Source: an uncultured Rhizobium sp.
GTDB lineage: Bacteria; Bacteroidota; Bacteroidia; NS11-12g; UBA955
Length of the DNA: 64,000 nucleotides
Assembly (NCBI GenBank): GCA_964415065.1
Contig: CAYPYX010000010.1
Coordinates: 864 to 64,863 of the forward strand
Direction of reading: 5' to 3'
Part shown: positions 1-64,000 of the stretch, piece by piece
Position numbering within the stretch: position 1 is the stretch's first letter
How the letters are laid out: the number at the start of each line of letters is the position of its first letter
Made by a program: the position numbers and the translations under genes
The notes under the pieces: model-generated
What the model was told of the DNA's origin: nothing
Seen by the model: the letters and a program-made list of their open reading frames with translations, nothing else
The model's database searches: none

Positions 1-1427
1 ATTGTCAAAGTTAGAGTTGAAATTAAAGCAGATAAATCGGCTAGTTCTTTTTTCAATTGCTCTAAAAGGTCAATTCCTTTAAGTTGTTGGGTTAATAATT
101 CTAATTGCATTTCTAAGCCACCTTTGAGAACAAATAAATCATCAATTTTATCATCTCTTGTAGATTGACTTTCGAAAATTGCAATATCTAATTCTTTTTG
201 TTGTATGTTTAATTTCTCTTTCCACTCTGGCAACACTCCACGAAGTTCAACAAGTTTTCTTTCCTTGTTGAGTAGCAAGCCTTCAGATTCTTTTATTTGG
301 AGTTCAATTTCTTGCTTAAGCCTCTTGGCGTGTGTTCTTTCTTCATCGTCCGATAATGGTTGTTTACATAAAAAACAATGTCCTTCAGGAATATTATTTT
401 CAAGAGGGTTCAAGCATTGAGGACAATTTGTAAGGGTTAGCTCCCCCAAAACTTTCTTTGTCAGTATTGAGTTGTCAAGGTCTATAATTCTTTTTTTAAG
501 GGTGTCAATAAAGCTTCTAGAATCAATAATATCTAAGTCAAGTTGATAAACATCAGTTGTCAATTCCCTAAGTTTTTGTTTCAAAGGCATTAACTCTTTT
601 TGTATTTTCTCAACTCTTGTAGCTGATTTTTTTGCAATTTTAAGTGTTTTTGCTGCTTTTGTTTTGGTAATTTCAGCTTGTATTTTATCTAATTCAGCTT
701 TTAGTTTTTCAATTTCTTTGTTCAGGCCTTCAAATGTTGTTGCATTACCTGATCTTGAGTATAGTTTATTTAGGTTGTCAAATTCTCGTTTCTTTTCATC
801 ATAGTCTTTATTTGCTTTTCTTAATGTTAACCTGTCATTATATAGAGAATCGTCATAAATGCCTAATAACATTTCGGATATAGCAAGTCGAATAGCAGGT
901 AAGTCAAAATTTTCTCTCCTAAATAAACATTGAGTTGGCGAATCTTGGTCAATATAAATTAACCTTAAAAGCTGATGTATAGTAATATTATTGTCTGTCT
1001 CACTTCTGGTTTCTGTAAATGAAAGTGCCTTGAATAAAATATTTGTGTAACTCACTCTTTCGTCACTTTGTGAGTATGAAAATGTTTTCCAATTTATTGC
1101 ATCTGTTTTTGCTTCCTCAAAAGTTCCCCAAAAAATACTCATCGGTTGTTTTAAGAAAGTAGTAACTGTTCTCTTTAACGTATAAGTTGCGTTGTTTATA
1201 GAAACCTCAGCAAAAACTTCTTTGCATTTTAATGATTCCGCGTTCCAGTTATTGTAGTCCCCACCTAAAGCATAAAAAATGAAATTTGAAATGGTTGATT
1301 TACCTGAACTGTTTTTGCCACGAATTATATTAACACCTTTATGAAAAACTTCATCGTATGCAACTGAGCCTTGATGTGTCAAAACAACAAGTCGATTTAA
1401 AAATAGGTATGATTTATTTGGGGTCAT
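1..1427 (-). CDS. SMC/Rad50-like ABC ATPase (LmuB / ABC-3C ATPase-like), N-terminal 475 codons; 3' end lies beyond the window
   Basis: Absent from the ORF track because no stop lies in the window. My translation from ATG 1427..1425 stays open to position 1: MTPNKSYLFLNRLVVLTHQGSVAYDEVFHKGVNIIRGKNSSGKSTISNF... Walker A GKNSSGKST at 1293..1319, Q-loop-like YIDQDSP, then a long K/E/L-rich coiled coil with CPQC-x12-CFLC at 366..425. The ATG overlaps the upstream stop (ATGACCCCAAATAA). Confidence 0.85.
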   Translation of the reverse strand, partial: MTPNKSYLFLNRLVVLTHQGSVAYDEVFHKGVNIIRGKNSSGKSTISNFIFYALGGDYNNWNAESLKCKEVFAEVSINNATYTLKRTVTTFLKQPMSIFWGTFEEAKTDAINWKTFSYSQSDERVSYTNILFKALSFTETRSETDNNITIHQLLRLIYIDQDSPTQCLFRRENFDLPAIRLAISEMLLGIYDDSLYNDRLTLRKANKDYDEKKREFDNLNKLYSRSGNATTFEGLNKEIEKLKAELDKIQAEITKTKAAKTLKIAKKSATRVEKIQKELMPLKQKLRELTTDVYQLDLDIIDSRSFIDTLKKRIIDLDNSILTKKVLGELTLTNCPQCLNPLENNIPEGHCFLCKQPLSDDEERTHAKRLKQEIELQIKESEGLLLNKERKLVELRGVLPEWKEKLNIQQKELDIAIFESQSTRDDKIDDLFVLKGGLEMQLELLTQQLKGIDLLEQLKKELADLSALISTLTLT

Positions 1428-1923
1428 ATTTGAATTCTAATAGTCCAGTCCTAGCTTTCCAACCTTTGTCACCAAAGAGAGGTAAGTTAACTAAATCGCT
1501 TGTCACTAATTTTATTACATTCCCCTTTTGATTTGCTAAATCATTGAGTTTTGCTTTTAATGCTTCAGGTATTTCCTTGTCAGTTTTTTTGACTTTGTTT
1601 TTTGACAATAGTTTTGAATCAACAAAACCATAAGATGCAAGACATTTAATGGCTGAAAGTTGATACGTTTTCATTCTTTCAAAAATTTGCTTTTGGTCTG
1701 TAATTTCTTCGTATGGGTTCCTTTTTTCTTTAAAAATATTGTCTTTTAAATGCTTTAAATCTGAGGGGAAAGACATTTCTCTTACTAGGTTTGGGAAAGT
1801 TGTATAGAAATCCCAAATTCGTAATTTGTCAATATGAATTTCGTCCTCTTTGGCATATGAAAGAAGTTGAAGCATCCTGAAAATGCAATTGTATAAATCG
1901 AAGGCAGGATGATATACTAACAT
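1414..1923 (-). CDS. 169-aa helical protein, candidate middle component (LmuC / ABC-3C MC-like)
   Basis: Complete ORF. It starts 4 nt after the upstream stop and overlaps the ATPase start by 14 nt. No enzymatic motif seen. The role is inferred only from its position between the putative effector and the SMC-like ATPase. Confidence 0.7.
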   Translation of the reverse strand: MLVYHPAFDLYNCIFRMLQLLSYAKEDEIHIDKLRIWDFYTTFPNLVREMSFPSDLKHLKDNIFKEKRNPYEEITDQKQIFERMKTYQLSAIKCLASYGFVDSKLLSKNKVKKTDKEIPEALKAKLNDLANQKGNVIKLVTSDLVNLPLFGDKGWKARTGLLEFKYDPK

Positions 1924-1927
1924 ATTT

Positions 1928-2497
1928 TTAAGTCCATTTAATATGACAATTACCAGTTAAAAAGTGTAGCATTCCATTTATGTCGTGAGCCGTAAATCCT
2001 AAATAGTTTTGGTCAAGTTCGTTTAATAAAGAATTTACAAGTCGCTCAGTTATCATTGAATTTATTAGTTGCTCATCTTCGCCTTTCTCCAATAATGGAT
2101 GAATTTCGTTTTCAAAATAGGAAATTACCAAACCTAATAAATGTACGTTAATTTGTTGTGCTGCCTCAGAAAATTGAAATTTATAGAGTTTTCTGTGGTA
2201 ACGTTCTTTTGCTTCAATGGCAAATTCAATAAATCCTTTTCTTCTATTTGCTGCTGTTAATTTTTCTTCAAGTCCAATTACATCATCTTTCTTTTTGTTG
2301 AAGTAGTAATCTAAATCTTCAATAAACGCAGTTAGTTGTTGATCGTTCTCTTGTTCTTGTTTAAACTTTTTAAGCAGAATGCCCATATAGGAAGATTTAG
2401 AGCCAGAAAACTCATAGTTTCTTGACTTGTCAATATTGCCAGCAGCAACGTCTCCGCCAATTTCGCTATTTTCAATAGATATTTTTTCGTGTGGCAT
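1928..2497 (-). CDS. 189-aa helical protein in the effector slot of the ABC-3C/Lamassu-like operon (function unknown)
   Basis: Complete ORF. The N-terminal tag is ISIENSEIGGDVAAGNI and the rest is helical, ending LTGNCHIKWT. No catalytic motif recognised. Tightly linked to its neighbours. Confidence 0.7.
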   Translation of the reverse strand: MPHEKISIENSEIGGDVAAGNIDKSRNYEFSGSKSSYMGILLKKFKQEQENDQQLTAFIEDLDYYFNKKKDDVIGLEEKLTAANRRKGFIEFAIEAKERYHRKLYKFQFSEAAQQINVHLLGLVISYFENEIHPLLEKGEDEQLINSMITERLVNSLLNELDQNYLGFTAHDINGMLHFLTGNCHIKWT

Positions 2498-2503
2498 TTA
2501 TTA

Positions 2504-2680
2504 TTATTTTTTTATGTCTCGTCCAGCAACATCACCACCAATTTTGCTGTCTTTAATATTTACTTTACCTGAGTTTTTATTGCTGGTCTTTTTCATTACA
2601 AATTTAAAGATTACTCCTGCTGCAGTAATTGTAGCAATAACAGCTAAAATTATTTGTGTTACGTTGTCGCTAAAGTTCAT
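2504..2680 (-). CDS. 58-aa single-pass membrane peptide (uncalled, below the track cutoff)
   Basis: My translation: MNFSDNVTQIILAVIATITAAGVIFKFVMKKTSNKNSGKVNIKDSKIGGDVAGRDIKK. ATG at 2680..2678 and TAA at 2506..2504, 6 nt before the next ATG. One TM helix followed by a tail that repeats the IGGDVA motif of the next protein. Confidence 0.6.
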   Translation of the reverse strand: MNFSDNVTQIILAVIATITAAGVIFKFVMKKTSNKNSGKVNIKDSKIGGDVAGRDIKK

Positions 2681-2832
2681 ATTTTAAATTGATTAAATTA
2701 TCTGTGTATGTTGGTTTGTTAAAATTACGGCTAACCTATTTATCTGTGCACCATTGCTTAAATAAATCCAAGCATTTAGCAAATATCCCAACCATTGTAA
2801 ATCTATACAATAAAAAAGGTAAATAAAAACGG

Positions 2833-2861
2833 TAATTATACCCTGTTTTAGGGTATAATTA
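2833..2861 (-). terminator. Hairpin downstream of the HTH_17 gene (putative Rho-independent terminator or operator)
   Basis: Perfect 12-bp stem taattataccct / agggtataatta with loop gtttt. On the minus strand it is followed by the T-rich run ccgtttttatttacctttttt. Confidence 0.5.
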
Positions 2862-2894
2862 ATAGTTGACGTTTAAATAGCATAGCATCTCGAA

Positions 2895-3260
2895 TTAATC
2901 TTCATCTTCCTTCAAGCTCACCATGGCTTGAATCATCCTTTGTATATCTTCCTGGAAAGAACTGACCTTCGGAATTTCAGGAATATGCATCAATCCTTTC
3001 ACTTGATTAACTGCAAAGTAATTCCGTTTATTGATTCTGGTAGGAGTTAGTTTGCCTGCTTTGATGTAATTATCCATGGTGCGTCGACTGACACGAAGCA
3101 TCGCCATCACGTCATAAGTGTCCACCCATTTTGAGGTGAAATCGTCAACAGGATTTTTCAAGCTGTTGATTTCGGCTTGCAAATTTGTGAGCATCGATTT
3201 CAATTCGATGAACTGCTCCAAATTGAAAGTTTTCTGCATTTTTTGCATCCATATCGACAT
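2895..3260 (-). CDS. Helix-turn-helix DNA-binding protein, HTH_17 / excisionase-like (mobile-element type)
   Basis: WVDTYDVMAMLRVSRRTMDNYIKAGKLTPTRINKRNYF matches the MerR-superfamily Xis-like HTH common in Bacteroidota integrative elements. Confidence 0.75.
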   Translation of the reverse strand: MSIWMQKMQKTFNLEQFIELKSMLTNLQAEINSLKNPVDDFTSKWVDTYDVMAMLRVSRRTMDNYIKAGKLTPTRINKRNYFAVNQVKGLMHIPEIPKVSSFQEDIQRMIQAMVSLKEDED

Positions 3261-3470
3261 TTTGAGTGTCAGAAATATGAAAACATTAATAACAAATGAA
3301 TTAGAGCTTAAAAGTTAACAAAATATGTGCAACAAATCACTTTGAGTATAAAGCATGAACATCAAAGGGTTTAGAATATCAAAAAAGTATAAAAATGAGA
3401 TACAAGCTCCAACAGCTTAAATTATTAGTTATATTTAGGTGTTATATCAGCCGTATACTTTCACTTCCAC

Positions 3471-4475
3471 TTAACTCAAAAGATAATTTCTTTTTGTTTG
3501 ATACATCATTAAGTAACCACGCTTATTTGCTTCAGTTAAGAACGAACGGTTTGTTAATACTTCCACGAATGGTTGTTTTTCCAAATACATGGACATTATT
3601 TTTTCGATTCTTTTTTCAGTAACCCCAATGCGTCTCCCAAATTCTTGAAAATCACTTTTATTCGGATGCATGCTTTTCTTATATTGATCGCTTTTAAAAT
3701 CATCGGCAAATAAACCTTTATCTAAAGCAAAATCAGAGTCATCAACATGCAATTTGGTATTCAACAAATCATAAATTGGGCTTAACAGGTAATCGCCTTT
3801 GGATGATTCTAGTAACGAGAAATTTTTCAAGTGCGCATCACCGTTTGAAAATAGAAAGTTGAATAAAACCAATGAAAAATACTTTTCAATTTCGACACGC
3901 CATGCTGATACATATTTTTGAATCAACAAGCCAGCTTCCTCATAACTGAAGTCATACTTAAAATTTGGTCCTGCGTTTTCACTGGTTTTTCCAGCTAAGG
4001 TTGCAAAATCTTCTTTGCCCCATTTTGAGCCATCGGCTTTTAAATCAAAGCGTTTAGTGATGTAAGCTGGCGAACCATTTTTGAAAAATACCATGGCGTT
4101 TTCTGCCGTGTTTAAGCCATATATTTGTTTGGCTATCTGCATCGTTAAATGTTCGTTGGCAGGAACTTGGTCAACTTTTTTTAAATCCCTAGGTATTGGC
4201 TTGAGGATGTATGTGCCTTGTTCTCCTTCCTTAGTTAATCGCAGTATGTTTTTCTCCAGAACAAAACTTAATTTTTCCTGTACACCCGATATGGAAATGC
4301 GCTTGCGATTTTCCATAAAAAGTTCGGCGACTTCTTCATTTTGCTGTGGCTGATCGTAAGACAAAACATGACTTACTTTTTTACCGTTAAATAAATTACG
4401 AAGGCAACTGGGACTGTATGTTGAAAAACCTTCAGCCAATTTTCCAGGACAATAGTGCAATTCTTTTAAATTCAT
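3471..4475 (-). CDS. hipT: HipA-family Ser/Thr kinase toxin lacking N-subdomain 1 (HipT-like)
   Basis: Gly-rich loop RISISGVQEKLS (4287..4295 encodes S61-I-S63) and catalytic motif NGDAHLKNFSLL. At 334 aa it is shorter than full HipA. Its ATG overlaps the upstream stop (ATGA at 4472..4475). Confidence 0.88.
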   Translation of the reverse strand: MNLKELHYCPGKLAEGFSTYSPSCLRNLFNGKKVSHVLSYDQPQQNEEVAELFMENRKRISISGVQEKLSFVLEKNILRLTKEGEQGTYILKPIPRDLKKVDQVPANEHLTMQIAKQIYGLNTAENAMVFFKNGSPAYITKRFDLKADGSKWGKEDFATLAGKTSENAGPNFKYDFSYEEAGLLIQKYVSAWRVEIEKYFSLVLFNFLFSNGDAHLKNFSLLESSKGDYLLSPIYDLLNTKLHVDDSDFALDKGLFADDFKSDQYKKSMHPNKSDFQEFGRRIGVTEKRIEKIMSMYLEKQPFVEVLTNRSFLTEANKRGYLMMYQTKRNYLLS

Positions 4476-4801
4476 ATTGACTTGATTGGTTTTACAGTAA
4501 TAGCACCAATTGTATCGTATTGTGCGGTGGCTGCAAGTAATCCAAAGTGATCTTCCTCGTCAATTCTCAATTGTATGCTTTGTAATTTTCTATTGACACC
4601 TTCACTGAGCATATTGAAAAAAAATGGGAATAAGAATTCGCTCCTGTATTCCTTTTGCGACTTCGGCAGTGTTAAGCTAATAGCAGGATTATTGTCGTCT
4701 ATTAAATACTTCTCGTCGTACTTAAAAATATACTGCTTTCGATTTTCTTCAATGAGCAGTCCTGCCAAAATGCCGTTGCGGTATATTTCTAATGTTCGCA
4801 T
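4472..4801 (-). CDS. hipS: HipA N-terminal domain protein (HipS-like)
   Basis: 109 aa. MRTLEIYRNGILAGLLIEE...YIFKYDEKYL...AISLTLP matches the N-terminal coupling subdomain of HipA, here encoded as a separate gene just upstream of the kinase. Confidence 0.82.
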   Translation of the reverse strand: MRTLEIYRNGILAGLLIEENRKQYIFKYDEKYLIDDNNPAISLTLPKSQKEYRSEFLFPFFFNMLSEGVNRKLQSIQLRIDEEDHFGLLAATAQYDTIGAITVKPIKSI

Positions 4802-4804
4802 TTA

Positions 4805-5014
4805 TTAAGGTTTCTTTTTTACTTGAAAGGTGAGTTCCATTCCCAATACTTCAGCTAATTTATTGATCACATCTAACGAGGGATTACCTTGTCCCTTCTC
4901 TAATTTGTACAAGGTATTAATGCTGATTTGAGCCAATTCAGCCAAGTGAGGTTGGGTTATTTCCAGATCCTTACGTCTGTTTTTAATGACTTTGCCTAAG
5001 TCCGTTGCTAACAT
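4805..5014 (-). CDS. hipB: XRE-family helix-turn-helix transcriptional regulator (HipB-like)
   Basis: 69 aa. LGKVIKNRRKDLEITQPHLAELAQISINTLYKLEKGQGNPSLDVINKLAEVLGMEL is a canonical Cro/C1 HTH. First gene of the three-gene module. Confidence 0.9.
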   Translation of the reverse strand: MLATDLGKVIKNRRKDLEITQPHLAELAQISINTLYKLEKGQGNPSLDVINKLAEVLGMELTFQVKKKP

Positions 5015-5147
5015 TATAATGTGATTTATGAGTCAAAGCTACAAATTTTAATTTAAATACACAATAAAATCACAATATAGTGTGATATTATTGTAACTAA
5101 TCGACAATCAAAGTATAGATACATGCAAAATCACATTATAATGTGTG
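5009..5147. promoter_or_regulatory. Three ATCACA-N6-TGTGAT-type palindromic operators in the hipBST promoter region
   Basis: Site A is acattataatgtgat at 5011..5025 and overlaps the hipB ATG. Site B is atcacaatatagtgtgat at 5069..5086. Site C is atcacattataatgtg at 5130..5145, whose core cacattataatgtg is a perfect palindrome. Centres are about 60 bp apart. Confidence 0.55.
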
Positions 5148-5227
5148 TTGTCCATTCTCACCCATCTCATTATTTTTTCAAGCACCCAATCCCCAATTAA
5201 TTAAATCACTTCAATTAATATTTTTAA

Positions 5228-5911
5228 TTAATTCACAGTTGCTGATTTTGCTTGAAAAACTAGGAAATCAGTATTGCCTCCAGTGCCGAATACGCTAATG
5301 TTGCCTTTGACTAATTTGGGTTTTTTACAAGCCATACAACCCATTTTAACAATGCATTGAGCGCTTATAGTTTGGCCACTTGTTATTGCTGATACATCGC
5401 AATCTGCATTAGGTTCAGAAGAAGCGGATGCATCACAATCACAAACTATTTTAGCATCACCCTCCGAACCAGAAGAACCACCCGATCCCAATTCTGAACA
5501 GACGCGTAACCCTAAATCGGTTTTGAAATAAAGGATATACCAATTGAACTGAGAATCAATGGAATAACTAAAATTTGAATTGTTATTTTCATCCATCTGT
5601 ATGGATTTCCAATTTGAAAAAATATGAGAGGTTTGCAAAATGGAGCCAATTGTGGTAGACTTAGAAATCGAAGCGTTGCCGAATTGATCATAAGTTAGCG
5701 AAATGGTGATTTTTTCAGTCGGATTTTCGCTATTCATAGCAGAAAATTGATGTATTTGACCCGGACTGTACCAAGCGCTATTCGGTGATTCTTTAGAAAA
5801 GGAACTAATAAAAAATAGTACTGGTATCAAAAGATACTTACTTGTTTTTTGATTGGAAGTAATCATTTTAATGCGGTTCATAGAAGCGAATTTGCTGATG
5901 GATTTTTTCAT
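5228..5911 (-). CDS. Hypothetical secreted protein with a Cys-rich C-terminal region
   Basis: Complete ORF with an N-terminal hydrophobic segment. No family recognised. Confidence 0.55.
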   Translation of the reverse strand: MKKSISKFASMNRIKMITSNQKTSKYLLIPVLFFISSFSKESPNSAWYSPGQIHQFSAMNSENPTEKITISLTYDQFGNASISKSTTIGSILQTSHIFSNWKSIQMDENNNSNFSYSIDSQFNWYILYFKTDLGLRVCSELGSGGSSGSEGDAKIVCDCDASASSEPNADCDVSAITSGQTISAQCIVKMGCMACKKPKLVKGNISVFGTGGNTDFLVFQAKSATVN

Positions 5912-6038
5912 ATTATTTTTTTACTACGTCAAGTTCATTAGGATAAGTGTTAAACGAATATAAGTGATTGATTTTTTGTGATATTTTATAATCCTCCCCA
6001 GTTGTTAGACCTAAAAGTTAGTGATGGTAAGCTCATAT

Positions 6039-7007
6039 TTATTCATTCTTAATAAATTTACCTTTAAATTCTTTATTGTCTTTGAATAGAATGATTTGAT
6101 ATATTCCTTGGGGAAGATTGGTTATATTTATTTGATTTTCAAAAGTTACATCAACAACAAGTTGACCAACTGAGTTGTAGATTAAGGCATTTCCAGAAGA
6201 CATACCACGTACCTTCAAAATATTGTTTGTGGGATTAGGGAAAAGCACCGTATGCTGATCACTTATTTCATCAAACGATACACTCCTAATGGTGTCAATT
6301 AAATCGATTATTTCGATTTCATCGCAGTAGTTCTTAATATTCAAATAGTTAAAAGATTCAGTTGCCGCAAATACAACCATTTGATCCTTGTTGCAAACAG
6401 AAATTAATTCTTGCCAAAATGGCGAATTGTGTCTTATAATTCTAAAAGGTATAAGACCATAATTAGACCCTATTCCTTGAGATGCAGAAAATGGTAAAGT
6501 TACTCTGTTATATCCAGATGAAAGAACCGTATAATATTGTGTTCTTCTTATTTGATTGTCGTGGTACTTAACATTTTTAACACTATCAACCAGCAATTGC
6601 CCGCTTGCTGAATGATTGATTTTGAACGTATCGCCTGCGTTCAAGTTAAAATTATAGATAATTAAATTCTTGACTTCAAAAGAATCATCATATGCATTAT
6701 ACAACGTGCCACTAAAAAATACTGTATCTCTTTTCACTTTTAAGAAATATACGTACGATCGCTGGTTCCAATTCCAATCTTTAGATTCATATAAAACTTT
6801 ATAAAAAGTTTCCATTGAGTTTGCGGAATCCAATAGCACAAGTTCTTTTGAGTAAGACGCAAAACTCAACCCCGGTGTAAGTGAGTGAGCATCGCAGTAC
6901 GTATAATAGGTACTGCTATCTAAATAACTATATTGAGCATTTAAATTTTTGTTACAAATGAATGCTATACTAATGCTGAATAACAATTTTATGTATTTCA
7001 TATTCAT
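6039..7007 (-). CDS. T9SS type A sorting-domain secreted protein
   Basis: Signal peptide MNMKYIKLLFSISIAFICNKNLNA. C-terminus LFPNPTNNILKV...LPQGIYQIILF...GKFIKNE matches the Por secretion tail. Confidence 0.8.
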   Translation of the reverse strand: MNMKYIKLLFSISIAFICNKNLNAQYSYLDSSTYYTYCDAHSLTPGLSFASYSKELVLLDSANSMETFYKVLYESKDWNWNQRSYVYFLKVKRDTVFFSGTLYNAYDDSFEVKNLIIYNFNLNAGDTFKINHSASGQLLVDSVKNVKYHDNQIRRTQYYTVLSSGYNRVTLPFSASQGIGSNYGLIPFRIIRHNSPFWQELISVCNKDQMVVFAATESFNYLNIKNYCDEIEIIDLIDTIRSVSFDEISDQHTVLFPNPTNNILKVRGMSSGNALIYNSVGQLVVDVTFENQINITNLPQGIYQIILFKDNKEFKGKFIKNE

Positions 7008-7288
7008 GATGTTTTATTGGAATTAATTGATTACCGTTGAAATTCTACCCATTTCAATCTCTCTTGTTGAGTCATTCATATCGAGTAGCCACAATCAACA
7101 GTATACCTCCAATTCATAACATAGCTTCGCCACCTGAGCTACAAAAAATTAACTCATTACAAAAACATATCGAGTGGAAACCCAATAAAACAAATCTACT
7201 GATTAGAAATTTGAAAAATATAGTGACATGTCACTATATCCCCAGAAAAAATAGGACCGTTAAAAAAGATGAAATTCCAATTCAAACA

Positions 7289-8752
7289 TCAAAACAAATC
7301 ACCGAAATCAAAGCCGTTTTGGATGCGTTCTTTGCCGAGTTTTTGGTGTTCAGCCAGCGACCATAAAACGAATTCCTTCAAGAATAATTTGTCGTGGCCT
7401 GATGCCTCCGGCTGGTAGCTCTTGAGTAAATCTTCCAGCGATTGGATTTTGTTTAATGTCGATTCGTATTCCGATTGTTCGCTGTCGTCGTATAAGAAAA
7501 CACCACCATCGGCAATTAACTCCGCCAGTAATTCATCGTATGGAGTGGATTCGGTCTTCTTGCTCAATTTTTCAATGCGAGGGAAATATGCAGGCATGAG
7601 CGACTTTACCGCAGCACCAATTAATTGAGTCGCTACAAAAGCGGCTCCCTCTTGCTCACCCTCGTAAACCAATTCCACCTTCCCTGTAATAGCAGGGATA
7701 ATTCCCATGAAATCCGATAAACGTACCGAAGTATTCGACTCCCCATTGATCAAAGCACGACGTTCGGCAGTGCTTACCAAGTTTTCTAACATCGAAATAC
7801 TCATACGTGCGCTAACACCGCTTTTGTCGTCTACGTACTCGTTGTCGCGGGCTTCGAAAATAATCTGTTCCAATAAATCTCTGGCCAATTCGGGAATGTA
7901 AACCCGCTGAGATTGCTCCTCGGTTATTTGAGATTCTTGCGCAGAAATTTTACGAGCAATTTCTATGGTTTCTGGATAATGAGTCAGAATTTGTGATCCA
8001 ATTCGATCTTTTAAAGGAGTAACTATGCTTCCGCGATTGGTGTAATCTTCTGGGTTTGCAGTAAATACAAATTGCAAATCCAAGGCCAACCGAAGTTTGA
8101 AACCGCGAATTTGAATGTCGCCTTCTTGTAGGATGTTGAATAAAGCTACCTGAATTCGAGCTTGCAGGTCAGGCAACTCGTTAATTACAAATATGCAACG
8201 ATTGGAACGAGGTATCATCCCAAAATGAATCACACGATCATCCGCATAAGACAATTTCAAATTGGACGCCTTAATGGGGTCAACATCGCCAATTAAGTCT
8301 GCAACGGTAACATCGGGAGTTGCAAGTTTTTCTGTGAAACGATCCGAACGATGCAGCCAAGAAATAGGCGTATCATCGCCTTTTTCTGCCATCAATTCTT
8401 TGGCGAATCGGGATATGGGTTGAAAAGGATCGTCATTGATTTCAGAACCTTGTACGCAAGGAATGTATTCATCCAACAAATTGACCATCAATCGAGCCAG
8501 TCGGGTTTTAGCTTGTCCCCGTAGACCCAGTAAGTTAATGTTATGTCTAGATAAAATAGCACGTTCCAATTCGGGAATAACGGTTTTTTCGAAGCCGTGC
8601 ACACCGGGAAACGAATCCACTCCGTTTTGAATGTTGGCAATCAAATTTTTGCGTAATTCGTCTTTGATGGATTGGTAAGAATACCCCGCTTTTTTCAGTT
8701 CTCCGAATGTTGAAATCATATTATTTAAGTCGTTTTTTTCTGTTGGATTCAT
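7289..8752 (-). CDS. AAA+ ATPase of the Mg-chelatase ChlI / ComM-like type
   Basis: Walker A LLGLRGQAKTRLARL and Walker-B region CIFVINELPDL (Asn where Asp is usual), followed by ALFNILQEGDIQI. An alternative ATG at 8719 would remove the 32-nt overlap with the VWA gene. Confidence 0.82.
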   Translation of the reverse strand: MNPTEKNDLNNMISTFGELKKAGYSYQSIKDELRKNLIANIQNGVDSFPGVHGFEKTVIPELERAILSRHNINLLGLRGQAKTRLARLMVNLLDEYIPCVQGSEINDDPFQPISRFAKELMAEKGDDTPISWLHRSDRFTEKLATPDVTVADLIGDVDPIKASNLKLSYADDRVIHFGMIPRSNRCIFVINELPDLQARIQVALFNILQEGDIQIRGFKLRLALDLQFVFTANPEDYTNRGSIVTPLKDRIGSQILTHYPETIEIARKISAQESQITEEQSQRVYIPELARDLLEQIIFEARDNEYVDDKSGVSARMSISMLENLVSTAERRALINGESNTSVRLSDFMGIIPAITGKVELVYEGEQEGAAFVATQLIGAAVKSLMPAYFPRIEKLSKKTESTPYDELLAELIADGGVFLYDDSEQSEYESTLNKIQSLEDLLKSYQPEASGHDKLFLKEFVLWSLAEHQKLGKERIQNGFDFGDLF

Positions 8753-9869
8753 AATCTTGAAATATCATTTCCCCTAAACCTTTTAAGCCCGTAAAAAAGG
8801 CTTTCCCCTGATTGGCTTCGGTGAATTTATCTACAAATCGTTGAAGGTAAGGGTCTTGGGCAATCATAAAAGTGGTTATAGGGATATGCAATTTTCGTGC
8901 TTGTGCAGCTTGAGTATAACACTGCTCGGTGATGTAGGGGTCTAATCCATTGCTATTCATGTAGTAACGGCCATCGCGTTCTTTAACACAACTGGGCTTA
9001 CCATCCGTAATCATGAAAATCTGTTTGTGTGTATTTTTCTTTCTTCGGAGGATGTCCATAGCGAGCTGAAGTCCCGCAACTGTGTTCGTGTGAAAAGGCC
9101 CAACCTTGAGATAGGGTATGTCTTTGATGGATATTCGCCAAGCATCGTTTCCAAAAACCAAAATATCCAGAGTGTCTTTGGGATAACGCGTGGTAATTAA
9201 TTCTGCCAATGCCATAGCCACTTTTTTGGCTGGAGTGATTCGGTCTTCACCGTATAAAATCATGGAGTGACTGATGTCAATCATCAACACCGTACTCATT
9301 TGACTTTGGTATTGTGAATCTTCTACTACTAGATCGTCTTCGGTTAGTTCAATTTCTGCAGATCCGCTTCTTACGTGAGCGTTTCTGAGACTCTCGGTCA
9401 TGGATATTTTTTCGAGCGCATCACCGAATTGGTAATTGCGATATTCTCCGGTGAGGTCTTCGCCTTGACCTGAAGCTTTGGTTTTGTGGTTGCCGGAACC
9501 ACTTTTGTGAAGATCTCCAAATATTTGTTCTAATGCCGTTTGACGAATGGCTCTTTCCGTTTTGGCGGTAATCCCGAAACCCGATCCCCCGGAATCGTTC
9601 AACTCTTCTCGAATGTATCCGCGTTCTTTCAAATCTTCGATGAAGTCATCGATGGTGTAATTTTCATCCGTAAGTTGATATTCTTTATCCAGTTCTCTTA
9701 ACCAAGCAATGGCTTCATCGAAGTCGCCCGAAGTGTGCGTAATGAGTTCTTTGAAAATATCAAATAAAACATCGAATGGCTCTAAGGATTTAGGTTCAAA
9801 TTCTTTGAAATAAAAACCGCGACTACCAGAAGATGAAATCATGACCTTATCAACGAACATAACCCTCAA
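8721..9869 (-). CDS. VWA domain protein with an intact MIDAS motif, partner of the AAA+ ATPase
   Basis: MIDAS VLMIDISHSM ... MITDGKPS. Sits directly upstream of and overlaps the AAA+ gene. Confidence 0.85.
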   Translation of the reverse strand: MRVMFVDKVMISSSGSRGFYFKEFEPKSLEPFDVLFDIFKELITHTSGDFDEAIAWLRELDKEYQLTDENYTIDDFIEDLKERGYIREELNDSGGSGFGITAKTERAIRQTALEQIFGDLHKSGSGNHKTKASGQGEDLTGEYRNYQFGDALEKISMTESLRNAHVRSGSAEIELTEDDLVVEDSQYQSQMSTVLMIDISHSMILYGEDRITPAKKVAMALAELITTRYPKDTLDILVFGNDAWRISIKDIPYLKVGPFHTNTVAGLQLAMDILRRKKNTHKQIFMITDGKPSCVKERDGRYYMNSNGLDPYITEQCYTQAAQARKLHIPITTFMIAQDPYLQRFVDKFTEANQGKAFFTGLKGLGEMIFQDYESNRKKRLK

Positions 9870-9992
9870 AATGTTTCAAAAACCGTGAAATTTCTGCAAT
9901 AAGACTCTTGGGTATAGTCGATATTCTCATGTCTGCAAATTTTATTCGTGGTTTTGCATAGTTATCCACTTGTAATTATGAAGACTTGAGTA

Positions 9993-10316
9993 ATGGCACT
10001 AATTTGCAAGTTTATGAGTAATTATCACGAAATCACCTTAACAGAAGCGGTGTCTATGACCCATGCTTACCAGAATGATCCTTTGTTTAGTGGTAAAACC
10101 ATTTCCGTTAAAATGGATAATACCGCATTTCAGGAATTGATGTCACAACCCGGCTGTGTGTCACTTCGATCTTATTTTGCTAAAAACAGCAACAACGAAC
10201 TTACTTTAGTTGTAGTTGGGGTGGATGCAAATGGAAATGATATGACTTCCGGTTTGATCATGAATAAAGGGGTTAAATGTCCCGTTGTCTGCCCTGTAGC
10301 TAGTCCTTTGATGTGA
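9993..10316 (+). CDS. Hypothetical small protein
   Basis: ORF only. The likely start is the internal MSNYHEITL. No family recognised. Confidence 0.45.
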   Translation: MALICKFMSNYHEITLTEAVSMTHAYQNDPLFSGKTISVKMDNTAFQELMSQPGCVSLRSYFAKNSNNELTLVVVGVDANGNDMTSGLIMNKGVKCPVVCPVASPLM

Positions 10317-10385
10317 TTTTTTGCTTGAAATAATTAGGATTCGAAAGATTTTTGTTAACAAACTGGATATACTTGTAGTATAGTT

Positions 10386-11006
10386 ATGAAACTAGGCTCT
10401 GTAATCCTTGAAATGTACGTTTTTTTGTTGATAACGCTTGGGGTAACCTGGGCTGTCCCAGCGTGGCGTAATCGGTTGTACATTCAACGAAAAATTAAGA
10501 GTCTGGACCGTTTTTTTATTTTTGGCAGTATTGCATTTGAACTAATTCTTAAAACCTACCGATTTTTACATCTTCCCCCAGCAGATATTGTGGTTTGGAG
10601 TTACGATGTGTTATTTGTTGGGGTGTTAAATGTTTTGGTTTACAAGGATTTACTGCCTGAAAAGAGAATATGGGTGTTTGGCGTACTTTTGGTGTTTTTC
10701 GTTTTAGTTTATTACCTTGGAAGCCATTTGATCTATTGGAATTATATTGTTTTGATTTTAGGTTTCTCTTTTCTGTTGATTCAGAAATTGTTGAATGATG
10801 GGAGGCCCACTTGGAGTTCGTTTTCTTTATTGAGTTATTCGGTTTTGTACATTATAATTTTTATAACAACGATTTTCGATAGCATTGAATTCAATTGGAG
10901 TGAATCAAAATTAATGGATTATTTCGGAATCAATGGGGCCAGTATTTTACTTTTAAACGTGATTATTTTATATGTCAAATCCCGCCGACCAGTTCATATT
11001 AGATAA
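10386..11006 (+). CDS. Polytopic membrane protein, possibly the sensor moiety of the adjacent kinase
   Basis: About six hydrophobic helices. Overlaps the kinase ORF by 35 nt in a different frame. Confidence 0.6.
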   Translation: MKLGSVILEMYVFLLITLGVTWAVPAWRNRLYIQRKIKSLDRFFIFGSIAFELILKTYRFLHLPPADIVVWSYDVLFVGVLNVLVYKDLLPEKRIWVFGVLLVFFVLVYYLGSHLIYWNYIVLILGFSFLLIQKLLNDGRPTWSSFSLLSYSVLYIIIFITTIFDSIEFNWSESKLMDYFGINGASILLLNVIILYVKSRRPVHIR

Positions 11007-11745
11007 CATTTTTGTATTTCTACCTACGGTTGCAGTTGCCACGTCGGCACTGATTTTTGTGTATATAAGTTTCATGTATCAATTGAGAAAGTTGCGGAGA
11101 TTTAAACGAATACAATTCAGCATGGTGGAGGAGGAGCGCAAACGAATTGCCAATGATTTGCATGATTATGTGGGGGGAAGATTGGTGCAAGTGCGTGAGA
11201 AATTGCTTGAAGTTATCCCCGAAATAAAAGATAAAAAAATAGCGGAGGAGGTCAATGAATCCGTGATGAATATTCGTAATTTTCATAACGACATTCGGCA
11301 TTTAGTAGAATACATATATCCCCGAGAAATGATGAAAGGAGATTGGCGGGGAAGCTTTTTGAGGATGGGAGTTGACATGTCCACGAACAAAACTCGAGTG
11401 CAAATTGAAATCGAAGAAGAATTGGAATTGCCTTTAGAAACAGCGAAACAACTATTTTTAATTGTACAAGAAAAAATTACCAATGCGATATCACATGAGC
11501 AACCCAGTCATATTGTTGTTGATATATACACCAGTGATAATGGTGAGAATGGTGTTTTGGAAATGGTATATCAAAGTAAGAAGCATTTAAATGAAGATTA
11601 TAAAGTAAAAACAATTACGGTAAATGGACGAGGATTGTATTCAATTGATGAACGAATTAAGTATATTAGAGGTAAAATAAAGAAATACTTGTTGGGATCT
11701 TATTTGCATGATACCATTGAATTTCCCTTGAATAAAAAGAATTGA
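10972..11745 (+). CDS. Sensor histidine kinase, HisKA_3 (NarL/DesK) type
   Basis: One TM helix, H-box RIANDLHDYVGGRLV, N-box QEKITNAISH, and a G-rich VNGRGLYSIDERI. Confidence 0.85.
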   Translation: MSNPADQFILDNIFVFLPTVAVATSALIFVYISFMYQLRKLRRFKRIQFSMVEEERKRIANDLHDYVGGRLVQVREKLLEVIPEIKDKKIAEEVNESVMNIRNFHNDIRHLVEYIYPREMMKGDWRGSFLRMGVDMSTNKTRVQIEIEEELELPLETAKQLFLIVQEKITNAISHEQPSHIVVDIYTSDNGENGVLEMVYQSKKHLNEDYKVKTITVNGRGLYSIDERIKYIRGKIKKYLLGSYLHDTIEFPLNKKN

Positions 11746-11764
11746 ACTTGACACCTTTAAAAAA

Positions 11765-12409
11765 ATGAATTCAATTACTCAAGTTGAACCCGTTAAGTTG
11801 GTTCTATTAGACGATCATCCCGGCATTTTAGAACTTCTTAAATTGAGAATACATCGTATTGAGCCCAATTCCAGTGTGGTTACTTTTTCAGAAGTGGAGA
11901 ATGCTCTGATGCATATGCTTAAAAATCGACCTGATTTTGTGATCACGGACTTGCATATTCATGTGGGTAAATCGCTTGCACTGCCAAAATACTGTTTTGA
12001 AAACGGTATTCCTTATATGGTTTACACCAGTTATTTACAGTATACGTTGTTGAAATCGTTGGAGGATTTTAACTGTAGAGTTTTTGTAAGCAAATCATCA
12101 TCTACAATGGAATTGGAAGAAGGGTTATTTCATTTGATGCAGCATTTGCCGTACCGATGCAGCAGCACAGGGTTAAAGCAGAATTCGCCGGATTTTATTG
12201 AAGATATTATCCCACAACCCATAGTTACAGAAGCGGAACTGAAGGTACTTCAACTGCTTGTAGATGGTTTGACCACTGCAGAAATATCCGAATCATTGAA
12301 TTTAAGTAAGCATACTATTAAGAATCATTGTACTCATTTAAAAGTAAAAAACTCGTGTACACTACACGAGTTGATCCGAAGGTATATATACTGGCAAACC
12401 AACGGGTAG
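11765..12409 (+). CDS. Response regulator with a LuxR/NarL-type HTH output domain
   Basis: Receiver residues LLDDHP, VITDLHI, VYTS and VSKS. C-terminal TEAELKVLQLLVDGLTTAEISESLNLSKHTIKNH. Confidence 0.9.
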   Translation: MNSITQVEPVKLVLLDDHPGILELLKLRIHRIEPNSSVVTFSEVENALMHMLKNRPDFVITDLHIHVGKSLALPKYCFENGIPYMVYTSYLQYTLLKSLEDFNCRVFVSKSSSTMELEEGLFHLMQHLPYRCSSTGLKQNSPDFIEDIIPQPIVTEAELKVLQLLVDGLTTAEISESLNLSKHTIKNHCTHLKVKNSCTLHELIRRYIYWQTNG

Positions 12410-12459
12410 TTTGCCAGTACATGTACCGATAAACAGGTTATCAGCCTGTTTTATAGCAC

Positions 12460-15400
12460 TCAATGAACAAATTTGCCGGTGGCAAAGGCTGTTTTATCTC
12501 CCTGTTGAAGCTCTATCCGATACAAGGAAATTCCTTTTGAAGGTACTTTTATTTCAGCTCCCGACATGGAATACCAACGAACAGAGATCAAGTTCCAATC
12601 TGAGTTTTCCATAATGAATTTTCCATCAGAAGTAATTTTTACTCCATACGATTCCAAATGATGAACTGAGCTGAAATCCGTAAGTGTTATTGTTTTCGAA
12701 ACAGTGTCATTGCAACCTTGGTTCGTACTAGCAATTAACGACAATGTGTATTCTCCTGGAGTTTTGGGATAAGTGTAAATAAAGGTGTTTTTACTGGATG
12801 TATCCGAAGTGGAACTGGGATCACCTGCATCCCAAAGCCAAGAAATCTTATCATTACCTGCTACATAGGAGTAATTGATTGCTATCAATTGTGCAGCATG
12901 AATATTTAAGGTTGTTGGACTAGTGATTTGCATTATTGCTTTGGGGGATTCCTCCACTCGAAGTGTGAAGTACCCTGTGTCTTGGCACCCTTTTTGTGGA
13001 CCCTCGTAACGAACTCTCCAGTTTCCAGTTGCGATATCAGCAGGTGCATATTGGTTATTTTTTATGGGATGTTTTTCCAGTTCAGGAGCTTTTTTATTCC
13101 AGTTATACGAATCCCAATAGAATCTGCCATCGGTAGCTGGCTTGTTTTCTACGTACACCTGCGCTAATAAGTCGAAATCCGTTTGACCTTGACACATCAA
13201 GGGTGTGCTAAAACTAAGTAGAGGTTCATTTATCACTTCAATTTTTAGTGTATCTGCAAGATAACAACCATTCAAATAATCCTTGAATTCTAATTTAAAT
13301 AGATAGCTTCCATTTCGATTTAATTCGGATTGACTTCCCAAATAAAAACGCTGGTCTGAACTTATTATTTCATTGATGTTAACTCCGTTAGGTGCTTCTA
13401 ATGCCGTCCAAATGGGTTGATGCACTGAGGAATTAGACGGGGTTTTGATTAAAGAGTTCAAGGAAAGAAATCCGGTATTTTGACAAATAGAAGTGTCTAC
13501 GCTTTCGGATTTAACAGGTTGAATAACCGTCCAAATCAGGCTGTCGACTTCACGGCATCCCCAAGAATCTAAATAATGAACAGAGATACTGAGTTCGGCT
13601 TTTCCATTTTTGAATGCTGTAGAAGCAACTTTTTGTGGATCTAATAATAATTTCCCATTATTTGTATCGAGCCAACTGGCAGAATTTATTATTTTGTATT
13701 TGCGCGATGAATGATCTGTCCAACTATTTTTAATATCAATAGTGTTCAAAATGTTGCAACCTGTTGGAAGGGGGGATAATTTGAAATACTCTCTCGGTAA
13801 TTGTTTGTAAATCGAACTATCAGTTGCAAAACAACCAATGGAATCAGTAACCGTGAAGAACCATTTAAACATAGTGTCGGATGTGGTAATAATTCCTTGA
13901 GGTGCCTTGTAAGAAATGTTGCCGTTTTTGAGTTTGTATGAAAATCCAACTAACGACTTCATATTTTGGGTAGAGGTGCTGAAATGAATATCTGTTTTTC
14001 CACAATACAGGCTGTCACCAGTTAAACGAAGTTTGGGTTCGTTGTTGAGAATTACGGTATCGGTTTTAGGAACAAAACCCAATGAGTCATGTGTAATGTA
14101 AGGTGTTACATAATATTCATCGTTGGGGAGTTGTTCAGACAGGTTTTTGGAAGTGAGAAATGCTAATGTGGTGTTGCCTGATTTAGAGGTTACTTGCCAT
14201 TGTATAAAGGCATTCCCGCTGAATTTCTTCAAGAAATTCACTTCAGTAAAAATTCGATTACAGGTAGTATCACGTGATTTGTTTTCGTAGGGAATGGCAG
14301 GTTTTACGCGAACCAAAATTGGGGATACTGTGGTTCCTCTGGGTTGTCCGCTGCTACAATAATTGTCCATGACCAATAAATTGAATGTATGGAAAGGTTT
14401 ATGGGCATGAGATGAATCGGTTTTCCATTTGAAAATATAGGTATTGGGTTTCCCAGGGGTGCTATAAAGCCATGTATTTTTGTACTCGGTTTTTAAAATA
14501 GCTTCTAAATAGGTGCCGGTATCGGGATCGCCAATGGAGAATTCAATTTCAATGGTTTCCCCCGCAACGACAGAAAATTCCTTTCCGATTCGAACATAGG
14601 GATTGTAATTAAATGAACTACCAGATGCAGAACTGAAGAATCTTCCGTTGGAATAATAAGAATGTTGTCCAATTACTACCCATTTGCCTTGTGCATTTTT
14701 TTGTGTTTCGATTATAGAATAGCAGAATAAAGCTCCGTCGCTCGCGTCGTTTTTGTAAAAATACATTTCTCCTGATAGCGTATCGAAATTGAATCCACGA
14801 GGAGGGAAAATATTGCGGCTGGCTTTGGCAAAACCATCCGTAGTGCCAACACCTGTAAAAGTTTTAATAGGCACTGCCACTGAATACTGATTGTTTAAGG
14901 TATATGCCGCATAGGAACTGCCGCTTTGATAGGGTTGTTGAAGTTTATATATAAGACGATCATTTTCTGCATCCATAGCATCTGGGAAATACCGAAACTC
15001 ACCGGCTGAATTATCTCTGGGGATGTGATTTCTGACCATCGGTGCATCATTGCTCATTCTATTTAGTGTCCGAAGTGTATTGTAATACAGGGTCGTGCTG
15101 ATGGTATAACCGTAAGGTGATTTGATGTTGTTGACTAACATACTTAAACTTACTTCCGAACTTCCAATAAACGTAATTTGATCGGATCCATACTTTTTGA
15201 TAAAACTGTCAATGAGAGTATGTGTTTTTAAATTGATAATGGCGGACAAATAATATCTGTAGTTGCCCGAATATGGAATATTACCATTAGCCACTCCTCC
15301 AGGCATACACGTATTGGCATATCCTTTACATAGGGGATCTAAATTGGTAATGGAGTCTTTTTTGAAAAGAGCATTGGACAATTTTACAATGGGGCTTTTT

Positions 15401-15702
15401 CGGTTTTCCATGTTACCAATAAAAAAAGCATATTCCACATTTCTAATCGTATCTAATCCCGAAGAAGTAGAGTTGCAAAATAAATCCCAAATCACGCGGA
15501 TTTTTACACGGTTGGTGTCCAATAATGAACTGTTTATCTGTCCTCCATAAGGTCGATAGTTGGCGGTTAATGAACCAAAAGATGTAACAATTATGAAAAA
15601 AATCAGTAGTGTTTTTTTCATAATTGTTTTTTTCATAATTATTTTTTTTGTAGTTGTTTTAATCATAGGCTGTATTACCTCGTTTTTGATATTGTTTTTC
15701 AA
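12460..15702 (-). CDS. Large secreted surface protein with a PKD-like domain (adhesin-like)
   Basis: 1080-aa ORF. The likely start is M23 or M28 (MKKTLLIFFIIV signal peptide). PKD-like segment WLWDAGDPSS...FIYTYPKTPGEYTLSLIASTNQGCNDTVSKTITL. The C-terminal beta-rich ~80 aa may be a sorting domain. Confidence 0.85.
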   Translation of the reverse strand: MKNNIKNEVIQPMIKTTTKKIIMKKTIMKKTLLIFFIIVTSFGSLTANYRPYGGQINSSLLDTNRVKIRVIWDLFCNSTSSGLDTIRNVEYAFFIGNMENRKSPIVKLSNALFKKDSITNLDPLCKGYANTCMPGGVANGNIPYSGNYRYYLSAIINLKTHTLIDSFIKKYGSDQITFIGSSEVSLSMLVNNIKSPYGYTISTTLYYNTLRTLNRMSNDAPMVRNHIPRDNSAGEFRYFPDAMDAENDRLIYKLQQPYQSGSSYAAYTLNNQYSVAVPIKTFTGVGTTDGFAKASRNIFPPRGFNFDTLSGEMYFYKNDASDGALFCYSIIETQKNAQGKWVVIGQHSYYSNGRFFSSASGSSFNYNPYVRIGKEFSVVAGETIEIEFSIGDPDTGTYLEAILKTEYKNTWLYSTPGKPNTYIFKWKTDSSHAHKPFHTFNLLVMDNYCSSGQPRGTTVSPILVRVKPAIPYENKSRDTTCNRIFTEVNFLKKFSGNAFIQWQVTSKSGNTTLAFLTSKNLSEQLPNDEYYVTPYITHDSLGFVPKTDTVILNNEPKLRLTGDSLYCGKTDIHFSTSTQNMKSLVGFSYKLKNGNISYKAPQGIITTSDTMFKWFFTVTDSIGCFATDSSIYKQLPREYFKLSPLPTGCNILNTIDIKNSWTDHSSRKYKIINSASWLDTNNGKLLLDPQKVASTAFKNGKAELSISVHYLDSWGCREVDSLIWTVIQPVKSESVDTSICQNTGFLSLNSLIKTPSNSSVHQPIWTALEAPNGVNINEIISSDQRFYLGSQSELNRNGSYLFKLEFKDYLNGCYLADTLKIEVINEPLLSFSTPLMCQGQTDFDLLAQVYVENKPATDGRFYWDSYNWNKKAPELEKHPIKNNQYAPADIATGNWRVRYEGPQKGCQDTGYFTLRVEESPKAIMQITSPTTLNIHAAQLIAINYSYVAGNDKISWLWDAGDPSSTSDTSSKNTFIYTYPKTPGEYTLSLIASTNQGCNDTVSKTITLTDFSSVHHLESYGVKITSDGKFIMENSDWNLISVRWYSMSGAEIKVPSKGISLYRIELQQGDKTAFATGKFVH
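15611..15640. repeat. Perfect 15-bp tandem duplication (gtttttttcataatt x2) across the start of the 1080-aa gene
   Basis: Read directly: 15611..15625 equals 15626..15640. On the minus strand this encodes IMKKT IMKKT and duplicates the ATG context. Confidence 0.9.
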
Positions 15703-16043
15703 TTAGTTGCTACCAGTTTTAATGGTACATTAAAACTTGAGTTTTTTGAATCTGTAAAATAGCTCCAAAAAAATTGAATTGCAATAGTACTTTTTACTCA
15801 TTTTTTGGGGCGTTGAATACATTATTGTGACAAATCGGCGGTTTTTGGGCTGTTTTTAGGATGATCTACAGTTGAATTTCTGAAACATGAATAATCTTTC
15901 CAATTGTTTTATTCATAAATTTAGTTCTAGTTGCTGTTCCGATTAGTTAATTGGCTAATTATTAAATAGGGGCAAATTTGTGGGTGAAATCACATTAGTT
16001 ATTCACTCACTGTACTTAATAATTAATGTGCTAAATTTGAATT

Positions 16044-16478
16044 ATGGCTGAAATCAAGACGAAAGTGCATAATGGTGATGTAGTTGAGTTTATACATTCA
16101 TTTGCAGATACAGAAAAGAAAATTGAAGACGCGCTTCAACTTTTAGATTTTATGAAAAAAGTTACTGGTTTTGAAGCCAAAATGTGGGGTCCTTCTATAA
16201 TTGGATTTGGTAAGTACCATTATAAATCCGACAGAAGTAAACAAGAAGGAGATTGGCCTTTGGTTGGATTCTCGCCCCGAAAAGCTGCAATTTCACTCTA
16301 TGTTTACAGCGGGTGCGAAGGACAAGATGAACTTCTTCAACAATTAGGAAAATACAAAATGGGAAAAGGGTGCATCTATGTTAAAAAATTATCCGACATT
16401 AACCTTGAAGCACTTGAAGGACTCGTTTTGTCGAGTATATCCTTCCTCCAAGAAAAATACGGTGTCCAACCAGACTAA
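16044..16478 (+). CDS. DUF1801 (YdhG-like) domain protein
   Basis: VVEFIHSF...KMWGPSIIGFGKYHYKSDRSKQEGDWPLVGFSPRKAAISLYV is typical of DUF1801. Confidence 0.78.
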   Translation: MAEIKTKVHNGDVVEFIHSFADTEKKIEDALQLLDFMKKVTGFEAKMWGPSIIGFGKYHYKSDRSKQEGDWPLVGFSPRKAAISLYVYSGCEGQDELLQQLGKYKMGKGCIYVKKLSDINLEALEGLVLSSISFLQEKYGVQPD

Positions 16479-16622
16479 GCTGGCAGTTTAGTTGGATATA
16501 GTAAAGCATTTAACCGTATTGATTTGGTCGTTCAGTTAAATAAACAACCGAGTGCAGCCTGATTCATCTCAACAGGTAGTTCAGTCCAGCACAGAACAGA
16601 GTTCATCTATACGGATTCATTA

Positions 16623-17546
16623 TTATATTTTGATGATATAATTTAAAACAATACCCGGATTCAATGTGGAGAATGCCGTGCCGCTGCCTGTGTTACCAAT
16701 AGTGCCCGCAGCAGTTACAGTATGATTATGAGTTTCTGAACTGGTATTGATATTTGAAGGCTGAGTGCTGTGCGTATTACTTGAAGTTCTCCAATAGAAG
16801 TTGTTGTCATTGTCAGTAGCTGCACTGATGCCATATCGTGCGTTTCCACCAACACCACCGCTGAAATTTTCAGCGAAATACGCATCGTTGTAATTATGGG
16901 AGTGGGAATTATCTGACGTGGTTACTGACGAACCCGTAAAGGTGTGATTGTGGCTAGGTAAATTGCTAGTAGATAATGTAACAGTCTGATTTCCTCCAAC
17001 TGCTCCAATTGTATTATTTGCATTAATTCCACTGGTCGTAGTTAAACGGTTCGCAGTAGTACCACCCATATTGTCTAATCCAAAAATTGTCCTTCCTCTG
17101 AGATCAGGAATATTGAACGTGGTAGAACCATTGCCAGCGCCAAAACTGGTACTTATGGTTGTGAATAGATTTGAATAGGTGGATCTACTAACCGCCGAAC
17201 CATCGCACAAAAGCCAACCAGAAGGAGCGGTTGTTCCAGCGAATGCCATAATGGTGCCACTCGGTACACCACCAGTTCCTCCACTGGTAAGATTAATCCA
17301 AGAAGATCCAGTATAATAATAAAAACCGGATGTACCGTCGGTCTGAAAAACCAACAATCCTGTAGCAGGATTGGATATACTCGTTCTTTGAGCAGCCGTT
17401 AATCGAGGAGTTAAAAAACCCTTTGAATTGCTGTTAATTTCTAGTTGTGCACTACCATCTGGTGAAGTAGTTCCAATACCAACCTGAGATTGCAATTGGT
17501 TAAATAACAGGGAAATGAATGCGATTAAAGTAAAACGGTGAATCAT
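16623..17546 (-). CDS. Phage tail collar domain protein (MdpB-like), secreted
   Basis: GTIMAFAGTTAPSGWLLCDGSAVSRSTYSNLFTTISTSFGAGNGSTTFNIPDLRGRTIFG is the tail-collar signature. An N-terminal signal peptide is present. Confidence 0.85.
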   Translation of the reverse strand: MIHRFTLIAFISLLFNQLQSQVGIGTTSPDGSAQLEINSNSKGFLTPRLTAAQRTSISNPATGLLVFQTDGTSGFYYYTGSSWINLTSGGTGGVPSGTIMAFAGTTAPSGWLLCDGSAVSRSTYSNLFTTISTSFGAGNGSTTFNIPDLRGRTIFGLDNMGGTTANRLTTTSGINANNTIGAVGGNQTVTLSTSNLPSHNHTFTGSSVTTSDNSHSHNYNDAYFAENFSGGVGGNARYGISAATDNDNNFYWRTSSNTHSTQPSNINTSSETHNHTVTAAGTIGNTGSGTAFSTLNPGIVLNYIIKI

Positions 17547-17664
17547 AGAAGTACATTAAGCTTGCTGCAAAATTAACAACTTGATGCGAAAGGCGTATTT
17601 TAAATTCATTTGTGTTGTGTTATTTTTTGTAACATTCAACATTTAAATCCATTAATTTTACGGA

Positions 17665-18297
17665 ATGGTTTCTAAGTCCAATACGCTGGAAGAGTACTAT
17701 GCACAAGGTTGTGGTAGATGTTCCTTAGGCCCAACTCCAGAATGTAAAGCCAAAAAATGGTTCAATGAGTTTGAATTATTGAGAAGCATCTTGCTCGACT
17801 GTCCTCTGCAGGAAGAAGTAAAATGGGGTTCTCCCACCTATACCTACAACGGTAAAAATATTCTGATTTATGGTGCTTGGAAAGAGGATTGTTCTTTGGG
17901 ATTTTTTAAAGGATCCTTACTTTCAGATCCTGAAGGTGTTCTTGTGAGTCCCGGGCCGAATGCTGAATCGTCTAAATTGCTCCGATTTACCCATGTAGAT
18001 CAAATTCGCGAGCTAGAACCACTCATCAAAGGATTTGTTTATGAAGCAATTGAGTTGGAAAAACAAGGGGCAAAGGTGATTCCAAAGTCAGTAGATGAAT
18101 TGCATTTTCCACAAGAGTTGCTGGATAAATTTGATGAAAATCCAGAATTTAAAGTGGCATTTGATGCTTTAACCCCAGGGAGAAAAAAAGGATTCCTCTT
18201 TCACTTTAATGGCGCTAAGCAATCAGCTACACGCACTTCTCGAATTGAAAAGTGCATGCCTCTGATTTTTGAAGGAAAAGGGTTGCAGGGAATCTAA
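17665..18297 (+). CDS. DUF1801 / YdeI (OmpD-associated) family protein
   Basis: C-terminal FKVAFDALTPGRKKGFLFHFNGAKQSATRTSRIEKCMPLI matches the YdeI tail. Confidence 0.78.
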   Translation: MVSKSNTLEEYYAQGCGRCSLGPTPECKAKKWFNEFELLRSILLDCPLQEEVKWGSPTYTYNGKNILIYGAWKEDCSLGFFKGSLLSDPEGVLVSPGPNAESSKLLRFTHVDQIRELEPLIKGFVYEAIELEKQGAKVIPKSVDELHFPQELLDKFDENPEFKVAFDALTPGRKKGFLFHFNGAKQSATRTSRIEKCMPLIFEGKGLQGI

Positions 18298-18308
18298 TTT
18301 TAGAGAAC

Positions 18309-20222
18309 TTACAATCGACCTTCCTTAATTTCATCCACGATCATTGGATCTAATAATGTTGTGGTATCTCCAATATTACTTAATTCGCCTTCAGCAATTT
18401 TTCGTAGTATTCGTCGCATGATTTTACCACTTCTTGTTTTGGGAAGCCCACTCACGAACTGTATTTTGTCTGGCTTAGCAATGGGACCAATAATTCTGGA
18501 TACTGTTTGAATAATATCCTGACGGGTTAGGTTTTCATCGCCGTGAGTGGCAGTGCAAATCACATATGCATATATGCCTTGTCCCTTGATATCATGAGGA
18601 TATCCAACAACTGCGCTTTCTACAACACCCGCGTGCATATTGATAGCGTTTTCAACCTCTGCAGTACCTATTCGATGACCAGATACATTGAGTACGTCGT
18701 CAACGCGACCGGTGATTCGGTAGAATCCATTTTCATCGCGCAAACAACCATCCCCCGTAAAATATAAATTCTCATAGGTGGAGAAATAGGTTTGGCGACA
18801 GCGTTCGTGGTCGCCATAGGTAGTTCGAATGATTCCTGGCCAAGGGAATTTGATACATAGGTTTCCAGAAACTCCGTTTCCGTGAATTTCTTGTCCGTTT
18901 TCGTCAACTAAAATTGGTTGAATTCCAGGTAAAGGCAGGGTTGCAAACGATGGTTTAGCGGGTGTAATTCCGGCTAAATTGGAAATCATGATTCCTCCGG
19001 TTTCTGTTTGCCACCAGGTATCAACGATAGGTGCGTTGGATTTTCCTATATTTTCATTGTACCAATGCCAAGCTTCTTCATTAATCGGTTCTCCAACGGT
19101 GCCAAGTACTTTGATGGAACTTAGGTGTTTGTTTTTAAGAGGCTCATCCCCAAAACTCATCAACGATCGAATGGCAGTAGGGGCAGTGTAAAGTATATCG
19201 ACTTTGTATTTATCAACGATTTCCCAAAAGCGACCAGCATCTGGCCATGTAGGAATTCCTTCAAACATGAGGGTGGTTGCGCCTGCACTTAAAGGCCCGT
19301 AAACAATATACGAGTGTCCCGTAATCCAGCCAATATCGGCGGTGCAAAAATGAATTTGACCCGGTTGATATTGAAACACATTTACGAAGGTGTAATTGGC
19401 CCAGATCATGTAGCCGGCAGTGGTGTGTACCACGCCTTTGGGTTTGCCCGTAGAGCCGGATGTATACAGTATGAATAATTCATCTTCGGCATCCATTTCT
19501 TCGGCAGGACAAAACGGATTTCCTTGGGTTTCCACTTTTTTAATTTCATCTTCCCACCACATGTCTCTGCCTTTAATCATGCTTACAGGTGTGCGTGTAT
19601 GCGTGCAAACAATAACGGATTTTACGGAAGGGCAGGACATCAAAGCATCATCGATTACGGATTTTAATTCGATGGTTTTATTTCCGCGATGTGCTCCATC
19701 GCAAGTTACAACGGCTACAGCCCCAGCATCTTGAATTCGATCGGATATACTTTGAGCTGAAAATCCCCCGAAAATTACCGAATGGATCGCTCCAATTCGA
19801 GCACAAGCGAGGGTGGCAATCGCTAATTCAGGTATCATTCCCATGTAAATACAAACGCGATCTCCCTTTTGAATGCCATTGTTTTTGAGCACTTGAGCAA
19901 ATTGCATTACTTTAAAATGCAATTCACGGTAGGTAAGCACTCGGTGATGATCTTCAGGATTATTAGGTTCGAAAATAATAGCAGGAACGTCGGCCTTATC
20001 AGCTAAATGCCTATCCAGACAATTTTCTGTTACGTTTAGTTTTCCCCCGGAGAACCATTTAGACTGGGCAGTTCTAAAATCCCAATCCAAAACCGATTCG
20101 TACTTTTTCTTCCAAGTGAAATTTTGAGCAATTTCATCCCAGAATATCTCGGGTTGTTCAACGCTTTTTTTATAGATTTGGTCGTATTCTTCTCTCGACG
20201 TTATTTGATACGGATAGCTCAT
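18309..20222 (-). CDS. acs: Acetyl-CoA synthetase (acetate--CoA ligase)
   Basis: AMP-binding motif LFILYTSGSTGKPKGV, WWQTETGG, and C-terminal LPKTRSGKIMRRILRKIA. Full-length similarity to Acs. The first ATG is at 20222; the track ORF begins at a TTG at 20234. Confidence 0.97.
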   Translation of the reverse strand: MSYPYQITSREEYDQIYKKSVEQPEIFWDEIAQNFTWKKKYESVLDWDFRTAQSKWFSGGKLNVTENCLDRHLADKADVPAIIFEPNNPEDHHRVLTYRELHFKVMQFAQVLKNNGIQKGDRVCIYMGMIPELAIATLACARIGAIHSVIFGGFSAQSISDRIQDAGAVAVVTCDGAHRGNKTIELKSVIDDALMSCPSVKSVIVCTHTRTPVSMIKGRDMWWEDEIKKVETQGNPFCPAEEMDAEDELFILYTSGSTGKPKGVVHTTAGYMIWANYTFVNVFQYQPGQIHFCTADIGWITGHSYIVYGPLSAGATTLMFEGIPTWPDAGRFWEIVDKYKVDILYTAPTAIRSLMSFGDEPLKNKHLSSIKVLGTVGEPINEEAWHWYNENIGKSNAPIVDTWWQTETGGIMISNLAGITPAKPSFATLPLPGIQPILVDENGQEIHGNGVSGNLCIKFPWPGIIRTTYGDHERCRQTYFSTYENLYFTGDGCLRDENGFYRITGRVDDVLNVSGHRIGTAEVENAINMHAGVVESAVVGYPHDIKGQGIYAYVICTATHGDENLTRQDIIQTVSRIIGPIAKPDKIQFVSGLPKTRSGKIMRRILRKIAEGELSNIGDTTTLLDPMIVDEIKEGRL

Positions 20223-20334
20223 GATGTGTTGCAAAAATTAATAATAATTGTTCAAAATACGATTTGGTTATCGCAAATAATGCAAAAAATAAGAGTAAAA
20301 CGTGTAAAAAAGAGACGAAATCCGTAAAAATCAA

Positions 20335-20682
20335 TTACGCTTTTTTAACGAATTCGCTTTTCAATGCCATAGAACCAAAACCGGGTATTTTGCAATCGAT
20401 ATTGTGATCACCGTCTACCAAACGGATATTGGTTACCTTGGTTCCCACTTTAATGGATTTTGAAAATCCTTTTACGGGAAGATCTTTGATAATGGTAACT
20501 GAATCTCCGTTTTGCAAGATATTTCCATTGGAATCTTTTACAACCGGACCATCTTGGTCTTGTGATTCAGAAGAAGCATCTTCGGGATTGAATTCATGGG
20601 CGCATTCTGGACACATCCAAAGGGCGCCAGTAGGATAGGGGTAATCGCATCCGCAATTAGGGCAAATAGGGTCTTGACTCAT
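20335..20682 (-). CDS. phnA: PhnA-family zinc-ribbon protein
   Basis: N-terminal CPNCGC...CPEC zinc ribbon and C-terminal [25 protein letters not shown]...IDCKI...LKSEFVKKA. Confidence 0.9.
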
Positions 20683-20696
20683 AGCTTGAAGTTAAA

Positions 20697-21662
20697 TTAT
20701 AAATATCCCATATTGATCAAATACTGAGCAATATCGGTTTCATCTCTACCAATGGTGGAGTTGAGGGAGTGCATTCGATTGTCTTTGAACGTAAGAATTT
20801 GATAGGAATGAGAGGTGGCTCCTTCAGCTGTAGCCGTACCTACAGTAATTCCAGTTAACAATGAAACGGTATAAGTAGTAACAATAGTTCCATTCTGCGC
20901 CACCGTGCTTTTGGTGATGTTTCCAACGCTTTTGAAGTCCTGTTGTATGTTGGATCCAATTACTTGCACCATGGCGTTTCTATTTCTCTGAACTAGAGCA
21001 TAGTTCGGATTGTTGAATCCGCCTCCATTGTTCATTCCGCCATTGTTTTGCCCTGGGTAACCACCAGATCCGGCTGAATTTCCCATTCCACCAGCAATAA
21101 CAGTAACGCCGGAATGATTTATTTGTGCTTGAGGATGATTGTTAACAATAATAGCCGTCATGAAATTGGGAACAGGATGCATGGCCACAAATTTGTCGCT
21201 AGCATTTTTGTCTAAATATCCATCCACAAAAAGACCGTTTTTTACAATATTTTTTTCGAGGGATGTTCCTATGCCCACCGGAAGCATTCCGCGTTTACCG
21301 GAAGCCGCAAAATAGAATTCGTAGTAGTTTAAATTTTGTGGGTTAGGAGCTTCTTGACTGGAAATGTAGCGTATCCAAACGGCGTCGGTACCATCGAGGT
21401 TTTTTAGAGTACCTTTTATCAAACTGCCTAAGAATTTACTTTCTTCAATGAATATACAAACGGGCTTACCAATGTAAAAAAGGGTGTCGAGACTAACAAC
21501 GGCTTTTTCTTTAGCAATGGATTTTTGAACAGCAATTTCGTGCTTGATTAGTTCCTTTTCAGAGTGTTGAGCTATTAGTGCGTTGCTCATACATCCCCCG
21601 AAAATAAGGAAAAGCAAATGCCAATTTAATGGATAGCGATTCATTTCCCGAAGATACTTCAA
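20697..21662 (-). CDS. Hypothetical secreted protein with a Gly/Asn-rich linker
   Basis: Signal-like N-terminus and the low-complexity stretch GGMGNSAGSGGYPGQNNGGMNNGGGFNNPN. No family recognised. Confidence 0.65.
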   Translation of the reverse strand: MKYLREMNRYPLNWHLLFLIFGGCMSNALIAQHSEKELIKHEIAVQKSIAKEKAVVSLDTLFYIGKPVCIFIEESKFLGSLIKGTLKNLDGTDAVWIRYISSQEAPNPQNLNYYEFYFAASGKRGMLPVGIGTSLEKNIVKNGLFVDGYLDKNASDKFVAMHPVPNFMTAIIVNNHPQAQINHSGVTVIAGGMGNSAGSGGYPGQNNGGMNNGGGFNNPNYALVQRNRNAMVQVIGSNIQQDFKSVGNITKSTVAQNGTIVTTYTVSLLTGITVGTATAEGATSHSYQILTFKDNRMHSLNSTIGRDETDIAQYLINMGYL

Positions 21663-21672
21663 AGCTTTAAAT

Positions 21673-21702
21673 AAAAAAAGGCCGTCGAGTTAACGACGGC
21701 CT
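21673..21702 (-). terminator. Rho-independent terminator after the prx-trx-85aa operon
   Basis: Stem aggccgtcg / cgacggcct with loop agttaa. It is preceded on the plus strand by A7, which is a T-run on the minus strand. Confidence 0.7.
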
Positions 21703-21749
21703 ATACGCTGCAAATAAAATCGATATTATCATGAAAGACAATACGACTT

Positions 21750-22007
21750 TTATTTGTCGATGGAACCAAGAACGCGTTTCATGAATGCATTTAACGCTTC
21801 TTTCTTCTCAACTCCCTCTAAGGTGGATTTATGTACTTCGAGAGCTCCGTACATATTCGAAATCAATTCACCAATCACATCAAGCTCTTCGTCTTTTAGG
21901 GAAGAAAGTTCTGTTAAATGTTCAAGTACCGCGATGGTTTCCTCGATAAAGTCAGCATCGTTATTATCGATGAACTCCGTTAAGTGTTTAATGATCGGTA
22001 GTTTCAT
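21750..22007 (-). CDS. Small acidic helical protein (hypothetical), co-oriented with thioredoxin
   Basis: 85-aa ORF beginning 12 nt after the thioredoxin stop and followed by a terminator. Confidence 0.6.
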   Translation of the reverse strand: MKLPIIKHLTEFIDNNDADFIEETIAVLEHLTELSSLKDEELDVIGELISNMYGALEVHKSTLEGVEKKEALNAFMKRVLGSIDK

Positions 22008-22019
22008 GACAATAATGAA

Positions 22020-22328
22020 TTATGCAATTTTTGAAATAAGTTCACCTAAAACTTCTGCTTTGTTAGTTTGGGTTTGGTCCACTAATTGGCCATCCACAAA
22101 AGCAGCAAACGTTGGTAAATTGGAAACATTGGCTAATTTACGCGATTCAGGATTTTTTTCAGCATCGATGATAACGAAAGTAATGTTATCGTTCTCGCTA
22201 GAATATTTCTTGAATTTCGGTTTCATGATGCGGCAATTTCCGCACCAAGATGCAGAATATTGAACCATCACTTTGGAGTGAGCACCAATTACTTCTTGTA
22301 AGGTATCAGTTTCTAATTCGATCAACAT
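22020..22328 (-). CDS. Thioredoxin-family protein
   Basis: Active site SASWCGNCRIMKP (CxxC) and a length of 102 aa. Confidence 0.9.
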   Translation of the reverse strand: MLIELETDTLQEVIGAHSKVMVQYSASWCGNCRIMKPKFKKYSSENDNITFVIIDAEKNPESRKLANVSNLPTFAAFVDGQLVDQTQTNKAEVLGELISKIA

Positions 22329-22374
22329 AGTTAGCGTTTTTAATTTAGGGTAAGTTAATAAATATTTTTAAAAT

Positions 22375-22403
22375 AACGCCGCAGGATTTTAATCTGCGGC
22401 GTT
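22375..22403 (-). terminator. Intergenic hairpin between the peroxiredoxin and thioredoxin genes (terminator or attenuator)
   Basis: 10-bp stem aacgccgcag / ctgcggcgtt with loop gattttaat. The flanking T-run is weak. Confidence 0.45.
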
Positions 22404-22426
22404 TGAGTTTTGGTTGAATGTGTTTA

Positions 22427-23065
22427 TTAGTGTTGGCTCAAGTATCCAGCTACTCCATCGCGGGTTGCAGACATAGCGTCTTTACCTTCTTCCCAATTGG
22501 CAGGACAAACTTCACCTTTAGTTTGAACGTGAGTGAATGCATCGATCAAACGAAGGTATTCATTAACGTTTCTGCCTAATGGCATGTGATTTACACTTTC
22601 GTGAAATACTGTGCCAGTCTCATCGATCAAGTATGTAGCGCGGAAAGTAACGTTAGAACCGGTGTATAAAACGGTATCTAATTCTTCGTTGTATTCGGAA
22701 GATTGGATGTCTAAAATATCCAATACACTTGAAAGATTGCGGTTGGTATCTGCCAAAATTGGGTAAGTTACACCTTCAATTCCGCCGTTGTCTTTTGCTG
22801 TATTTAACCAAGCAAAGTGAACTTCATTGGTGTCGCAAGATGCACCAATTACGATGGTGTTGCGTTTTTCGAATTCCGCTAATGCCGCTTGAAAAGCGTG
22901 CAATTCAGTTGGACAAACGAAAGTGAAATCTTTAGGATACCAGAATAACAATACTTTTTTGTTGTTTTTGGTAGCTTCTTCAAATACGTTGATGGACAAA
23001 TTGTCGCCCATGTGATCGATCGCGTCTACTGCGATATTTGGGAATTTTTTTCCTACAATTGACAT
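22427..23065 (-). CDS. Typical 2-Cys peroxiredoxin (AhpC/Prx1 family)
   Basis: Peroxidatic motif DFTFVCPTE and resolving GEVCPANW. ATG at 23065 (MSIVGKKFP); the track ORF extends to a TTG at 23095. Confidence 0.93.
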   Translation of the reverse strand: MSIVGKKFPNIAVDAIDHMGDNLSINVFEEATKNNKKVLLFWYPKDFTFVCPTELHAFQAALAEFEKRNTIVIGASCDTNEVHFAWLNTAKDNGGIEGVTYPILADTNRNLSSVLDILDIQSSEYNEELDTVLYTGSNVTFRATYLIDETGTVFHESVNHMPLGRNVNEYLRLIDAFTHVQTKGEVCPANWEEGKDAMSATRDGVAGYLSQH

Positions 23066-23221
23066 TGTTTTATGATTTAATTTATTTTGGTGCAAAAATA
23101 CAAAAACCTCCTGTCAATATGTGTGACTTTTGTGCCAAATTCGTTGGAATAACATAAAACAAACGACGAACGATTAACAGCTACTTAGTTGCCGGAGTTC
23201 ACAGCAGATGAATTGCAGGAA

Positions 23222-23938
23222 TCAAAAGTTAGGGTCAGTCATCATAAGTCCTTCTACGTACTTGGAAGATTTGGATGTTTGCAGAGGGATCAAGTCGTCG
23301 ATAATAGGTGAATTAGAAGGAGATTTCAATTCAATGATAGCGTATTCTTGATTTTGATGTTTTAACTGAGTTTGGCAATTATAGAAACTTAAATCTGTAT
23401 CGATAGTTACTCTAACTGACTCAGAGACATCCATGAAATATCTTCGGAGATATCGGTTAATGAGAGAGGGTTGATGCTGAACAACTTCCAGAAATAAAGT
23501 GTTGGATTCGTTGATAAGCTTTTGCTCAAATTGTTGAAATAAACCTTGTACTTCACCTAAGTTATTCCAATGAAAGTTTCCCAGTTTTTGTGAAAACTTT
23601 TGATTTACGTCGTCGATTTTGTCTTTGTATTCAGCGGTTACATTGATGTCTCCAAATGCTTGGCCGTACCAGCGAAAACGAAGTTTAGTTCGTTCGCTAA
23701 ATCCCTCCACATTGTCGTTTAGATGTTCCATGTCTAATTTGTCGCAATACAAATTATTGATCCATCTGGGATGATAAATGGGAGAGCACCCATGAGCTAA
23801 GAGAAGCGTTTCTATACGGTCAATTTCTTGTAAGGGTACTGTGAATTTACGTTCAAAACGATGTTCGGTTTTGAACGCCTTTTGTTCAAATGGATTTAAC
23901 CATGAACGTAATTTGGACAGAGAGAACGAAATTGCCAT
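23222..23938 (-). CDS. VTC-domain (CYTH/TTM-like polyphosphate polymerase domain) protein
   Basis: FERKFTVP..., TKLRFRWYG, YAIIELKSP and SKSSKYVEGL follow the alternating basic/acidic beta-strand pattern of the VTC/CYTH tunnel fold. Starts 3 nt after the upstream stop. Confidence 0.75.
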   Translation of the reverse strand: MAISFSLSKLRSWLNPFEQKAFKTEHRFERKFTVPLQEIDRIETLLLAHGCSPIYHPRWINNLYCDKLDMEHLNDNVEGFSERTKLRFRWYGQAFGDINVTAEYKDKIDDVNQKFSQKLGNFHWNNLGEVQGLFQQFEQKLINESNTLFLEVVQHQPSLINRYLRRYFMDVSESVRVTIDTDLSFYNCQTQLKHQNQEYAIIELKSPSNSPIIDDLIPLQTSKSSKYVEGLMMTDPNF

Positions 23939-23941
23939 GGT

Positions 23942-26248
23942 TTATCCTTTTTTTGTTGCCCTACCGAATTGCTTTCCGTATAACATAGATTCAACATCTT
24001 TGACCCACTTGATTTTTTTGCCTCGATGTCGGATTTTGGATTTTTTCTGAATAAGGTAATTGACGGAGTTAATATCAAAATCAGCGGTGAAATGAGCTTG
24101 ACCGTATTCTGGTTTCTTTTGAAACACTGCAATATTTAAATCGTTGTTTTCTAGTGTATTTTGATATAGGTTCAAATCCGATTGGTCTTTGCTGACAAAA
24201 GCAATTGCTGAATTTCGAATGGTATTTTTCAGTGCACGAAAGGCACTTCGTTCACCACAGGAAATGGCCTTATCATGGATGTTGGTGAATTCATTGTGAT
24301 GAATGTCCATATCGCTACCGGAGCCATCAACTCCGTCGTTGCCTATTTCTTCGAACCGATTATTGCGGACAACACCATTCGAAAAATCTGAGTCAAAGGC
24401 ATCGCTTAACACATCATGAAAATAGGAATTTTCAATTATAAAGTTTTTGCAGTCAAAAATGTTGAGTATATCATCTCCCAAGCGATTGTTAGAAAACTCA
24501 CAATAGTTGATACGAACAATTTTGCTACGATGAATGGTCAGACCTGCAGGCGTGTTGTGAATACCGTTCGATAAACTGGAAAATCCCTCAAATTGGGTAT
24601 GAGTAAGATTGCAAATTTCTGGAGATTGGAAAAATAGCGATGCGCGGGCTTCATCATTTACACTAAATTTAATTGGAGAACCAGCTGTGCCCATCGATTC
24701 CAAATTTCCCCAAACGTACAATACGGAGTTTTTACCTGTAAACCGGACCTGAGTTCCAGGTTGAATTTTTAACGTTGTGTTTTGGGGGATGTTTACAACG
24801 CCATTGATGATTTTATTTCCGCTCCAGATGATGGTGTTAGGTGTAGGGTTAGGAGTTTCATTTAAAGCGAATGAAAATTTTTGAATCGCTGTATTTGAGG
24901 CTGTATTTGGCGCATTGAATAACTCACAACGATGTGATAATTGAGATTTGACTTCATTGAATTCACTCAATTGATTTATCGACATTCCTGTAAATGCGGT
25001 TTTAAATTGTCCGTTTTCTATTTTTTCATTGAGAGATTTGCTGACTATCAATACATATTTATCCAGTAAATCAAATGTATTTTTATCGTGCTTTATGAGC
25101 CATTCAAAATAATTAGAAACAAAATTTGGCTGGCTATGTGAAATACTGTCTCTAAAAAATTGAATATGGTATTTGTAATGTTCAAATCGCTTTTGACGAG
25201 TAAAGTTTCGAGAATCTATAGTGGCAGACAATCGATTATCAGGACCTACTTCACGCAATAACGGTTCAAATGTGTGATTTACTGGATTGTAATACCAATG
25301 TAAGTTAATGTCCACCAAATGATGCCAAGATTTCATAACCACACCAATCGCGAATACCCCTAAGAATTTAGTTTTATCAATTTTTGGGAAGAGTTCTTCG
25401 TGGTCTTTGTTGAATAGTCGAGAAATATACTTCCGGATATTTTCAGTTTTTACAGAATCGTCGAGCTCAACATTAAATTCCAGGTCGATATTCTTTTCTT
25501 CCAAACCCGGTAAATGTTTAAGGGGGCCAGCAAAACCTTTTTCGAAAATGACTGATTCTCTGCGTTGATTACGTTCTATTAAATATTTACCTAAATCATC
25601 CTCGCGCAATAAATACATGGGTTTTTGTTTGCGAAATTGAACAATAACTGGAGTATAACGAATTTGAATGCCCTGGAAAAGCTCGTGGTATAATTCATTC
25701 GCTAGAGGATCAACAATGTAATTTCGAGTACCTGGAACTAGTAGGTTAATGGCTTTTTCTCCGAAAAGTCGATTGTCGCCATTTAGTTTCAATTTCATAG
25801 AAAAGTAGTCGAACCCCGAATGATGGTCGCTCCACATACCCGTCATGGAAATTTTGGATTTCATCCATTTTGGATTTTCCGCATTTACATATTTAACCCG
25901 ACAACTGTACTTGTCTTTTTTCTCTGTCCACGGAGATCCGTCTAAATTATGATAATTTCTAAACTGTCGATTCCATTCTGCTGTCATTTCTGAAAAACGA
26001 TTGGGTGGCATGTCGATTTTCAGAGTATCTGGAACCGGTTGAGAGGTCACATTGGAATTATTTGCGAAATAATCTTTCAATAGCCAACCTTTATGGATTA
26101 AATCGTGGTCAAATCCTTTTTGTATAAGTTGAGTAATGTGCAGGTTGTAACGACTCACTGATAATACCTCAAGCAATAAAAATCCCCCGAGAATCAATAT
26201 GATGATCAATCTGTTGGACGACTTTTGAATGTTTTTGCGGAAATTCAT
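23942..26248 (-). CDS. Membrane-anchored CotH-like protein fused to right-handed beta-helix repeats
   Basis: N-terminal TM LIIILILGGFLLLEVL. The central region (NLHWYYNPVNHTFEPLLREV) resembles CotH. The C-terminal third has NNRFEEIGNDGVDGSGSDMDIHHNEFTNIHDKAIS beta-helix repeats. The CotH call leans partly on the known CotH/VTC/DUF4956 gene context. Confidence 0.6.
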   Translation of the reverse strand: MNFRKNIQKSSNRLIIILILGGFLLLEVLSVSRYNLHITQLIQKGFDHDLIHKGWLLKDYFANNSNVTSQPVPDTLKIDMPPNRFSEMTAEWNRQFRNYHNLDGSPWTEKKDKYSCRVKYVNAENPKWMKSKISMTGMWSDHHSGFDYFSMKLKLNGDNRLFGEKAINLLVPGTRNYIVDPLANELYHELFQGIQIRYTPVIVQFRKQKPMYLLREDDLGKYLIERNQRRESVIFEKGFAGPLKHLPGLEEKNIDLEFNVELDDSVKTENIRKYISRLFNKDHEELFPKIDKTKFLGVFAIGVVMKSWHHLVDINLHWYYNPVNHTFEPLLREVGPDNRLSATIDSRNFTRQKRFEHYKYHIQFFRDSISHSQPNFVSNYFEWLIKHDKNTFDLLDKYVLIVSKSLNEKIENGQFKTAFTGMSINQLSEFNEVKSQLSHRCELFNAPNTASNTAIQKFSFALNETPNPTPNTIIWSGNKIINGVVNIPQNTTLKIQPGTQVRFTGKNSVLYVWGNLESMGTAGSPIKFSVNDEARASLFFQSPEICNLTHTQFEGFSSLSNGIHNTPAGLTIHRSKIVRINYCEFSNNRLGDDILNIFDCKNFIIENSYFHDVLSDAFDSDFSNGVVRNNRFEEIGNDGVDGSGSDMDIHHNEFTNIHDKAISCGERSAFRALKNTIRNSAIAFVSKDQSDLNLYQNTLENNDLNIAVFQKKPEYGQAHFTADFDINSVNYLIQKKSKIRHRGKKIKWVKDVESMLYGKQFGRATKKG

Positions 26249-26365
26249 CGTGTTTTAATGAGGAGATGAGTGGTACTTTACAGGTGGATAAAAAGTTAGT
26301 GGTGTAGGTTTACACACTCCAATCTAGTTGTATGGGAGGCTAATTTAACCAACCGAAAAACTAGG

Positions 26366-27040
26366 TTATGCGTTGGATGTAGAGATTTTAACTAGTGGGT
26401 TTTGTACGTTGAAGTCGGTCAAAATCTGATTTACTTGAGAAACAGTTTGTAAACTAGCGTCTTGTAATTTGAATAACAAACGGTAATTGGAGTGATTTGA
26501 ATTTTCGTAGTTAGAAAGCGCAGTTACTGCAGGGATTTCTGAGATTTTTGACATGCAAGATTCTGCTTTTGTTGATTCTGACTCCGTGAACGTAATTAAT
26601 AAAAAGTCGGAATGCAATCGCTCCGATTTTACCGCACCTTTAAATCTAAAGATGGACACCAATGTAAACACAGCAACACATAAAGTCGAAATGATGAATT
26701 GTTCAGCGGCCAAAGAAATAGCTATAGCGGTTAGTCCTAAAAGGAAAATGATTTGCTCTGGTTCTTTAATCGCTGTACGAAAGCGAATGATTGATAATGC
26801 ACCAACCAATCCTAAACTTAGTGCTAATGATGATTTTATGGTAGTAATGATCAGATATATGGATAAAGAAAAGAACAGAAAGTTAGATGCGAACAGTGTT
26901 CTGTTGGACGTAACCAAAGCGTAATTTTTGAATAAAAGTTGAAAAACTACGGTGTAAATAATAAGTAACACAAGTCCCAGGCTGAAATTGGCATAATTAA
27001 CGGAACTGAGTAATTGAGTATTTTGAAATAACTGATCCAT
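26366..27040 (-). CDS. DUF4956-like membrane protein
   Basis: Four or five TM helices with the hallmark LSIIRFRTAIKEPEQIIF, then a soluble ~85-aa tail. Confidence 0.75.
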   Translation of the reverse strand: MDQLFQNTQLLSSVNYANFSLGLVLLIIYTVVFQLLFKNYALVTSNRTLFASNFLFFSLSIYLIITTIKSSLALSLGLVGALSIIRFRTAIKEPEQIIFLLGLTAIAISLAAEQFIISTLCVAVFTLVSIFRFKGAVKSERLHSDFLLITFTESESTKAESCMSKISEIPAVTALSNYENSNHSNYRLLFKLQDASLQTVSQVNQILTDFNVQNPLVKISTSNA

Positions 27041-27094
27041 GACGTTTTAAGTCGTCAAAAATAATTAAATCATCATTATAAATTAATATTATGA

Positions 27095-27979
27095 TTAAAT
27101 TCCTGTGTTTTTGATTTTTTGAAAATACAATTTTTTAATGATAGCATCGGCCAATCCGACTTTTGGAACCAGTATATCATTGCAATTGGACCACTTCATT
27201 ACACTTAGGTAAATGTGCATGGCAGGAACAATTACATTGGCTCTATCTTCTCGAATATTGAATTGGTGTATGCGTTCTTCAATGGGTAAGGGAGCCATAT
27301 TTTGGTGTAATTGTTTAATGAAATTGCGACTCAAAGGCTTTCCTTCTTTTTGTTTTGAAATGGAGAATATTTTATTTATGTTTCCCCCGCTTCCCACCAA
27401 TTGTAAATTGGCAGATTGTGCTACGTGAGTTTTAACAAATGATTTCATTGCTTGCCAAGCATCATCGTAATTTAATTGATTCAAAATACGAATAGTGCCT
27501 ACGTTGAATGATTGTTTAGCCACTATGGCTGTGTCGTTAAAAAGGGTTAATTCCGTACTTCCTCCACCAACATCGATAAATAATTGCTGACCGGTATTAA
27601 TGGTATGATTTTCCAGCAGGATTCCTGCTTCTTCGTCTCCAGAAATAATATCGATTTCGATCTTCGTTTTCTTGCGTATGGTTTTTTTGATTTTGGAGCC
27701 ATTTTTGGCATCCCTCATTGCTGAAGTAGCGCAGGCTCGGTAATGTTCCACTTTGTAAATTTCCATCAGATTTTTAAAGACCTGCATGGTTTGGATGAAC
27801 ATTTTAATCTTTTCGGGGGATATGAAACCGGTTTCGAAGACATCAAAACCCAATTGTAATGGAATTCTGACCAGATTGAGTTTGGTGAAATCGGTATCGG
27901 TTCCAGTGCCGTATGGATCTGCCTTCATGATGAGTAGGCGTGCGGCATTGGAACCAATATCGATACTTGCGAGAATCAC
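27095..27979 (-). CDS. ppx: Ppx/GppA-family exopolyphosphatase (short form)
   Basis: N-terminal ASIDIGSNAARLLI, and DVGGGSTEL and GSGGN phosphate-binding loops of the ASKHA fold. Confidence 0.87.
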   Translation of the reverse strand: MILASIDIGSNAARLLIMKADPYGTGTDTDFTKLNLVRIPLQLGFDVFETGFISPEKIKMFIQTMQVFKNLMEIYKVEHYRACATSAMRDAKNGSKIKKTIRKKTKIEIDIISGDEEAGILLENHTINTGQQLFIDVGGGSTELTLFNDTAIVAKQSFNVGTIRILNQLNYDDAWQAMKSFVKTHVAQSANLQLVGSGGNINKIFSISKQKEGKPLSRNFIKQLHQNMAPLPIEERIHQFNIREDRANVIVPAMHIYLSVMKWSNCNDILVPKVGLADAIIKKLYFQKIKNTGI

Positions 27980-28113
27980 AGTTAGGGTTTGAGATTAAAT
28001 ATTCTCCAAATAAACACCATGTCTGCGACTTTGTGCGGTATTTCTGTATTATTTTTTATTAACAATACTTGATTTTAAGGTGCAACTTTAAATAATACTT
28101 TTAGATGTATAAA

Positions 28114-28803
28114 TTAAAAAACTTCAGAGATAGAAGACGAAAACTGAAATGCATCTTGTATCATGTAGTAGTTTTCTGGATCGATGCAAGCTGAATATGC
28201 ATATTTTGCAAATTCAACACGGCTACTTTCAAAACTAAACACCAACAGCATTTCTCTGATTTGCCAAGAACTTAAAGAGTTGCTATTTGCAATGTTTTTG
28301 GCCAAAATTAATCGGTCAGAATCGAATGCAGCTGATTTTAATATATTTAAGGATCCATAAAAATGATTGTAATCCATTGCTACAGGTCCACAATCTCTAT
28401 GACCACCTTGAAAGTTACAAGATATTGCAGGACAATTTCGAATGGCCGCCGGTTTGCAAGCTCTGGGTGAACGAGGTTGATTTACATGGTTACAATGATT
28501 GGGAGAACACGAATTGCCGTGGTTGCAAACTCTAGGTTGTGGATTGCATATTCCACAAGCCGCAACTCGGTTTCTTCCATGCTTGGAACACGAAGGATAA
28601 ACGGCAGCGTTTTGCTGATGGTTGCAATTCGATGAATGATTGCATGATGATTGTTGATGTCCATCAGAATGATGTGAATGATTTCCTGCCTGAATTTTAA
28701 CTTGTACTTTAACGTTGGAAGAGGACGAATGGTGGTGGCGTTGAGCTGATGCAATAGAAAAAGACATCAAAGAAATCATGCCGAGTAGAATTGAGTTTTT
28801 CAT
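28114..28803 (-). CDS. Secreted DUF4476-domain protein with a His/Cys/Asn-rich N-terminal half
   Basis: Signal peptide. The region from HHHSSSSN through many CNH/CxxC-like repeats comes first. The C-terminus FDSDRLILAKNI...SWQIREMLLVFSFESSRVEFAKYAY is DUF4476-like. Confidence 0.75.
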   Translation of the reverse strand: MKNSILLGMISLMSFSIASAQRHHHSSSSNVKVQVKIQAGNHSHHSDGHQQSSCNHSSNCNHQQNAAVYPSCSKHGRNRVAACGICNPQPRVCNHGNSCSPNHCNHVNQPRSPRACKPAAIRNCPAISCNFQGGHRDCGPVAMDYNHFYGSLNILKSAAFDSDRLILAKNIANSNSLSSWQIREMLLVFSFESSRVEFAKYAYSACIDPENYYMIQDAFQFSSSISEVF

Positions 28804-28945
28804 GGTGTAGCCTCCTTTTTGTTAATTGTTTTGTTGTTTGATTTTCAAAATTCAAAAAGCGTGCCACGATTTTGGATATAGCGTTCGTCGAAAAAATGAA
28901 TCGACCAAATGAAAATATTTAATGACACAATAAAAAAGATTAATT

Positions 28946-29293
28946 TTGCCTTATTGGATGCTTAAAAGTCTGAGAAAATATCGCTTCTTATTAGCCATTT
29001 TAGGGCTTTTCTCAGTGTCTTTTGGGTACGTAAATATCTCTAAAAATCACGTTTCAAATCCCATAGTTCAAATCGAAGAAGTAGAGTTCGAAGAGGCGAA
29101 TTTAGAGGGTTTGGCGGATATTGGGTTCGAGTTTTTTACTTCGCTTTTCACCGTACTTATCGTAGCCGGTTTTAAGGCTCCAATAAACACCTTGTTAAAG
29201 CGACTGAAATTTGAATTCATCAATCAAATAGCTCAGTCCATTCGTGCCATTGGACATTTCCTGCGTTTTCATCAAATCAAGTTAGGATTTTAA
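28946..29293 (+). CDS. Small hypothetical membrane protein
   Basis: ORF whose likely ATG is at 28958 (MLKSLRKYRFLLAILGLF). A good hairpin terminator follows, which supports transcription. Confidence 0.5.
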   Translation: MPYWMLKSLRKYRFLLAILGLFSVSFGYVNISKNHVSNPIVQIEEVEFEEANLEGLADIGFEFFTSLFTVLIVAGFKAPINTLLKRLKFEFINQIAQSIRAIGHFLRFHQIKLGF

Positions 29294-29315
29294 TTTGCAA
29301 CCGAATTGAAAAGAG

Positions 29316-29352
29316 TTCCAGATTTTCAAAACTAATCTGGAAGTTTCTTTTT
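29316..29352 (+). terminator. Rho-independent terminator
   Basis: 9-bp stem ttccagatt / aatctggaa with loop ttcaaaact, followed by gtttcttttt. Confidence 0.65.
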
Positions 29353-29404
29353 AATCATCAGCTCTCCTTAAAGGAGGGTCAAACTAGGACCTAGTTGTGA
29401 ATCT

Positions 29405-31063
29405 ATGGTCTCAGTATTTTGCTCAAAATACTATTTGATTCAAATGAAAAACGAAAAACAAATTAAACATATATCGCTCCCCGCGGAAGGTTTCGCTGGG
29501 TTGAAGCAAAATTTTAGTTCCGATTTTATGTCGGGATTTTTTATATTCTTGTTGGCTTTGCCACTGAGTTTAGGAATTTCAAAAGCAAGTGAGTTTCCTG
29601 CAATTATGGGACTGATTACAGCCATGATTGGTGGAGTAGTGGTGTCATGGATTGCTGGATCGCGATTAACAATTAAGGGTCCAGCTGCAGGGTTAATTGT
29701 AATTGTAGCGGGTGCAGTAGCCGAATTCGGTAAAGGAGATGCCTTGTTGGGTTGGAAATTGGCATTGGGCGCCATTTTTGTTGCAAGCATCATTCAAATA
29801 TTATTCGGTTTAATTCGCTTAGGATCGTTGGTGGATTTTTTCCCACTGAGTGCAATTCACGGAATGTTGGCTGCCATCGGAATTATTATTATCAGTAAAC
29901 AGGCGCATCAAATATTTGGAGTTACCCCCAAAGACAGTTTAGGGCATGTTTTGTCTGAACCCATAGATTTAATTCGGGCCATCCCTAAAAGTATGATTCT
30001 CGCAGATCACAATTCCCTGATAATTGGTGTAGTAAGCTTGCTTATTGTGTTTTTATGGCCATTGGTGAAGCATCCCATACTTAAAAAAGTGCCAAGTCCA
30101 ATTTTGGTTTTAGGGGTTGCTATTCCACTATCCAAAGGTATACATTTGGATCCTAAGTACTTGATTCATTTCGGAGATGATTTAATTCATACATTGAAAA
30201 TTAACATTCAATTTGGAGGAATGACAGAGACTGGAACCTTTATTAAATATGTACTCATGTTCGCACTGGTGGGAAGTTTGGAAAGTTTATTAACGGTAAA
30301 AGCAGTAGATGCGATGGATCCATTTCGCAGAAAGTCCAATGCTAATAAAGATTTGATAGCCGTTGGTATCGGTAATATGATTAGTTCAATTTTGGGTGGT
30401 TTGCCTATGATTTCTGAAGTAGCTCGAAGCAGTGCAAACGTTAATAATGGTGCAAAAACGCGATTTGCTAACTTTTGGCATGGGGCACTGATGTTATTGT
30501 TTTTGCTATTTGATCTTGAATTCTCTGATTTGATACCTCAAGGAGCATTGGCTGCATTGCTTATTGGAGTAGGCGTGAAATTAGCTAGTCCGAAAGAGTT
30601 TGGTCGCATGGCAAAAATAGGTCCTGAGCAGTTGGCTGTATTTATCACTACCATTGTTGTAACTCTCTTGACGGATTTGCTCTTAGGTATTTTTGCAGGA
30701 ATTGTGATAAAAATTATTCTTCAAACCATTTTAGGTGCACCGTTGAAATCCGCATTTAAATTGGATTATGAACAAAGGGGTAATGTATTATATGTAAAAA
30801 AAGCAGCTGTATTTTCCAATTGGTTGAAATTAAATAAAATAATTGCAAGTTTTAATCAAAAGGATATCTATAAGTTGGATTTTTCACAATGCAGAATAAT
30901 TGATCATACGGTACAGGAAAATCTACACCATTTGATTCGAGAGTTTGAAAATTCGGGTGGATTGTTGGAAGTAACTGGAGTGGATGATATGAAATACACT
31001 TCCAAGTCTAAACACCATATGTCTACACGGTATCGTTCTCGTAGAACCGTTGTTTCACAGTAA
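29405..31063 (+). CDS. SulP-family inorganic anion transporter with a C-terminal STAS domain (BicA-like candidate)
   Basis: SulP core (FLLALPLSLGISKASEFPAIMGLITAMIGGVV..., ESLLTVKAVD) and a STAS-like tail. The likely ATG is at 29444 (MKNEKQ). Confidence 0.92.
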   Translation: MVSVFCSKYYLIQMKNEKQIKHISLPAEGFAGLKQNFSSDFMSGFFIFLLALPLSLGISKASEFPAIMGLITAMIGGVVVSWIAGSRLTIKGPAAGLIVIVAGAVAEFGKGDALLGWKLALGAIFVASIIQILFGLIRLGSLVDFFPLSAIHGMLAAIGIIIISKQAHQIFGVTPKDSLGHVLSEPIDLIRAIPKSMILADHNSLIIGVVSLLIVFLWPLVKHPILKKVPSPILVLGVAIPLSKGIHLDPKYLIHFGDDLIHTLKINIQFGGMTETGTFIKYVLMFALVGSLESLLTVKAVDAMDPFRRKSNANKDLIAVGIGNMISSILGGLPMISEVARSSANVNNGAKTRFANFWHGALMLLFLLFDLEFSDLIPQGALAALLIGVGVKLASPKEFGRMAKIGPEQLAVFITTIVVTLLTDLLLGIFAGIVIKIILQTILGAPLKSAFKLDYEQRGNVLYVKKAAVFSNWLKLNKIIASFNQKDIYKLDFSQCRIIDHTVQENLHHLIREFENSGGLLEVTGVDDMKYTSKSKHHMSTRYRSRRTVVSQ

Positions 31064-31078
31064 AATCGTTCGGGATTT

Positions 31079-33670
31079 ATGAAACAAGAAAATGAAATTG
31101 AGAACAAATACTTGTCTCAAATCAGACATTTATTGCCCAGTCAGGCACCATTGAAAGATTTTGTGCATCATAATACACTTCATCACTTTCAGGAATTACC
31201 GTTTTTAAACGCTATCGAGACGTATTTTCAAGAGCTAGGTATCAAAAATATTTACGATTTAAAAACGTATTTAGACTGGTTTAATCAAGGTGTAATTTCT
31301 AGAGATGCTTTGACTTTTGTCCTTTCTAGAGATAAAAACAAGAAACACTACACTGTAGACCAGTGGGTAGATTATACTCGAAATCAAATTGAAATTTACG
31401 AGAATCAGTTGCAATGGCACCCTAAAGTGAAAACCTTGAAGGGTTTGTGGAAGCGTAAATTGAACTTGGATGTTGATGCGGTTGTGTATCCAGTTTTATT
31501 TCGTTGGATTTCCAATTATATGGATCAAGGAATTTCAGAATTGGAAAACGAACTGTGGAGCGAGGGCTTGTGGGCGGATTTCAAAACTATTAATAAACAG
31601 AGTTTCGTATCTGTATTAAAGCATCCCCATTCTAAATGGATACTGGAGGAAAGCCAGAGTCCAGAATCAGCTTTGAATACACTTTTGAATGAGTTAGTGG
31701 GAGATGAGTCGCTGGGATTTGAATATTTGAAAGAGCAACAACTCATGCATCCAGGTTGGTCAGGGTTGGTTTCAGTGGTAGAACAGAATCCTCGACATTT
31801 GATTTTGCCTCGAAAAGTTCGATTGGTTGAGTTTATAGCTATTGAATTATTATTGGAATTTGACTTTTTGGTGTCTCACGTTAAAAAGGGAACTTCGTTC
31901 AAATTGTGTGATTTATTGGATACCGAATTTGTTCAACTTTCAACAGGTCCAAAGCCGGATTTTTCTACAGAAAATATTTGGCAATTAGCTTTCGAATGGA
32001 CCTACTATTCAACCGTAATTAATCAAATTCAAACCAGCACTTTAAGTAGTTCTCAGAAAGAGAATTCCGGTTCATTTGCAACATATCAAGCGCTTTTTTG
32101 CATCGATGATCGCGAGGGAAGTTTGCGAAGTCATCTAGAGGAAATATCCGATAATTCAGTTCAGACTTTTGGAATACCGGGATTTTTTGGGATTGAATTT
32201 TATTACCAAGGATTGGGAATGGTACACGCTTCCAAAAGTTGTCCTGCGCCAGTTACTCCTCACGTATTGATTAAGGAGCAACATCCAAATTCACATCGAT
32301 TGAACAACCAAAATCGGTTGAAACAGAATGATTCGAGCCAGGTACCAATAAACGAGCAAAATCAGAATGCTTCAAGCACAAGGAATACGTCCCCCGAAAA
32401 AATAAAAAATGACCCAATTCTTCATCGAAATACGCATAAATCGATTCACGGAATAATGGGTTCCATAGGGCTCGGATTTGCAGCAGGATATAGATTGGTA
32501 AAGCAAATGGTTCAACCACAAATGAATCATTATGTTGCGAGTTCAGCCTCTTTTATGAATCCCGAGTCAAAATTGACGTTGTTGCACATGGGCGTTTTTG
32601 AAAATGGACTGCAAGTCGGATTTACACTTGAGGAATTGCTGGTTAGGGCGGAGAATATGCTTCGAAGTATAGATTTGACACAAAATTTTGCTTCTTTGGT
32701 GTATTTGATTGGTCACGGAGCCAGTTCAATTAACAATCCTCATTATGCGGCGTACGATTGCGGTGCTTGTAGTGGTAGACCAGGTTCAGTTAATGCCAGG
32801 CTGATGGCGATGGTGTTGAATTTGCCTGAAATTAGATTGGGTTTAAAGCAAAAAGGTATAGAGATACCTGAAACTACTCGTTTCATCGGTGCTCTACACG
32901 ATACCACACGCGATGAAATTCAGTTCTACGATTTACATCGAATGCCATCGGATCGGTTGTATGAACACGGAAAATTTCAAGATTGGGTTGAAAATGCACT
33001 GCTGTATAATTCCGCTGAAAGGTCTCTTGCCTTTACTAATATGAACAGTGTTTTTCATAAATCAGCACTGAAAAATAAGCAGGGTGTTTCCAAAGAGACA
33101 TTGAAACAAATCCATCAAGAGGTTTTAAAACGAAGTCTTCGATTGTTTGAAACTCGTCCAGAATACAATCATGCAACGAATGCCTTGTGTGTTATTGGAA
33201 ATCGCAGTTTAACGCAACATGTAGATTTAGATCGCAGGGCTTTTCTGCAGTCGTATAATCCATTTTCGGATCAAGATGGTTCTATTCTACATTCCATCAT
33301 GAAGGCCGCTGTTCCCGTTTGTGGCGGAATTAATTTGGAGTATTACTTTTCAAAAGTAAGTCCCGATCAAATGGGAGCAGGTAGTAAGCTTCCGCACAAC
33401 GTAAATGGACTTTTAGGCGTATCAAATGGTGTTGAAGGCGATTTGAGAACGGGTTTGCCAGCTCAAATGGTGGAAATTCATGATGCCATACGATTGTTAA
33501 TGGTTATTCAACAATCACCAGAAATACTGGAACAAATTTTAAATCAAGATTCTGTTTTGAAAGAGTGGTTTGAAAATGAATGGATGCATTTACTCGTAAT
33601 TCATCCAATCTCGGGAGCAAGTTATTATTATTCTAACGGATCTTTTGTTAACTATTTAATAGAAAAATAG
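31079..33670 (+). CDS. dabA: DabA (DUF2309) inorganic-carbon transporter subunit
   Basis: N-terminal LKDFVHHNTLHHF. Putative Zn ligands are FCIDDRE (Cys341 at 32099..32101 and Asp343) and GHGASSINNPHYAAYDCGACSG (His546 at 32714 and Cys561 at 32759). Motif GLLGVSNGVEGDLRTGLP is present. Its stop is 1 nt from the DabB start. Confidence 0.92.
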   Translation: MKQENEIENKYLSQIRHLLPSQAPLKDFVHHNTLHHFQELPFLNAIETYFQELGIKNIYDLKTYLDWFNQGVISRDALTFVLSRDKNKKHYTVDQWVDYTRNQIEIYENQLQWHPKVKTLKGLWKRKLNLDVDAVVYPVLFRWISNYMDQGISELENELWSEGLWADFKTINKQSFVSVLKHPHSKWILEESQSPESALNTLLNELVGDESLGFEYLKEQQLMHPGWSGLVSVVEQNPRHLILPRKVRLVEFIAIELLLEFDFLVSHVKKGTSFKLCDLLDTEFVQLSTGPKPDFSTENIWQLAFEWTYYSTVINQIQTSTLSSSQKENSGSFATYQALFCIDDREGSLRSHLEEISDNSVQTFGIPGFFGIEFYYQGLGMVHASKSCPAPVTPHVLIKEQHPNSHRLNNQNRLKQNDSSQVPINEQNQNASSTRNTSPEKIKNDPILHRNTHKSIHGIMGSIGLGFAAGYRLVKQMVQPQMNHYVASSASFMNPESKLTLLHMGVFENGLQVGFTLEELLVRAENMLRSIDLTQNFASLVYLIGHGASSINNPHYAAYDCGACSGRPGSVNARLMAMVLNLPEIRLGLKQKGIEIPETTRFIGALHDTTRDEIQFYDLHRMPSDRLYEHGKFQDWVENALLYNSAERSLAFTNMNSVFHKSALKNKQGVSKETLKQIHQEVLKRSLRLFETRPEYNHATNALCVIGNRSLTQHVDLDRRAFLQSYNPFSDQDGSILHSIMKAAVPVCGGINLEYYFSKVSPDQMGAGSKLPHNVNGLLGVSNGVEGDLRTGLPAQMVEIHDAIRLLMVIQQSPEILEQILNQDSVLKEWFENEWMHLLVIHPISGASYYYSNGSFVNYLIEK

Positions 33671-33671
33671 A

Positions 33672-35543
33672 ATGGGAATACTAAATAATTTTATTTTAAT
33701 TCCCATTTTGGGATGGGTGATAAGTTTGTTGTGGCAGAGAAAAAGTGAAAAGTTAATTTCCAATACAGCATTGCTAACATTGTTGTTGCAGTTGTTGATT
33801 TTTCCTGTGTTGATTTATACCTGGTGGTTAACTTCAGAAAAATGGATAAGTCTCTTCGATTTTACGCTATACAATTCAGGCGATTATTCATTTAACTTCA
33901 GTTTGTATTTCGATAAAATATCGGCAGTTTTCTCTTTAGTGGGAATACTTTTGAGCTTAATAGTGGTATTCTATACTTCCAAGTATTTACATGGAGAACC
34001 GGGGTATAAACGCTTTTTTAACACCATTCAGCTGTTTTTTGTGGGATATAATTTCGTCATCTTTGGAGGAAATTACGAAACGGTTTTTATAGGTTGGGAA
34101 ATTCTTGGAATTAGTTCATTTTTATTGATTGCTTTTTATCGTGAACGTTATCTTCCGGTTAAAAACGCCGTAAAAGTATTCTTTATTTATCGGATTGGGG
34201 ATGTAGGGTTTATTTTAGCCATGTGGCTTAGTCATCATGCTTGGCATAGCAACATCAATTTTGCCCATTTGAATCATGTAGATTTTGTGCGAGATCATTT
34301 ACAGGAAAGCGCAGGGGTTGGAGTTGCAGTTGGCTTGTTATTCTTTTTGGTAGCGATGGGTAAAAGTGCGTTGTTTCCATTTTCGAGTTGGCTTCCACGA
34401 GCAATGGAAGGGCCAACGCCGTCTTCGGCAATTTTCTACGGTTCTTTGTCTGTGCATTTAGGAGCTTTTTTGATGCTACGTACTTTGCCTATTGTTTTGC
34501 AAGAACCAATGGTTCAAGCTTTTATGATTATGGTTGGAGCAATTACTTCGTTAGTTGGACATTATACAGCAAAGTATCAGTCCACCATTAAATCGCAAGT
34601 TGCTTATGGTTCTTTATCCCAAATTGGTTTGATTTTTATTGAGATTGCATTGGGTTGGGTGGATTTGGCGTTGCTCCATTTTGTTGGAAATGCTTTGTTG
34701 AGAACCTACCAATTGTTAGTGAGCCCTTCATCAGTTGTCTATTTAATTCGAAAACAACATCGTTCCAGTCTTCCCGAAAAGCAGCACTCTCAATTTCTGA
34801 ATCGGTGGAATTACACAATGTATGTTTTGAGTCTTAAAGAATTCTATATGGAGCAAATTCAATATGGATTACTCTGGTATCCATTTAAACAATGCGGTCG
34901 ATGGTTGAATAAAGTCGATAAACGATATTTTGTGAGTGTAGGTGTAGTGTTGATGGGGTTGTTTAGTGTGGATTTCTTTGGACTTACTGAGTATTCTCCT
35001 GATTGGTGGTTGTCAATAAATCAACACTTATCTCTGGTTTTAGCGATATTTGCATTGTCTTTGGTGCTATTTGCATTTGGCAACTATAAAAATTCTCTTT
35101 TTTCTTGGATATCAATTTCGTTGAGCCATTTGTTCATTGCATTGAGCGTACTCGTAAAGTCTAAAGGATTTTTAGGGGATGTGGAAATTTACTTAAGTGG
35201 AATTTTTATAGCCTCAATTATGGGAATAATCGTATTGAGATACATTCAAAAACAGCATAATATTCGGTTAAATCACCACTGGGGATTATTTCAATTTTTT
35301 CCCAAGTTATCGGTTTTCTTCTTGGTGATTTCACTGATGATGACTGGTTTTCCAATAACTCCAACTTTCCTAGGGGAAGATCTAATGTTTACCCATTTGC
35401 AAACGAATGAGCCTTTGTTGGCTTCAATCATTGCACTCACATTAATAATCGACGGATTGGTAATTGTTCGTATATATTCTAGGTTGTTTTTTGTAATTAC
35501 CCGTGATGAAAACAACCGAAATAAATTTTATAAAAATGCTTAG
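33672..35543 (+). CDS. dabB: DabB, NuoL/MnhA-like proton-conducting membrane subunit
   Basis: Proton_antipo_M features WEILGISSFLLIAFY, SALFPFSSWLPRAMEGPTPSSAIFYGSLSVHLGAFL and VAYGSLSQIGLIF. Tightly coupled to dabA. Confidence 0.9.
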   Translation: MGILNNFILIPILGWVISLLWQRKSEKLISNTALLTLLLQLLIFPVLIYTWWLTSEKWISLFDFTLYNSGDYSFNFSLYFDKISAVFSLVGILLSLIVVFYTSKYLHGEPGYKRFFNTIQLFFVGYNFVIFGGNYETVFIGWEILGISSFLLIAFYRERYLPVKNAVKVFFIYRIGDVGFILAMWLSHHAWHSNINFAHLNHVDFVRDHLQESAGVGVAVGLLFFLVAMGKSALFPFSSWLPRAMEGPTPSSAIFYGSLSVHLGAFLMLRTLPIVLQEPMVQAFMIMVGAITSLVGHYTAKYQSTIKSQVAYGSLSQIGLIFIEIALGWVDLALLHFVGNALLRTYQLLVSPSSVVYLIRKQHRSSLPEKQHSQFLNRWNYTMYVLSLKEFYMEQIQYGLLWYPFKQCGRWLNKVDKRYFVSVGVVLMGLFSVDFFGLTEYSPDWWLSINQHLSLVLAIFALSLVLFAFGNYKNSLFSWISISLSHLFIALSVLVKSKGFLGDVEIYLSGIFIASIMGIIVLRYIQKQHNIRLNHHWGLFQFFPKLSVFFLVISLMMTGFPITPTFLGEDLMFTHLQTNEPLLASIIALTLIIDGLVIVRIYSRLFFVITRDENNRNKFYKNA

Positions 35544-37011
35544 TAAAAGAACCATATTCCATTTAATCCTGATTGCCTTTTTAGGGGTCTTTGCCGAAAA
35601 TTTGAATGCAGAAACTCGAGTTTCCAACATATCTCCTGCTAATTCAAAGTCACCCTATCCAACGTTGAATTTTACATTTTTGAATCAAACTTGGTTGCGC
35701 TTTTCTCAAAATAATGAAGGAACACTTCGTCTGGGAGAATCGGCCTTGAACACTTTAGACATTGGGTTGAGAAGAACACGTTTCCAGTTGTTCGGAAATG
35801 TACATCCTCGGGTTTTTTATTATTTGCAAGTGGGACAAAATAATTTCAATTCCATGTATAACATTGGAAGTAATCGTAAAAATGCTGTTTTTATTCATGA
35901 CGCAATTACAGAGTACCAAGTTACCCAAACCAATGCACTGAAAATAGGTGGTGGATTGGGAATTGCCAACGGTTTGTCGCGCTTTTCTCAGCCGTCTATA
36001 GGTACGATTGCAACCATGGATGTCCCCGTTTTTGCCCAAGCTACCGTAGATCAAATCGATCAATTTTCCCGAAAATTGAGTGTGTACGCTCGTGGTCAAT
36101 TGGGTAAATTTGATTACCGTTTTGTTCTCAGCGATCCTTTTCCTATTAGCAGTAATGGTTCAACCTTACCTTCAATTTCTAAAAATGCTCAGTTCAGTCC
36201 CCTAAAACACCAAAAACAACTTCAAACCTACTTGATGTATCAGTTTTTTGATCAGGAGGGACATACAACGCCCTATATGACTGGTAATTATTTGGGAACG
36301 AAGAAAGTGTGGAACATCGCTTTTGGGGCGATTTATCAACCCGATGCAATGTATCGCTTGGGGAACTTTGGAGACACAATTTTTGAGGATATGAAGCTAT
36401 TTTGTGTGGAATCATTTATGGACATACCCATGAATAATCAGTCAGCATTACATGCATATTTGGGGTATTTTAATTTAAATTATGGTTCGAATTATTTGAG
36501 AATGAATGGGATTATGAACCCTGCAAATTCGTCGAACTTAGTTGGGTTGACGAAGGATGTGGGGCCTCAATATGGAAATAGTTTGCCTATGTTTGGTACG
36601 GGACAATCCATCTATTCGGAAGTACATTATTTACTTCCCCAAAGAAGCAAAAGGATAGAAGTTTCGAATGTGGTTTCTTCTTCAAAAGATGTGCCTGCCA
36701 CAGCGGGAAATAAAGATGTATCTTCTTCAACAAATGCAGGAGCTGCGGCAAATTCAGCAACTGCTTCACATGCAATTGTCCCAACGCGATATGGGGTTTA
36801 TGCATCCGTTAATTGGTCAAAATACGATCGGTTGAATTCCGTTTCAACTCTTGAAAGTCATGTAGGATTAAATTGTTTTATACAAGGCCACCAAGGAAAG
36901 TTAAGTTTGGATGTAGCCAATCGTCCACAAGTTTTGGTTTTCAATAATTCAATTGATCGAGGTTCCAATTTATGGCAAGCCGTTCTGCAATACCAGATTT
37001 TTTTGAATTAA
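35503..37011 (+). CDS. Putative outer-membrane porin
   Basis: The likely start is ATG 35536 (MLSKRTIFHLILIAFLGVFAENLNA signal peptide). Alternating beta-strand composition throughout and a C-terminal ...VLQYQIFLN. The porin role is inferred, not matched to a family. Confidence 0.65.
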   Translation: MMKTTEINFIKMLSKRTIFHLILIAFLGVFAENLNAETRVSNISPANSKSPYPTLNFTFLNQTWLRFSQNNEGTLRLGESALNTLDIGLRRTRFQLFGNVHPRVFYYLQVGQNNFNSMYNIGSNRKNAVFIHDAITEYQVTQTNALKIGGGLGIANGLSRFSQPSIGTIATMDVPVFAQATVDQIDQFSRKLSVYARGQLGKFDYRFVLSDPFPISSNGSTLPSISKNAQFSPLKHQKQLQTYLMYQFFDQEGHTTPYMTGNYLGTKKVWNIAFGAIYQPDAMYRLGNFGDTIFEDMKLFCVESFMDIPMNNQSALHAYLGYFNLNYGSNYLRMNGIMNPANSSNLVGLTKDVGPQYGNSLPMFGTGQSIYSEVHYLLPQRSKRIEVSNVVSSSKDVPATAGNKDVSSSTNAGAAANSATASHAIVPTRYGVYASVNWSKYDRLNSVSTLESHVGLNCFIQGHQGKLSLDVANRPQVLVFNNSIDRGSNLWQAVLQYQIFLN

Positions 37012-37036
37012 ATTGATTAAAACAATAAATGTGTTA

Positions 37037-37067
37037 ATGTGAACTCTCGTTATTTGAGAGTTCACAT
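37037..37067. terminator. Hairpin between convergent genes (putative bidirectional terminator)
   Basis: Perfect 12-bp stem atgtgaactctc / gagagttcacat with loop gttattt. Confidence 0.55.
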
Positions 37068-37085
37068 TTGACACCAATCATTTTA

Positions 37086-39158
37086 TTAGTGATATTCCTT
37101 GTTTTGAAGGTATTTGTATATTTCTAATTGTGATCTAAACTCTACGGATTCTATAGATTCCGGAGTGAAGTATTCATTATTTTGAATGTTATTTAGAACA
37201 CGTGCCTTAACATTTTCTTTAAGTTGAATCTCCATTATGTCGATTAGCTCTTGTGAAAATGTTTTTGAAACGATTGGACAAGTCACCTCAACACGATGAT
37301 CGAGATTTCGAACCATCCAATCAGCCGAAGATATGTAAACGATGGGATCGTTATTGTTATTGAAAATAATTACTCGGGCATGTTCTAAATATTCGTCAAC
37401 AATGCTGATGCCTCGAATGTCTTTCTTAAATGCTTTTTGATGCGTCGTGGCCGTGCAAATTCCGCGAACAACCATATCGACTTGCACTCCACTTCGAGCC
37501 GCTTTATAGAGAGATTCAATTAGAGTTGGGTCAACCAATGAATTTAATTTTACTAAAATTCTTCGTTGGCTCTTTCTGCGTTTTATTTCTTTTTCGATTT
37601 GTTGAATGAAATGATTTCGGGTATTAAAAGGGCTTGTAATTAGTGTTTTACACGATTTTATTTTATCGAGGGATGGGTGTTCTGATTCTAAGCAATCGAA
37701 GATCTTATTAATATCCTGAATTATGGACGATTTGGAGGTCATCAACATGTGGTCGCCGTACAATTGTGCAGTACCTTCATGAAAATTACCGGTAGAAATA
37801 AATGCATATTGTAAGGTTTTATTGAATTCACGTTTTTTAATCACGCATAATTTGGCATGAACTTTCATGTTGGGTACTCCAACGTAAACTTTAATACCTT
37901 CTTCTTCTAATATACTCTTCCATTTTAAATTGGCTTCTTCATCAAAACGTGCTTTTAATTCAATAACAACTGATACCGTTTTGCCATTGCGAACGGCATT
38001 AAGAAGTGCATTAATTACTTTGGAATTCTTAGCCAGACGGTATACGGTAATTCGAATGCTTTGAACAAACGGATCAATGGCAGCTTCCCTCAATAAATCG
38101 ATCACAGAATCAAAACTGTGATAAGGGAAATGCAGCATAACGTCCCGATTTTGAATCACATCCATAATTCTGCAGGGTTGTTTTAATAATGGATGCACAA
38201 AAGGTTTAGGACGGTATTTTATATCGTGAAATACCTCTTTGGGGAAATCCATAAACGCTTTGAAATTATGAATTCTTCCTCCCGCAATGAGGTCAGCTTT
38301 TTTATCGAGATTCAGTCTGCGCGTAAGGTAATCCAATAATTGGGGGTCGATTCGTTTGTCGTATACGAAACGCGTGGCTTTCCCTTTACTACGTTTCTTT
38401 AAATTCTTTTCTAATTCGGTAATAATGTTTGAATTGAAGCCGTTGTCTAAGTCCATTTCAGCATCTCGAGTCAATTTAATTACGTGACTTTTAAAGCGAT
38501 CAAATCCAAACGGAGCAAACAAGAATTTTAAATTATAGCGAATAACATCCTCCAACATAATGATATGTGTTTCATTTTTGGGGGATGGAAGTATGATGAA
38601 TCGAGGAATATGTTGCTCTGGAACTTCAATGAGTGCATATCGTTGCAACATAGGATTGTTGGTGTTGCCAAGTAAACATGCTAAATAAATTGAACGGTCG
38701 CGCAACATTGGAGCATGTGGCATACTTTCGATCATTAAGGGAACAATTTGGCTACGAACTCGTTCTTCAAAGTAATTCTCAACCCATGTTTTTTGATCTT
38801 TGCTTAATTCTCGTTCATTTTTTAGGTAAATTTTATATTTAGTACCTAATTCTCGGATGATTTGTGCAAACGTTTTGTCGAAAGCACTTTGAAGTTTAAT
38901 GACTTCTTCGTGAATTTGGCTTAAAATGCGTTCTGGATTTTCTTCTAAATGAATTTTAGCAGTTTGTTTGTTGAGCTTAACCATTTTGTTCAGAGTTCCA
39001 ACACGAACGCGGAAAAACTCATCTAAGTTATTGGAGAATATCCCTAAAAAACGCAATCTGTTATACAAGTGAACTTCATTATCCTGCGCCTCTTGCATTA
39101 CTCTCTGGTTAAACGATAACCAACTTATGTCCCGAATGATTTTTTTCACTGCATGCAA
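37086..39158 (-). CDS. ppk: Polyphosphate kinase 1
   Basis: RDISWLSFNQRVMQEA, NRLRFLGIFSNNLDEFFRVRV and two PLD-like HxK motifs (VHAKLCVI; EHARVIIF). 690 aa. Confidence 0.96.
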   Translation of the reverse strand: MHAVKKIIRDISWLSFNQRVMQEAQDNEVHLYNRLRFLGIFSNNLDEFFRVRVGTLNKMVKLNKQTAKIHLEENPERILSQIHEEVIKLQSAFDKTFAQIIRELGTKYKIYLKNERELSKDQKTWVENYFEERVRSQIVPLMIESMPHAPMLRDRSIYLACLLGNTNNPMLQRYALIEVPEQHIPRFIILPSPKNETHIIMLEDVIRYNLKFLFAPFGFDRFKSHVIKLTRDAEMDLDNGFNSNIITELEKNLKKRSKGKATRFVYDKRIDPQLLDYLTRRLNLDKKADLIAGGRIHNFKAFMDFPKEVFHDIKYRPKPFVHPLLKQPCRIMDVIQNRDVMLHFPYHSFDSVIDLLREAAIDPFVQSIRITVYRLAKNSKVINALLNAVRNGKTVSVVIELKARFDEEANLKWKSILEEEGIKVYVGVPNMKVHAKLCVIKKREFNKTLQYAFISTGNFHEGTAQLYGDHMLMTSKSSIIQDINKIFDCLESEHPSLDKIKSCKTLITSPFNTRNHFIQQIEKEIKRRKSQRRILVKLNSLVDPTLIESLYKAARSGVQVDMVVRGICTATTHQKAFKKDIRGISIVDEYLEHARVIIFNNNNDPIVYISSADWMVRNLDHRVEVTCPIVSKTFSQELIDIMEIQLKENVKARVLNNIQNNEYFTPESIESVEFRSQLEIYKYLQNKEYH

Positions 39159-39310
39159 AATTATTGATGTAAATTTAATACTTGTATTAACTGTGTGTTA
39201 AAGTAATGTTTTGGAGGTGAAAAGAATTGAGGTGTGGCTTGGTTAAACTAATTTAGTATAATTTATGTCTAGGAGTCGGGTTTTGGGTGAATAGTGAGTC
39301 TGAAATGCTT

Positions 39311-39340
39311 AAAATAAAAAAGGCCACCTCCCCGTGGCCC
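39311..39340 (-). terminator. Rho-independent terminator after the TonB-dependent receptor gene
   Basis: Stem ggccac / gtggcc with loop ctcccc. An A-run on the plus strand gives TTTTTATTTT on the minus strand. Confidence 0.7.
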
Positions 39341-39371
39341 TTTTAATCATTCTCTCTATTAAGCGATCAAC

Positions 39372-42300
39372 TTACAAACTGTAAGAGAATTTCACGGAAA
39401 TGTTGGTGCCAGGATTCAATCGTGTAAAATACTGATTCTGAGCATTGAATGAACTGAATATTTGTTCTCTCTTGTCGTTCAATAAATTACTTACTTTAAC
39501 ACCTAAATCCATTTTGTTCTGTGGACCAAATTTGATGTTGGCATTGAAATTTAAACTATGAAAAGGTACACTGTAAACGTCTGTGTTGTTAGAAAATCCG
39601 ACAAATTGCAGGGTTGGACCTTGAACGTTGTAAAACATACCCGCATCCACAGTTTTCTTTTTGTTGGTGTAAGATAATCCTCCATTGATAATGTAAGGAG
39701 CTTGTCCAGCCATAGCGCGATTTCTATCGATAATTTGACCAGTACGAGCACTGTTTTTTCTGGATAAGTATTCTGATTCGGTGATGTTAATGCGAGATTC
39801 AGTGATGGTTAAATTGGTATTAAATGACCATTGTTTAAGAATATCGCTGATGATCGATAATTGTTGACGCAATTCAAATTCTGCACCCAGTATTGTTGCA
39901 TTACCTACATTTCGCGGTTGAAAACTTCCCGCATCTGCCAAAAACTGCACAATTTCGATTGGGTCTTTTAATGTTTTATAAAATACACCTGCAGAAATCA
40001 TGTTTCCTGATTTTTGGAAACTTTCCCAACGAATGTCAAAATTATTGATATGAGTAGATCTCAAGTCACCATTCCATAATGTATCTTTCCCTCCATTGGT
40101 TGTTTCTACTGCCTTTCCACCGATGAAAGTTCTACCCGTGATTGGGTCGAGTATTTCAGCATACGACATCTCTTTTAACGATGGACGAGCAATGGTTCGA
40201 GCATACGAAATACGTATGTTAGCATTTTTAGAGATGCTATACATAGCGTTAGCAGTTGGAAACAAGTTAACATCGTTGATTACTCTTTCATTTTGGTAAT
40301 CAATGGTTTTTAATTGATTGATCCCTGTGTAAAGTTGTGTGTATTGCTCTGCTCTTAATCCAACAACAGTTTTCAATAAAGGTGAAATTTGAACTTCTTG
40401 AGTAGCGTATGCGGCGCTGTAATGTACTTGAGATTGGAACTTGTTAGGATTAACCACTTGTCCATTTTTGATGAACATGGCATCATATCTCACACCATTT
40501 TTATTGGTTGAAGACACCAAATTGGATTCGTTAAATATTTCATTGGGATCTCCAGAAAATTTGGTATCACCAACCGTAACTTGAAAGTTGCGAATATCAA
40601 AACTTCTGTTTTTGTAGGTATATGCTAAGCCCATACCTAATTTGCCTTTTTTACCTAATAAGCGTACTTCTTTAGAAACATCCAAACGATTTGCAACATT
40701 GTATTCGGTAAGATCTCTCCAGATACGTTCTGGTTTACCCACCTCAGTTGAAATAACATTGTCGGGATCTCTGAATCGAGTAAAGCGAATATCGGGATCC
40801 GAAATGTTAGAACGTGTTGGAGCAATTTTCCAATCAATTTTAGTTTTTCCTTTATTGCGGGAATGAGTACCTGCAATTAATATGTTGGTTAGGCTTCTTT
40901 GATTGTATTCCAAATTGTTTTGATTGGCCTCCCAGTTTGCACCTAAATTCGTATTTCTGAAGTAAAATTGACCCGCTTTAGACTCTCCATTTTGAATGTG
41001 TAGGACGTTCAATCTGTATTTATCATTATTTGATTTTAAAGCCAAACCACCCAAAGCACCTAATAAAACATTATTGCTTCCATAATTTCCTGTTTGACGC
41101 TCTAAGGCAGTTAATTCCATGTTTTCCGGATTGGGATCCTTAGCGTATAAATTAAATTCTGCACCTTCGTAAAACTCCGTTTCATTTTTGTAAGTCAACG
41201 ATGCTTGATATCCTAACGTGTATTTTTTGTTCAATTTCTTCTGATTCGCGTAAGAAATTCCCATGCTTAAATTCAAGAAACTGGTTTTTTGCTCAGCTCC
41301 CATAGTCGGGTTGAACTTCCTAGTGATTGCCTGAAATTCTTGTCCTTTAGTTCCATTAGGATTAATTAAAAAATCCGTGTAAGAAGGTATTTGGCTATTG
41401 TTGTCTGTGGGAATGTCGCGACTTCCATTATCAAATCCCAAAAAGTCAGTAGAGCTTCCTTTATAGGTTAAATAATTGGATTTTAAGTTCATGTTGGGAT
41501 TGTATCCCAATCCAAAATTTACACTCCAGTTCCTTTTTTCGGGAAAGTCTTTTGTTGCAATATCCACAACGCCACCAGTGAAATCCGCTGGTAAGTCAGC
41601 CGTAAACGTTTTAGATACTACAATATTGTCGATTACATTGGTCGGAAATAAATCCATTTGTATCGTATTTCTATCAGGATCCAAACCGGGTATATCTACT
41701 CCGTTTAACGTAGTTTTTGTATAACGATCACCCAATCCACGTACAAATACGTATTTACCTCCTTCAACAGATACTCCAGTAACACGCGACATAGCAGAAG
41801 CGGCATCACCATCGCCAATGCGTTTGAAGTTGGCTGCAGAAATACCGTCAATCATATTCGGAGCAATTTTCTTAGCTGTTAAAAGTGCTTCTTCATTATT
41901 TTTTACGGATTTAACGGAGATTTTTACTTCTTCCATTCCCTCAACGGCTGATTCAAGCTTAATATCGCCTAGGGGATTGGTTTCATTTGGACTGATGGTT
42001 ATATCAGTAATTGAAATTGTATTGAAACCTTCCGCTGAAACTCTGAGCGTATATGAACCAGGAGTTGCTTGGATTTCGAATTTGCCATCTAGGTCGGAAG
42101 TGGTTTTTATTGTTTTTTCGGGAGATGGTATTTCAGATCTAACGGATTCTGAACTTTCAGAATTGGAATTGGATACGGGAATAAGTTCAACTTCGGCATT
42201 TTGAACTTTTTTAGCAGTTGTGCTTTCGATAATTCGCCCACGGATAATTCCATTCTTGAGATTTTCAGCCAGGTTTAATGGGGAATTTGTTGTGTTTTCA

Positions 42301-42395
42301 GTTGAAATAGCGTTGGAGGATTGTGCTGAAATTCTATTTTGAACTGAACTTGCCAAGGTTAACAAGGCTAATGTGATAATTCTATTGGTTTGCAT
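39372..42395 (-). CDS. TonB-dependent receptor with an N-terminal carboxypeptidase-regulatory-like domain
   Basis: Signal peptide, GIIRGRIIES...AEVELIP CarboxypepD_reg-like segment, plug region VSVEGGKYVFVRGLGDRYTKTTLNG, and terminal ...NISVKFSYSL. Confidence 0.93.
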   Translation of the reverse strand: MQTNRIITLALLTLASSVQNRISAQSSNAISTENTTNSPLNLAENLKNGIIRGRIIESTTAKKVQNAEVELIPVSNSNSESSESVRSEIPSPEKTIKTTSDLDGKFEIQATPGSYTLRVSAEGFNTISITDITISPNETNPLGDIKLESAVEGMEEVKISVKSVKNNEEALLTAKKIAPNMIDGISAANFKRIGDGDAASAMSRVTGVSVEGGKYVFVRGLGDRYTKTTLNGVDIPGLDPDRNTIQMDLFPTNVIDNIVVSKTFTADLPADFTGGVVDIATKDFPEKRNWSVNFGLGYNPNMNLKSNYLTYKGSSTDFLGFDNGSRDIPTDNNSQIPSYTDFLINPNGTKGQEFQAITRKFNPTMGAEQKTSFLNLSMGISYANQKKLNKKYTLGYQASLTYKNETEFYEGAEFNLYAKDPNPENMELTALERQTGNYGSNNVLLGALGGLALKSNNDKYRLNVLHIQNGESKAGQFYFRNTNLGANWEANQNNLEYNQRSLTNILIAGTHSRNKGKTKIDWKIAPTRSNISDPDIRFTRFRDPDNVISTEVGKPERIWRDLTEYNVANRLDVSKEVRLLGKKGKLGMGLAYTYKNRSFDIRNFQVTVGDTKFSGDPNEIFNESNLVSSTNKNGVRYDAMFIKNGQVVNPNKFQSQVHYSAAYATQEVQISPLLKTVVGLRAEQYTQLYTGINQLKTIDYQNERVINDVNLFPTANAMYSISKNANIRISYARTIARPSLKEMSYAEILDPITGRTFIGGKAVETTNGGKDTLWNGDLRSTHINNFDIRWESFQKSGNMISAGVFYKTLKDPIEIVQFLADAGSFQPRNVGNATILGAEFELRQQLSIISDILKQWSFNTNLTITESRINITESEYLSRKNSARTGQIIDRNRAMAGQAPYIINGGLSYTNKKKTVDAGMFYNVQGPTLQFVGFSNNTDVYSVPFHSLNFNANIKFGPQNKMDLGVKVSNLLNDKREQIFSSFNAQNQYFTRLNPGTNISVKFSYSL

Positions 42396-42469
42396 TATTT
42401 GATCGCTTTTTTAGGGGAGGAAAGAGAAATTTTATCTAGTGATATGAATAATGGGAGAGTTAGAAATAC

Positions 42470-42502
42470 CCCAAAGCAGCAAGTAAAACTCGCTGCTTTG
42501 GG
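42470..42502 (-). terminator. Intergenic hairpin between the lipoprotein and receptor genes
   Basis: 11-bp stem cccaaagcagc / gctgctttggg. The T-run on the minus strand is weak, so it may be an RNA-processing or attenuation element instead. Confidence 0.4.
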
Positions 42503-42562
42503 ATGTTTCATTATTATTTATTTCTAATCAATTTTGTTGACAACAATGAAAATAAATGAAAA

Positions 42563-43777
42563 TTAAGGTACTAAGTTGCCTGCTTTTTCTGTCCAAGACC
42601 AACCAGTGAACGCGCTCAACGTTGCACCAACTGTGTTAGAACCAGCGTTAACCGCTTTAGCATGTGCATCTGTTCCACTTTTGAAAATCTTGGTTAGGTC
42701 AGTCAACGTAGTAGTTACTTCTAGGTTTGCAAATTTCAATGTACCAGCGGTGAAGTTAGGTGCAGTTGCTGCATCCAAGCTGAAATCACCACGTCCATCT
42801 GTTGCAGGATCGGGGAATCCAAAGAAGTAAATATTTTCAAAAGTACCTTGAGCATTTGAACGGAAATCTGCTAATTCAGCAACAGAAGATCCTTTAACCC
42901 AACCATTTTTAACGGTGTGAGCTGCAATCATTGATCCTTCTGGACCGTCGATTTCTAAAGCGTGATCTGTGTTAGGTCCACATACTACTACGAAGTTATC
43001 CAAAGTACCAGCCCAAGCTTGGTCTGTATCGATTGCATCGTCGCCAGCATTCCAAACAACTGCATTTTTAACACTTACAGTTCCACCAAAGAACTCGATT
43101 CCATCGTCTTGGTTTCCGATAACTTCAACATTTTCGATAACAGTACCTGAACCAACACCACCCAAAGTGATACCGTTGATTTCGTTACCTTCACCGATAT
43201 TAGCACCACCGTGACGAACAGATACGTATTTTATCACACCTGAGTTGTCGTCAGAAACGTTTCCACCATAGAAACCGTTAGGATCTGTTGGAGGAATACC
43301 TTCGATTACCGTTTCAGTGATATCACCTTTCAAAGAAGCAGGAGCTTTTCCTAAGATGATTAAACCACCCCACAAACCGTCAAATCCAGCATCTAAGTTT
43401 GGAGAAGAAATTTCACCAGATTTTATTTCGTCAGCAACGGAAGTGAAAATAATCGGAGCTGAAGCAGTTCCTTCTGCCATCAATTTAGCACCACGAGCAA
43501 TGATTAACGCAGTTGCGTTAGCACCTGTACCTGCTTGAGCTTTGATAACCGTACCTGGTTCAATGGTTAAGGTTGCACCGCTAGTTACAGCAATACGGCC
43601 AGCAAGAACGTAGTTCTTGTCTTTTGTCCAAGTAGTGTTTGATGTGATGTTCGCACTGATGATTACATCCGACGAGTTGTTGTTGTTGTTGTTTGTTGGT
43701 TCATCAGAACATGCTCCGAAGAACAAAGTAGCAGAAGTCATTGCAACGGCTACCAAAATTGAATTGAATTTTTTCAT
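42563..43777 (-). CDS. Surface lipoprotein with beta-helix-like repeats, partner of the TonB-dependent receptor
   Basis: Lipobox LFFGAC then SDEPTNNNNNNSS linker. Repeated G-x-G/N-rich beta segments. Sits upstream of and co-oriented with the receptor. Not SusD-like. Confidence 0.78.
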   Translation of the reverse strand: MKKFNSILVAVAMTSATLFFGACSDEPTNNNNNNSSDVIISANITSNTTWTKDKNYVLAGRIAVTSGATLTIEPGTVIKAQAGTGANATALIIARGAKLMAEGTASAPIIFTSVADEIKSGEISSPNLDAGFDGLWGGLIILGKAPASLKGDITETVIEGIPPTDPNGFYGGNVSDDNSGVIKYVSVRHGGANIGEGNEINGITLGGVGSGTVIENVEVIGNQDDGIEFFGGTVSVKNAVVWNAGDDAIDTDQAWAGTLDNFVVVCGPNTDHALEIDGPEGSMIAAHTVKNGWVKGSSVAELADFRSNAQGTFENIYFFGFPDPATDGRGDFSLDAATAPNFTAGTLKFANLEVTTTLTDLTKIFKSGTDAHAKAVNAGSNTVGATLSAFTGWSWTEKAGNLVP

Positions 43778-44061
43778 AGAGTTTGTTTCTATTTCCTACT
43801 GCAAAGGACATATAGCTACATTAACTCAATGTTAACCGGGTATTATTTTGAATTTTTATTTATGTGTTTTATGTTAACTATAAATTAACACTAGAGAAAG
43901 ATTGATTTTTTAAAATGTTAAAAATCAATTAAATAATTATTTATTGAGATTGAATCGAGTGTATTGCAATTGTAAATTTCATGTTTAATTTGAGTTGTTG
44001 ATTAGATTTAGAATCAAACTACAATTGACATTTTGATGACAATGAGTTAATCTTAGCGCCA

Positions 44062-44844
44062 TTAGCTCATACCAAAACCTACAGTTGGCATACTTTGGAC
44101 TTCGGCGGTAACTTTTTGTTCCGGTTGAATAAATGCAGCTGAAGTTGCTGCACCAGCCAAAACGTAGTATCCTTTTTTCAGGGGGATGTTAAATTGTTGT
44201 GCAAGTCGAGTTGCTGCGGCAAGTGATCTCCAAGGATTGTCTAAAATATCGTTGGAATTCCCTTTTTCAACGGATTCTCCATTAATCTTCAATTCAATCG
44301 GTAGATTCAATAATGGTGTACTTGGGTCAAGTTTTACACCAATACAAAAACCGGCTGAAGAACAATTGTCGGCAACCACATCTTCTAATGAGAATTTGAA
44401 GTTTTTATATCGCGAATCAATCAACTCAATTGCTGGACAAACAGCTTCAACATAATTTTTCACCTCATCTTCGGAAAGAACCGAATTAATGTCCTCCGAT
44501 AAAATGAAACAAATTTCGGGCTCCACTCTGGGATGAATGAATTGGCTACGTTGGATGGTTTGACCTTCATTGATCCACATATCTTGGGTTAAAATACCAA
44601 TAATCATATCGCTAACACCCATTTGCTGCATTTTGGCTTCGGAAGTAAAGCCCATCTTTACTCCAATTATTGGAGAGCCAGAATCCACTCGATGTTGAAT
44701 TAAATTCTGCTGGATTTGATATGCTTCAGTAAGCGTAATCGCTTGATTTGAAGAAATTTGATTTATAGGTTCTGCTTGTGTTGCTGCTTGATGTAAGCTG
44801 TTTGCCAATTCAGAAATCTTGCTGATATTAGAATTATTAGTCAC
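44062..44844 (-). CDS. 2-oxopent-4-enoate hydratase / 4-oxalocrotonate decarboxylase family protein
   Basis: LTEAYQIQQNLIQHRVDSGSPIIGVKMGFTSEAKMQQMG...HPRVEPEICFIL. The track ORF extends to 44976 but that N-terminus has no homology-like features. An in-frame GTG at 44844 (VTNNSNISKISELA) gives about 260 aa and removes the divergent overlap. Confidence 0.82.
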   Translation of the reverse strand: MTNNSNISKISELANSLHQAATQAEPINQISSNQAITLTEAYQIQQNLIQHRVDSGSPIIGVKMGFTSEAKMQQMGVSDMIIGILTQDMWINEGQTIQRSQFIHPRVEPEICFILSEDINSVLSEDEVKNYVEAVCPAIELIDSRYKNFKFSLEDVVADNCSSAGFCIGVKLDPSTPLLNLPIELKINGESVEKGNSNDILDNPWRSLAAATRLAQQFNIPLKKGYYVLAGAATSAAFIQPEQKVTAEVQSMPTVGFGMS

Positions 44845-44946
44845 ACAACAAAATTCGGTATTTTTGGCGAATTGCGATGAATATCCTGAGATATTCGTTG
44901 AAGATACTCCTTGAGAGTTCGTATTTTTGAAGTGAATTTCAAGAAT

Positions 44947-45738
44947 ATGAACCAAACAAGCACTGTAATAGAACAAGCAGCTAATTTACTACAACAATCA
45001 CATGAAGCCAAAGTTCCATGCGCTCCTATAAGAGAGCTTATTGGAGAAACAGATCTTGCAACAGCTTATGCAATACAAGACTATAATGTTGAAAAGGAAC
45101 TGGCAAAAGGACGTTCTATTTCGGGTTTAAAAATTGGATTGACCTCTTTCGCAGTTCAAAAACAGTTAGGTGTGGATCAACCCGATTATGGCGTGATTTG
45201 GGCGGATACTGAAGTTAAAAATTTCGGAAATGTTGCATGGCAAGAATTATTACAGCCCAAAGCTGAAGCAGAAATTGCTTTTTTACTAGGACAAGATATC
45301 CCCCAAAAACTCGAAAATACAGCAGAGCTTTTGCCTTATTTAGAAGGTATGTGCGCTGCCATTGAGATTGTTGGTTCTCGAGTAGAGAATTGGAATATTC
45401 GGATAACAGACACAGTGGCTGATAATGCATCTGCGAGTCACTACGTATTGGAAAATCAATGGCGATCACTTCAGGGTTTTGATTTTGAGGGATGCAAAAT
45501 GCAGTTATTTAAGAATAACGAAGTTGTTTCAACAGGGCAAGGTTCGGCATGTATGGGAAATCCATTAAATGCGGTTTTGTGGTTAGTTAATACTATGGTT
45601 GAATTGAATCGACCGCTGAAAAAAGGGTATGTTTTATTGTCTGGAGCGCTTGGACCTATGGCCCCTATGCAGCCCGATGACGAGTTTCGAGCTGAAATTG
45701 AAGGTTTGGGGGAAGTGGGTTTTTCGGTAAAAAAATAA
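44947..45738 (+). CDS. 2-keto-4-pentenoate hydratase (MhpD/DmpE-like)
   Basis: AYAIQDYNVEKELAKGRSISGLKIGLTSFAVQKQLGVDQPDYGVIW...PKAEAEIAFLL. ATG at 44947 (MNQTSTVIEQAANLL). Confidence 0.87.
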   Translation: MNQTSTVIEQAANLLQQSHEAKVPCAPIRELIGETDLATAYAIQDYNVEKELAKGRSISGLKIGLTSFAVQKQLGVDQPDYGVIWADTEVKNFGNVAWQELLQPKAEAEIAFLLGQDIPQKLENTAELLPYLEGMCAAIEIVGSRVENWNIRITDTVADNASASHYVLENQWRSLQGFDFEGCKMQLFKNNEVVSTGQGSACMGNPLNAVLWLVNTMVELNRPLKKGYVLLSGALGPMAPMQPDDEFRAEIEGLGEVGFSVKK

Positions 45739-45741
45739 ATT

Positions 45742-46668
45742 ATGTCGAACAAAAAACATAAAGTAGCCATCATCGGGTCAGGAAATATTGGCACCGATTT
45801 AATGATTAAAATTCTTCGATACTCAGATGTATTAGAAATGGGTATAATGGTGGGAATTGATCCCGCATCAGACGGATTAGCTCGAGCATCTAGAATGGGA
45901 GTAGCGACTACTTCGGAAGGTATAGATGGATTGATCAATAGTGAAGTTTGGCCGGAAATCGATTTTGTTTTTGATGCTACAAGTGCAAAGGCACATATAA
46001 TCAACAATGAGAAAATTTCACAATTCCCAGGTAAACGTATCATAGATTTAACACCTGCAGCAATTGGTCCTTTTATGATTCCGCCTGTTAATTTTAATGA
46101 ACTTTCTAATTCGGCAAACGTAAATATGGTAACATGTGGAGGACAAGCAACCATACCTATTGTTGCAGCGGTTTCTCGAGTAGCCAAAGTGTATTACGGT
46201 GAAATTGTAGCGAGTATTTCATCCAAATCTGCTGGGCCTGGAACCAGAGCCAATATTGATGAATTTACGGAAACTACATCCCACGGAATAGAAAAAGTTG
46301 GAGGGGCACAGAAAGGAAAAGCAATCATCGTATTGAATCCAGCAGAACCACCATTGGTGATGCGAGATACCGTTTTCACTTTAAGTGAAATGGCCGATAA
46401 AGAAGCTATTCGAAATAGCATTCACGAGATGGTACTTGAAGTTCAAAAGTACGTTCCAGGATACAAACTACATCAAGAGGTTCAATTTGAAGAGATTACA
46501 GAACCTGTGTTTATCGAAGGAGTGGGACATGTTTCGGGATTGAAAACCATGGTATTACTTCAAGTAACTGGTGCTGGTCATTATTTGCCTGATTACGCAG
46601 GTAATTTAGATATAATGACAAGCGCGGCTAAAGCTACTGCAGAACGAATGGTTCAAAATTGGGGTTGA
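45742..46668 (+). CDS. dmpF: Acetaldehyde dehydrogenase (acetylating)
   Basis: [34 protein letters not shown] (catalytic Cys), and [17 protein letters not shown]. Confidence 0.95.
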
Positions 46669-46783
46669 TTTTCCTAGGAGGAAAGATTGGGATTTGATTT
46701 TGAAAATGAATTTGTTAAATAGGCTGTGAATTTGTGATCTGGTAAGATTGAAAATTGATGGGCTGAAAATATAAAAAAAGATA

Positions 46784-47818
46784 ATGACACAAAAACTTTA
46801 TATACAAGATGTTACGTTGAGGGATGGTCAACATGCAATTCGGCATAAATACACGATTGAACAAGTTCGGGAAATTGCACGTGCTTTGGAAGCGGCAAAA
46901 GTAGATGCTGTAGAAGTGGCACACGGTGATGGTTTAGCTGGTGGTAGTTTTAATTATGGTTTTGGTTCGCATACCGATTGGGATTGGATTGAAGCTGTGG
47001 GAAAGGAACTATCGCATGCAAAATTAACTACCTTGTTATTGCCGGGAATTGGAACGATTGATGATTTGAAGAGAGCTCGAGATTTAGGGGTTCAGTCTGT
47101 TCGAATTGCAACCCATTGTACTGAAGCTGATATTTCTGCTCAACACATTGATGCTGCTCGAAAGCTGGGAATGGACGTTGCAGGTTTTCTCATGATGGCC
47201 CATATGAATTCTCCCGAGAAATTAGCCGAACAGGCGAAATTGATGGAAAGTTACGGTGCTCATTGTGTATATGTAACCGATTCAGCGGGTGCGTTATTGC
47301 CAGACGACGTTAGAGATAGAATGCTGGCATTTAAATCGGTTTTATTGGCAGAAACGGAAATTGGAATTCATTGTCATCATAACTTATCTTTGGGTGTAGC
47401 TAATACCATAGTTGCAATGCAGCATGGAGCAAAAAGATTAGATGCTTCTTTAGCAGGAATGGGAGCAGGTGCGGGAAATGCTCCTTTGGAAGTACTAATT
47501 GCCGTTTTAAATAAAATGGGTGCTAATCATGGATCTGACTTGTATGCATTGATGGACGCAGCGGATGATTTAATAAGACCACTGCAAGTTCGTCCTGTAC
47601 GTGTGGATCGCGAAACATTATCCTTGGGGTATGCAGGTGTGTATTCTAGTTTTCTACTGCATGCAGAAAAAGCAGGTAAGCATTATGGCATTGATACCAG
47701 AACGATTTTAGAAGAATTAGGTCGTCGTAAAATGGTAGGTGGTCAAGAAGATATGATCGTAGATGTGGCTTTGGATCTGATGAAGTCAAATAAATTTTCG
47801 ACGGGGGATACAAAATGA
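46784..47818 (+). CDS. dmpG: 4-hydroxy-2-oxovalerate aldolase
   Basis: [41 protein letters not shown] and [17 protein letters not shown]. Confidence 0.95.
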
Positions 47819-47855
47819 TAATGTGAAAGTCATAATTTTGCAAATTGAAATAACT

Positions 47856-48503
47856 ATGAAAAATACAATTTCATTAAAATCATTGGCCATTCTTTTTGGA
47901 GGAGCCATGTTCTTTACGAGCTGCATTAACTCAAAAGAGGCTTACGACAAATCTAAGTTGTCTGGTTTTGTAGCCAATCAAACCACTGATTTGATCGCTA
48001 AGAATCAAAAAACTACCGACAATTCAGGTATTGAAAAGAAATTATCTGAAGTAGAAACCCGCGTAAACGCATTGGATGCGAACAACGAAAAAGCGGCTAA
48101 ATTGGTTGCTGAATTGGAAAAGAAAATGGACGATTTAGAAACGTTGGAAAAAGAATCCAAAGCGGAGTTCGAACGTTCAAACAATGCAGTAGTTTTCTTT
48201 GAATTAGGCTCTGCTCAGTTATCTACTGCTGGAATGCAAGAGCTTTATCGCTGGAAATCGGCTTTAGACAAGAGCAAATCAGCTTACAATTACAACGTGA
48301 ATTTATTTGCATCCGCGGACAAAACAGGTAATGCTAAAGTAAATGATAAGCTAAGAGCAAAAAGAGCAGATGCTGTGAAAAACTTCTTAGTGAATGTATT
48401 GGGAGTTACTGCACCAATTCAAGTTACCACAACTCAACCTTCTTTCTCTAAAGAGAACACGGTTGATCGTCGTGTGATGATCAGCATCAGCATCAATAAT
48501 TAA
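47856..48503 (+). CDS. OmpA-family protein (lipoprotein-like, coiled-coil plus OmpA_C-like domain)
   Basis: MKNTISLKSLAILFGGAMFFTSC lipobox. C-terminal VVFFELGSAQLS...NDKLRAKRADAVKNFLV. Confidence 0.85.
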   Translation: MKNTISLKSLAILFGGAMFFTSCINSKEAYDKSKLSGFVANQTTDLIAKNQKTTDNSGIEKKLSEVETRVNALDANNEKAAKLVAELEKKMDDLETLEKESKAEFERSNNAVVFFELGSAQLSTAGMQELYRWKSALDKSKSAYNYNVNLFASADKTGNAKVNDKLRAKRADAVKNFLVNVLGVTAPIQVTTTQPSFSKENTVDRRVMISISINN

Positions 48504-48646
48504 TTTCAGAGTATTTCTGATAATTGAATAGTGTTTTAAATTGTTGAATACATAAAATAGATTTAGTAAAATATTGCACTTAATCCATTTAGCAGCAAAT
48601 TTGAAATTGCATTAGTTTTGGAAATACAATTTATATGATATTAAAG

Positions 48647-48674
48647 AAAAAGGGGAGCTTGCTCCCCTTTTTTT
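48647..48674 (+). terminator. Rho-independent terminator after the OmpA-family gene
   Basis: Stem ggggag / ctcccc with loop cttg, followed by T7. An A-rich run upstream would allow bidirectional use. Confidence 0.7.
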
Positions 48675-48720
48675 ATGAAATAAATTGCTGAACTTTGATC
48701 CTATTAACTTGTTAACGATC

Positions 48721-51700
48721 ATGATCAGAATGAAATTCTTGTTTTGTGCACTATTTAGTTTAAGTACTTTCAGTTTAAGTAATGCCCAAGTTAGGCAAGC
48801 TCCCACAACTAAATCCAAAACAAACTCTCAGAATATCCCCGAAAAAACAAAAAATAACCCTTCTCGAACAAATCAGTCAACTACTCAAAAAACCAGAATA
48901 AATCCAACCCAATCAATCATGCCTTTACTCGATGTCGAACGGCCAGTAAAAGGTTTACCTGTTGGGGAGGGTGTAGATGCCTTTGAAGTAGAAGGAGACG
49001 CTTTTGCAATTAGACAGCGTCAAGCAAAAGACTACAAACAATACGTAAATCCATTTATAGGTACTGGTGGGCATGGACATACTTTTCCTGGTGCTGTAGC
49101 GCCGTTCGGAATGGTGCAGCTAAGTCCTGATACTCGAAATGATGCTTCATGGGATGCTTGTGGCGGTTATTATTACAATGATTCAACTATTTTAGGATTC
49201 TCACACACCCATTTAAGTGGCACGGGTGTGTCGGATTTAGGAGATATATTGTTCCAGCCTACGGATGGTCCGAAATTTGATCCCAAAGAATACAGAGAAG
49301 CCTATTTACATCGCGATGAAGTGGCAACGCCAGGTTATTACAGCGTGCGATACCGCAGAACACGTATAAGAACTGAATTGACCGCATCAGATTACACCGG
49401 TATTCAGAGATATGAATTTTCCAATCCCAATGAAGCATGGGTGATTATAGATTTGGAACACCGCGATCAACTTTTGTCTTTTTCCTTGGATTTAGAGAAT
49501 TTTAAACCGGGTTCCGATATTGAAGACCAAGGAATTTATCGCATCAGAGGCCACAGACAAAGCAAGGCATGGGCAAATAATCAATGGGTCTTTTTTGTGA
49601 CTGAATTTTCTCAACCTATATTGAAATTTCAATACAATGAAAATAAAACCAAATTAGCTTTGTGCTTTAGGAAATCGGTTATACCAAATATCGATAATAG
49701 CGATGGACGATTCCCTCAAATCCCGGAAAAGAAGTTTTTAGACATTCGAAGTAATTCAGCCTTTACGTTAGAAGTAAGAACAACTATATCATTTACTTCT
49801 TTAGAAGGTGCTGAAAAAAATGAACAATTTACATTGAATCAGCTTAATGAAAAATTGATGCAATTTCGGGGACCAAAAGGTATGGGCGATGATATGTCGC
49901 CTTTTCAATTTGTGAAAGTAGAAAATAAAAACTGGTCGGAAGAATACATAAATATATTGGGGAATTCCGGAAATGAGATTTCCAAAAGCGTATCGAATCA
50001 GAAGTTACCCATAAATTATTTCGAATTGATGAAAAAATCCACAGAAATCAATTGGAATAGTGAATTGAGTAGAATTAAAGTGGATTTCAATTTGTATCAA
50101 AATGAAAACGGCTCGCTGCAAAATTTAGTTAATTTTTATACCGCTCTATATCACACATTTATTCATCCTTCTTTAGCTTCAGATTGTGATGGGAATTATC
50201 GTGGTAGAGATCAGAAACTGCATACGGCAAGTCATCGTGTTTATCATGTGTTTTCGTTGTGGGACACCTACAGAACGCTGCATCCATTATTGACATTAGT
50301 TCAGCGTAAACGTACCCGGGAATTTGTACGTAGCATGTTGTTGCAATACAAAGACGGAGGGAAATTACCAGTTTGGGAATTAGGGTCGTGTGAAACCAAT
50401 TGTATGATTGGCTTTCACAGTGTGCCTGTGATCGCTGAAGCGCTGGCTAAAGGAATTGATCTACAATTGGACGGTACGGATGGACTGACTGAAGAACTTT
50501 TAGTTAAGGCAATAATGGAAAGTAGCAACGGAAAGGAATTGTCGTATCAATATGCTATTCCCACAGCGCACGAATTATTAACCATTTATAATTTGAAATT
50601 AGGTTATATGGATGTACTCAAAGAAGCAGAATCGGTTTCAAAAACTTTAGAATACGCGTATGACGATTTTTGCACTAGGAGAGTTTTAGAGTTATTAGAC
50701 GGTTTTGAATCTTCTACGGGGGATGTGTATTCAGGAAAATATGATTCTTTAGTCCGCGAATTAAAGCGCCGAGAAAATCGCTGGATGAATTTATACGATT
50801 CAGAGAGTAAATCTTTTAGACCTAAGCATAATGGGCAGTTTTTAAGTCCTTTCCAACGCAATGAAGTCAATAATCATTACACGGAAGCAAATGCTTGGCA
50901 ATATTCACTTGCGGTGCAGCACAATGTTTTGGGATTATTTCAAGTGTATGGTGGATACAACGGTTTTAAAACACATTTAGATACGTTGTTTTATGGCTCA
51001 AGTAAAACCTCCGGAAGGGAACAGGCGGACATTTCAGGTTTAATTGGACAATATGCACACGGAAATGAACCCAGTCACCACATGACTTATCTTTACAACT
51101 ATTTAAATCGAAAGGATCAGACTCAGAAAATTCTTTGGAATATTTATAGCAATTTCTATAAAAACAGCCCAGACGGATTAATTGGAAATGAAGATTGTGG
51201 GCAAATGAGTGCTTGGTATGTAATGTCTGCTTTAGGAATATATCCGGTAGCACCTGGTACGAATCAGTATGAATTGGGATTGCCGTTGTTTCCCAGAGTA
51301 CAATTATTTACAGAACAGGGTGATACTTTTACTTTTTCGAGGGATAAAGCCACGGAAAATGAATTGTGGTTTATGTACAACGGTTTGAACCCGATGCATT
51401 TTGAATTAAATACGGATGGTGATTTAGAGAAATATCTAAAGAAGTTTGAAAATAGTAGTCAAACAGTAAAGCAATTCACAGAAACAGAATTTTACAAGAA
51501 GAATAAGGAGGAGCTATTTTATCATTCTACTTACGTACCTAGAATTGGTTATCACTATTTAGAAATATTTAAAGAGGTTAAGTTTAAACGGGTTAAAAGT
51601 ATTTCACCGAATGCAGATGAAATTAGGGGTATAGAAAAACAATTTCATGAACTGATTTCGTTGAATAGTGCCATTTCGAATATATCTGACGAAATAGCAA

Positions 51701-52716
51701 TTCGGGCTGAAATAACATCCCCCAGAAAGGTAAAAAAAGGTGAGCGTTATACCGTTGACATCAAGCCAGTTGATATGCTGAACGCAGTCAATATGACGGA
51801 TAGATTAAATGGTGGTATGGAGCGGGGTATTAATTTAGGTACTGAGCAAAAAAAGAGTTTAGATGGTGTTGAGTTAAATCAGTCTAGAATGGGATTGCAT
51901 GTTTTTGTCCGATTAATGAATGAATCTATTAATAATCATTCTTCATTTTCTGGAAGAACATTGCCTGGACAATTTACACAGATATATGTATTGTCTTTAT
52001 CTGATACTGCGGTGCGTTTGAATTTAACGGGTCCTGCGTTGATTTGGGCTGCGTATGGAGATACGGCAGTGAATTCGATAACGAGATTAAATTATACTGC
52101 CAGTTATGTGTATGAACAGCCAAATAATTACGAGGTGATTTCGATTACTGGGAAATACAATCCTCAATATTCGGGAGGTGGGGATCAGGCGTTAATTGAT
52201 GGTGTTTTGGGAAGTGAAGAATGGCGAGCAGGAGGATGGCAAGGGTATCAAAGTCAGGACTTTGAATGTGTGATTGATTTAAAAGAATTAACCGAAATTA
52301 AGTATTTGGGAATTCGTTTTCTTGCCGATCAACGAGCATGGATATTCGAACCTAAAGACGTCGAATTTTATTATTCTGAAGACGGAAAAGAGTATAAATT
52401 GTTCAATAGGTTTGATTTTAGAGGTCTGATTAGGGAAGAAACAGTGATTGTTCCTTTAGTTTTGGGAAAGGGTGATGCCTCAGGCTTACGGCAACAACCT
52501 GATTCCAGCGTGAATGGATTTTCTGGAGGGATTAAGTTGTCCAAAAAGAAAAGGCACAAACATAAAGATCAAAAGATCACGGCTCGATATATAAAGGTTA
52601 AGGCAAAGAATTTCGGCAAATTACCCCCTAGGCATCCAGGTTATGAATACAATGGTGAAGCGTTTATTTTCGTGGATGAGATTCTAATTAACCCAGAGGT
52701 AATGGAATTGTTGTAA
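48721..52716 (+). CDS. GH92 alpha-mannosidase with a C-terminal F5/8 type C (discoidin) domain
   Basis: YVNPFIGTGGHGHTFPGAVAPFGMVQLSPDT, FSHTHLSGTG and GNEDCGQMSAWYV are GH92 hallmarks. A discoidin-like tail (WRAGGWQGYQ...ARYIKVKAKN) is present. ATG at 48721 (MIRMKFLF signal peptide); the track start at 48685 is a TTG. Confidence 0.93.
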   Translation: MIRMKFLFCALFSLSTFSLSNAQVRQAPTTKSKTNSQNIPEKTKNNPSRTNQSTTQKTRINPTQSIMPLLDVERPVKGLPVGEGVDAFEVEGDAFAIRQRQAKDYKQYVNPFIGTGGHGHTFPGAVAPFGMVQLSPDTRNDASWDACGGYYYNDSTILGFSHTHLSGTGVSDLGDILFQPTDGPKFDPKEYREAYLHRDEVATPGYYSVRYRRTRIRTELTASDYTGIQRYEFSNPNEAWVIIDLEHRDQLLSFSLDLENFKPGSDIEDQGIYRIRGHRQSKAWANNQWVFFVTEFSQPILKFQYNENKTKLALCFRKSVIPNIDNSDGRFPQIPEKKFLDIRSNSAFTLEVRTTISFTSLEGAEKNEQFTLNQLNEKLMQFRGPKGMGDDMSPFQFVKVENKNWSEEYINILGNSGNEISKSVSNQKLPINYFELMKKSTEINWNSELSRIKVDFNLYQNENGSLQNLVNFYTALYHTFIHPSLASDCDGNYRGRDQKLHTASHRVYHVFSLWDTYRTLHPLLTLVQRKRTREFVRSMLLQYKDGGKLPVWELGSCETNCMIGFHSVPVIAEALAKGIDLQLDGTDGLTEELLVKAIMESSNGKELSYQYAIPTAHELLTIYNLKLGYMDVLKEAESVSKTLEYAYDDFCTRRVLELLDGFESSTGDVYSGKYDSLVRELKRRENRWMNLYDSESKSFRPKHNGQFLSPFQRNEVNNHYTEANAWQYSLAVQHNVLGLFQVYGGYNGFKTHLDTLFYGSSKTSGREQADISGLIGQYAHGNEPSHHMTYLYNYLNRKDQTQKILWNIYSNFYKNSPDGLIGNEDCGQMSAWYVMSALGIYPVAPGTNQYELGLPLFPRVQLFTEQGDTFTFSRDKATENELWFMYNGLNPMHFELNTDGDLEKYLKKFENSSQTVKQFTETEFYKKNKEELFYHSTYVPRIGYHYLEIFKEVKFKRVKSISPNADEIRGIEKQFHELISLNSAISNISDEIAIRAEITSPRKVKKGERYTVDIKPVDMLNAVNMTDRLNGGMERGINLGTEQKKSLDGVELNQSRMGLHVFVRLMNESINNHSSFSGRTLPGQFTQIYVLSLSDTAVRLNLTGPALIWAAYGDTAVNSITRLNYTASYVYEQPNNYEVISITGKYNPQYSGGGDQALIDGVLGSEEWRAGGWQGYQSQDFECVIDLKELTEIKYLGIRFLADQRAWIFEPKDVEFYYSEDGKEYKLFNRFDFRGLIREETVIVPLVLGKGDASGLRQQPDSSVNGFSGGIKLSKKKRHKHKDQKITARYIKVKAKNFGKLPPRHPGYEYNGEAFIFVDEILINPEVMELL

Positions 52717-53452
52717 CATACATTCCTTTGTCGCGTATCTTGGCAATTCTCATGTGAATCCAGTAAAAGGCGGCAAAATGGAGTAATACGGCAAATTCCA
52801 AGCCCAAAATATACCAAGGCCACTCGCCGATGATAAACGGGTTTTGTGCATCTGGTTTTTGAGCAATGAACATGTAATTTGAGTTTAACAAGTAGTTAAT
52901 TAATCCAATTATTGGTAAGGTTAATTGTGTGTAACCCATAACTTTTAGCCAAGAGTGTTTACGCGGTGTGAAATTGAGACGGTAAGTAGCGTAAATACCT
53001 GTAATAATCACACCAGCGTGAGCTATTCCGTATTCCCAATGATTATAAATAGATGCACCATCGGTTATTTCAGGAGTTAAAAATGAGTGAATAGCGCCAG
53101 CTGACCAGAAAATGAGGAATTCATACGCCCATTGTTTTTTATTTAGTAATACAATAACACTAAGAATAGTTGAAAATGAACATAAGTGTAAGGGAAGGTG
53201 TACTTCTTTTTGCCAAATACCTGAGTAAAGGGCGTAAATCTGATTAAATATAAAATTAGAAATTAGAATTCCTGCGAGGATAGGGGTTATGATTTTTTTA
53301 GATTTTTCTGTTTTGGAAAAATACAATATTACAGCGGTACCTAGAATTAAGCCAATGTTAAGATAAATCCATGCTGGGGAACCTATTGCAATTGTATGGT
53401 GAAGTGCATTTCTGTCCATGAGTCTGAATATGAGTAAATTAAAGTTGGGCAA
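52688..53452 (-). CDS. Polytopic membrane protein (possibly YwaF/TMEM164-like)
   Basis: About seven TM helices with HLPLHLCSFS. Its 3' end overlaps the convergent GH92 gene by 29 nt. The family assignment is tentative. Confidence 0.7.
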   Translation of the reverse strand: MPNFNLLIFRLMDRNALHHTIAIGSPAWIYLNIGLILGTAVILYFSKTEKSKKIITPILAGILISNFIFNQIYALYSGIWQKEVHLPLHLCSFSTILSVIVLLNKKQWAYEFLIFWSAGAIHSFLTPEITDGASIYNHWEYGIAHAGVIITGIYATYRLNFTPRKHSWLKVMGYTQLTLPIIGLINYLLNSNYMFIAQKPDAQNPFIIGEWPWYILGLEFAVLLHFAAFYWIHMRIAKIRDKGMYVTTIPLPLG

Positions 53453-53674
53453 TATAGTAAAAATGAATTTAAATTCAAGTGGCGCAAAATAATTTCTAAA
53501 TGAATATGCAATGGTAAACCCAGTTGAATTATATGAGCTATTGACCCATAATCAGAAAAATAGAGGATATATGCATCAATTTAGCATATTAACATTCTGT
53601 ATAATTGGTAGTTTAGGTTCAAGGATAATGAAACTTTGAATAATACACCATACATTTCCGATCGATTTAAATGA

Positions 53675-53702
53675 CAAAAAAAGGCCACCTTTCGGGTGGC
53701 CT
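53675..53702 (-). terminator. Rho-independent terminator after the 59-aa mini-protein gene
   Basis: Stem aggccacc / ggtggcct with loop tttcg. An A8 run on the plus strand gives a T-run on the minus strand. Lies 24 nt past the stop at 53726. Confidence 0.75.
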
Positions 53703-53725
53703 CTATACAATTTGAATTAATTTTA

Positions 53726-53905
53726 TTATTTGTTTTTGTTCTTCAAACGGTAAACACCATAAGCAATGGCTGAACCTACTACAGAAACAATACCACCATC
53801 TACAGGAACCTGCAAATCTGGATCATCAGGAACACCTTGTGCGAAAACGGCTTTAGTTGAAATGGCAAGTGCTACAAGGAGGAAAAGTTTAAAATTCTTT
53901 TTCAT
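53726..53905 (-). CDS. 59-aa mini-protein: signal peptide plus a PEP/PID-CTERM-like sorting tail (uncalled)
   Basis: My translation: MKKNFKLFLLVALAISTKAVFAQGVPDDPDLQVPVDGGIVSVVGSAIAYGVYRLKNKNK. It has a Sec signal with a VFA-Q site, a P-V-D-G-G motif, a TM helix and a basic cluster. ATG at 53905 and TAA at 53726..53728. A terminator follows. Confidence 0.65.
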   Translation of the reverse strand: MKKNFKLFLLVALAISTKAVFAQGVPDDPDLQVPVDGGIVSVVGSAIAYGVYRLKNKNK

Positions 53906-53941
53906 AATGCGAATATAATTATTTTTTTATTGTTTTACAAA

Positions 53942-56752
53942 TTATTTGATTTGGATCATTTTGGTGCTAACGCCAAGATTAGTATTAAGTTGAATCAAAT
54001 AGATTCCCGGAGTTAAGTTAGTTGCGTCAATCGAATTGTTCATATTCATTTTGCCTTTAGAAATAATCTTTCCGTCAATTCCAAGAATTAAATAGTTTGA
54101 AATACTCATACTTCCATTCGTTGCAACTTGAATATTCCCATCGATACTGGGGTTAGGGTAAAGAACAACTTGTTCTTGCCAGTTTGTAGTTGTAGTGCTT
54201 GCGCTTTTATCTATTCCAGTGAAGATTAAGTCAAATCGGGTTGATGTGTTTGCACCCGTTTCAGCAATAGAGTAATTATAAATAAAGTTGTCAGTTACTG
54301 TATTCAGCTTGCCTGTGTGCTTATCTAAAAGTTGAACGGTATAGTTAGAATTTCCTGAAGAGCAATAATTAAAAACTAAACGAAGGTTTTTGGATCCGTC
54401 TTTAGGGTAAGCCACTTTTAAAGCTTGAGTATATGTTTGACCAACAGAAGCAAGTTTTGCTTTTCTATCGATTGAATACCAATTGCCATTACTTGAAATG
54501 GATCCAATTCCTAAATAACCAGCATAAAACTTAGGAACATCAGCAAAATCATCTCCATTGGTAATATCTGATTGTTCCAAATCAAATTTCATTTCAAATC
54601 CGTCTTGTTCAACAGCAGAGTCTTCTTGATAACGCATTTGGATTTTTAATTCATCACATGAAATTTCATTTAATTCTTGAACACCAAAATGCTTTGTAAT
54701 AGAACGCGAATAAGGAGTTTTTATATCTTCTGTGAAGGACAAAGTTGCATTGTTGTTTCTAGCGAAAACGAAGAACGCTGAGCCAGGAGCAGCAAATCGA
54801 GCGCGGCCTGAAGCACCATTGGTGTTACCCGTGAAATGAGCCGCACCACTACGACCTGGAGTACCTGCAGATGAGCTGTCCCAAGTGTTATATGTTTTGG
54901 AAATAGCATCGTAAAAATAGAAACGAGGATAAATGGAGTTTTTATTAGTTCCTGATTCGTACAAAGCTCTTAAATTAATGGTTGATGGATATGGATTTCC
55001 GACTAAATTAGCTCCATTTAACGAAGTGTTAGCACCAGATGTTAGATTAAGAGTTACCGATGTGTTTCCAGTATGTAATTGACCTTTGAAGTCAATTGGT
55101 GTTGAGTTGGCTGCAATAGAGGTATCACCTAGTCCCCAATCTGCATTTTTAGTTCCGCGATAGAAAATTAAAGCACCTTGACCTAAGGACAACGTATTAC
55201 CTGAAGTGGTAGATTTAACTGAACTCCAGTTTTGAGTAGACTGATTCCAAAGGAATACAGATGATTTACAATATGAGCACTTAGTTGTGAATGAGTCTTG
55301 ATTGTCACCCAAATCGTCAACGTTTCCTGTTAAATGGATGTTGTCTGCAAACTGTGATAAACGGGTACCGTTGGCCAATGGAATTCCATAAGCTCTGTAG
55401 GCTCTTCTCGTCGAATTGTAAATTTCAAATAAAACTCCACCAGTAATTGAACTTGTTGAAGGTAAAGCAGCTAATTGTCCATAAGCATTTGTAATAGCTT
55501 TTTCTGCCCATTTGAACTGCAAATTAGGAATCCAACTATTGAACTGAGCTTCTGAGTTCCCAGCTGGAGAATTTGAAACTAATGTAGTGTTTGGGTTGAT
55601 TTTTAAAACTGAAAACAACGGTAAAGTGCGATTTAAAGTAAAGGTGCTAACTGTTGAACCAACACCATTTCCAATTTCAACATTCATCAATGAATCGATA
55701 TATAAAATTCCACCTGTACCATTTAGAGATTGTGCTCTTCCATCCAGATATAATGTGTTGGTTGCAGATGGTTTGAATGATAAGGATCCACCTACCGTGT
55801 GAATATTGCCACTTAATCGATGTGTTCCACTACCAATAAATTCTACAATACCGTTAGAAGTAGTTACGCGGCCATTCATGTCAAGCGTATTTGTTCCTGC
55901 TACATTGATGGATAGTTTTGAAGATGAAATTCCGTTTTGACTTGCAGAAGGACCAGAAAAGCGAGCGAAAGAATTGGTATCCAATATGAAATCATGTCCA
56001 TCCAAATTCGATCCAGTAGCACCAATTTGCCAATTGGCAGCATTGGTAGTACATTTAAAATCTACGTGGTTGTAGGGTTTAATGATGAATTGTCCAATTT
56101 GTTCGGTTACACCCGATATATCAATGGTGGTTTTCTGGATATTGGTGAAATCCCCCAAGTCTACCAATAAAATATCATCCACTGCCGGAGTAGTTCTTAC
56201 TGGACTCCAGTTGTTGTCTCTATCATATGTAGAATCCACCCCAGATGTTCCCACCCAGGTGTAAACACCTTTATTTGTAACTTGTATTGAAGCATTGATG
56301 GTAAAGGATGGCGTAAAAGAAGAACAGTTACCCCCAACTCCAATATACACCGAAGTGGTAAAAGTACCTGTTGATGTTGGCACGAATCTTAATTTTACAG
56401 TTTCAGTCGTTCTCGCACCGCCGTTGTGAGGGACCTGAGCTGCTCTACAAAATTTTTGCCATCCATTAGATCCAGAAGAACCAAATAGTACTTCCCATCC
56501 TGTATTACCTGAAGATTCAGAAAATAACAATTTATCATTCCCAGAAAAATTTTCATAAGTTACTAAAATGGTTTTCTCAATGGTTGTGCCAGCAGTTGTG
56601 GATGTAATCCACTCCAAGCCGTAGGTATTGTTAGCTGTGGCAGATGTGGCGCCGTTAGCTACAACACTTACAATGTTGCCCGCTTTTGAAAACGTGAATG
56701 CACAAAGCACCAAAAGTGTAGAAGCTAACTGCTTGAAAAATTTATGTTTCAT
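53942..56752 (-). CDS. Large T9SS type A sorting-domain surface protein
   Basis: Signal peptide, long beta-rich body, and C-terminus VVLYPNPSIDGNIQV...LTPGIYLIQLNTNLGVSTKMIQIK. Confidence 0.85.
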   Translation of the reverse strand: MKHKFFKQLASTLLVLCAFTFSKAGNIVSVVANGATSATANNTYGLEWITSTTAGTTIEKTILVTYENFSGNDKLLFSESSGNTGWEVLFGSSGSNGWQKFCRAAQVPHNGGARTTETVKLRFVPTSTGTFTTSVYIGVGGNCSSFTPSFTINASIQVTNKGVYTWVGTSGVDSTYDRDNNWSPVRTTPAVDDILLVDLGDFTNIQKTTIDISGVTEQIGQFIIKPYNHVDFKCTTNAANWQIGATGSNLDGHDFILDTNSFARFSGPSASQNGISSSKLSINVAGTNTLDMNGRVTTSNGIVEFIGSGTHRLSGNIHTVGGSLSFKPSATNTLYLDGRAQSLNGTGGILYIDSLMNVEIGNGVGSTVSTFTLNRTLPLFSVLKINPNTTLVSNSPAGNSEAQFNSWIPNLQFKWAEKAITNAYGQLAALPSTSSITGGVLFEIYNSTRRAYRAYGIPLANGTRLSQFADNIHLTGNVDDLGDNQDSFTTKCSYCKSSVFLWNQSTQNWSSVKSTTSGNTLSLGQGALIFYRGTKNADWGLGDTSIAANSTPIDFKGQLHTGNTSVTLNLTSGANTSLNGANLVGNPYPSTINLRALYESGTNKNSIYPRFYFYDAISKTYNTWDSSSAGTPGRSGAAHFTGNTNGASGRARFAAPGSAFFVFARNNNATLSFTEDIKTPYSRSITKHFGVQELNEISCDELKIQMRYQEDSAVEQDGFEMKFDLEQSDITNGDDFADVPKFYAGYLGIGSISSNGNWYSIDRKAKLASVGQTYTQALKVAYPKDGSKNLRLVFNYCSSGNSNYTVQLLDKHTGKLNTVTDNFIYNYSIAETGANTSTRFDLIFTGIDKSASTTTTNWQEQVVLYPNPSIDGNIQVATNGSMSISNYLILGIDGKIISKGKMNMNNSIDATNLTPGIYLIQLNTNLGVSTKMIQIK

Positions 56753-57000
56753 AGATTTGAAGATTCTAAGTAGGGTTTAAATCAAATACAAAAATAGTAT
56801 GATTTTGTTAATTTCATGGTCGATTTTGAGATTACTTATGTTTTAATTGTCACATTGTGTCATATGTATAAGATTCATGTACTTGGGTTAAAATTTCTTC
56901 ATGATTTCAATGAGTTAGGATTTAGCAAATTGAAAGATCAAAAAATAATGGTTACAAAGAATGTTACATCTCGGATTCTAATGTAGTCCTTAAGTTCAGA

Positions 57001-57393
57001 TTAATTGACACTGTTCAAATTCTCCCAAAATTCAACGGCTCTTCTTGTATGGGGAATTACAATTGTGCCACCTACAATATTTGCTACAGCTAAAATTTCA
57101 AATAGTTCCTCCGTTGATGTATGTTGTTCATAACATTTTTCTAAATGATATTTTACGCAGTCATCACAGCGTAGGACCAAAGAAGCAACCAATCCCAACA
57201 TTTCTTTTGTTTTTACATCTAAAGCGCCCGGAGAATAGGTTTGAGTATCTAGGTTGAAAAGTCTTTTCAAAACCAGATTGTCTGAATTGAGAATTTTCTC
57301 ATTCATTTTCGCTCGATATTCATTGAATTCAGTTACAGCAGCATTTTTGTTTGTCATGTTCTTGGGATGGTTATTTTGTTTATTGAGATACAA
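57001..57393 (-). CDS. Carboxymuconolactone decarboxylase (AhpD-like) family protein
   Basis: KEMLGLVASLVLRCDDCVKYHLEKC is the CMD-domain CxxC helix. Confidence 0.87.
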   Translation of the reverse strand: MYLNKQNNHPKNMTNKNAAVTEFNEYRAKMNEKILNSDNLVLKRLFNLDTQTYSPGALDVKTKEMLGLVASLVLRCDDCVKYHLEKCYEQHTSTEELFEILAVANIVGGTIVIPHTRRAVEFWENLNSVN

Positions 57394-57503
57394 ATTAAAA
57401 AAATATTTTCAATTTTTCTTGGAAGATAAAAGGAATATCGTATTTTTGCAGTCCCGTTTAAGAATACACATTGATTTATTAATGCGTATACATTAAGCAA
57501 AAA

Positions 57504-57576
57504 GGTATCGTAGCTCAGTTGGTAGAGCAAAGGACTGAAAATCCTTGTGTCGGCGGTTCGATTCCGTCCGATACCA
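57504..57576 (+). tRNA. tRNA-Phe(GAA): tRNA-Phe (anticodon GAA)
   Basis: Hand-folded cloverleaf: GGTATCG TA GCTC AGTTGGTA GAGC A AAGGA CTGAAAA TCCTT GTGTC GGCGG TTCGATT CCGTC CGATACC A. CCA is not encoded. Confidence 0.95.
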
Positions 57577-57580
57577 CAAA

Positions 57581-57607
57581 AAGGCCACCCATGAGGTGGC
57601 TTTTTTT
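57581..57607 (+). terminator. Rho-independent terminator after tRNA-Phe
   Basis: Stem gccacc / ggtggc with loop catga, followed by T7. Confidence 0.8.
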
Positions 57608-57639
57608 ATGTCCTTTTCGAATGTTTTGTATAACTTTGA

Positions 57640-58080
57640 TTGATGTCTGAAAATAAAATTTATCCTTGCTTATGGTTTAATCAACAGGCTAGAGCAGCAG
57701 CGGATTGGTATGTTGCGATTTTTGAAGAATCTAAAATAGTAACAGATAATGGCCTGGTAGTGATATTTGAAATTAGAGGAACAAAAATTATGGCCCTGAA
57801 CGGAGGTCCAGAATTTCAATTCAATGAATCCATTTCAATGGTGGTGAATTGTGAAAACCAAGAGGAAGTAGATAAATACTGGTATGCCCTTATTTCCAAT
57901 GGTGGGATAGAAAGTCAGTGTGGTTGGTTGAAAGACAAGTTTGGGGTTTCTTGGCAAATTGTCCCAAAGGAATTAGGGGAATGGATAGGAAATCCCGATC
58001 CAGAAGTTCGAAACTATGCAATTTCGTCTCTAATGAAGATGAAAAGGATAATTATTGAAGATTTAAAGTATTCTGGTTAG
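57640..58080 (+). CDS. VOC-superfamily protein (PhnB / 3-demethylubiquinone-9 3-methyltransferase-like domain)
   Basis: KIYPCLWFNQQARAAADWYVAIFEESKI...CGWLKDKFGVSWQIVP is typical of this family. Confidence 0.85.
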   Translation: MMSENKIYPCLWFNQQARAAADWYVAIFEESKIVTDNGLVVIFEIRGTKIMALNGGPEFQFNESISMVVNCENQEEVDKYWYALISNGGIESQCGWLKDKFGVSWQIVPKELGEWIGNPDPEVRNYAISSLMKMKRIIIEDLKYSG

Positions 58081-58094
58081 CATCAAACGTTTTT

Positions 58095-58134
58095 GTTATA
58101 CCGCAGTTGGAATTGTTATACTGCAGTTGGAATT
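58095..58134. repeat. 2 x 20-nt tandem direct repeat between convergent genes
   Basis: gttataccgcagttggaatt (58095..58114) and gttatactgcagttggaatt (58115..58134) differ by one mismatch. Confidence 0.9.
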
Positions 58135-58136
58135 AT

Positions 58137-58583
58137 TTAATGTAGACTTCTATACTTTATCCAGAAGGGTAGCAAAGCCATGGGGAAGTATGCCAAGCCC
58201 AAATCTGCTAAAATAAACCACCAGGGAGAAGGTATCATAAATACCATAGATAATCCACCTAAAAAGAATAACCCTCCGACAATTAGTGAACGGATGAATA
58301 ATGCTTGTCGCTCCTTAAAGAAAAATAATAAAACCAAAGCACTGACGAGTGTGCCCAGTGCATGTGCAAGAAACGGCATAATAAAATGCTTAGGTTGCAT
58401 TAATTCAGCTGCTGCTTTTAACCCTGCTTCAGTTGTAAAGTCCGCACCAGTTGGCGGTGGAATTACAGTAGGGCTTATTTCAATAATTTTACCGTTTACA
58501 AATGCTCCAATAAACAAAGCAATAATTACGTAAAGACTATTTTTGATTAAATTGATCAAATGTGTTTTTTTAGGTTGACTCAT
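58137..58583 (-). CDS. Hypothetical membrane protein (four TM helices)
   Basis: ORF with hydrophobic helices. No family recognised. Confidence 0.6.
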   Translation of the reverse strand: MSQPKKTHLINLIKNSLYVIIALFIGAFVNGKIIEISPTVIPPPTGADFTTEAGLKAAAELMQPKHFIMPFLAHALGTLVSALVLLFFFKERQALFIRSLIVGGLFFLGGLSMVFMIPSPWWFILADLGLAYFPMALLPFWIKYRSLH

Positions 58584-58657
58584 TGAAATGCTAAATTAGA
58601 AAGCGAATATACTGAATTCAAGATGAACTTAAATCAAGCTAAGTTGTTCTTTAATCT

Positions 58658-59110
58658 ATGAAACGACTTGAATTTGTTCAGGAACTGCCAATTACCTTAG
58701 AAGAAGCGTGGAAGTTTTTTTCTTCACCCAAGAATTTGAATGAAATCACCCCTGAAGATATGGTGTTCAAAATCACTTCAAATCCGCCAGAAGAAATGTA
58801 TCCTGGCTTGTTTATAACTTACAAAATTTCACCTTTTTTAGGAATACAAATGGATTGGTGCACTGAAATAACTCACGTTATAGATCGTCGGTATTTTGTA
58901 GATGAACAAAGAAAAGGTCCCTATAATATTTGGCATCATGAACACCATTTTGAAGAAATTCCAGGTGGAGTGAGAATGACAGATATTCTTCACTATGACA
59001 TAGGTAAGGGAATATTAGGAATTATTGCAGGTAAACTGTTTGTGGATCAAAAAGTGAAGGGTATTTTTGATTATCGTTACAAAAAGTTACAAAAATTATA
59101 TTCGAACTAG
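58658..59110 (+). CDS. SRPBCC-superfamily (cyclase/dehydrase-like) protein
   Basis: MKRLEFVQELPITLEEAWKFFSSPKNLNEITP... and WHHEHHFEE match the SRPBCC ligand-binding fold family. Confidence 0.78.
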   Translation: MKRLEFVQELPITLEEAWKFFSSPKNLNEITPEDMVFKITSNPPEEMYPGLFITYKISPFLGIQMDWCTEITHVIDRRYFVDEQRKGPYNIWHHEHHFEEIPGGVRMTDILHYDIGKGILGIIAGKLFVDQKVKGIFDYRYKKLQKLYSN

Positions 59111-59228
59111 CCCTAAACCGGGTTTTCAAGTTTTTAGATCAATCAATTATAGAGTACTTTTGTTGCACTATCCTATTCAACCGCTGATTTAGATTTTAAT
59201 TGAAAAGTTAAAATCAGAACGAATCAGA

Positions 59229-59837
59229 ATGCGAAAGTTGATGGTTGTTAAACTTATGAATCTTAATTATTTCTTTTCCAATCTCAAAAAAAGCACTTTT
59301 GACCAAATGAACAGCGGTCAAAAAATCTTTTTGAAGAATACAGCTATTTCCATTTTCTTGTGGATACTTATTGCTGATTGGTTAGTTATTCATAATTTTT
59401 TAATTGAAAATTTAGCTAAAGCTTCAGCTTTAGCTGTTGAGTTTTTTACGGGTGAGAGGCCTACCATATTTTGTTTTAATAAACCAAATGGTGGTGGGGA
59501 GATTTTAAGCAATGTAAAAGATGCTCGGGGATATGTAAGGATTGGTTCTCCATGTGATGCTTGGGAACTGTATTACCTTGGTGTTGCATTTATATGGGTT
59601 TTCCCTCAAGGCACGTGGAAACGGAAATTGATGTATTCCTTAATAATTCTTTTCGTTTTATATGTAACCAACATATTACGCGTTGCTGGTTTATTCCAAA
59701 TTTCAAAGGATCATCCCGATTGGTTTCATGTTTTCCATAAGACCATTTTTCAGTTTGTTGTATATGCTATCATGTTTATTGTATGGATTTTTTATTTGAG
59801 AAAAGCGAAACAAAGAGAATTCTCCGCAAAAGCGTAA
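59229..59837 (+). CDS. xrtF: Exosortase family protein XrtF
   Basis: Polytopic. Exosortase-type Cys...Arg...His spacing: GSPCDAWE, then ~45 aa, then TNILRVAG, then ~20 aa, then WFHVFHKTIF. The size and Bacteroidota context fit XrtF. The start codon is uncertain. Confidence 0.72.
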   Translation: MRKLMVVKLMNLNYFFSNLKKSTFDQMNSGQKIFLKNTAISIFLWILIADWLVIHNFLIENLAKASALAVEFFTGERPTIFCFNKPNGGGEILSNVKDARGYVRIGSPCDAWELYYLGVAFIWVFPQGTWKRKLMYSLIILFVLYVTNILRVAGLFQISKDHPDWFHVFHKTIFQFVVYAIMFIVWIFYLRKAKQREFSAKA

Positions 59838-60238
59838 AATATATCTTAGTGATCTGGTTGTTATTTGTTGGCTACGGATGGTTCAACAAGTATATGTTTG
59901 ATAGTTTTCATAAAGGTGGCATTTTCTCATGGCAACCTATGCGATTTATTATGCGAGAAATCGCTGTTTATGGCATCGGATGGATTGGTTATCATTTTGT
60001 CCATAAATATCTCAATCAACCTTTAAGAGTTCAATATTGGTTAATTCTTGCGGTGCTGGATGTGTATTGTGTAGTTGTTGCATTTTTTCGATTTAGCGTA
60101 GTCGACAATGCGTTTATGTTCAAAGCATACGATCAGGTATTGAGTTTGATAACTTCGCCTTTGTATTTTATTTTTTTTCTAGCCTATAGCCTGGTGTTCC
60201 AAATGGAAGATAAACCTAAAGCTGAGCAAAATTCTTAA
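59783..60238 (+). CDS. Exosortase F system-associated membrane protein (candidate)
   Basis: About 150-aa multi-TM protein immediately after XrtF, overlapping it by 55 nt. The call rests on the known obligate pairing of XrtF with such a gene. Confidence 0.55.
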   Translation: MDFLFEKSETKRILRKSVKYILVIWLLFVGYGWFNKYMFDSFHKGGIFSWQPMRFIMREIAVYGIGWIGYHFVHKYLNQPLRVQYWLILAVLDVYCVVVAFFRFSVVDNAFMFKAYDQVLSLITSPLYFIFFLAYSLVFQMEDKPKAEQNS

Positions 60239-60303
60239 TTCGATTATTCTGAGATTTAGTTAAGTTTTATCAAAAAAATGGCCTGGACATTGTACATTGC
60301 AAT

Positions 60304-61425
60304 GTGAATTTTCTCAAGACCACGGACTGTTTGAAATTAATTCCTTCAAAAACAACGCTCATTATTGCTGTTTTATGTCTCTCAAATCCTATTTGCAGCC
60401 AATCTTTTATTGATGCAAAATTATTATACGGGAAAATGGTCCCCCATTCGATTTATACTGAACCTTTAGCGGCAACAGTTTCAGGTATTCAATTGGATGC
60501 AGATTGGGAAATCCCTATAGAACGTCGTCCTATTTATCAAAAAAAGAAGAAGTATTATAGTCAACCGCATTTGGGTGTATCATTGCTAGCAATGGACATG
60601 GGAATTCGTACTACGGGTTCACAATTTGGTATGGCTGTATCCGTGGGTGGAATTCGTCCTTTTTCAGACAAATTTGGCATTAGATGGCGTTTTGCACACG
60701 GTATCTCATACCTTACAGAAAAATACGATACGAGTATGGAGCCAATTAATTATGGCATAGGTTCCCATATTAACTATATGGGTGTACTAACCGGAGAGTT
60801 CCGATTTAAATTCACGCAATATTTAGGTATGAATCTGGGTTTGAATCTGACCCATTGCTCCAATGGGAATTATAAAAAGCCCAATGTTGGACTCAATGCA
60901 ATAAATGGCAGTTTTGGCTTGTCATATTCACCCCATTCAAATCGCACTGAGGGAAAAAGATTATATCGGCTTAAGCATAAGTATTTTGCGTATCCCTATT
61001 CTTTGGGTGTAAAATTTGCTATTCGCGAACACTCATTGGAATTTCCACAACCATCAGCAATTTGGATATTTGATTTTAATTATCGAGTCCAAAAAAACGC
61101 AAATGGTTATTGGGATTACGGCATAGAATTATTTTCAGATCCTAATTACTATTGGGATCAATTTGGGAATTTGTACGGGGTAGAAGCAAAAGATACAAGA
61201 GAAGTAGCTCTTAAGGTAGGGAAGGTATTTTTATTTGGGCGATTAGGACTGCGTTTTGATTTAGGTTATTATGCCTTGAAACCAGTGCATAGCGATAAGC
61301 CTTTGTTTTATAATGGATTGGGATGGGATTACAGATTGTCTCAGAATTGGATACTCCGAAACCGAATAAAAGCTCACTTGAATAAAGCTGATTTTATGGA
61401 ATGGGGTTTGAGTTATATTTGGTGA
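60304..61425 (+). CDS. Acyloxyacyl hydrolase (PagL-like lipid A deacylase family)
   Basis: Beta-barrel-like composition with LTHCSNGNYKKPNVGLN (PagL-type H-x-S-N-G catalytic motif). GTG start at 60304. Confidence 0.72.
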   Translation: MNFLKTTDCLKLIPSKTTLIIAVLCLSNPICSQSFIDAKLLYGKMVPHSIYTEPLAATVSGIQLDADWEIPIERRPIYQKKKKYYSQPHLGVSLLAMDMGIRTTGSQFGMAVSVGGIRPFSDKFGIRWRFAHGISYLTEKYDTSMEPINYGIGSHINYMGVLTGEFRFKFTQYLGMNLGLNLTHCSNGNYKKPNVGLNAINGSFGLSYSPHSNRTEGKRLYRLKHKYFAYPYSLGVKFAIREHSLEFPQPSAIWIFDFNYRVQKNANGYWDYGIELFSDPNYYWDQFGNLYGVEAKDTREVALKVGKVFLFGRLGLRFDLGYYALKPVHSDKPLFYNGLGWDYRLSQNWILRNRIKAHLNKADFMEWGLSYIW

Positions 61426-61626
61426 AAGAAGATTAGATAAAAATTGATCCCTTATCGATCCAACCCAATCAAATACACTCCAATACAATTGGAATTTTCT
61501 TTATTCATTCAAGTGTATTTATTCAATGAGTGAATTTATTCAATTTATTGTATTTGTCAAATTTAGTTACCAATTTGACCCATCTTAAAATGTGAAATAC
61601 AATAACATTGGTTGGGATTATTCCAA

Positions 61627-62310
61627 CTAGAAACGAACTCCTAAGCGAATTCCACTACTTCCCATTCCAAGTGAACCAAACGATGATAATTTCGTTTCGG
61701 TAGTAACACCTGAACGTGTAGACCAAACTTGTTGGTAACCATTAAACACACGTCCATAACCAAACGTTACTTCTGCACCTACAAAAATATTTTTTAATAA
61801 ATAGTAATCTGCACCAAATACGGCTCCTGCGCCCCAACCGAAACTTCCCGAAATATAATTGGTAAACAAGTCGCCTTGAGAATATACAAAACCATTGTAT
61901 GTATTAGTTCCTTCTTGAGAAGAACCTCCCGTTTGTATTTCTGCAACTAATCCCAAATATGGGGATAATTTATCGGTTCCCTTAAAATGGTGTTCAGCTC
62001 CAATTCCCCAATTTAGATTCCAAGTAGATTGAGTTAATGTACCATAATCATCCATAGCATTGTTGTAAATGCGACTTGAATTTTGGAATAAACTCGCTGC
62101 GATCTCAGTTCTTACTGCAAGATTAGGATTTAAAAAGTAGCGATATTTAATACTAGGTGCATCTAAAGTAATGGGCGCTGATCCAACTTGAAAGTTTAAA
62201 TTAACTTCTAAACTGTGTTTTTCAGTTTCTGGTTTGTTGATTTGAGCTTTTGATTTCATTGAAAATAAAGTCATCGCAACAAGCACAAGGGTAAATGATT
62301 TAGTTTTCAT
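61627..62310 (-). CDS. Outer-membrane beta-barrel protein (OMP_b-brl type)
   Basis: Signal peptide ending KSKAQ, alternating beta strands, and C-terminal SGIRLGVRF. Confidence 0.8.
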   Translation of the reverse strand: MKTKSFTLVLVAMTLFSMKSKAQINKPETEKHSLEVNLNFQVGSAPITLDAPSIKYRYFLNPNLAVRTEIAASLFQNSSRIYNNAMDDYGTLTQSTWNLNWGIGAEHHFKGTDKLSPYLGLVAEIQTGGSSQEGTNTYNGFVYSQGDLFTNYISGSFGWGAGAVFGADYYLLKNIFVGAEVTFGYGRVFNGYQQVWSTRSGVTTETKLSSFGSLGMGSSGIRLGVRF

Positions 62311-62375
62311 ATATTTTGTTTTCGGGGATAAATAGCTCTCAATTTACTATAATTTGTAAAAATAGATATTTTAAA

Positions 62376-63299
62376 TTAAAATTTATAGCCTAATCGGATG
62401 CCTTTAGAATAGGTTAAATGACCCTCAAATCCACCACCTGAGTAGAATCCATCTTGACTTTCAATGACAGTTCCTGCAGTGACTCTTTTGCCGGTATAAT
62501 CAGATTTTCGATTAGAAACACCAACCATAAGTTCAGCGCCAATATAAAATTGTGAATTCAGGTAATAATCCATGCCCAGTACACCGTTTATGAATAGAGC
62601 ACTTTCGGTTAATGATTTTTCATAGTTGTAACCTTGTGCGAAGTTTATTCCGTCTTTACTATTATTTGCACGAGTAGATTCTTTATCGTATAACCCCCCA
62701 ATTTCAAATCCTATGTAGGAATTAATTCTATTTGTGTGGTTGTAGTGCTCTTCAATTCCTCCCGCTATTAATAGTTGTTGACGGTCATATTTTACTTCTG
62801 CTCGAATGGTTTTATTCGGACTGATATCGTTTAAGTCGTTTTTTATGATTCCCGAAAATCTAACGCGATACGCACGTTTGTTGCTGTAAAAATATCTAGC
62901 TTTGAATTCGTCTACTCCAATACCAATCCCAGAGTTACCAATGTTAACCAATGCTTCAATATTATAATTTCCCTTTTTTTGTTTAGTGATTACTAAACTT
63001 GGATTGGAAATTGGTTGAATCAAAGTTGTTGGATTTGTTGATGCGGCGTTAGGTGGAGTAGTGACTGAAGAATTTGTGTTTATGGAGGATGTGTTTATTC
63101 CTGTACCACTTGGAATTACTTGAGTACTATTGTTTGAGGAAGTACCTAAAATGCTCGAATTCGGCTTAGTTGTAGAGGTAGAATTAGCCGGTTTGGATTC
63201 ATTCTCGGAGCCGGGTCGACGGATTTGTGCCGTTAATGAAGAATAAGAAGTAATACATCCCCAGAAAACTAAGAAATGGAGATTTTTTTTGAAGCTCAT
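62376..63299 (-). CDS. Outer-membrane beta-barrel protein with an S/T/N/P-rich N-terminal linker
   Basis: Signal peptide, ~100-aa low-complexity region (SSNNSTQVIPSGTGINTSSINTNSSVTTPPNAAST), and a barrel ending KGIRLGYKF. Looks like a paralogue of the neighbouring gene. Confidence 0.8.
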   Translation of the reverse strand: MSFKKNLHFLVFWGCITSYSSLTAQIRRPGSENESKPANSTSTTKPNSSILGTSSNNSTQVIPSGTGINTSSINTNSSVTTPPNAASTNPTTLIQPISNPSLVITKQKKGNYNIEALVNIGNSGIGIGVDEFKARYFYSNKRAYRVRFSGIIKNDLNDISPNKTIRAEVKYDRQQLLIAGGIEEHYNHTNRINSYIGFEIGGLYDKESTRANNSKDGINFAQGYNYEKSLTESALFINGVLGMDYYLNSQFYIGAELMVGVSNRKSDYTGKRVTAGTVIESQDGFYSGGGFEGHLTYSKGIRLGYKF

Positions 63300-63344
63300 A
63301 GTATTACAAAGGTAGTAATTTATATTTAATCGTATTTTTGAGGA

Positions 63345-63986
63345 TTGATGGCGCCAATTAACACAATTTGCTCAATATTATTAAGGAAACTTTTAGTTCC
63401 CTTTGGACTAATTGCTTTGTTGTATACAAATGAACTTCAAGCTCAAAATAAATGGTCTCTGTCAGATAGTTTTCGAATTTATACTCAGTTAAAACCTGAG
63501 TTTTCCGCTGGTTTGGATAGTCGACATTCATACATCACAGGAACGGCAATCAATATATTTGGAGCCAGAGCAGGAGCGGATTATAAAAAGTTGGCTTTTT
63601 ACGGCGGGCTATATGGTACAGCATTTCAGGATGAGCGATCGAATTCATACCATTATTTTTATTTAAGCGGACAAACGGAGTACCGATGGTTTAAAACCTA
63701 TAAATGGTTGTTACTTCAAACTGTACAACTGGGAGTTGGTAGTGCCGACTTGAAATTACTTCAACCCAATGGTGAGCATAAGTTCGTATCCAATTTAATC
63801 ATTCCCATTGAAACTGGGGTTATGTCGAGTTACCGAGTTTGGAAATATGTGGGTGTTTCAGCAGGTGTAGGGGCCCGATTCTCATTAATCCCAGGAACTT
63901 TTTTTTCATCTTCATATTACACATTTGGCGTGGTATTTTACCCCGATGAGATTATGAAAACCTACGAAAAGCTTTCGCATAAATAG
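63345..63986 (+). CDS. Hypothetical secreted, beta-rich protein
   Basis: Signal-like N-terminus LIALLYTNELQAQ and a Gly/Tyr-rich beta pattern. No family recognised. Confidence 0.55.
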   Translation: MMAPINTICSILLRKLLVPFGLIALLYTNELQAQNKWSLSDSFRIYTQLKPEFSAGLDSRHSYITGTAINIFGARAGADYKKLAFYGGLYGTAFQDERSNSYHYFYLSGQTEYRWFKTYKWLLLQTVQLGVGSADLKLLQPNGEHKFVSNLIIPIETGVMSSYRVWKYVGVSAGVGARFSLIPGTFFSSSYYTFGVVFYPDEIMKTYEKLSHK

Positions 63987-64000
63987 TCAATACTATTTAA

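Follow-up and report, generated by a model that had tools for sequence, protein, structure and literature searches.

About one in ten prokaryotic genomes contains Lamassu. The described systems closest to the locus studied here are the short (type II-like) Lamassu/ABC-3C systems, for example V. cholerae DdmABC, Salmonella LmuACB (Cap4-CTD7-MC3) and E. coli Lamassu-Lipase. In these systems a zinc-hook LmuB-type ATPase of approximately 635 aa is combined with a small middle component (MC) and an LmuA-slot protein that has a family C-terminal domain (CTD); the genes run in the order effector-MC-ATPase and lie in a defense islet. According to recent structures, Lamassu works by release and oligomerization of the effector C-domain. 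Sequestration, release and oligomerization of the LmuA C-domain were shown by Li et al. (bioRxiv 10.1101/2025.03.14.643221), who also equated MC2-MC8 with LmuC, cited lipase-CTD8/9 LmuA proteins and forced oligomerization with a cJun leucine-zipper fusion. Only enzymatic domains are named in the accessible part of the published Lamassu effector lists. The locus at the left edge of the window (the whole 64,000-nt stretch of DNA analyzed) follows the same plan in its ATPase, middle component, slot protein, gene order and islet location. Unlike those systems, it has no enzymatic N-domain in its LmuA-slot protein, and its additional fourth gene codes for a membrane peptide bearing the motif of the adaptor head.

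Operon layout and family assignment

Four tightly packed genes lie on the minus strand (2680>2504, 2497>1928, 1923>1414 and 1427>1). The 58-aa and 189-aa genes are 6 nt apart (2503-2498), the 189-aa and MC5 genes are 4 nt apart (1927-1924), and the MC5 stop and ATPase start overlap by 14 nt (ATGACCCCAAATAA, 1427-1414). Re-reading of the ORFs returned the coordinates and tight junctions of the original prediction, and the gene order is kept in 71 to 77 of 78 independent loci. Together with the profile scores given below, this far exceeds what chance would give. The features are as follows.

1..1427, minus strand: LmuB-type SMC/Rad50-like ABC ATPase, residues 1-475 of 635, cut by the window edge (PADLOC LmuB PDLC03862, E=4e-39; Pfam AAA_23)
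366..425, minus strand: CPQC...CFLC, residues 335-354, resembling a zinc hook at the apex of the coiled coil (all four Cys conserved across 66 ATPases)
1293..1319, minus strand: Walker A GKNSSGKST, residues 37-45 (direct reading; kept across 66 related ATPases)
1414..1923, minus strand: middle component MC5 (LmuC equivalent), 169 aa (Pfam PF20291, E=1e-51, full length)
1928..2497, minus strand: LmuA-slot adaptor, 189 aa, predicted motif-bearing disordered head and helical CTD9 docking/oligomerization domain (Pfam PF20285, E=1.6e-32)
1934..2275, minus strand: CTD9 domain, residues 75-188, with the invariant C-terminal LTGNCH..W (Pfam PF20285 and family alignment)
2426..2485, minus strand: KISIENSEIGGDVAAGNIDK, the motif copy in the adaptor head, at residues 5-24 of the 189-aa protein (matched by the peptide tail at the same locus)
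2504..2680, minus strand: 58-aa single-pass membrane peptide, proposed effector in trans (conserved ORF directly upstream of the CTD9 gene)
2507..2566, minus strand: KVNIKDSKIGGDVAGRDIKK, the motif copy in the peptide tail, at residues 39-58 (matched by the CTD9 head at the same locus)
2597..2653, minus strand: predicted membrane helix, IILAVIATITAAGVIFKFV, residues 10-28 of the peptide (hydropathy)
2833..2861, minus strand: terminator-like hairpin followed by a T-run, between the upstream HTH gene and the four-gene operon (consensus scan only)

By its profile matches, the operon is a member of the Lamassu (ABC-3C) family, CTD9-MC5 subfamily, short type. The Lamassu/ABC-3C assignment had been made from the sequence before any profile search, and the searches bore it out with MC5 (1e-51), CTD9 (1.6e-32) and LmuB (4e-39). 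The CTD9 and MC5 families were reportedly defined by Krishnan and colleagues in 2020. The locus encodes the ABC-3C features of an SMC/Rad50-like ATPase with a coiled-coil insert, a recognized MC family and a recognized CTD family; an N-terminal effector domain fused to the CTD is missing. In Lamassu terms, an LmuB homolog is present and an LmuA with a recognized effector domain is missing.

The terminal gene had been described as an SMC/Rad50-like ATPase with Walker A, a coiled coil and CxxC..CxxC, and all of these were read. Inside the window 475 ATPase codons are readable, including a long coiled coil, and Pfam AAA_23/SMC_N match the protein. The complete 635-aa ATPase was taken from a 99.9%-identical public contig (L091), in which the left-hand sequence adds a signature-like motif (FSASS) and Walker B to the Walker A and zinc hook; JACCDU011199600.1 carries the full ATPase. 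The best PADLOC models are all LmuB, both for the fragment inside the window (4e-39) and for a full-length relative (5e-42). A housekeeping RecN/SbcC/RecF identity was excluded, since the profile matches go to LmuB; clustering with these proteins had been named beforehand as the outcome that would overturn the assignment.

MC5 is encoded between the LmuA-slot gene and the ATPase gene, as expected for ABC-3C. It scored 175.5 bits against PF20291 (cut-off 25) and gave a weak match to PADLOC LmuC PDLC03869 (E=5.5e-5). For the AF2 model of MC5 (pLDDT 82.6), the two best Foldseek matches in the PDB are LmuC chains, 9uxh_D and 9ny5_C, at a non-significant level (E about 0.3, TM 0.45).

The predicted accessory islet with an Xis-like HTH and a HipBST-like module agrees with the Pfam profile matches, and on the 99.9%-identical contig the left flank beyond the window carries AbiE and WYL protein genes. 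A sigma-70 promoter scan was uninformative (12 sites vs 14.3 expected). A conserved additional effector was looked for in the operon and flanks of the loci and none was found. A search for phage carriage found only 4 relatives in 2.9 million viral contigs.

The effector slot and the 58-aa membrane peptide

The 189-aa protein scored 112.8 bits against PF20285 (CTD9; cut-off 27.9). Pfam and NCBIfam detected no enzymatic domain in it and PADLOC gave no match, LmuA included. In the AF2 model, residues 1-35 have pLDDT<50 and seven helices span residues 37-182; ahead of CTD9 there is nothing but the disordered 35-residue head and short helices. The protein had been predicted to be all-helical and to end in LTGNCHIKWT. 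The ending is correct, and the helical description fails for residues 1-35, which are predicted to be disordered. The absence of a recognizable enzymatic effector held: the protein matches the non-catalytic CTD9 docking domain only, and a match to a known enzymatic LmuA, which would have told against the prediction, was not seen with PADLOC or with enzymatic Pfam families. In Foldseek, LmuA chains rank at or near the top for the CTD9 model, weakly and at non-significant values (E 1-7). Homologs have the same build, with CTD9 as the only domain and a length of about 190 aa in 62/62. The family comprises 669 representatives at 50% clustering, and among the best 150 of these 144 are short (≤210 aa). 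Homologs of MC5 and CTD9 adjoin such ATPases in 77 of 78 loci, the co-conservation that had been proposed as a check. The profiles and the predicted model thus show an effector slot that holds only a C-terminal docking domain and a disordered head of approximately 35 residues.

Other CTD9 proteins do carry enzymes. In relatives whose alignment starts at about profile position 35, a Cap4_nuclease (P0181) or PNP_UDP_1 (P0209) domain stands in front, and these relatives share with the 189-aa protein the same CTD from that position to the LTGNCH..W end. In these fused proteins the effector is provided in cis; here a 34-residue motif region occupies the slot and the putative effector is encoded separately. 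In one locus (L012) a natural fusion joins a helix, a single motif copy and CTD9 in one protein, and the helix therefore occupies the position of the enzymatic domains in the relatives.

The 58-aa ORF had been called a single-pass membrane peptide, and it contains one hydrophobic helix. The peptide gene lies directly upstream of the CTD9 gene in 71/78 non-redundant loci (median gap 2 nt) from Bacteroidota, Acidobacteriota, Verrucomicrobiota, Desulfobacterota, Proteobacteria and other phyla, and its dN/dS is about 0.15. These sequence comparisons show that it is a conserved fourth gene of the operon. The original prediction of a "membrane-acting or adaptor-only variant" gained from this a fourth component that is tied to the adaptor by a co-evolving motif. 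The net charge is -1.0 before the helix and +3.7 after it (74/74 peptides). This asymmetry implies an N-out peptide, probably with a basic linker between the helix and a cytoplasmic tail. The peptide has no match in Pfam, NCBIfam or PADLOC; a protein search with the whole peptide returned 24 close peptides only, and in one sibling record the micro-ORF was left uncalled.

The motif shared by peptide tail and adaptor head

The peptide tail and the CTD9 head have in common a motif of approximately 21 residues (xVxQxxNxVGGDxAGRDIxK), over which they are 58% identical. In the adaptor head, G15, D16 and A18 are nearly invariant across the family; this conserved head motif was absent from the original prediction. 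Tails match the heads of their own loci better than those of other loci (score 60.2 vs 35.2, permutation p<1e-4), and the cross-locus score drops to about 30 with increasing divergence of the CTD9 body. Comparison of tail and head codons gave 423 identical codons against 407.7 expected (z=1.1). With no excess of common codons, DNA-level gene conversion cannot explain the tail/head match and was excluded as its cause. Two loci (L039 and L032) are possible exceptions to the absence of gene conversion. The comparisons show that selection holds the two copies alike at the protein level.

The two copies form a direct repeat about 80 nt apart, and the 58-aa ORF could be read as a functionless remnant, left when the 5' part of the adaptor gene was duplicated. 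We regard this as very improbable: ORF, helix, charge asymmetry and motif are kept across phyla in 71/78 loci at a dN/dS of 0.15, and the likeness is maintained despite randomized synonymous sites.

Two-copy peptides were found at two loci (L010 and L060). In Prevotella and Firmicutes loci another matched motif (about 27-41 residues, N/G-rich) links CTD9 to a soluble partner. This replacement bears on the proposal that tail and head are alike since both bind one pocket of LmuB or MC5, in which case the peptide would regulate adaptor sequestration and release as a safety catch or threshold setter. Two motifs that both follow a single pocket would likewise co-evolve within a locus, and the LmuA C-domain contacts every partner subunit in solved complexes (Li et al., bioRxiv 10.1101/2025.03.14.643221). 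In the Prevotella/Firmicutes clade, however, both copies have been replaced by the different N/G-rich motif while MC5 and the ATPase are still homologous. Self-matching motifs can readily be replaced in this way, which a fixed pocket would hardly allow, and this argues against a common receptor; the system would also still be without an effector. We consider this proposal quite improbable.

The motif appears to be confined to this pair. No other ORF across about 90 fetched loci carried it, and a metagenome scan with GGDQAGRD[IM] returned peptide tails, CTD9 heads, apparent pfkB-type sugar kinases and junk frames in high-GC DNA, with no other sensor family. A PDB sequence search with either motif gave no matches. 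In composition the motif is enriched in G, N, V and D and depleted in L and P; Q is not enriched, and K is enriched in the tail (14.9%). Described bacterial amyloid signaling motifs are enriched in G, N, Q, V and I and depleted in P, L and K.

A proposed split effector and its precedents

We propose, with a probability of roughly 0.55, that CTD9-MC5 Lamassu is an abortive-infection system with a split effector, in which the released adaptor would cluster the membrane peptide by motif pairing and so kill the cell. By analogy with the solved Lamassu complexes, LmuB2-LmuC would sequester the adaptor CTD during DNA scanning. Upon sensing of DNA ends or replication intermediates, the adaptor would be released and oligomerize through CTD9. 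The clustered head motifs would then pair with their counterparts in the membrane-peptide tails, perhaps as a templated, amyloid-like beta assembly. Gathering of the membrane helices into an oligomer would breach or depolarize the inner membrane and the infection would be aborted. Several observations count against the split-effector reading. The tail has 14.9% K, in contrast to the K depletion of the described bacterial amyloid signaling motifs; AF2 shows the adaptor head as disorder only; and although LmuA and LmuC rank at the top among the structural matches of the CTD9 and MC5 models, these matches are non-significant (E 0.3-7).

The peptide may instead be a constitutive inner-membrane anchor for the adaptor and, via the adaptor, for the Lamassu complex, which could in this way encounter DNA as it enters; killing or interference would then be done by something else. 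The coupling of peptide and adaptor also fits such an anchor, and the natural fusion likewise gives a membrane-anchored adaptor. Published Lamassu systems require an effector for defense, however, and no other conserved effector is present in the operon or flanks; in relatives the same N-terminal slot holds the recognized suicide effectors Cap4 and PNP. The charged, K-rich motif resembles a soluble interaction strand more than a classical amyloid core, which fits an anchor, and taken together we judge this explanation unlikely.

The layout of the proposed split effector resembles, by analogy, amyloid-type cell-death signaling. The closest precedent is Bab/Agp (BASS11, E. coli ECOR25), an amyloid-signaling anti-phage pair of neighboring genes whose products have a matched motif, the executioner acting on the membrane (bioRxiv 10.1101/2024.11.07.622273). 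As in Bab/Agp, the Bell/NLR BASS pairs and fungal HET-S/NWD2, the genes are adjacent and collinear with a tiny gap. The motif, about 20-25 residues long and G/N/V-rich, sits at the C-terminus of a small (here putatively) membrane-acting protein and at the N-terminus of its partner. Pseudo-repeats sometimes occur on the executioner side, and the sensor acts (here by proposal) through oligomerization. Unlike in those systems, the partner is a Lamassu CTD9 adaptor and not an NLR/STAND or TPR-GreAB-PIN protein, the putative executioner is a lone single-pass helix that lacks a Bell/HeLo domain (no Pfam match), the motif is K-rich and unrelated in sequence, its amyloid nature is hypothetical, and the hosts are mostly unicellular Bacteroidota. 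No title or abstract joining "amyloid" and "Lamassu" was found in a literature search. The matches listed for "CTD9" were all unrelated, dealing with cardiology or RNA polymerase II; an earlier mention of the peptide in the 2020 work of Krishnan and colleagues is possible.

Small transmembrane effectors activated by oligomerization also carry out abortive infection in CBASS and Pycsar and, as Cam1, in type III CRISPR. The killing proposed here, membrane failure by clustering of membrane helices, would be of the same kind. In CBASS, Pycsar and Cam1 a nucleotide second messenger binds a fused sensor domain, whereas here protein-to-protein recruitment via the matched motif is proposed.

The Lamassu family itself is known; what appears new here is the 58-aa peptide as a conserved component and the co-evolving motif copies. 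The enzyme-free CTD9 subtype offers a clean test of whether CTD oligomerization alone is the output signal, the readout in the proposed scheme being a separate membrane micro-protein reached via a private co-evolving motif. For defense-system finders it provides a rule: where a gene encodes CTD9 only, look immediately upstream for a micro-ORF, which is profile-less and easily overlooked. The locus is also a candidate new case of motif-templated death signaling in bacteria. In a prion-like version, which we hold tentatively and consider somewhat unlikely, the head motifs of CTD9-oligomerized adaptors would nucleate a cross-beta fold that spreads to the 58-residue peptides, yielding a lethal membrane assembly coupled to an SMC-type DNA sensor. 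If true, this would extend amyloid signaling from NLR-type sensors and multicellular microbes to SMC-type sensors and unicellular bacteria. The motif would then be an exchangeable plug, because in gut Firmicutes and Prevotella CTD9 is linked to a soluble partner by another matched motif, unrelated to this one.

Layout and setting of the operon

The original prediction described four tightly packed minus-strand ORFs, and re-reading of the sequence gave the same coordinates, with spacers of 6 nt and 4 nt and, at the last junction, the overlap it had noted (14 nt, ATGACCCCAAATAA).

Genes and signals of the operon and the neighboring module (operon ORFs by sequence read, hairpin by consensus scan)
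2680>2504, minus strand: 58-aa membrane peptide
2497>1928, minus strand: 189-aa adaptor
1923>1414, minus strand: 169-aa middle component
1427>1, minus strand: ATPase, truncated at the window edge after 475 readable codons
2861-2833, minus strand: terminator-like hairpin separating the four-gene block from the upstream HTH gene
3471-4475, minus strand: 334-aa HipA_C kinase of a HipBST-like three-gene module, 4-nt overlap with the next gene
4472-4801, minus strand: 109-aa Couple_hipA (HipS-like) protein of the module
4805-5014, minus strand: HTH_3 protein of the module

The operon lies in a defence/toxin-antitoxin islet. To its right, Pfam searches found an HTH_17 (Xis/MerR-like) gene and HipB, HipS-like and HipT-like genes, in agreement with the accessory islet proposed earlier. 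To its left, outside the window, are an HTH_19 gene, an unassigned 193-aa protein, AbiEi_1/AbiEii and a WYL-WCX protein (13077-17445 of the near-identical contig L091). Related loci are flanked by type I restriction-modification, AbiE, ParE, PD-(D/E)XK, HEPN and GmrSD genes, and viral carriage is rare (4 loci among 2.9 million viral contigs). Adjoining the islet, a protein of 487 aa (faint AAA_5 match) overlaps one of ~373-382 aa with a weak VWA_2 match and an Rv0959_3rd domain (7289-9869, minus strand); this looks like a MoxR-vWA-type pair. The protein at 6039-7007 (minus strand) carries a Por_Secre_tail (type IX secretion sorting) domain according to the sibling contig annotation, which is consistent with a Bacteroidota host. 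Three sibling assemblies (L091, L092 and L094; GCA_013565655.1, GCA_013573075.1 and GCA_013572825.1) also contain the operon. They are extremely fragmented, with contig numbering beyond 1 million, and may be host or metagenome assemblies that carry the bacterial contig as a passenger.

The ATPase fragment, predicted to be SMC/Rad50-like and of Lamassu type, matches the PADLOC LmuB models (best E=4e-39). A housekeeping identity was rejected: the nearest NCBIfam models (Rad50, SMC) are far under their cut-offs. The ORF was completed, as the original prediction had advised, from NCBI JACCDU011199600.1 (167 kb), which was found by exact-sequence look-up and differs from the window by 11 mismatches in 12,497 nt. 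The full protein has 635 aa and includes a signature-like motif and Walker B. The motifs listed below are kept across 66 related ATPases.

Motifs of the completed ATPase
Residues 37-45: Walker A
Residues 335-354: zinc hook CPQC...CFLC
Residue 535: signature-like motif FSASS
Residues 566-570: Walker B FILCD, followed by NMEDKG

Over its full length the 169-aa protein matches PF20291, ABC-3C middle component 5 (MC5; Pfam, E=1e-51). The two top PDB matches of its AF2 model (pLDDT 82.6) are LmuC chains from two cryo-EM structures of Lamassu, with weak scores (E ~0.3, TM 0.45).

The effector slot and the membrane peptide

Residues 75-188 of the 189-aa protein match PF20285 (ABC-3C C-terminal domain 9, CTD9; Pfam, E=1.6e-32). 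The original prediction had recognized no catalytic motif in this protein, and indeed there is no PADLOC match and no enzymatic match in Pfam or NCBIfam. The description "all-helical" holds for seven helices of the AF2 model, but not for residues 1-35, which are predicted to be disordered. All 62 word-indexed homologs carry CTD9 alone (110-205 aa, nearly all ~190 aa). An exhaustive profile search found 669 cluster representatives, 300 of them with E<=1e-30, and 144 of the best 150 are no longer than 210 aa. In the few long relatives the alignment begins at profile position ~21-35, preceded by a Cap4_nuclease (P0181), PNP_UDP_1 (P0209) or unassigned (P0137) domain; lipase-bearing CTD8/CTD9 LmuA proteins are mentioned by Li et al. 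(bioRxiv 10.1101/2025.03.14.643221). Judged from these alignments, the effector slot is empty: in the window adaptor, the initial ~34 residues stand where relatives bear a suicide enzyme. At the other end, LTGNCH..W (window 1931-1960) is invariant in 27/27 aligned CTD9 proteins (L180, T181, G182, N183, C184, H185, W188) and may serve as an interface or a metal site.

From look-ups of exact proteins and from scanning 185,579 species genomes, 78 non-redundant loci with enough flank were obtained. MC5 and the ATPase follow the CTD9 gene in 77, and an ORF of 51-94 aa lies directly upstream in 71 (median gap 2 nt). The hosts are mainly Bacteroidota, with Acidobacteriota, Verrucomicrobiota, Desulfobacterota, Proteobacteria, Elusimicrobia and Chlorobiota also represented. 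Since the ATPase is not a housekeeping protein, the gene order recurs elsewhere and the 189-aa protein matches no enzymatic LmuA domain, the Lamassu/ABC-3C assignment stands. All peptides are built alike: the N-terminus is slightly acidic (mean charge -1.0) and is followed by a single hydrophobic helix, a linker of basic character (mean charge +3.7; above the N-terminal side in 74/74 peptides) and a C-terminal motif. This charge difference places the tail in the cytoplasm. The ORF might be regarded as the leftover of a duplication, a view contradicted by its conservation and by purifying selection (dN/dS ~0.15). It was concluded that the peptide is a conserved fourth component of the operon.

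The motif shared by peptide tail and adaptor head

The C-terminal tail of the peptide (KVNIKDSKIGGDVAGRDIKK) resembles the N-terminal head of the adaptor (KISIENSEIGGDVAAGNIDK). Across loci the common stretch is ~21 residues with 58% identity (consensus xVxQxxNxVGGDxAGRDIxK). Compared to the CTD9 body, both copies are richer in G, N, D and V and nearly devoid of L, P and aromatic residues. They drift together from clade to clade (GGDFVGRDK/GGKFTGRDD; KNKVIGGDDNS/NKIIGGDDNS; AGGHIAGGNV/AGGHIAAGSV). Within a locus the tail-head score is 60.2, a value not reached in any of 10,000 permutations, and between loci it is 35.2; the cross-locus score drops from 61.6 to 29.8 with growing CTD9-body divergence. 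The match is actively maintained, because independent evolution since duplication would equalize own- and cross-locus scores. It is upheld at the protein level, as there is no excess of same codons (423 of 883 identical aligned residues vs 407.7 expected from the codon usage of each locus, z=1.1).

Within the fetched loci the GGDxAGRD motif was not found in any other protein class. A metagenome motif scan recovered 35 peptide tails, 17 adaptor heads, apparent pfkB-type kinases and junk frames. The proteins with NVGGDQAGRDM (L100, L101, L110, L112 and ~16 more metagenome loci) look like pfkB-like sugar kinases; such coincidental core matches are a warning for motif-only searches.

Proposed mechanism and natural variants

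By its ATPase, MC and CTD the operon is an ABC-3C/short Lamassu member, but it departs from these systems in having no fused effector domain. The effectors named in the accessible Lamassu catalogs are all enzymatic (nucleases, Sir2, proteases, hydrolases, lipase, monooxygenase, HNH, SMEK). Cryo-EM has shown that the LmuA C-domain is sequestered by LmuB2-LmuC, that LmuA is set free on DNA-end sensing, and that the freed C-domain drives oligomerization and effector activation (Li et al., bioRxiv 10.1101/2025.03.14.643221; a second study concurs). As long as the complex is at rest, the LmuA N-domain is free of contacts (Li et al.) and is thus freely swappable. A peptide serving as a constitutive membrane anchor would account for the peptide-adaptor coupling, but such a tether leaves the system without an effector. 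We propose that the CTD9 adaptor, once released and oligomerized, would present several head motifs together, which could capture and cluster the cytoplasmic tails by motif-to-motif pairing; the peptide helices would then assemble into a lethal membrane lesion, leading to abortive infection. This proposal of heads clustering tails draws on amyloid signaling pairs as the closest precedent. In Bab/Agp of E. coli (bioRxiv 10.1101/2024.11.07.622273), Bell/NLR and HET-S/NWD2, sensor oligomerization templates the executioner. The genes of these pairs are likewise adjacent; one encodes a small executioner acting on membranes, whose C-terminal motif recurs at the N-terminus of the sensor encoded by the other. 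The tail/head pairing may be amyloid-like; in being rich in K and D the motif differs from described BASS motifs. No title or abstract in the searchable literature ties Lamassu to amyloid signaling; the founding ABC-3C paper lies outside that reach and is the main caveat on novelty.

Natural variants bear on function. In a Polaribacter sejongensis genome bin (L012, 4887-5558) a single 223-aa ORF combines the helix, one motif copy and CTD9. The fusion point falls within the repeat (GGDVAG|GNIDK), as expected of recombination between motif copies; an assembly artefact is a less likely origin of the fusion than a natural deletion between the two copies. The helix of the fused protein stands exactly where relatives bear enzymatic domains. 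Three loci (L010, 5618-6004; L060, 3441-3719; L061) have two spaced copies in the upstream membrane protein and one in the adaptor head, much as HET-s and some BASS executioners have pseudo-repeats. In Prevotella, Firmicutes and related bins (L066, L072, L087, L089) the membrane peptide is absent and a soluble 144-175-aa protein, unassigned to a family, precedes CTD9; the N-terminal stretch of this protein (e.g., MDINITGNPGTGNTFQEIHIGTVQNYNPNATTVINNNY) is matched by the adaptor head next to it. This second matched motif (~27-41 residues, N- and G-rich, GNPGTGNT.Q...NYNPNAT) lies in the upstream gene and the CTD9 head at ~2700-5500 of each locus. Binding of both motifs to a shared pocket on LmuB or MC5 would account for their co-evolution, but fits poorly with such wholesale motif replacement in the Prevotella/Firmicutes clade. 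From these variants, the CTD9 adaptor appears to rely on exchangeable self-matching motifs for access to separately encoded partners.

Follow-up and report, generated by a model that had tools for sequence, protein, structure and literature searches.

The window (the whole 64-kb stretch of DNA that was analyzed) carries three tightly packed genes on its minus strand, and these raise the question of whether they form a working toxin-antitoxin module of the HipBST kind, which characterized system they most resemble, and what the encoded kinase may act on. HipBST is a described toxin-antitoxin family with crystal structures, in which HipS rather than HipB counteracts the toxic HipT and all three proteins assemble into a complex. 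Sequence comparison and structure modeling indicate that the cassette, hipB-hipS-hipT, is very probably a tripartite toxin-antitoxin operon of type II that is functional and horizontally mobile. Homology predicts its toxicity, the neutralization by HipS, the binding to DNA, and the kinase target. The genes and the kinase motifs are as follows, with (Lp) and (Ec) marking proteins of Legionella pneumophila and Escherichia coli O127.

4805..5014, minus strand: hipB, 69-aa XRE-type HTH protein, predicted autorepressor
4472..4801, minus strand: hipS, 109-aa stand-alone homologue of HipA N-subdomain 1 (Couple_hipA), predicted antitoxin
3471..4475, minus strand: hipT, 334-aa HipA-type Ser/Thr kinase core (HipA_C) without N-subdomain 1, predicted toxin
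4272..4295, minus strand: codons of the Gly-rich (P-) loop S61-I-S63-G-V-Q-E-K, from alignment with HipT(Ec) and HipT(Lp)
3822..3839, minus strand: catalytic motif D213-A-H-L-K-N218, from alignment with HipT(Lp) and HipT(Ec)
3768..3770, minus strand: codon of the Mg2+-binding Asp D236 in the motif I-Y-D-L-L-N, from alignment

All three open reading frames were verified on the minus strand at the positions given by the initial annotation, and the sizes, the 3-nt gap, and the ATGA overlap that it described were confirmed. The hipB/hipS junction reads AAA CCT TAA, TAA, ATG, so that the gap is a second stop codon; at the hipS/hipT junction (...TCA ATA TGA), the hipT ATG overlaps by 4 nt as ATGA. 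This tight packing and the gene order hipB, hipS (about 100 aa), hipT are those expected of HipBST operons. The domain matches of all three proteins to Pfam and TIGR profiles were far above chance. Compared with homologous cassettes that are 90 to 95% identical, hipB, hipS, and hipT showed dN/dS values of 0.09 to 0.16, indicating purifying selection, and the triad was found with unchanged gene sizes in every related locus, over HipT identities from 95% down to about 50%. Short metatranscriptome contigs, 95 to 99% alike, span parts of hipT and hipS; they derive from near relatives and may contain DNA, and no operon-length transcript was found among these matches. The HipBST architecture that had been proposed for the cassette is thus supported by gene order, domains, the best solved relatives, and the AlphaFold fold.

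HipB matched HTH_3 in the Pfam profile search (1.2e-11) and scored 63 bits against TIGR03070 couple_hipB, under the model cut-off of 71.65; HipB(Lp) (8ezt) was among its PDB matches (2e-4). The 69 residues include zero Trp, and HipB therefore has neither the C-terminal Trp nor the extension that inhibits HipA in HipBA systems, as is expected of the repressor of a HipBST operon. HipS matched Couple_hipA at 3.8e-20 (model positions 1 to 98/99) and TIGR03071 at 8e-26, in both cases over the full length of the model. Its best solved relatives are HipS(Lp) (1.1e-10), HipS(Ec) (8e-9), and HI_0666 (8e-8), with pairwise scores of 45.2 bits against Legionella HipS and 39.1 bits against E. coli HipS. 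In phmmer comparisons, the match to residues 12 to 105 of E. coli HipA was colinear but weak (E about 0.05), and there was no match to the N termini of the two HipA proteins encoded in the same genome. The kinship of HipS to HipA N-subdomain 1, which had been suggested from the sequence at the outset and now has good backing, shows only at profile level and is drawn from the profiles and the solved HipS structures.

HipT matched HipA_C at 3.3e-37, with the match starting at residue 60, and its length falls within the 291 to 346 aa of HipA core kinases without N-subdomain 1. Against the PDB it matched HipT(Lp) at 2e-27, HipT(Ec) at 9e-14, and HipA at 1e-5, and the pairwise scores were 99.8 bits against Legionella HipT (35% identity over 251 columns) and 55 bits against E. 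coli O127 HipT (about 21% identity in the structural alignment). In the AF2 model (pLDDT 94.2, pTM 0.93), about 56 N-terminal residues form a segment that folds confidently, and the top Foldseek matches of the model were HipT(Lp) (7wcf/7vkc; TM 0.81 to 0.85) and HipT(Ec) (7ab5; TM 0.82/0.81). Solved HipT structures were covered at TMt 0.8 to 0.89, whereas HipA was covered over only about 0.55 to 0.56 of its own length because it has an extra N-subdomain. With both HipT proteins outscoring HipA in sequence and in fold, the reading of the 334-aa protein as a HipA-like kinase lacking N-subdomain 1 holds.

The catalytic and Mg-binding residues of HipT are intact. In the alignments, the motif from D213 to N218 corresponds to D197/H199/K201/N202 in HipT(Lp) and, in HipT(Ec), to N-D-M-H-L-R-N, which holds D210; the counterparts of D236 are D219 in HipT(Lp) and D233, within the motif V-Y-D-F, in HipT(Ec). 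Thus, the catalytic Asp and Asn, whose absence would have counted against a kinase, are present after alignment together with the Mg-binding Asp; S61, G64/Q66/K68, H215, and K217 are conserved as well. The P-loop lies in the context R-K-R-I-S61-I-S63-G-V-Q-E-K (HipT residues 57 to 68), and its aligned counterparts are M-S57-I-S59-G-Y-Q-P-K in HipT(Ec) and M-S54-V-Q-G-V-Q-K-K in HipT(Lp). By this alignment, autophosphorylation of HipT probably takes place at S61 and S63. The S57A change renders HipT(Ec) non-toxic, whereas HipT(Lp) keeps its toxicity with S54A. The initial annotation had stressed that this S-I-S arrangement is the one found in E. coli HipT. S61 and S63 do align with S57 and S59 of HipT(Ec), but the arrangement carries no specific tie to E. 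coli O127. Across the family, most HipT proteins have an S-psi-S loop (65 of 88 diverse ones; PMC10627512), and the loop was therefore discarded as a sign that HipT functions in the E. coli manner.

By pairwise scores, the cassette is nearer to the Legionella HipBST than to that of E. coli O127. For both HipS and HipT, the HipST(Lp) seed is closer than that of HipST(Ec), and the homologues were assigned to Bacteroidota, Chitinophagaceae, Crocinitomicaceae, and Flavobacteriaceae, in keeping with the wide distribution of Legionella-type HipBST homologues in the FCB superphylum, Fibrobacterota-Chlorobiota-Bacteroidota (Lin et al. 2023). In a HipT tree, whose deep branching is not settled, the window protein fell inside neither the small Legionella clade nor the E. 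coli clade. Placement in either clade by tree was dropped in favor of the pairwise scores, with the seed-based classes of Lin et al. serving only as a guide. In the SEGV motif of HipS, E67 and G68 are conserved and Val69 occupies the position of Trp65 in E. coli HipS. Val was the commonest residue there (112 of 131 aligned HipS proteins, most of them close homologues of the window HipS with at least 79% identity), and Trp occurred only in a distant paralogous lineage. Membership of the E. coli O127 type on the basis of a Trp65 wedge was rejected on account of Val69. Of the six HipS-binding residues of HipT(Lp) (PMC9325769), four are kept (D144, E155, K173, and K217) and two are altered (R134 to L145 and R154 to S165). 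Together with the Val at the Trp65 position, these two changes mean that the details of the HipS-HipT interface are not transferable.

Three imperfect or perfect palindromes and a promoter-like block were found upstream of hipB, as follows.

5008..5025, no strand assigned: predicted operator A, an imperfect palindrome of 18 bp that overlaps the hipB start codon and reads ATCACATTATAATGTTAG on the gene strand
5069..5086, no strand assigned: predicted operator B, ATCACAATATAGTGTGAT
5130..5147, no strand assigned: predicted operator C, which includes the perfect 14-bp palindrome CACATTATAATGTG
5034..5041, minus strand: candidate Bacteroidota-type -7 box, TAGCTTTG, 19 nt upstream of the hipB ATG

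The three 18-bp palindromes are kept in eight related loci, giving a phylogenetic footprint over nine cassettes with that of the window. Operator A is centered at -2.5 in all eight, and operator B is the sole perfect ATCACA-N6-TGTGAT match within the 64-kb window. The predicted operators are spaced 61 and 61 bp from center to center in the window and 60 to 63 bp in the relatives. Distant HipB lineages have another palindrome, GCAT-N6-ATGC, at the same place. In Legionella, the region upstream of hipB likewise has three 18-nt inverted-repeat operators at even intervals, and HipB binding to them was shown experimentally (PMC10653801), whereas those described here are predicted from sequence; the evenly spaced triple operator thus appears to be a general feature of this HipBST branch. 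The Legionella operators are 71 bp apart from center to center (18 nt plus 53-bp gaps), compared to about 61 bp here, and the proximal operator lies 24 nt upstream in Legionella but overlaps the start codon in the cassette. The two spacings differ by about one helical turn.

The Bacteroides -7 promoter consensus is TAnnTTTG. In an alignment of six upstream regions, a conserved block reads TAGCTTTG, TAACTTTG, TAATTTTG, or TAATTTCG. We infer that TAGCTTTG is the -7 promoter box of the operon, in which case transcription would begin within operator A or beside it. A sigma-70 promoter and terminator scan gave 9 promoter-like sites compared to 8.8 expected, with a consensus that is not appropriate for Bacteroidota.

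By analogy with the characterized systems, the cassette may work as follows. HipB dimers on the three operators would repress the operon, with one operator lying over the start codon and, probably, over the point where transcription begins, and HipT and HipS would probably be recruited onto the HipB-DNA complex. The ATGA overlap may couple the translation of hipS and hipT. HipS would dock on HipT beside the P-loop and keep the kinase off, pushing the S61-I-S63-G loop out of its ATP-binding position or into a helix incompatible with that position; a wedge like Trp65 in E. coli HipS could not serve here because the equivalent residue is Val69. When HipS is lost or titrated, through loss of the plasmid or island, stress, or possibly phage infection, HipT would be freed and would phosphorylate an essential translation factor, leading to growth arrest. 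The likeliest target would be an aminoacyl-tRNA synthetase, at a KMSKS-type loop, and autophosphorylation at S61/S63 probably modulates the kinase.

Two other readings of the genes were weighed against this proposal. The hipS and hipT genes might be a single hipA broken by a frameshift or stop, and hence a pseudogene, as their order is colinear with fused HipA and their junction is merely a 4-nt overlap. We consider this highly improbable. Thousands of database proteins show the identical split, into 106 to 109 aa and 334 aa, as do all related loci, dN/dS is about 0.1 in both genes, and HipT has its own folded N-terminal segment. The same genome also encodes two canonical fused hipBA pairs, on contigs C99 and C20 (HipA of 432 and 410 aa, HipB of 117 and 102 aa), and these HipA genes are only remotely related to the cassette, indicating that the split form is a separate lineage rather than a product of decay. 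The conserved split, purifying selection, and the separate fused copies ruled out a split pseudogene. The comparison with E. coli O127 made in the initial annotation further implied that HipT phosphorylates TrpS specifically. The identical S-I-S loop fits this, as does the finding that HipT of E. coli, Haemophilus influenzae, and Tolumonas auensis, for which TrpS is the target, is suppressed by TrpS in each case (PMC6581861). However, the window HipT scores closer to HipT(Lp) and lies outside the E. coli clade in the tree, neither TrpS nor GltX relieves HipT(Lp) toxicity (PMC10653801), and the S-psi-S loop is too general in the family to be informative on the target. Since the nearer relative does not have TrpS as its target, TrpS should not be assumed here, and we regard it as an unlikely specific target.

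A further reading bears on physiology alone and would fit the molecular mechanism set out above: the main function might be anti-phage abortive infection rather than addiction or persistence, with infection freeing HipT and stopping translation alongside a Lamassu/ABC-3C operon about 800 nt away. This neighbor, from which the initial annotation proposed a defense/addiction islet, is real, with matches to LmuB (4e-39), Pfam ABC-3C MC5 (1e-51), and CTD9 (1.6e-32). However, Lamassu was found in none of six other contexts of homologous cassettes, so that the linkage is not conserved and a functional link between the cassette and the Lamassu/ABC-3C operon was not supported. Homologous cassettes adjoin Mrr/restriction/methyltransferase genes, a second hipBA, IS66 with a HerA-like ATPase, or a DUF6088 gene, surroundings that are consistent with defense, but one sits among housekeeping genes. 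There are also matches to the candidate PADLOC system PDC-M03A/B (9e-7 and 7e-5), which are weak, partial, and remote. A phage defense role has been speculated for other Hip kinases (Gerdes et al. 2021; PMC8262856), but in the cited literature no HipBST system was demonstrated to be anti-phage. On balance, we think it improbable that phage defense is the main role. Around the window cassette, there were no flanking direct repeats or insertion footprint beyond a chance-like 27-nt match.

As a tripartite toxin-antitoxin operon, the cassette is ordinary. It belongs to a very common mobile family in Bacteroidota, already in the literature and catalogued in the FCB superphylum; a homologue was present in about 22% of the sampled Bacteroidota species, with many clusters more than 80% identical, and database annotations for such proteins read HipA-family toxin or HipA N-terminal domain protein. 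The locus has modest value as a clean example, from an environmental non-pathogen, of a very abundant HipBST clade, and the presence of fused hipBA and split hipBST in one small genome offers a natural comparison of both designs. The Bacteroidota clade mixes the double-serine S-I-S loop of the E. coli type with the Trp-less HipS and phased triple operator of the Legionella type. We tentatively suggest, as a possibility that is somewhat short of even, that in this clade the target is neither TrpS nor GltX and that HipB, HipT, and HipS form a higher-order repression complex across the three operators; the one-turn difference in operator spacing would fit cooperative binding that depends on the face of the helix. 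In that case, this non-pathogen clade would offer a tractable model in which to identify the target of Legionella-type HipT kinases.

Among known systems, the HipBST of L. pneumophila (Lpg2368-2370; PDB 7VKB, 7VKC, 7WCF, 8EZR, 8EZS, 8EZT) is alike in gene order and sizes, and its HipT gave the highest sequence score and the top fold matches. The Trp wedge is absent from HipS in both, with Ile in Legionella and Val in the cassette, but the P-loop has S-V-Q in Legionella HipT instead of S-I-S. The HipBST of enteropathogenic E. coli O127:H6 (PDB 7AB3-7AB5; PMC6581861, PMC10627512) shares the architecture, with HipS as the antitoxin and HipB as the repressor there, and the catalytic and Mg-binding Asp residues correspond (D210/D233 in E. 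coli, D213/D236 here; TM 0.82). In contrast, its HipT is much less similar in sequence, Trp65 is essential in its HipS, and its target is TrpS, phosphorylated at S197 in KMSKS. The HipBA of E. coli K-12, whose HipA targets GltX, and the hipBA pairs of the same genome share the kinase fold, the catalytic motifs, and an HTH partner encoded upstream. However, N-subdomain 1 is fused to the kinase in these systems (410 to 440 aa) and HipB is itself the antitoxin, with 88 to 117 aa overall and 102 to 117 aa in the same-genome pairs compared to 69 aa in the cassette. HipBST systems correspond to the clade III HipT kinases of Gerdes et al.; a portion of their supplementary table (PMC8262856) contained no Bacteroidetes or Flavobacteria names. 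The hipJS/hipIN and PADLOC PDC-M03 systems (PMC8262856) likewise combine a short kinase of the HipA core type with a separately encoded HipS-like domain, and the cassette matches them remotely and partially (E of 1e-6 to 1e-4). They differ from the cassette in having no HipB and in their gene order, with the kinase gene first and the HipS-like gene, often HIRAN-fused, downstream of it.

The three genes lie consecutively on the minus strand, and their coordinates, as given by an ORF listing and read off the DNA itself, are exactly those of the initial annotation:

5014..4805, minus strand, hipB (helix-turn-helix protein, 69 aa)
4801..4472, minus strand, hipS (109 aa)
4475..3471, minus strand, hipT (kinase, 334 aa)

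The DNA also agrees with the junctions described there, a 3-nt gap followed by an ATGA overlap between hipS and hipT. The hipB-hipS junction reads TAA-TAA-ATG, with the gap doubling as a second stop codon.

The HTH protein matched HTH_3 (Pfam, 1.2e-11) and scored 63 bits against the hipB-coupled family TIGR03070 (NCBIfam), under the model's cut-off of 71.65 bits; its PDB matches include Legionella pneumophila HipB (8ezt). The 109-aa protein had been equated with HipA N-subdomain 1, and it aligned with Couple_hipA (Pfam, 3.8e-20, model positions 1 to 98 of 99), with TIGR03071, the HipA N-terminal domain (NCBIfam, 8e-26), and with solved HipS proteins. Its closest PDB relatives were HipS of Legionella (1.1e-10), HipS of E. 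coli O127 (8e-9), and H. influenzae HI_0666 (8e-8); a colinear but weak alignment with E. coli HipA residues 12 to 105 (E about 0.05) ranked below the HipS matches. The 334-aa protein is, as proposed, a HipA-like kinase without the N-subdomain. It matched HipA_C (Pfam, 3.3e-37), and its top match among all PDB sequences was Legionella HipT (7vkb/8ezr/7wcf; 2e-27, 99.8 bits), followed by E. coli O127 HipT (7ab3-5; 9e-14, 55 bits) and then HipA (1e-5). An AlphaFold2 model of the kinase (66 diverse homologues as input; mean pLDDT 94.2, pTM 0.93) retrieved Legionella HipT first (TM 0.81/0.85) and E. coli HipT next (0.82/0.81) in Foldseek. HipA structures ranked below both, with only about 55% of their length covered because HipA has the extra N-subdomain.

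The kinase loop reads R-K-R-I-S61-I-S63-G-V-Q-E-K. HMMER alignments put S61 opposite the site of the S57A mutation in 7ab3 and S63 opposite that of the S59A mutation in 7ab4, so the two serines are the counterparts of S57 and S59 of E. coli HipT, the arrangement originally claimed; S61 is also the counterpart of S54 of Legionella HipT. The motif D213-A-H-L-K-N218, which holds the catalytic Asp and Asn after alignment, and the Mg-binding D236 are intact. Six residues of Legionella HipT are reported to be necessary for HipS binding (PMC9325769); four are kept in the window's HipT (D144, E155, K173, and K217) and two differ (L145 and S165). The initial observation is confirmed, and since the 109-aa protein aligns and the catalytic residues are kept, its interpretation as HipBST stands. 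The N-terminal mini-domain ahead of the P-loop contains two cysteines that may have a structural, redox, or metal-binding role. Among 66 diverse HipT sequences, at least 90% keep C9 (nt 4449-4451); C24 (nt 4404-4406) is the majority residue at its position.

Every related locus examined has the three genes at matching sizes, and stand-alone HipS-like (106 to 109 aa) and HipT-like (334 aa) database relatives each number in the thousands. Against cassettes 90 to 95% identical, dN/dS was 0.09 to 0.16 for each of the three genes. In addition, the genome has two hipBA pairs of the canonical type, whose kinases are Couple_hipA+HipA_C fusions. Taken together, these comparisons indicate that the split is real and functional. 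The two pairs are bicistronic, one on contig C99 (L001:1426-3071; HipB, 117 aa; HipA, 432 aa) and one on contig C20 (L002:710-2253; HipB, 102 aa; HipA, 410 aa), and both HipB proteins are longer than the 69-aa HipB. With hipBST, there are therefore three Hip kinases in the 2.9-Mb genome. Short metatranscriptome contigs 95 to 99% identical to the window span parts of hipT and hipS, a slight hint that these genes are expressed.

When 1.84 billion representatives were scanned in full with HMMER, 3,700 clusters passed E<=1e-3 and 209 passed E<=1e-30. Of 401 species genomes sampled evenly across the phylum, 87 (22%; 56 of 179 genera) have a short HipT homologue at E<=1e-25. Though intact, the module is ordinary; its family is very common and has been described before. 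In the window's own genus and order, a short HipT homologue is present in just 14 of 41 genomes, and identity to the best match from the same genus reaches only about 54%. Other families (named Crocinitomicaceae, Ferruginibacter, and Arachidicoccus), by contrast, have proteins that are 80 to 99% identical, which points to horizontal transfer.

The initial annotation placed the module beside a Lamassu-like operon in a defence/addiction islet. The Lamassu/ABC-3C neighbour is real, but the linkage is not conserved: one related cassette lies among housekeeping genes. Elsewhere the neighbours are Mrr/restriction/methylase genes and a hipBA in convergent orientation; IS66, a HerA-like ATPase, and an HTH_17 gene; or a DUF6088 gene, between direct repeats of 3.2 kb. 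The neighbour operon (window 1-2680), cut off where the window and contig begin, matched ABC-3C MC5 (1e-51) and CTD9 (1.6e-32) in Pfam and LmuB and LmuC in PADLOC; on these matches, "ABC-3C system with MC5/CTD9" is a more precise name than "Lamassu-like." Between it and hipT lies a 121-aa HTH_17 gene (excisionase/MerR-like; 2895-3260, minus strand) with a weak PADLOC mad1 match (3e-7). The 95%-identical cassette at loci L021-L022 has a similar HTH_17 gene, of 124 aa, ahead of its hipB, and the window's gene may mark a mobile or defence-island module. In L025 (1500-12500) and L026, hipBST (HipT 90% identical to the window's) has the DUF6088 gene upstream. They lie between two directly repeated copies of a five-gene cluster whose last gene is for a response regulator (about 3.2 kb, 93 to 99% identical, 6505 to 6511 nt start to start), which looks like an insertion-duplication footprint.

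Upstream of hipB are the following predicted elements:

5008-5025, operator, imperfect 18-bp palindrome of the form ATCACA-N6-TGTGAT, overlapping the hipB start codon
5034-5041, candidate -7 promoter box TAGCTTTG, conserved and TAnnTTTG-like, 19 nt upstream of the hipB ATG
5069-5086, operator, imperfect 18-bp palindrome of the same form, middle site
5130-5147, operator, imperfect 18-bp palindrome of the same form

The centre-to-centre distances are 61 and 61 bp. The middle site is the only perfect ATCACA-N6-TGTGAT in the 64-kb window, which holds just ten such sites with up to two mismatches. Eight related loci (HipT 78 to 95% identical) have the three sites at the same distances (60 to 63 bp) with diverged spacers, a pattern that reads as a clear footprint. 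In more distant cassettes, at about 50% identity, another palindrome, GCAT-N6-ATGC, occupies the corresponding position, which suggests that operator and HipB co-vary. TAnnTTTG is the -7 promoter element of Bacteroidota; TAGCTTTG fits it, so transcription would start at or in the proximal operator.

HipBST systems have been characterised in two branches, E. coli O127 and Legionella (PMC6581861, PMC10627512, PMC9325769, PMC10653801). In E. coli O127, TrpS is the substrate of HipT; the kinase autophosphorylates at S57/S59, and Trp65 of HipS blocks it (PMC6581861, PMC10627512). Legionella HipS has no Trp and prevents ATP binding by turning the P-loop from loop to helix or ejecting it (PMC9325769, PMC10653801); S54A/D mutants of its HipT are still toxic, and neither TrpS nor GltX gives rescue (PMC10653801). 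The one biological question that the module bears on is what the non-E. coli HipT kinases target. Other HipBST lineages occur in same-genus relatives (L013-L017; L019 and L020), with HipT about 52% and about 33 to 37% identical. The 52% lineage has the GCAT-N6-ATGC operator, differing from the window's, and Ser at the HipS Trp65 position, and the 33% lineage has Trp there, as in E. coli; the genus therefore holds several HipBST lineages with differing HipS inhibitory residues.

The S-I-S P-loop is shared with E. coli HipT, but as a special E. coli feature it is ruled out, since S-psi-S occurs in 65 of 88 diverse HipT sequences, in agreement with the "S-psi-S group" of Baerentsen et al. (PMC10627512). 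By pairwise score the module is nearer to Legionella than to E. coli O127, and the residue aligned with E. coli HipS Trp65 is Val69. In a maximum-likelihood tree, all HipT were cleanly apart from the same genome's fused HipA proteins, and the window's HipT fell in a large clade apart from the Legionella pair and from the E. coli clade; the tree did not resolve the order of the deepest HipT branches. According to Lin et al. (PMC10653801), homologues of the Legionella type are widespread across the Fibrobacterota-Chlorobiota-Bacteroidota superphylum. Legionella, like the window, has a triple operator upstream of hipB: its HipB binds three 18-nt operators at even spacing, with gaps of 53 bp (PMC10653801), a period of 71 bp (18 + 53) compared with 61 bp here, about one helical turn apart. 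The HipBST interpretation is supported and is refined by the nearer Legionella score, Val69, the generality of S-I-S, and the triple operator. Considering these together with the separate clade, we regard the module as HipBST from a Bacteroidota clade that would work like the Legionella system.

Follow-up and report, generated by a model that had tools for sequence, protein, structure and literature searches.

The genes for a DUF4956 membrane protein, a CotH-like/beta-helix protein and a VTC-domain protein form the real unit at this locus, and the adjacent ppx gene is probably a lineage-specific neighbour, held beside them through inherited gene order and lying outside the module. With somewhat less than even confidence, we propose that the three products span the inner membrane and act together on an envelope polysaccharide.

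Organization of the locus

Within the window (the whole 64,000-nucleotide stretch analysed), four minus-strand open reading frames lie in series with intergenic gaps of 54, 117 and 3 nt. These encode a short, 294-aa Ppx/GppA-family exopolyphosphatase (27095..27979), a 224-aa DUF4956 inner-membrane protein (26366..27040), a 768-aa membrane-anchored protein of two domains (23942..26248) and a 238-aa VTC-domain (TTM tunnel) protein (23222..23938). For context, ppk1 (polyphosphate kinase 1; 37086..39158, minus strand), which has all four PP_kinase domains, lies 9.1 kb from ppx and is parted from it by a SulP-DabA-DabB block on the opposite strand. An earlier note had described this four-gene string, its spacing and a ppk1 gene 9 kb away, all of which the reading frame positions bear out, and had interpreted it as a membrane-coupled polyphosphate (polyP) system, an interpretation that is partly supported. 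Three of its family assignments are confirmed by direct Pfam matches: Ppx-GppA (2.4e-31), DUF4956 (PF16316; 1.4e-9, 38.4 bits against a cutoff of 30.6) and VTC (PF09359; 7.5e-25).

Conservation of the trio and its neighbours

The three genes co-occur far beyond chance. Among 38 independent metagenome loci encoding DUF4956, each with at least 3.5 kb downstream, a VTC gene is present in 36, a CotH-like gene in 31 and both in 30, in keeping with the earlier claim that the trio recurs in genomes; VTC and DUF4956 genes occur without a CotH-like gene in loci L073, L087, L104 and L109. About 28 loci from relatives sharing 27-99% identity have the three genes side by side, in either of two orders and with reading frames that often overlap, and Bacteroidota and marine metagenomes contain the trio in abundance. 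Outside the lineage of the window its neighbours include GT1, GT2, Bac_transf, Glyphos_transf, a Wzx-type flippase and epimerases, and in seven of ten further loci a glycan or cell-wall gene is immediately beside it (Polysacc_synt, GT1 in three loci, UDP-Glc dehydrogenase, Wzt, PMT_2 and MurF-Alr). Most of these neighbours are surface-polysaccharide genes, which favours a role in modifying glycans over one in polyP housekeeping; glycan genes are not among the neighbours of the trio in this window and its lineage.

For ppx and ppk1, one explanation, along the lines of the earlier note, centres on polyP: VTC and DUF4956 would make and export the polymer, which would serve in the periplasm or envelope for storage or as a shield, the same polyP economy would include Ppx and Ppk1, and the CotH-like/beta-helix protein would bind or process the exported polymer and not a glycan. 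The catalytic residues kept in VTC (see below) are in accord with this, as are the position of ppx just upstream on the same strand and the one-strand order ppk1-ppx-acs-trio, which is kept, or closely varied, in relatives whose 768-aa proteins share 40-90% identity; most of the relatives that make up the 40-48% clade have ppk1 directly beside ppx or one gene off. However, among the 38 DUF4956 loci just one has ppx or ppk1 at a distance of 9 kb or less, and that locus is of the same lineage. The conserved block in this single Bacteroidota lineage is moreover a wider one (TonB receptor-ppk1-ppx-acs-trio-ahpC-trx), so that the linkage would implicate peroxiredoxin or acetyl-CoA synthetase just as strongly as polyP; since acs, ahpC, trx and the TonB receptor are conserved too, synteny by descent explains it. 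Lineage members L001-L003, L029 and L031 lack ppx beside the trio, a candidate Bacteroidetes -7 box (TATTTTTG) lies inside the ppx-DUF4956 gap, and both the beta-helix and the neighbours in other lineages point to glycans. We regard the polyP-centred explanation as unlikely, and the ppx/ppk1 linkage does not lend it the support that the earlier note had drawn from it.

Ppx itself looks like an ordinary housekeeping type. It carries the ASKHA phosphate motifs DIGSNA and DVGGGSTE, has no TM helix in a hydropathy scan, and scores 196 bits against TIGR03706, under the 307-bit cutoff of that model. The nearest solved structure is the putative exopolyphosphatase 7epq, aligned over the full length at 1.3e-65, and nothing notable sets it apart from this short Bacteroidota protein or from Aquifex PPX/GppA (1t6c/1t6d).

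The VTC protein

A hydropathy scan of the VTC protein finds no TM helices, from which a cytoplasmic location is predicted. In profile alignments, made with Vtc4 (3g3q) and also with Vtc2/3, residues K31, R87, R89, K105, Y163, R165, R176, S225 and K226 correspond to Vtc4 K200, R264, R266, K281, Y359, R361, R373, S457 and K458, and K31, R87, R89, K105, Y163, R165, S225 and K226 are invariant in 14 orthologues. The tunnel residues, to which the earlier note had tied its interpretation beforehand, are thus retained. Synthesis of polyP needs Vtc4 K200, R264, R266, K281, Y359, R361, S457 and K458, among which the inactive Vtc2/3 have lost K458 only, the residue that separates them from active Vtc4 (10.1101/2023.01.27.525886). 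The column of Vtc4 E426 falls outside the alignment, with E203 as a candidate equivalent only. A strand-1 glutamate, E29, is kept in the bacterial protein as part of an 'ExK' motif, whereas Vtc4 has Thr there; the motif recalls hydrolytic CYTH enzymes, and judged by its sequence the protein may be either a polymerase or a triphosphatase.

The eukaryotic VTC complex (Vtc4/Vtc3/Vtc1; 3g3q, 7ytj, 8i6v) shares with this protein the tunnel domain that Pfam names VTC, the triphosphate-binding residues that could be aligned, among them the counterpart of K458 by which the active subunit is recognised, and an obligate membrane partner, VTC being found beside DUF4956 in all but two of the loci counted above. 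The bacterial VTC differs in being a free-standing domain with neither SPX nor a fused membrane domain, and its polymerase activity is putative. The membrane helices of Vtc1 and Vtc4 are of the 3-TM DUF202 type, whereas the bacterial partner is DUF4956, which did not match the VTC channel in a fold search.

The DUF4956 protein

The AF2 model of DUF4956 (pLDDT 77) contains five TM helices, in agreement with the polytopic protein described earlier, and a C-terminal ferredoxin/ACT-like domain (residues 146-220). Basic loops lie on one membrane face, and by the positive-inside rule the ACT-like domain is predicted to be cytoplasmic. A TM3/loop motif, KSSLALSLGLVGALSIIRFRTAIKEPEQ, is almost invariant in DUF4956 alignments. 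Foldseek returned Lrp/ACT/PII-like matches to the C-terminal domain only, and the membrane domain matched neither the VTC channel nor any transporter, which weakens the channel role given to DUF4956 in the earlier note. The MgtC/SapB family shares this plan of about five TM helices with a small alpha/beta domain of ACT type C-terminal to them, but its Pfam matches here are weak (3 of 15 DUF4956 members, best E 0.017) and the KSSLALSLGLVGALSIIRFRTAIKEPEQ signature is specific to DUF4956. Given the weak likeness to MgtC and the ACT-like domain, which would suit a regulator as well as a conduit, DUF4956 may equally be a regulator or adaptor.

The CotH-like/beta-helix protein

The 768-aa protein has no match in Pfam, NCBIfam or PDB sequences, and direct HMM and hhalign comparisons with CotH gave none; the label 'CotH-like', which the earlier note had proposed, therefore stands on indirect support from fold and transitive homology. 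The AF2 model (pLDDT 83.9) has as its top Foldseek PDB matches Bacillus CotH 5jda/5jd9 (E 3e-9, target-normalised TM-score 0.50-0.56), followed by PL6 lyases, RbmB, AlgE4, AlgG and tailspikes. PF08757 (CotH) is matched by 18 of 35 distant relatives, and the profile of these relatives matches CotH 5jd9 at 2e-17. A divergent CotH-like kinase fold thus occupies residues about 70-450 (24899..26041, minus strand), and a right-handed beta-helix, which in the model resembles polysaccharide lyases and epimerases, residues about 470-760 (23969..24841, minus strand). PF13229 matches in 7 of 29 relatives further support the beta-helix, which has a conserved Asp/Ser ladder (DAxDSDFS, GNDGVDGSGS, DKAISCGE, SKDQS).

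A hydropathy scan places a single N-terminal membrane helix, a signal anchor, at residues 14-32 (26153..26209, minus strand), within a long helix at 12-53 of the AF2 model. The positively charged N-terminus ahead of it (MNFRKNIQKSSNR) predicts an N-in orientation with the bulk of the protein outside, most probably in the periplasm. The sidedness of each part of the trio is predicted in the same way, from the positive-inside rule and the lack of signal sequences, and agrees with the compartments assigned earlier: VTC in the cytoplasm, DUF4956 in the membrane and the anchored protein outside.

Conserved residues of the CotH-like domain are G137, H142, S150, R175, E216, E225, H309, N315, N321-P322, E328-P329 and E333. 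In a MAFFT alignment with 5jd9, H309 occupies the column of the catalytic Asp, for which we take B. cereus D224 and B. subtilis D228 to be the same residue, and the catalytic-loop Asn (N229, here N315) and the metal-binding acid (D247, here E333) are kept. His is found at the H309 position, and Asp or Glu at the E333 position, in 81 of 83 CotH-like ORFs. The domain may be inactive or may perform other chemistry, and conservation of a constellation that includes H309, N315 and E/D333 argues for an enzyme and not a decayed pseudo-enzyme. Because the catalytic Asp is replaced and CotH HMMs do not match, the protein kinase activity that the earlier note cited for CotH should not be assumed for this protein. 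The Bacillus spore-coat kinase, which is related to the Fam20 secretory-pathway kinases, also acts outside the cytoplasm, but it has neither beta-helix nor membrane anchor; the organism here has no spore coat, nor are CotB/CotG-like substrates evident in it.

The main activity of the 768-aa protein could instead be that of a polysaccharide lyase or epimerase in the periplasm, with a CotH-like part serving only for binding or as a scaffold, and with VTC and DUF4956 as unrelated housekeeping genes that are merely co-inherited. The likeness of the beta-helix to PL6 lyases, RbmB, AlgG and AlgE4, the missing catalytic Asp and the lack of a CotH HMM match would all fit, but the three-gene adjacency persists in very divergent loci, in both gene orders and often with overlapping frames. 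In the mBio 2025 report (PMC12345266), moreover, the CotH of the Gram-positive trio is fused to FN3 and not to a beta-helix, so that the constant partner is the CotH part. We consider this explanation very improbable.

A proposed mechanism

A possible scenario for the proposed action on envelope polysaccharide is that the cytoplasmic VTC is an active Vtc4-type triphosphate-tunnel enzyme that would use ATP to build a donor of phosphoanhydride type, a short polyP chain being the simplest case. It would partner the five-TM DUF4956, whose invariant cytoplasmic RFRTAIKEPEQ loop and ACT-like domain are the likely docking or regulatory surfaces, and which would pass or present the donor at the periplasmic face; polyP export is a plausible mechanism. 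There the beta-helix of the anchored protein would hold a glycan chain, and the CotH-like domain would place phosphate on the chain itself or on a substrate associated with it. Fam20B and POMK are kinases of the CotH/Fam20 kind able to phosphorylate glycans. With the Asn and the metal-binding acid kept but the catalytic Asp replaced by His, transfer may use a phospho-His intermediate. The adjacent ppx would be a housekeeping exopolyphosphatase from an ancestral ppk1-ppx pair, tied to the trio by synteny and not a component of it.

The same proteins could serve signalling. The 768-aa protein, its catalysis altered, would sense envelope polysaccharide, DUF4956 would act as a relay, and VTC would tune the synthesis of polysaccharide by making or destroying a small phosphate-rich signal or by local use of ATP or polyP. 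Replacement of the CotH catalytic Asp, the ACT-, RAM- or PII-like fold of the DUF4956 C-terminal domain, which is typically ligand-binding, and the weak MgtC matches agree with such a role, which is also raised by the authors who report altered Pel amounts in S. intermedius mutants (10.1101/768473 and PMC12345266). Nonetheless, catalysis is favoured by the His/Asn/acid constellation and the many invariant polar residues of the CotH-like domain, and the complete set of Vtc4-type triphosphate-binding residues, the K458 equivalent among them, points to processive polymer chemistry and not to signalling. Nor does the trio have a transcription factor or cyclic-nucleotide enzyme as a consistent neighbour. 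We think a signalling role doubtful.

Relationship to Gram-positive pel loci

Occurrence of cotH, VTC and DUF4956 genes beside Gram-positive Pel loci, with partial genetics, is already published, and we take the Bacteroidota version to be new. Genes for CotH, a polyphosphate polymerase and DUF4956 (and DUF4832) adjoin pel operons in Streptococci, Clostridia and Bifidobacteria (Whitfield et al., 10.1101/768473 = PMC7112168), and C. perfringens NELoc-2 contains VTC, 'tubulin-like' and CotH genes (PMC2879425). These loci have the same three linked families, the same association with exopolysaccharide genes and the same predicted compartments (secreted CotH, TM plus ACT protein, and VTC with no reported export signal) as the trio described here. 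They differ in that the host here is a Gram-negative member of the Bacteroidota with neither a pel operon nor DUF4832, and in that its CotH-like protein is membrane-anchored, fused to a beta-helix and too divergent for the Pfam model. In S. intermedius (SIR_1592-1594, VTC being SIR_1593), the available text of the mBio 2025 report (PMC12345266) gives phenotypes for the DUF4956 and CotH mutants, deletion of either gene leading to less Pel and less aggregation, and calls the DUF4956 protein MgtC-like. The same text states that the three-gene synteny was not found outside Pel loci, whereas the present analysis finds it in abundance among Bacteroidota and in marine metagenomes.

Organization of the trio and its neighbours

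Four consecutive genes are transcribed leftwards (minus strand) in the window: ppx (27095-27979; 294 aa, Ppx-GppA Pfam match at 2.4e-31), a DUF4956 gene (26366-27040; 224 aa, PF16316 at 1.4e-9, above cutoff), a gene for a CotH-like/beta-helix protein (23942-26248; 768 aa, without a Pfam or NCBIfam match and assigned by fold and intermediate sequences) and a VTC gene (23222-23938; 238 aa, PF09359 at 7.5e-25). The ORF list reproduces the arrangement described in an earlier note made from the sequence alone, with gaps of 54, 117 and 3 nt, and Pfam bears out its Ppx-GppA, DUF4956 and VTC labels. ppk1, identified by Pfam, is at 37086-39158.

The DUF4956, CotH-like/beta-helix and VTC genes adjoin one another in every sufficiently long locus recovered from homologue contigs, a genome scan and tblastn, and their reading frames frequently overlap; in a distant case (locus L006) the order is CotH-like, VTC, DUF4956. 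An independent sample of 80 metagenome loci was collected with a DUF4956 motif, because VTC sequences vary too much along their alignment to serve in a pattern scan of metagenomes, and was scored with purpose-built HMMs. Among the 38 loci having at least 3.5 kb downstream, VTC is present in 36, the CotH-like gene in 31 and both in 30. Since a few loci carry only VTC and DUF4956, this pair is the core of the module. The trio is widespread; homologues of DUF4956 numbered more than 7,400 in the search.

A different relationship is seen with ppx and ppk1, which neighbour the trio only in the lineage of the window organism. Relatives whose 768-aa protein homologues are 40-48% identical have the order ppk1-ppx-acs-DUF4956-CotH-like-VTC on one strand, a SulP gene at times separating ppk1 from ppx; one locus (L031) has ppk1-acs-trio and lacks ppx, and four others (L001-L003 and L029) contain neither gene. 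The window block itself comprises a TonB receptor, ppk1, an opposite-strand SulP-DabA-DabB group, DUF4476, ppx, the trio, ahpC, thioredoxin, DUF6952, an unassigned ORF, YjdM and acs. ppx and ppk1 thus lie close to the trio as members of a bigger syntenic block passed on by descent; this block equally includes acs and ahpC, and the functional weight of the proximity is low. The linkage had been offered as support for a polyphosphate (polyP) role, and this argument does not hold: only one of the 38 independent DUF4956 loci carries ppx and ppk1, and their closeness in the window should not be taken as functional evidence. An unlikely alternative is that the genes serve genuine export and turnover of polyP, with Ppx as a member of the system.

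The Ppx protein scores 109.7 bits against PF02541 (cutoff 27), contains the DIGSNA and DVGGGSTE phosphate motifs of the ASKHA fold and matches 7epq at 1.3e-65, with 196 bits against TIGR03706, under the 307-bit cutoff. By these matches it is an ordinary short Bacteroidota exopolyphosphatase. Scans for sigma-70 promoters and for terminators gave background levels, the sigma-70 type being unsuited to Bacteroidota. By eye, TATTTTTG is found approximately 20 nt upstream of the DUF4956 start (27041-27094, minus strand) and recurs upstream of ahpC (23096-23221, minus strand); it contains a possible TAnnTTTG box, the Bacteroidetes -7 promoter consensus. These boxes hint that the trio may be transcribed apart from ppx, and ahpC apart from the trio, and we draw no conclusion as to operons.

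Among the other features of this region, we note that a SulP-family transporter, DabA, DabB (the latter two constituting a DAB-type inorganic-carbon pump) and a 502-aa ORF without a Pfam match (35503-37011, plus strand) occupy 29405-37011 (plus strand) between ppk1 and ppx. This set looks like an insertion or expansion that parted the two genes, because the corresponding gap in L010 and three related loci is only the size of a SulP gene. A DUF4476 gene (28114-28803, minus strand) is directly upstream of ppx, as it is in the closest relatives (L008 and L009). The first 140 residues of its product are very rich in His, Cys, Asn and Ser, with HHHSSSS and repeated CNH motifs following a signal-like start, and it may be a metal-binding envelope protein. 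Within the conserved ahpC-trx-DUF6952-x-YjdM-acs string, a 321-aa ORF without a Pfam match (20697-21662, minus strand) corresponds to ORFs of 297-327 aa in L008 and L009.

The VTC protein

The VTC protein matches PF09359 with 88.3 bits (cutoff 23) over profile positions 2-231 of 235, and its profile aligns to Vtc2, Vtc3 and Vtc4 in a search of PDB. Fourteen orthologues, 27-76% identical, share a common invariant set of basic and acidic residues, with K31, R87, R89, K105, Y163, R165, S225 and K226 invariant. In a profile alignment to Vtc4 (3g3q; chain offset 185, checked by counting), K31/R87/R89/K105/Y163/R165/R176/S225/K226 correspond to Vtc4 K200/R264/R266/K281/Y359/R361/R373/S457/K458. Loss of the tunnel residues, which the earlier note had named as counting against its reading, is therefore not seen, and the aligned triphosphate-binding set of Vtc4 is kept. 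PolyP synthesis requires Vtc4 K200, R264, R266, K281, R361, K458, S457 and Y359, and K458 is the sole residue that differs in the inactive Vtc2 and Vtc3, according to the cryo-EM study (10.1101/2023.01.27.525886). The Mn2+-binding Glu of Vtc4, E426, falls outside the aligned stretch; an E203-x-K205 motif is invariant on the preceding strand of the VTC protein, and E203 is its candidate counterpart.

Whereas the catalytic domain of Vtc4 is fused to an SPX domain and a membrane channel, the window VTC is a single-domain protein in which neither a transmembrane segment nor an SPX domain is detected by hydropathy scan and Pfam. Strand 1 carries E29 where Vtc4 has Thr, recalling the ExExK motif typical of hydrolytic CYTH enzymes. 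The sequence fits a polymerase or a hydrolase alike and does not decide between them; if the protein is a real polymerase, it would be a bacterial polyP synthase unrelated to PPK1 and PPK2. A tblastn search of plasmids gave no match to the VTC protein.

The DUF4956 membrane protein

The window DUF4956 protein scores 38.4 bits against PF16316 (gathering score 30.6) and all 15 orthologues match the family, the best at 5.6e-23. A near-invariant stretch, KSSLALSLGLVGALSIIRFRTAIKEPEQ, stands out among orthologues otherwise 26-35% identical. The AlphaFold2 model, predicted with database homologues (pLDDT 77), has five transmembrane helices and a C-terminal beta-alpha-beta-beta-alpha-beta domain. From the positions of the basic loops (K38/R47, R86/R88/K92 and R131/K133/K137, the last after TM5) we predict an N-out, C-in topology, with the invariant RFRTAIKEPEQ loop and the C-terminal domain both on the cytoplasmic side.

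Foldseek matched nothing to the membrane helices, and the matches listed contain no VTC channel subunit; a likeness to the VTC channel is unsupported by the model, and these results speak neither for nor against the channel role suggested in the earlier note. MgtC (PF02308) does not match the window protein and matches three of the 15 orthologues weakly (best E 0.017); the modelled architecture is similar to that of the MgtC family. The weak matches agree with the description of a streptococcal DUF4956 homologue as 'MgtC TM plus ACT' (PMC12345266). The C-terminal domain has weak Foldseek matches of ferredoxin/ACT-like type (E about 1e-2), to Lrp/AsnC RAM, ACT and PII-like domains. Beside these matches stands a second alternative, that the trio is a trans-membrane regulatory module, to which we give little credence.

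The 768-aa protein is a divergent CotH relative with a beta-helix

The 768-aa protein has no Pfam match even at E values up to 10 and none in NCBIfam, and neither phmmer nor a profile of 29 relatives found a relevant PDB match, so 'CotH-like' was the label most in need of testing. All 68 of its database homologues are annotated 'hypothetical protein', some with Pfam Beta_helix, and a CotH Pfam match is found in none of the 29 close relatives. An AlphaFold2 model built on 29 of the 68 homologues (pLDDT 83.9) has a long N-terminal helix, a mixed alpha/beta domain (approximately 70-450) and a beta-helix (approximately 470-740). The Bacillus cereus CotH kinase structures 5jda and 5jd9 rank first in a Foldseek search of PDB (E 3e-9, TMt 0.50-0.56). 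A profile of the N-terminal domain recovered 2,665 proteins among 1.84 billion representatives, so that the CotH-like domain alone accounts for about 2,665 clusters at the 50% identity level; PF08757 (CotH) matches 18 of 35 sampled distant relatives (best 1.6e-13), and a profile of those 35 matches 5jd9 at 2e-17. The Foldseek ranking, the PF08757 matches in intermediates and the 5jd9 profile match together indicate that the N-terminal domain is, by model and by sequence, a divergent branch of the CotH superfamily. In hhalign, the N-terminal family profile gave no significant alignment to the single 5jd9 sequence; only through intermediates and structure could the connection be made. The CotH-like label of the earlier note thus survives through fold and intermediate homology, and lacks a direct HMM or PDB sequence match.

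The active site was read from a MAFFT alignment with 5jd9 together with residue counts for the 89 CotH-like ORFs of the fetched loci (columns counted out of 83), and the two agree. The catalytic-loop Asn is kept (CotH N229, here N315; Asn in 70/83), as is the metal-binding acid (CotH D247, here E333; Glu in 49 and Asp in 32, an acid in 81/83). The column of the catalytic Asp, B. cereus D224, is occupied by His (H309) in 81 of 83, and the residue following it is variable. The catalytic Asp of protein kinases lies five residues ahead of the Asn, as D224 does relative to N229, and we take B. cereus D224 to be equivalent to B. subtilis D228. The identification of D224 as the catalytic Asp rests on this D-x4-N spacing, on general background and on the description of CotH D228Q as catalytically inactive (PMC7821199). 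Further polar positions, G137, H142, S150, R175, E216 and E225, are also invariant, and the number of invariant polar residues argues for an enzyme, perhaps not a conventional kinase. The invariant His replacing the kinase catalytic Asp provides a testable handle on unusual chemistry.

A hydropathy scan finds a single transmembrane segment (residues 14-32) after a basic N-terminus, in agreement with the membrane anchor proposed earlier, and from this the positive-inside rule predicts a largely periplasmic protein. The beta-helix, likewise proposed, is seen as strands spanning residues 471-740 of the model, with a conserved Asp/Ser ladder along the domain; PF13229 is matched in seven of 29 relatives, and the Foldseek matches after CotH are PL6 alginate lyase, Vibrio RbmB, AlgE4, AlgG and phage tailspikes (E 1e-3 to 1e-2). 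A third alternative, that the protein is a lyase or epimerase with unrelated neighbours, can be set beside these matches and beside the recurrent adjacency of the trio, and we consider it very improbable.

The trio in surface-glycan loci

In distant carriers the trio is inside surface-glycan loci. Its neighbours include GT1, GT2, methyltransferase, Bac_transf and epimerase genes in L004/L005, Glyphos_transf, cytidylyltransferase and a Polysacc_synt flippase in L006/L007, and GT2, a heparinase-like gene and an epimerase in L032. Seven of ten further long metagenome loci have a glycan or cell-wall gene directly beside the trio, these neighbours being Polysacc_synt, GT1 (three), UDP-glucose dehydrogenase, a Wzt ABC ATPase, a PMT_2 glycosyltransferase and MurF-Alr.

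This neighbourhood agrees with the pel-linked genes in the literature: in Streptococci, Clostridia and Bifidobacteria, pelDEADAFG is directly joined by accessory genes for cotH, a 'polyphosphate polymerase' and DUF4956, plus DUF4832 (10.1101/768473). The NELoc-2 locus of C. perfringens has VTC and CotH genes with membrane genes annotated as 'tubulin/FtsZ' between them (PMC2879425); we take these membrane genes to be DUF4956. In S. intermedius, deletion of the DUF4956 or CotH gene reduces Pel and aggregation, the mechanism being left open (PMC12345266). The published literature searched assigns no biochemical function to the bacterial VTC/DUF4956 system or to any trio member and yielded no characterising paper, consistent with the earlier statement that the trio recurs with no demonstrated function.

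Since its presence in Gram-positive Pel loci is on record, the trio is not new as a category. What appear new relative to the literature searched are the Bacteroidota form, with a membrane-anchored, beta-helix-fused, Pfam-invisible CotH-like domain and an invariant His for the catalytic Asp; the abundance of this form in environmental Bacteroidota; and the retention by bacterial VTC proteins of the aligned Vtc4 triphosphate-binding residues, including K458. The public DNA metagenomes in which the window sequence occurs come from freshwater, wastewater, aquatic, soil and groundwater samples, and the source organism is an uncultured freshwater/wastewater Bacteroidota.

A proposed three-compartment module

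The best-supported reading, which we hold tentatively as it extends beyond linkage, membrane helices and residue conservation, is that the trio forms a three-compartment module. In the cytoplasm a Vtc4-like tunnel enzyme would make a polyanionic phosphoanhydride polymer; in the inner membrane DUF4956 would be the obligate partner of this enzyme; and in the periplasm an enzyme would join a glycan-binding or -processing beta-helix to a CotH-fold phosphotransfer domain, in which the His at the catalytic position could serve as base or phospho-acceptor. The periplasm is without ATP, so that a cytoplasmic polymer-maker coupled to a membrane protein would be an appealing means of providing phosphoryl donors beyond the cytoplasm. 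A more specific scenario, and a speculative one, is that a VTC-type polyP synthase and DUF4956 carry phosphoanhydride energy across the inner membrane, and that a His-dependent CotH-fold phosphotransferase uses polyP rather than ATP to (poly)phosphorylate a surface polysaccharide held by the beta-helix. Thus of the earlier interpretation, the logic of a polyP synthase, a membrane protein and an outside enzyme stands as a hypothesis, whereas its ppx/ppk1 argument fails.

Were polyP delivered to the periplasm in this way, the module would be a third bacterial polyP route besides PPK1 and PPK2 and a new way of energising chemistry outside the cytoplasm. If phosphoryl donors are handed to a periplasmic kinase-fold enzyme, this would explain phosphorylation where ATP is absent and would reveal a new way in which capsules, exopolysaccharides and biofilm matrices, streptococcal Pel among them, are modified.

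Variation among module copies

Several loci depart from the common structure. The middle gene is split in L029 (10675-12884) into ORFs of 441 and 304 aa, is replaced by ORFs of 517 and 573 aa in L030 (10672-13952), a Psychroserpens contig, and in L006 (8001-10505) encodes an 834-aa protein with a different N-terminal domain, of which only the beta-helix part is alignable. L065 (7219-16413) contains two module copies close by, one with the order VTC, DUF4956, CotH-like and the other inverted, which suggests a duplication or two specificities within one glycan region.

Within the 768-aa protein, residues approximately 321-480 (window 24809-25288) are only 25-52% identical to the closest database relative, P0002 (from L008), compared with 95-100% per 40-residue block elsewhere and 99-100% in the flanking genes. 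This cassette is a helical region following the CotH-like core and is either replaced or hypervariable; P0002, P0004 and P0006 are alike across it, and the window allele is the outlier.
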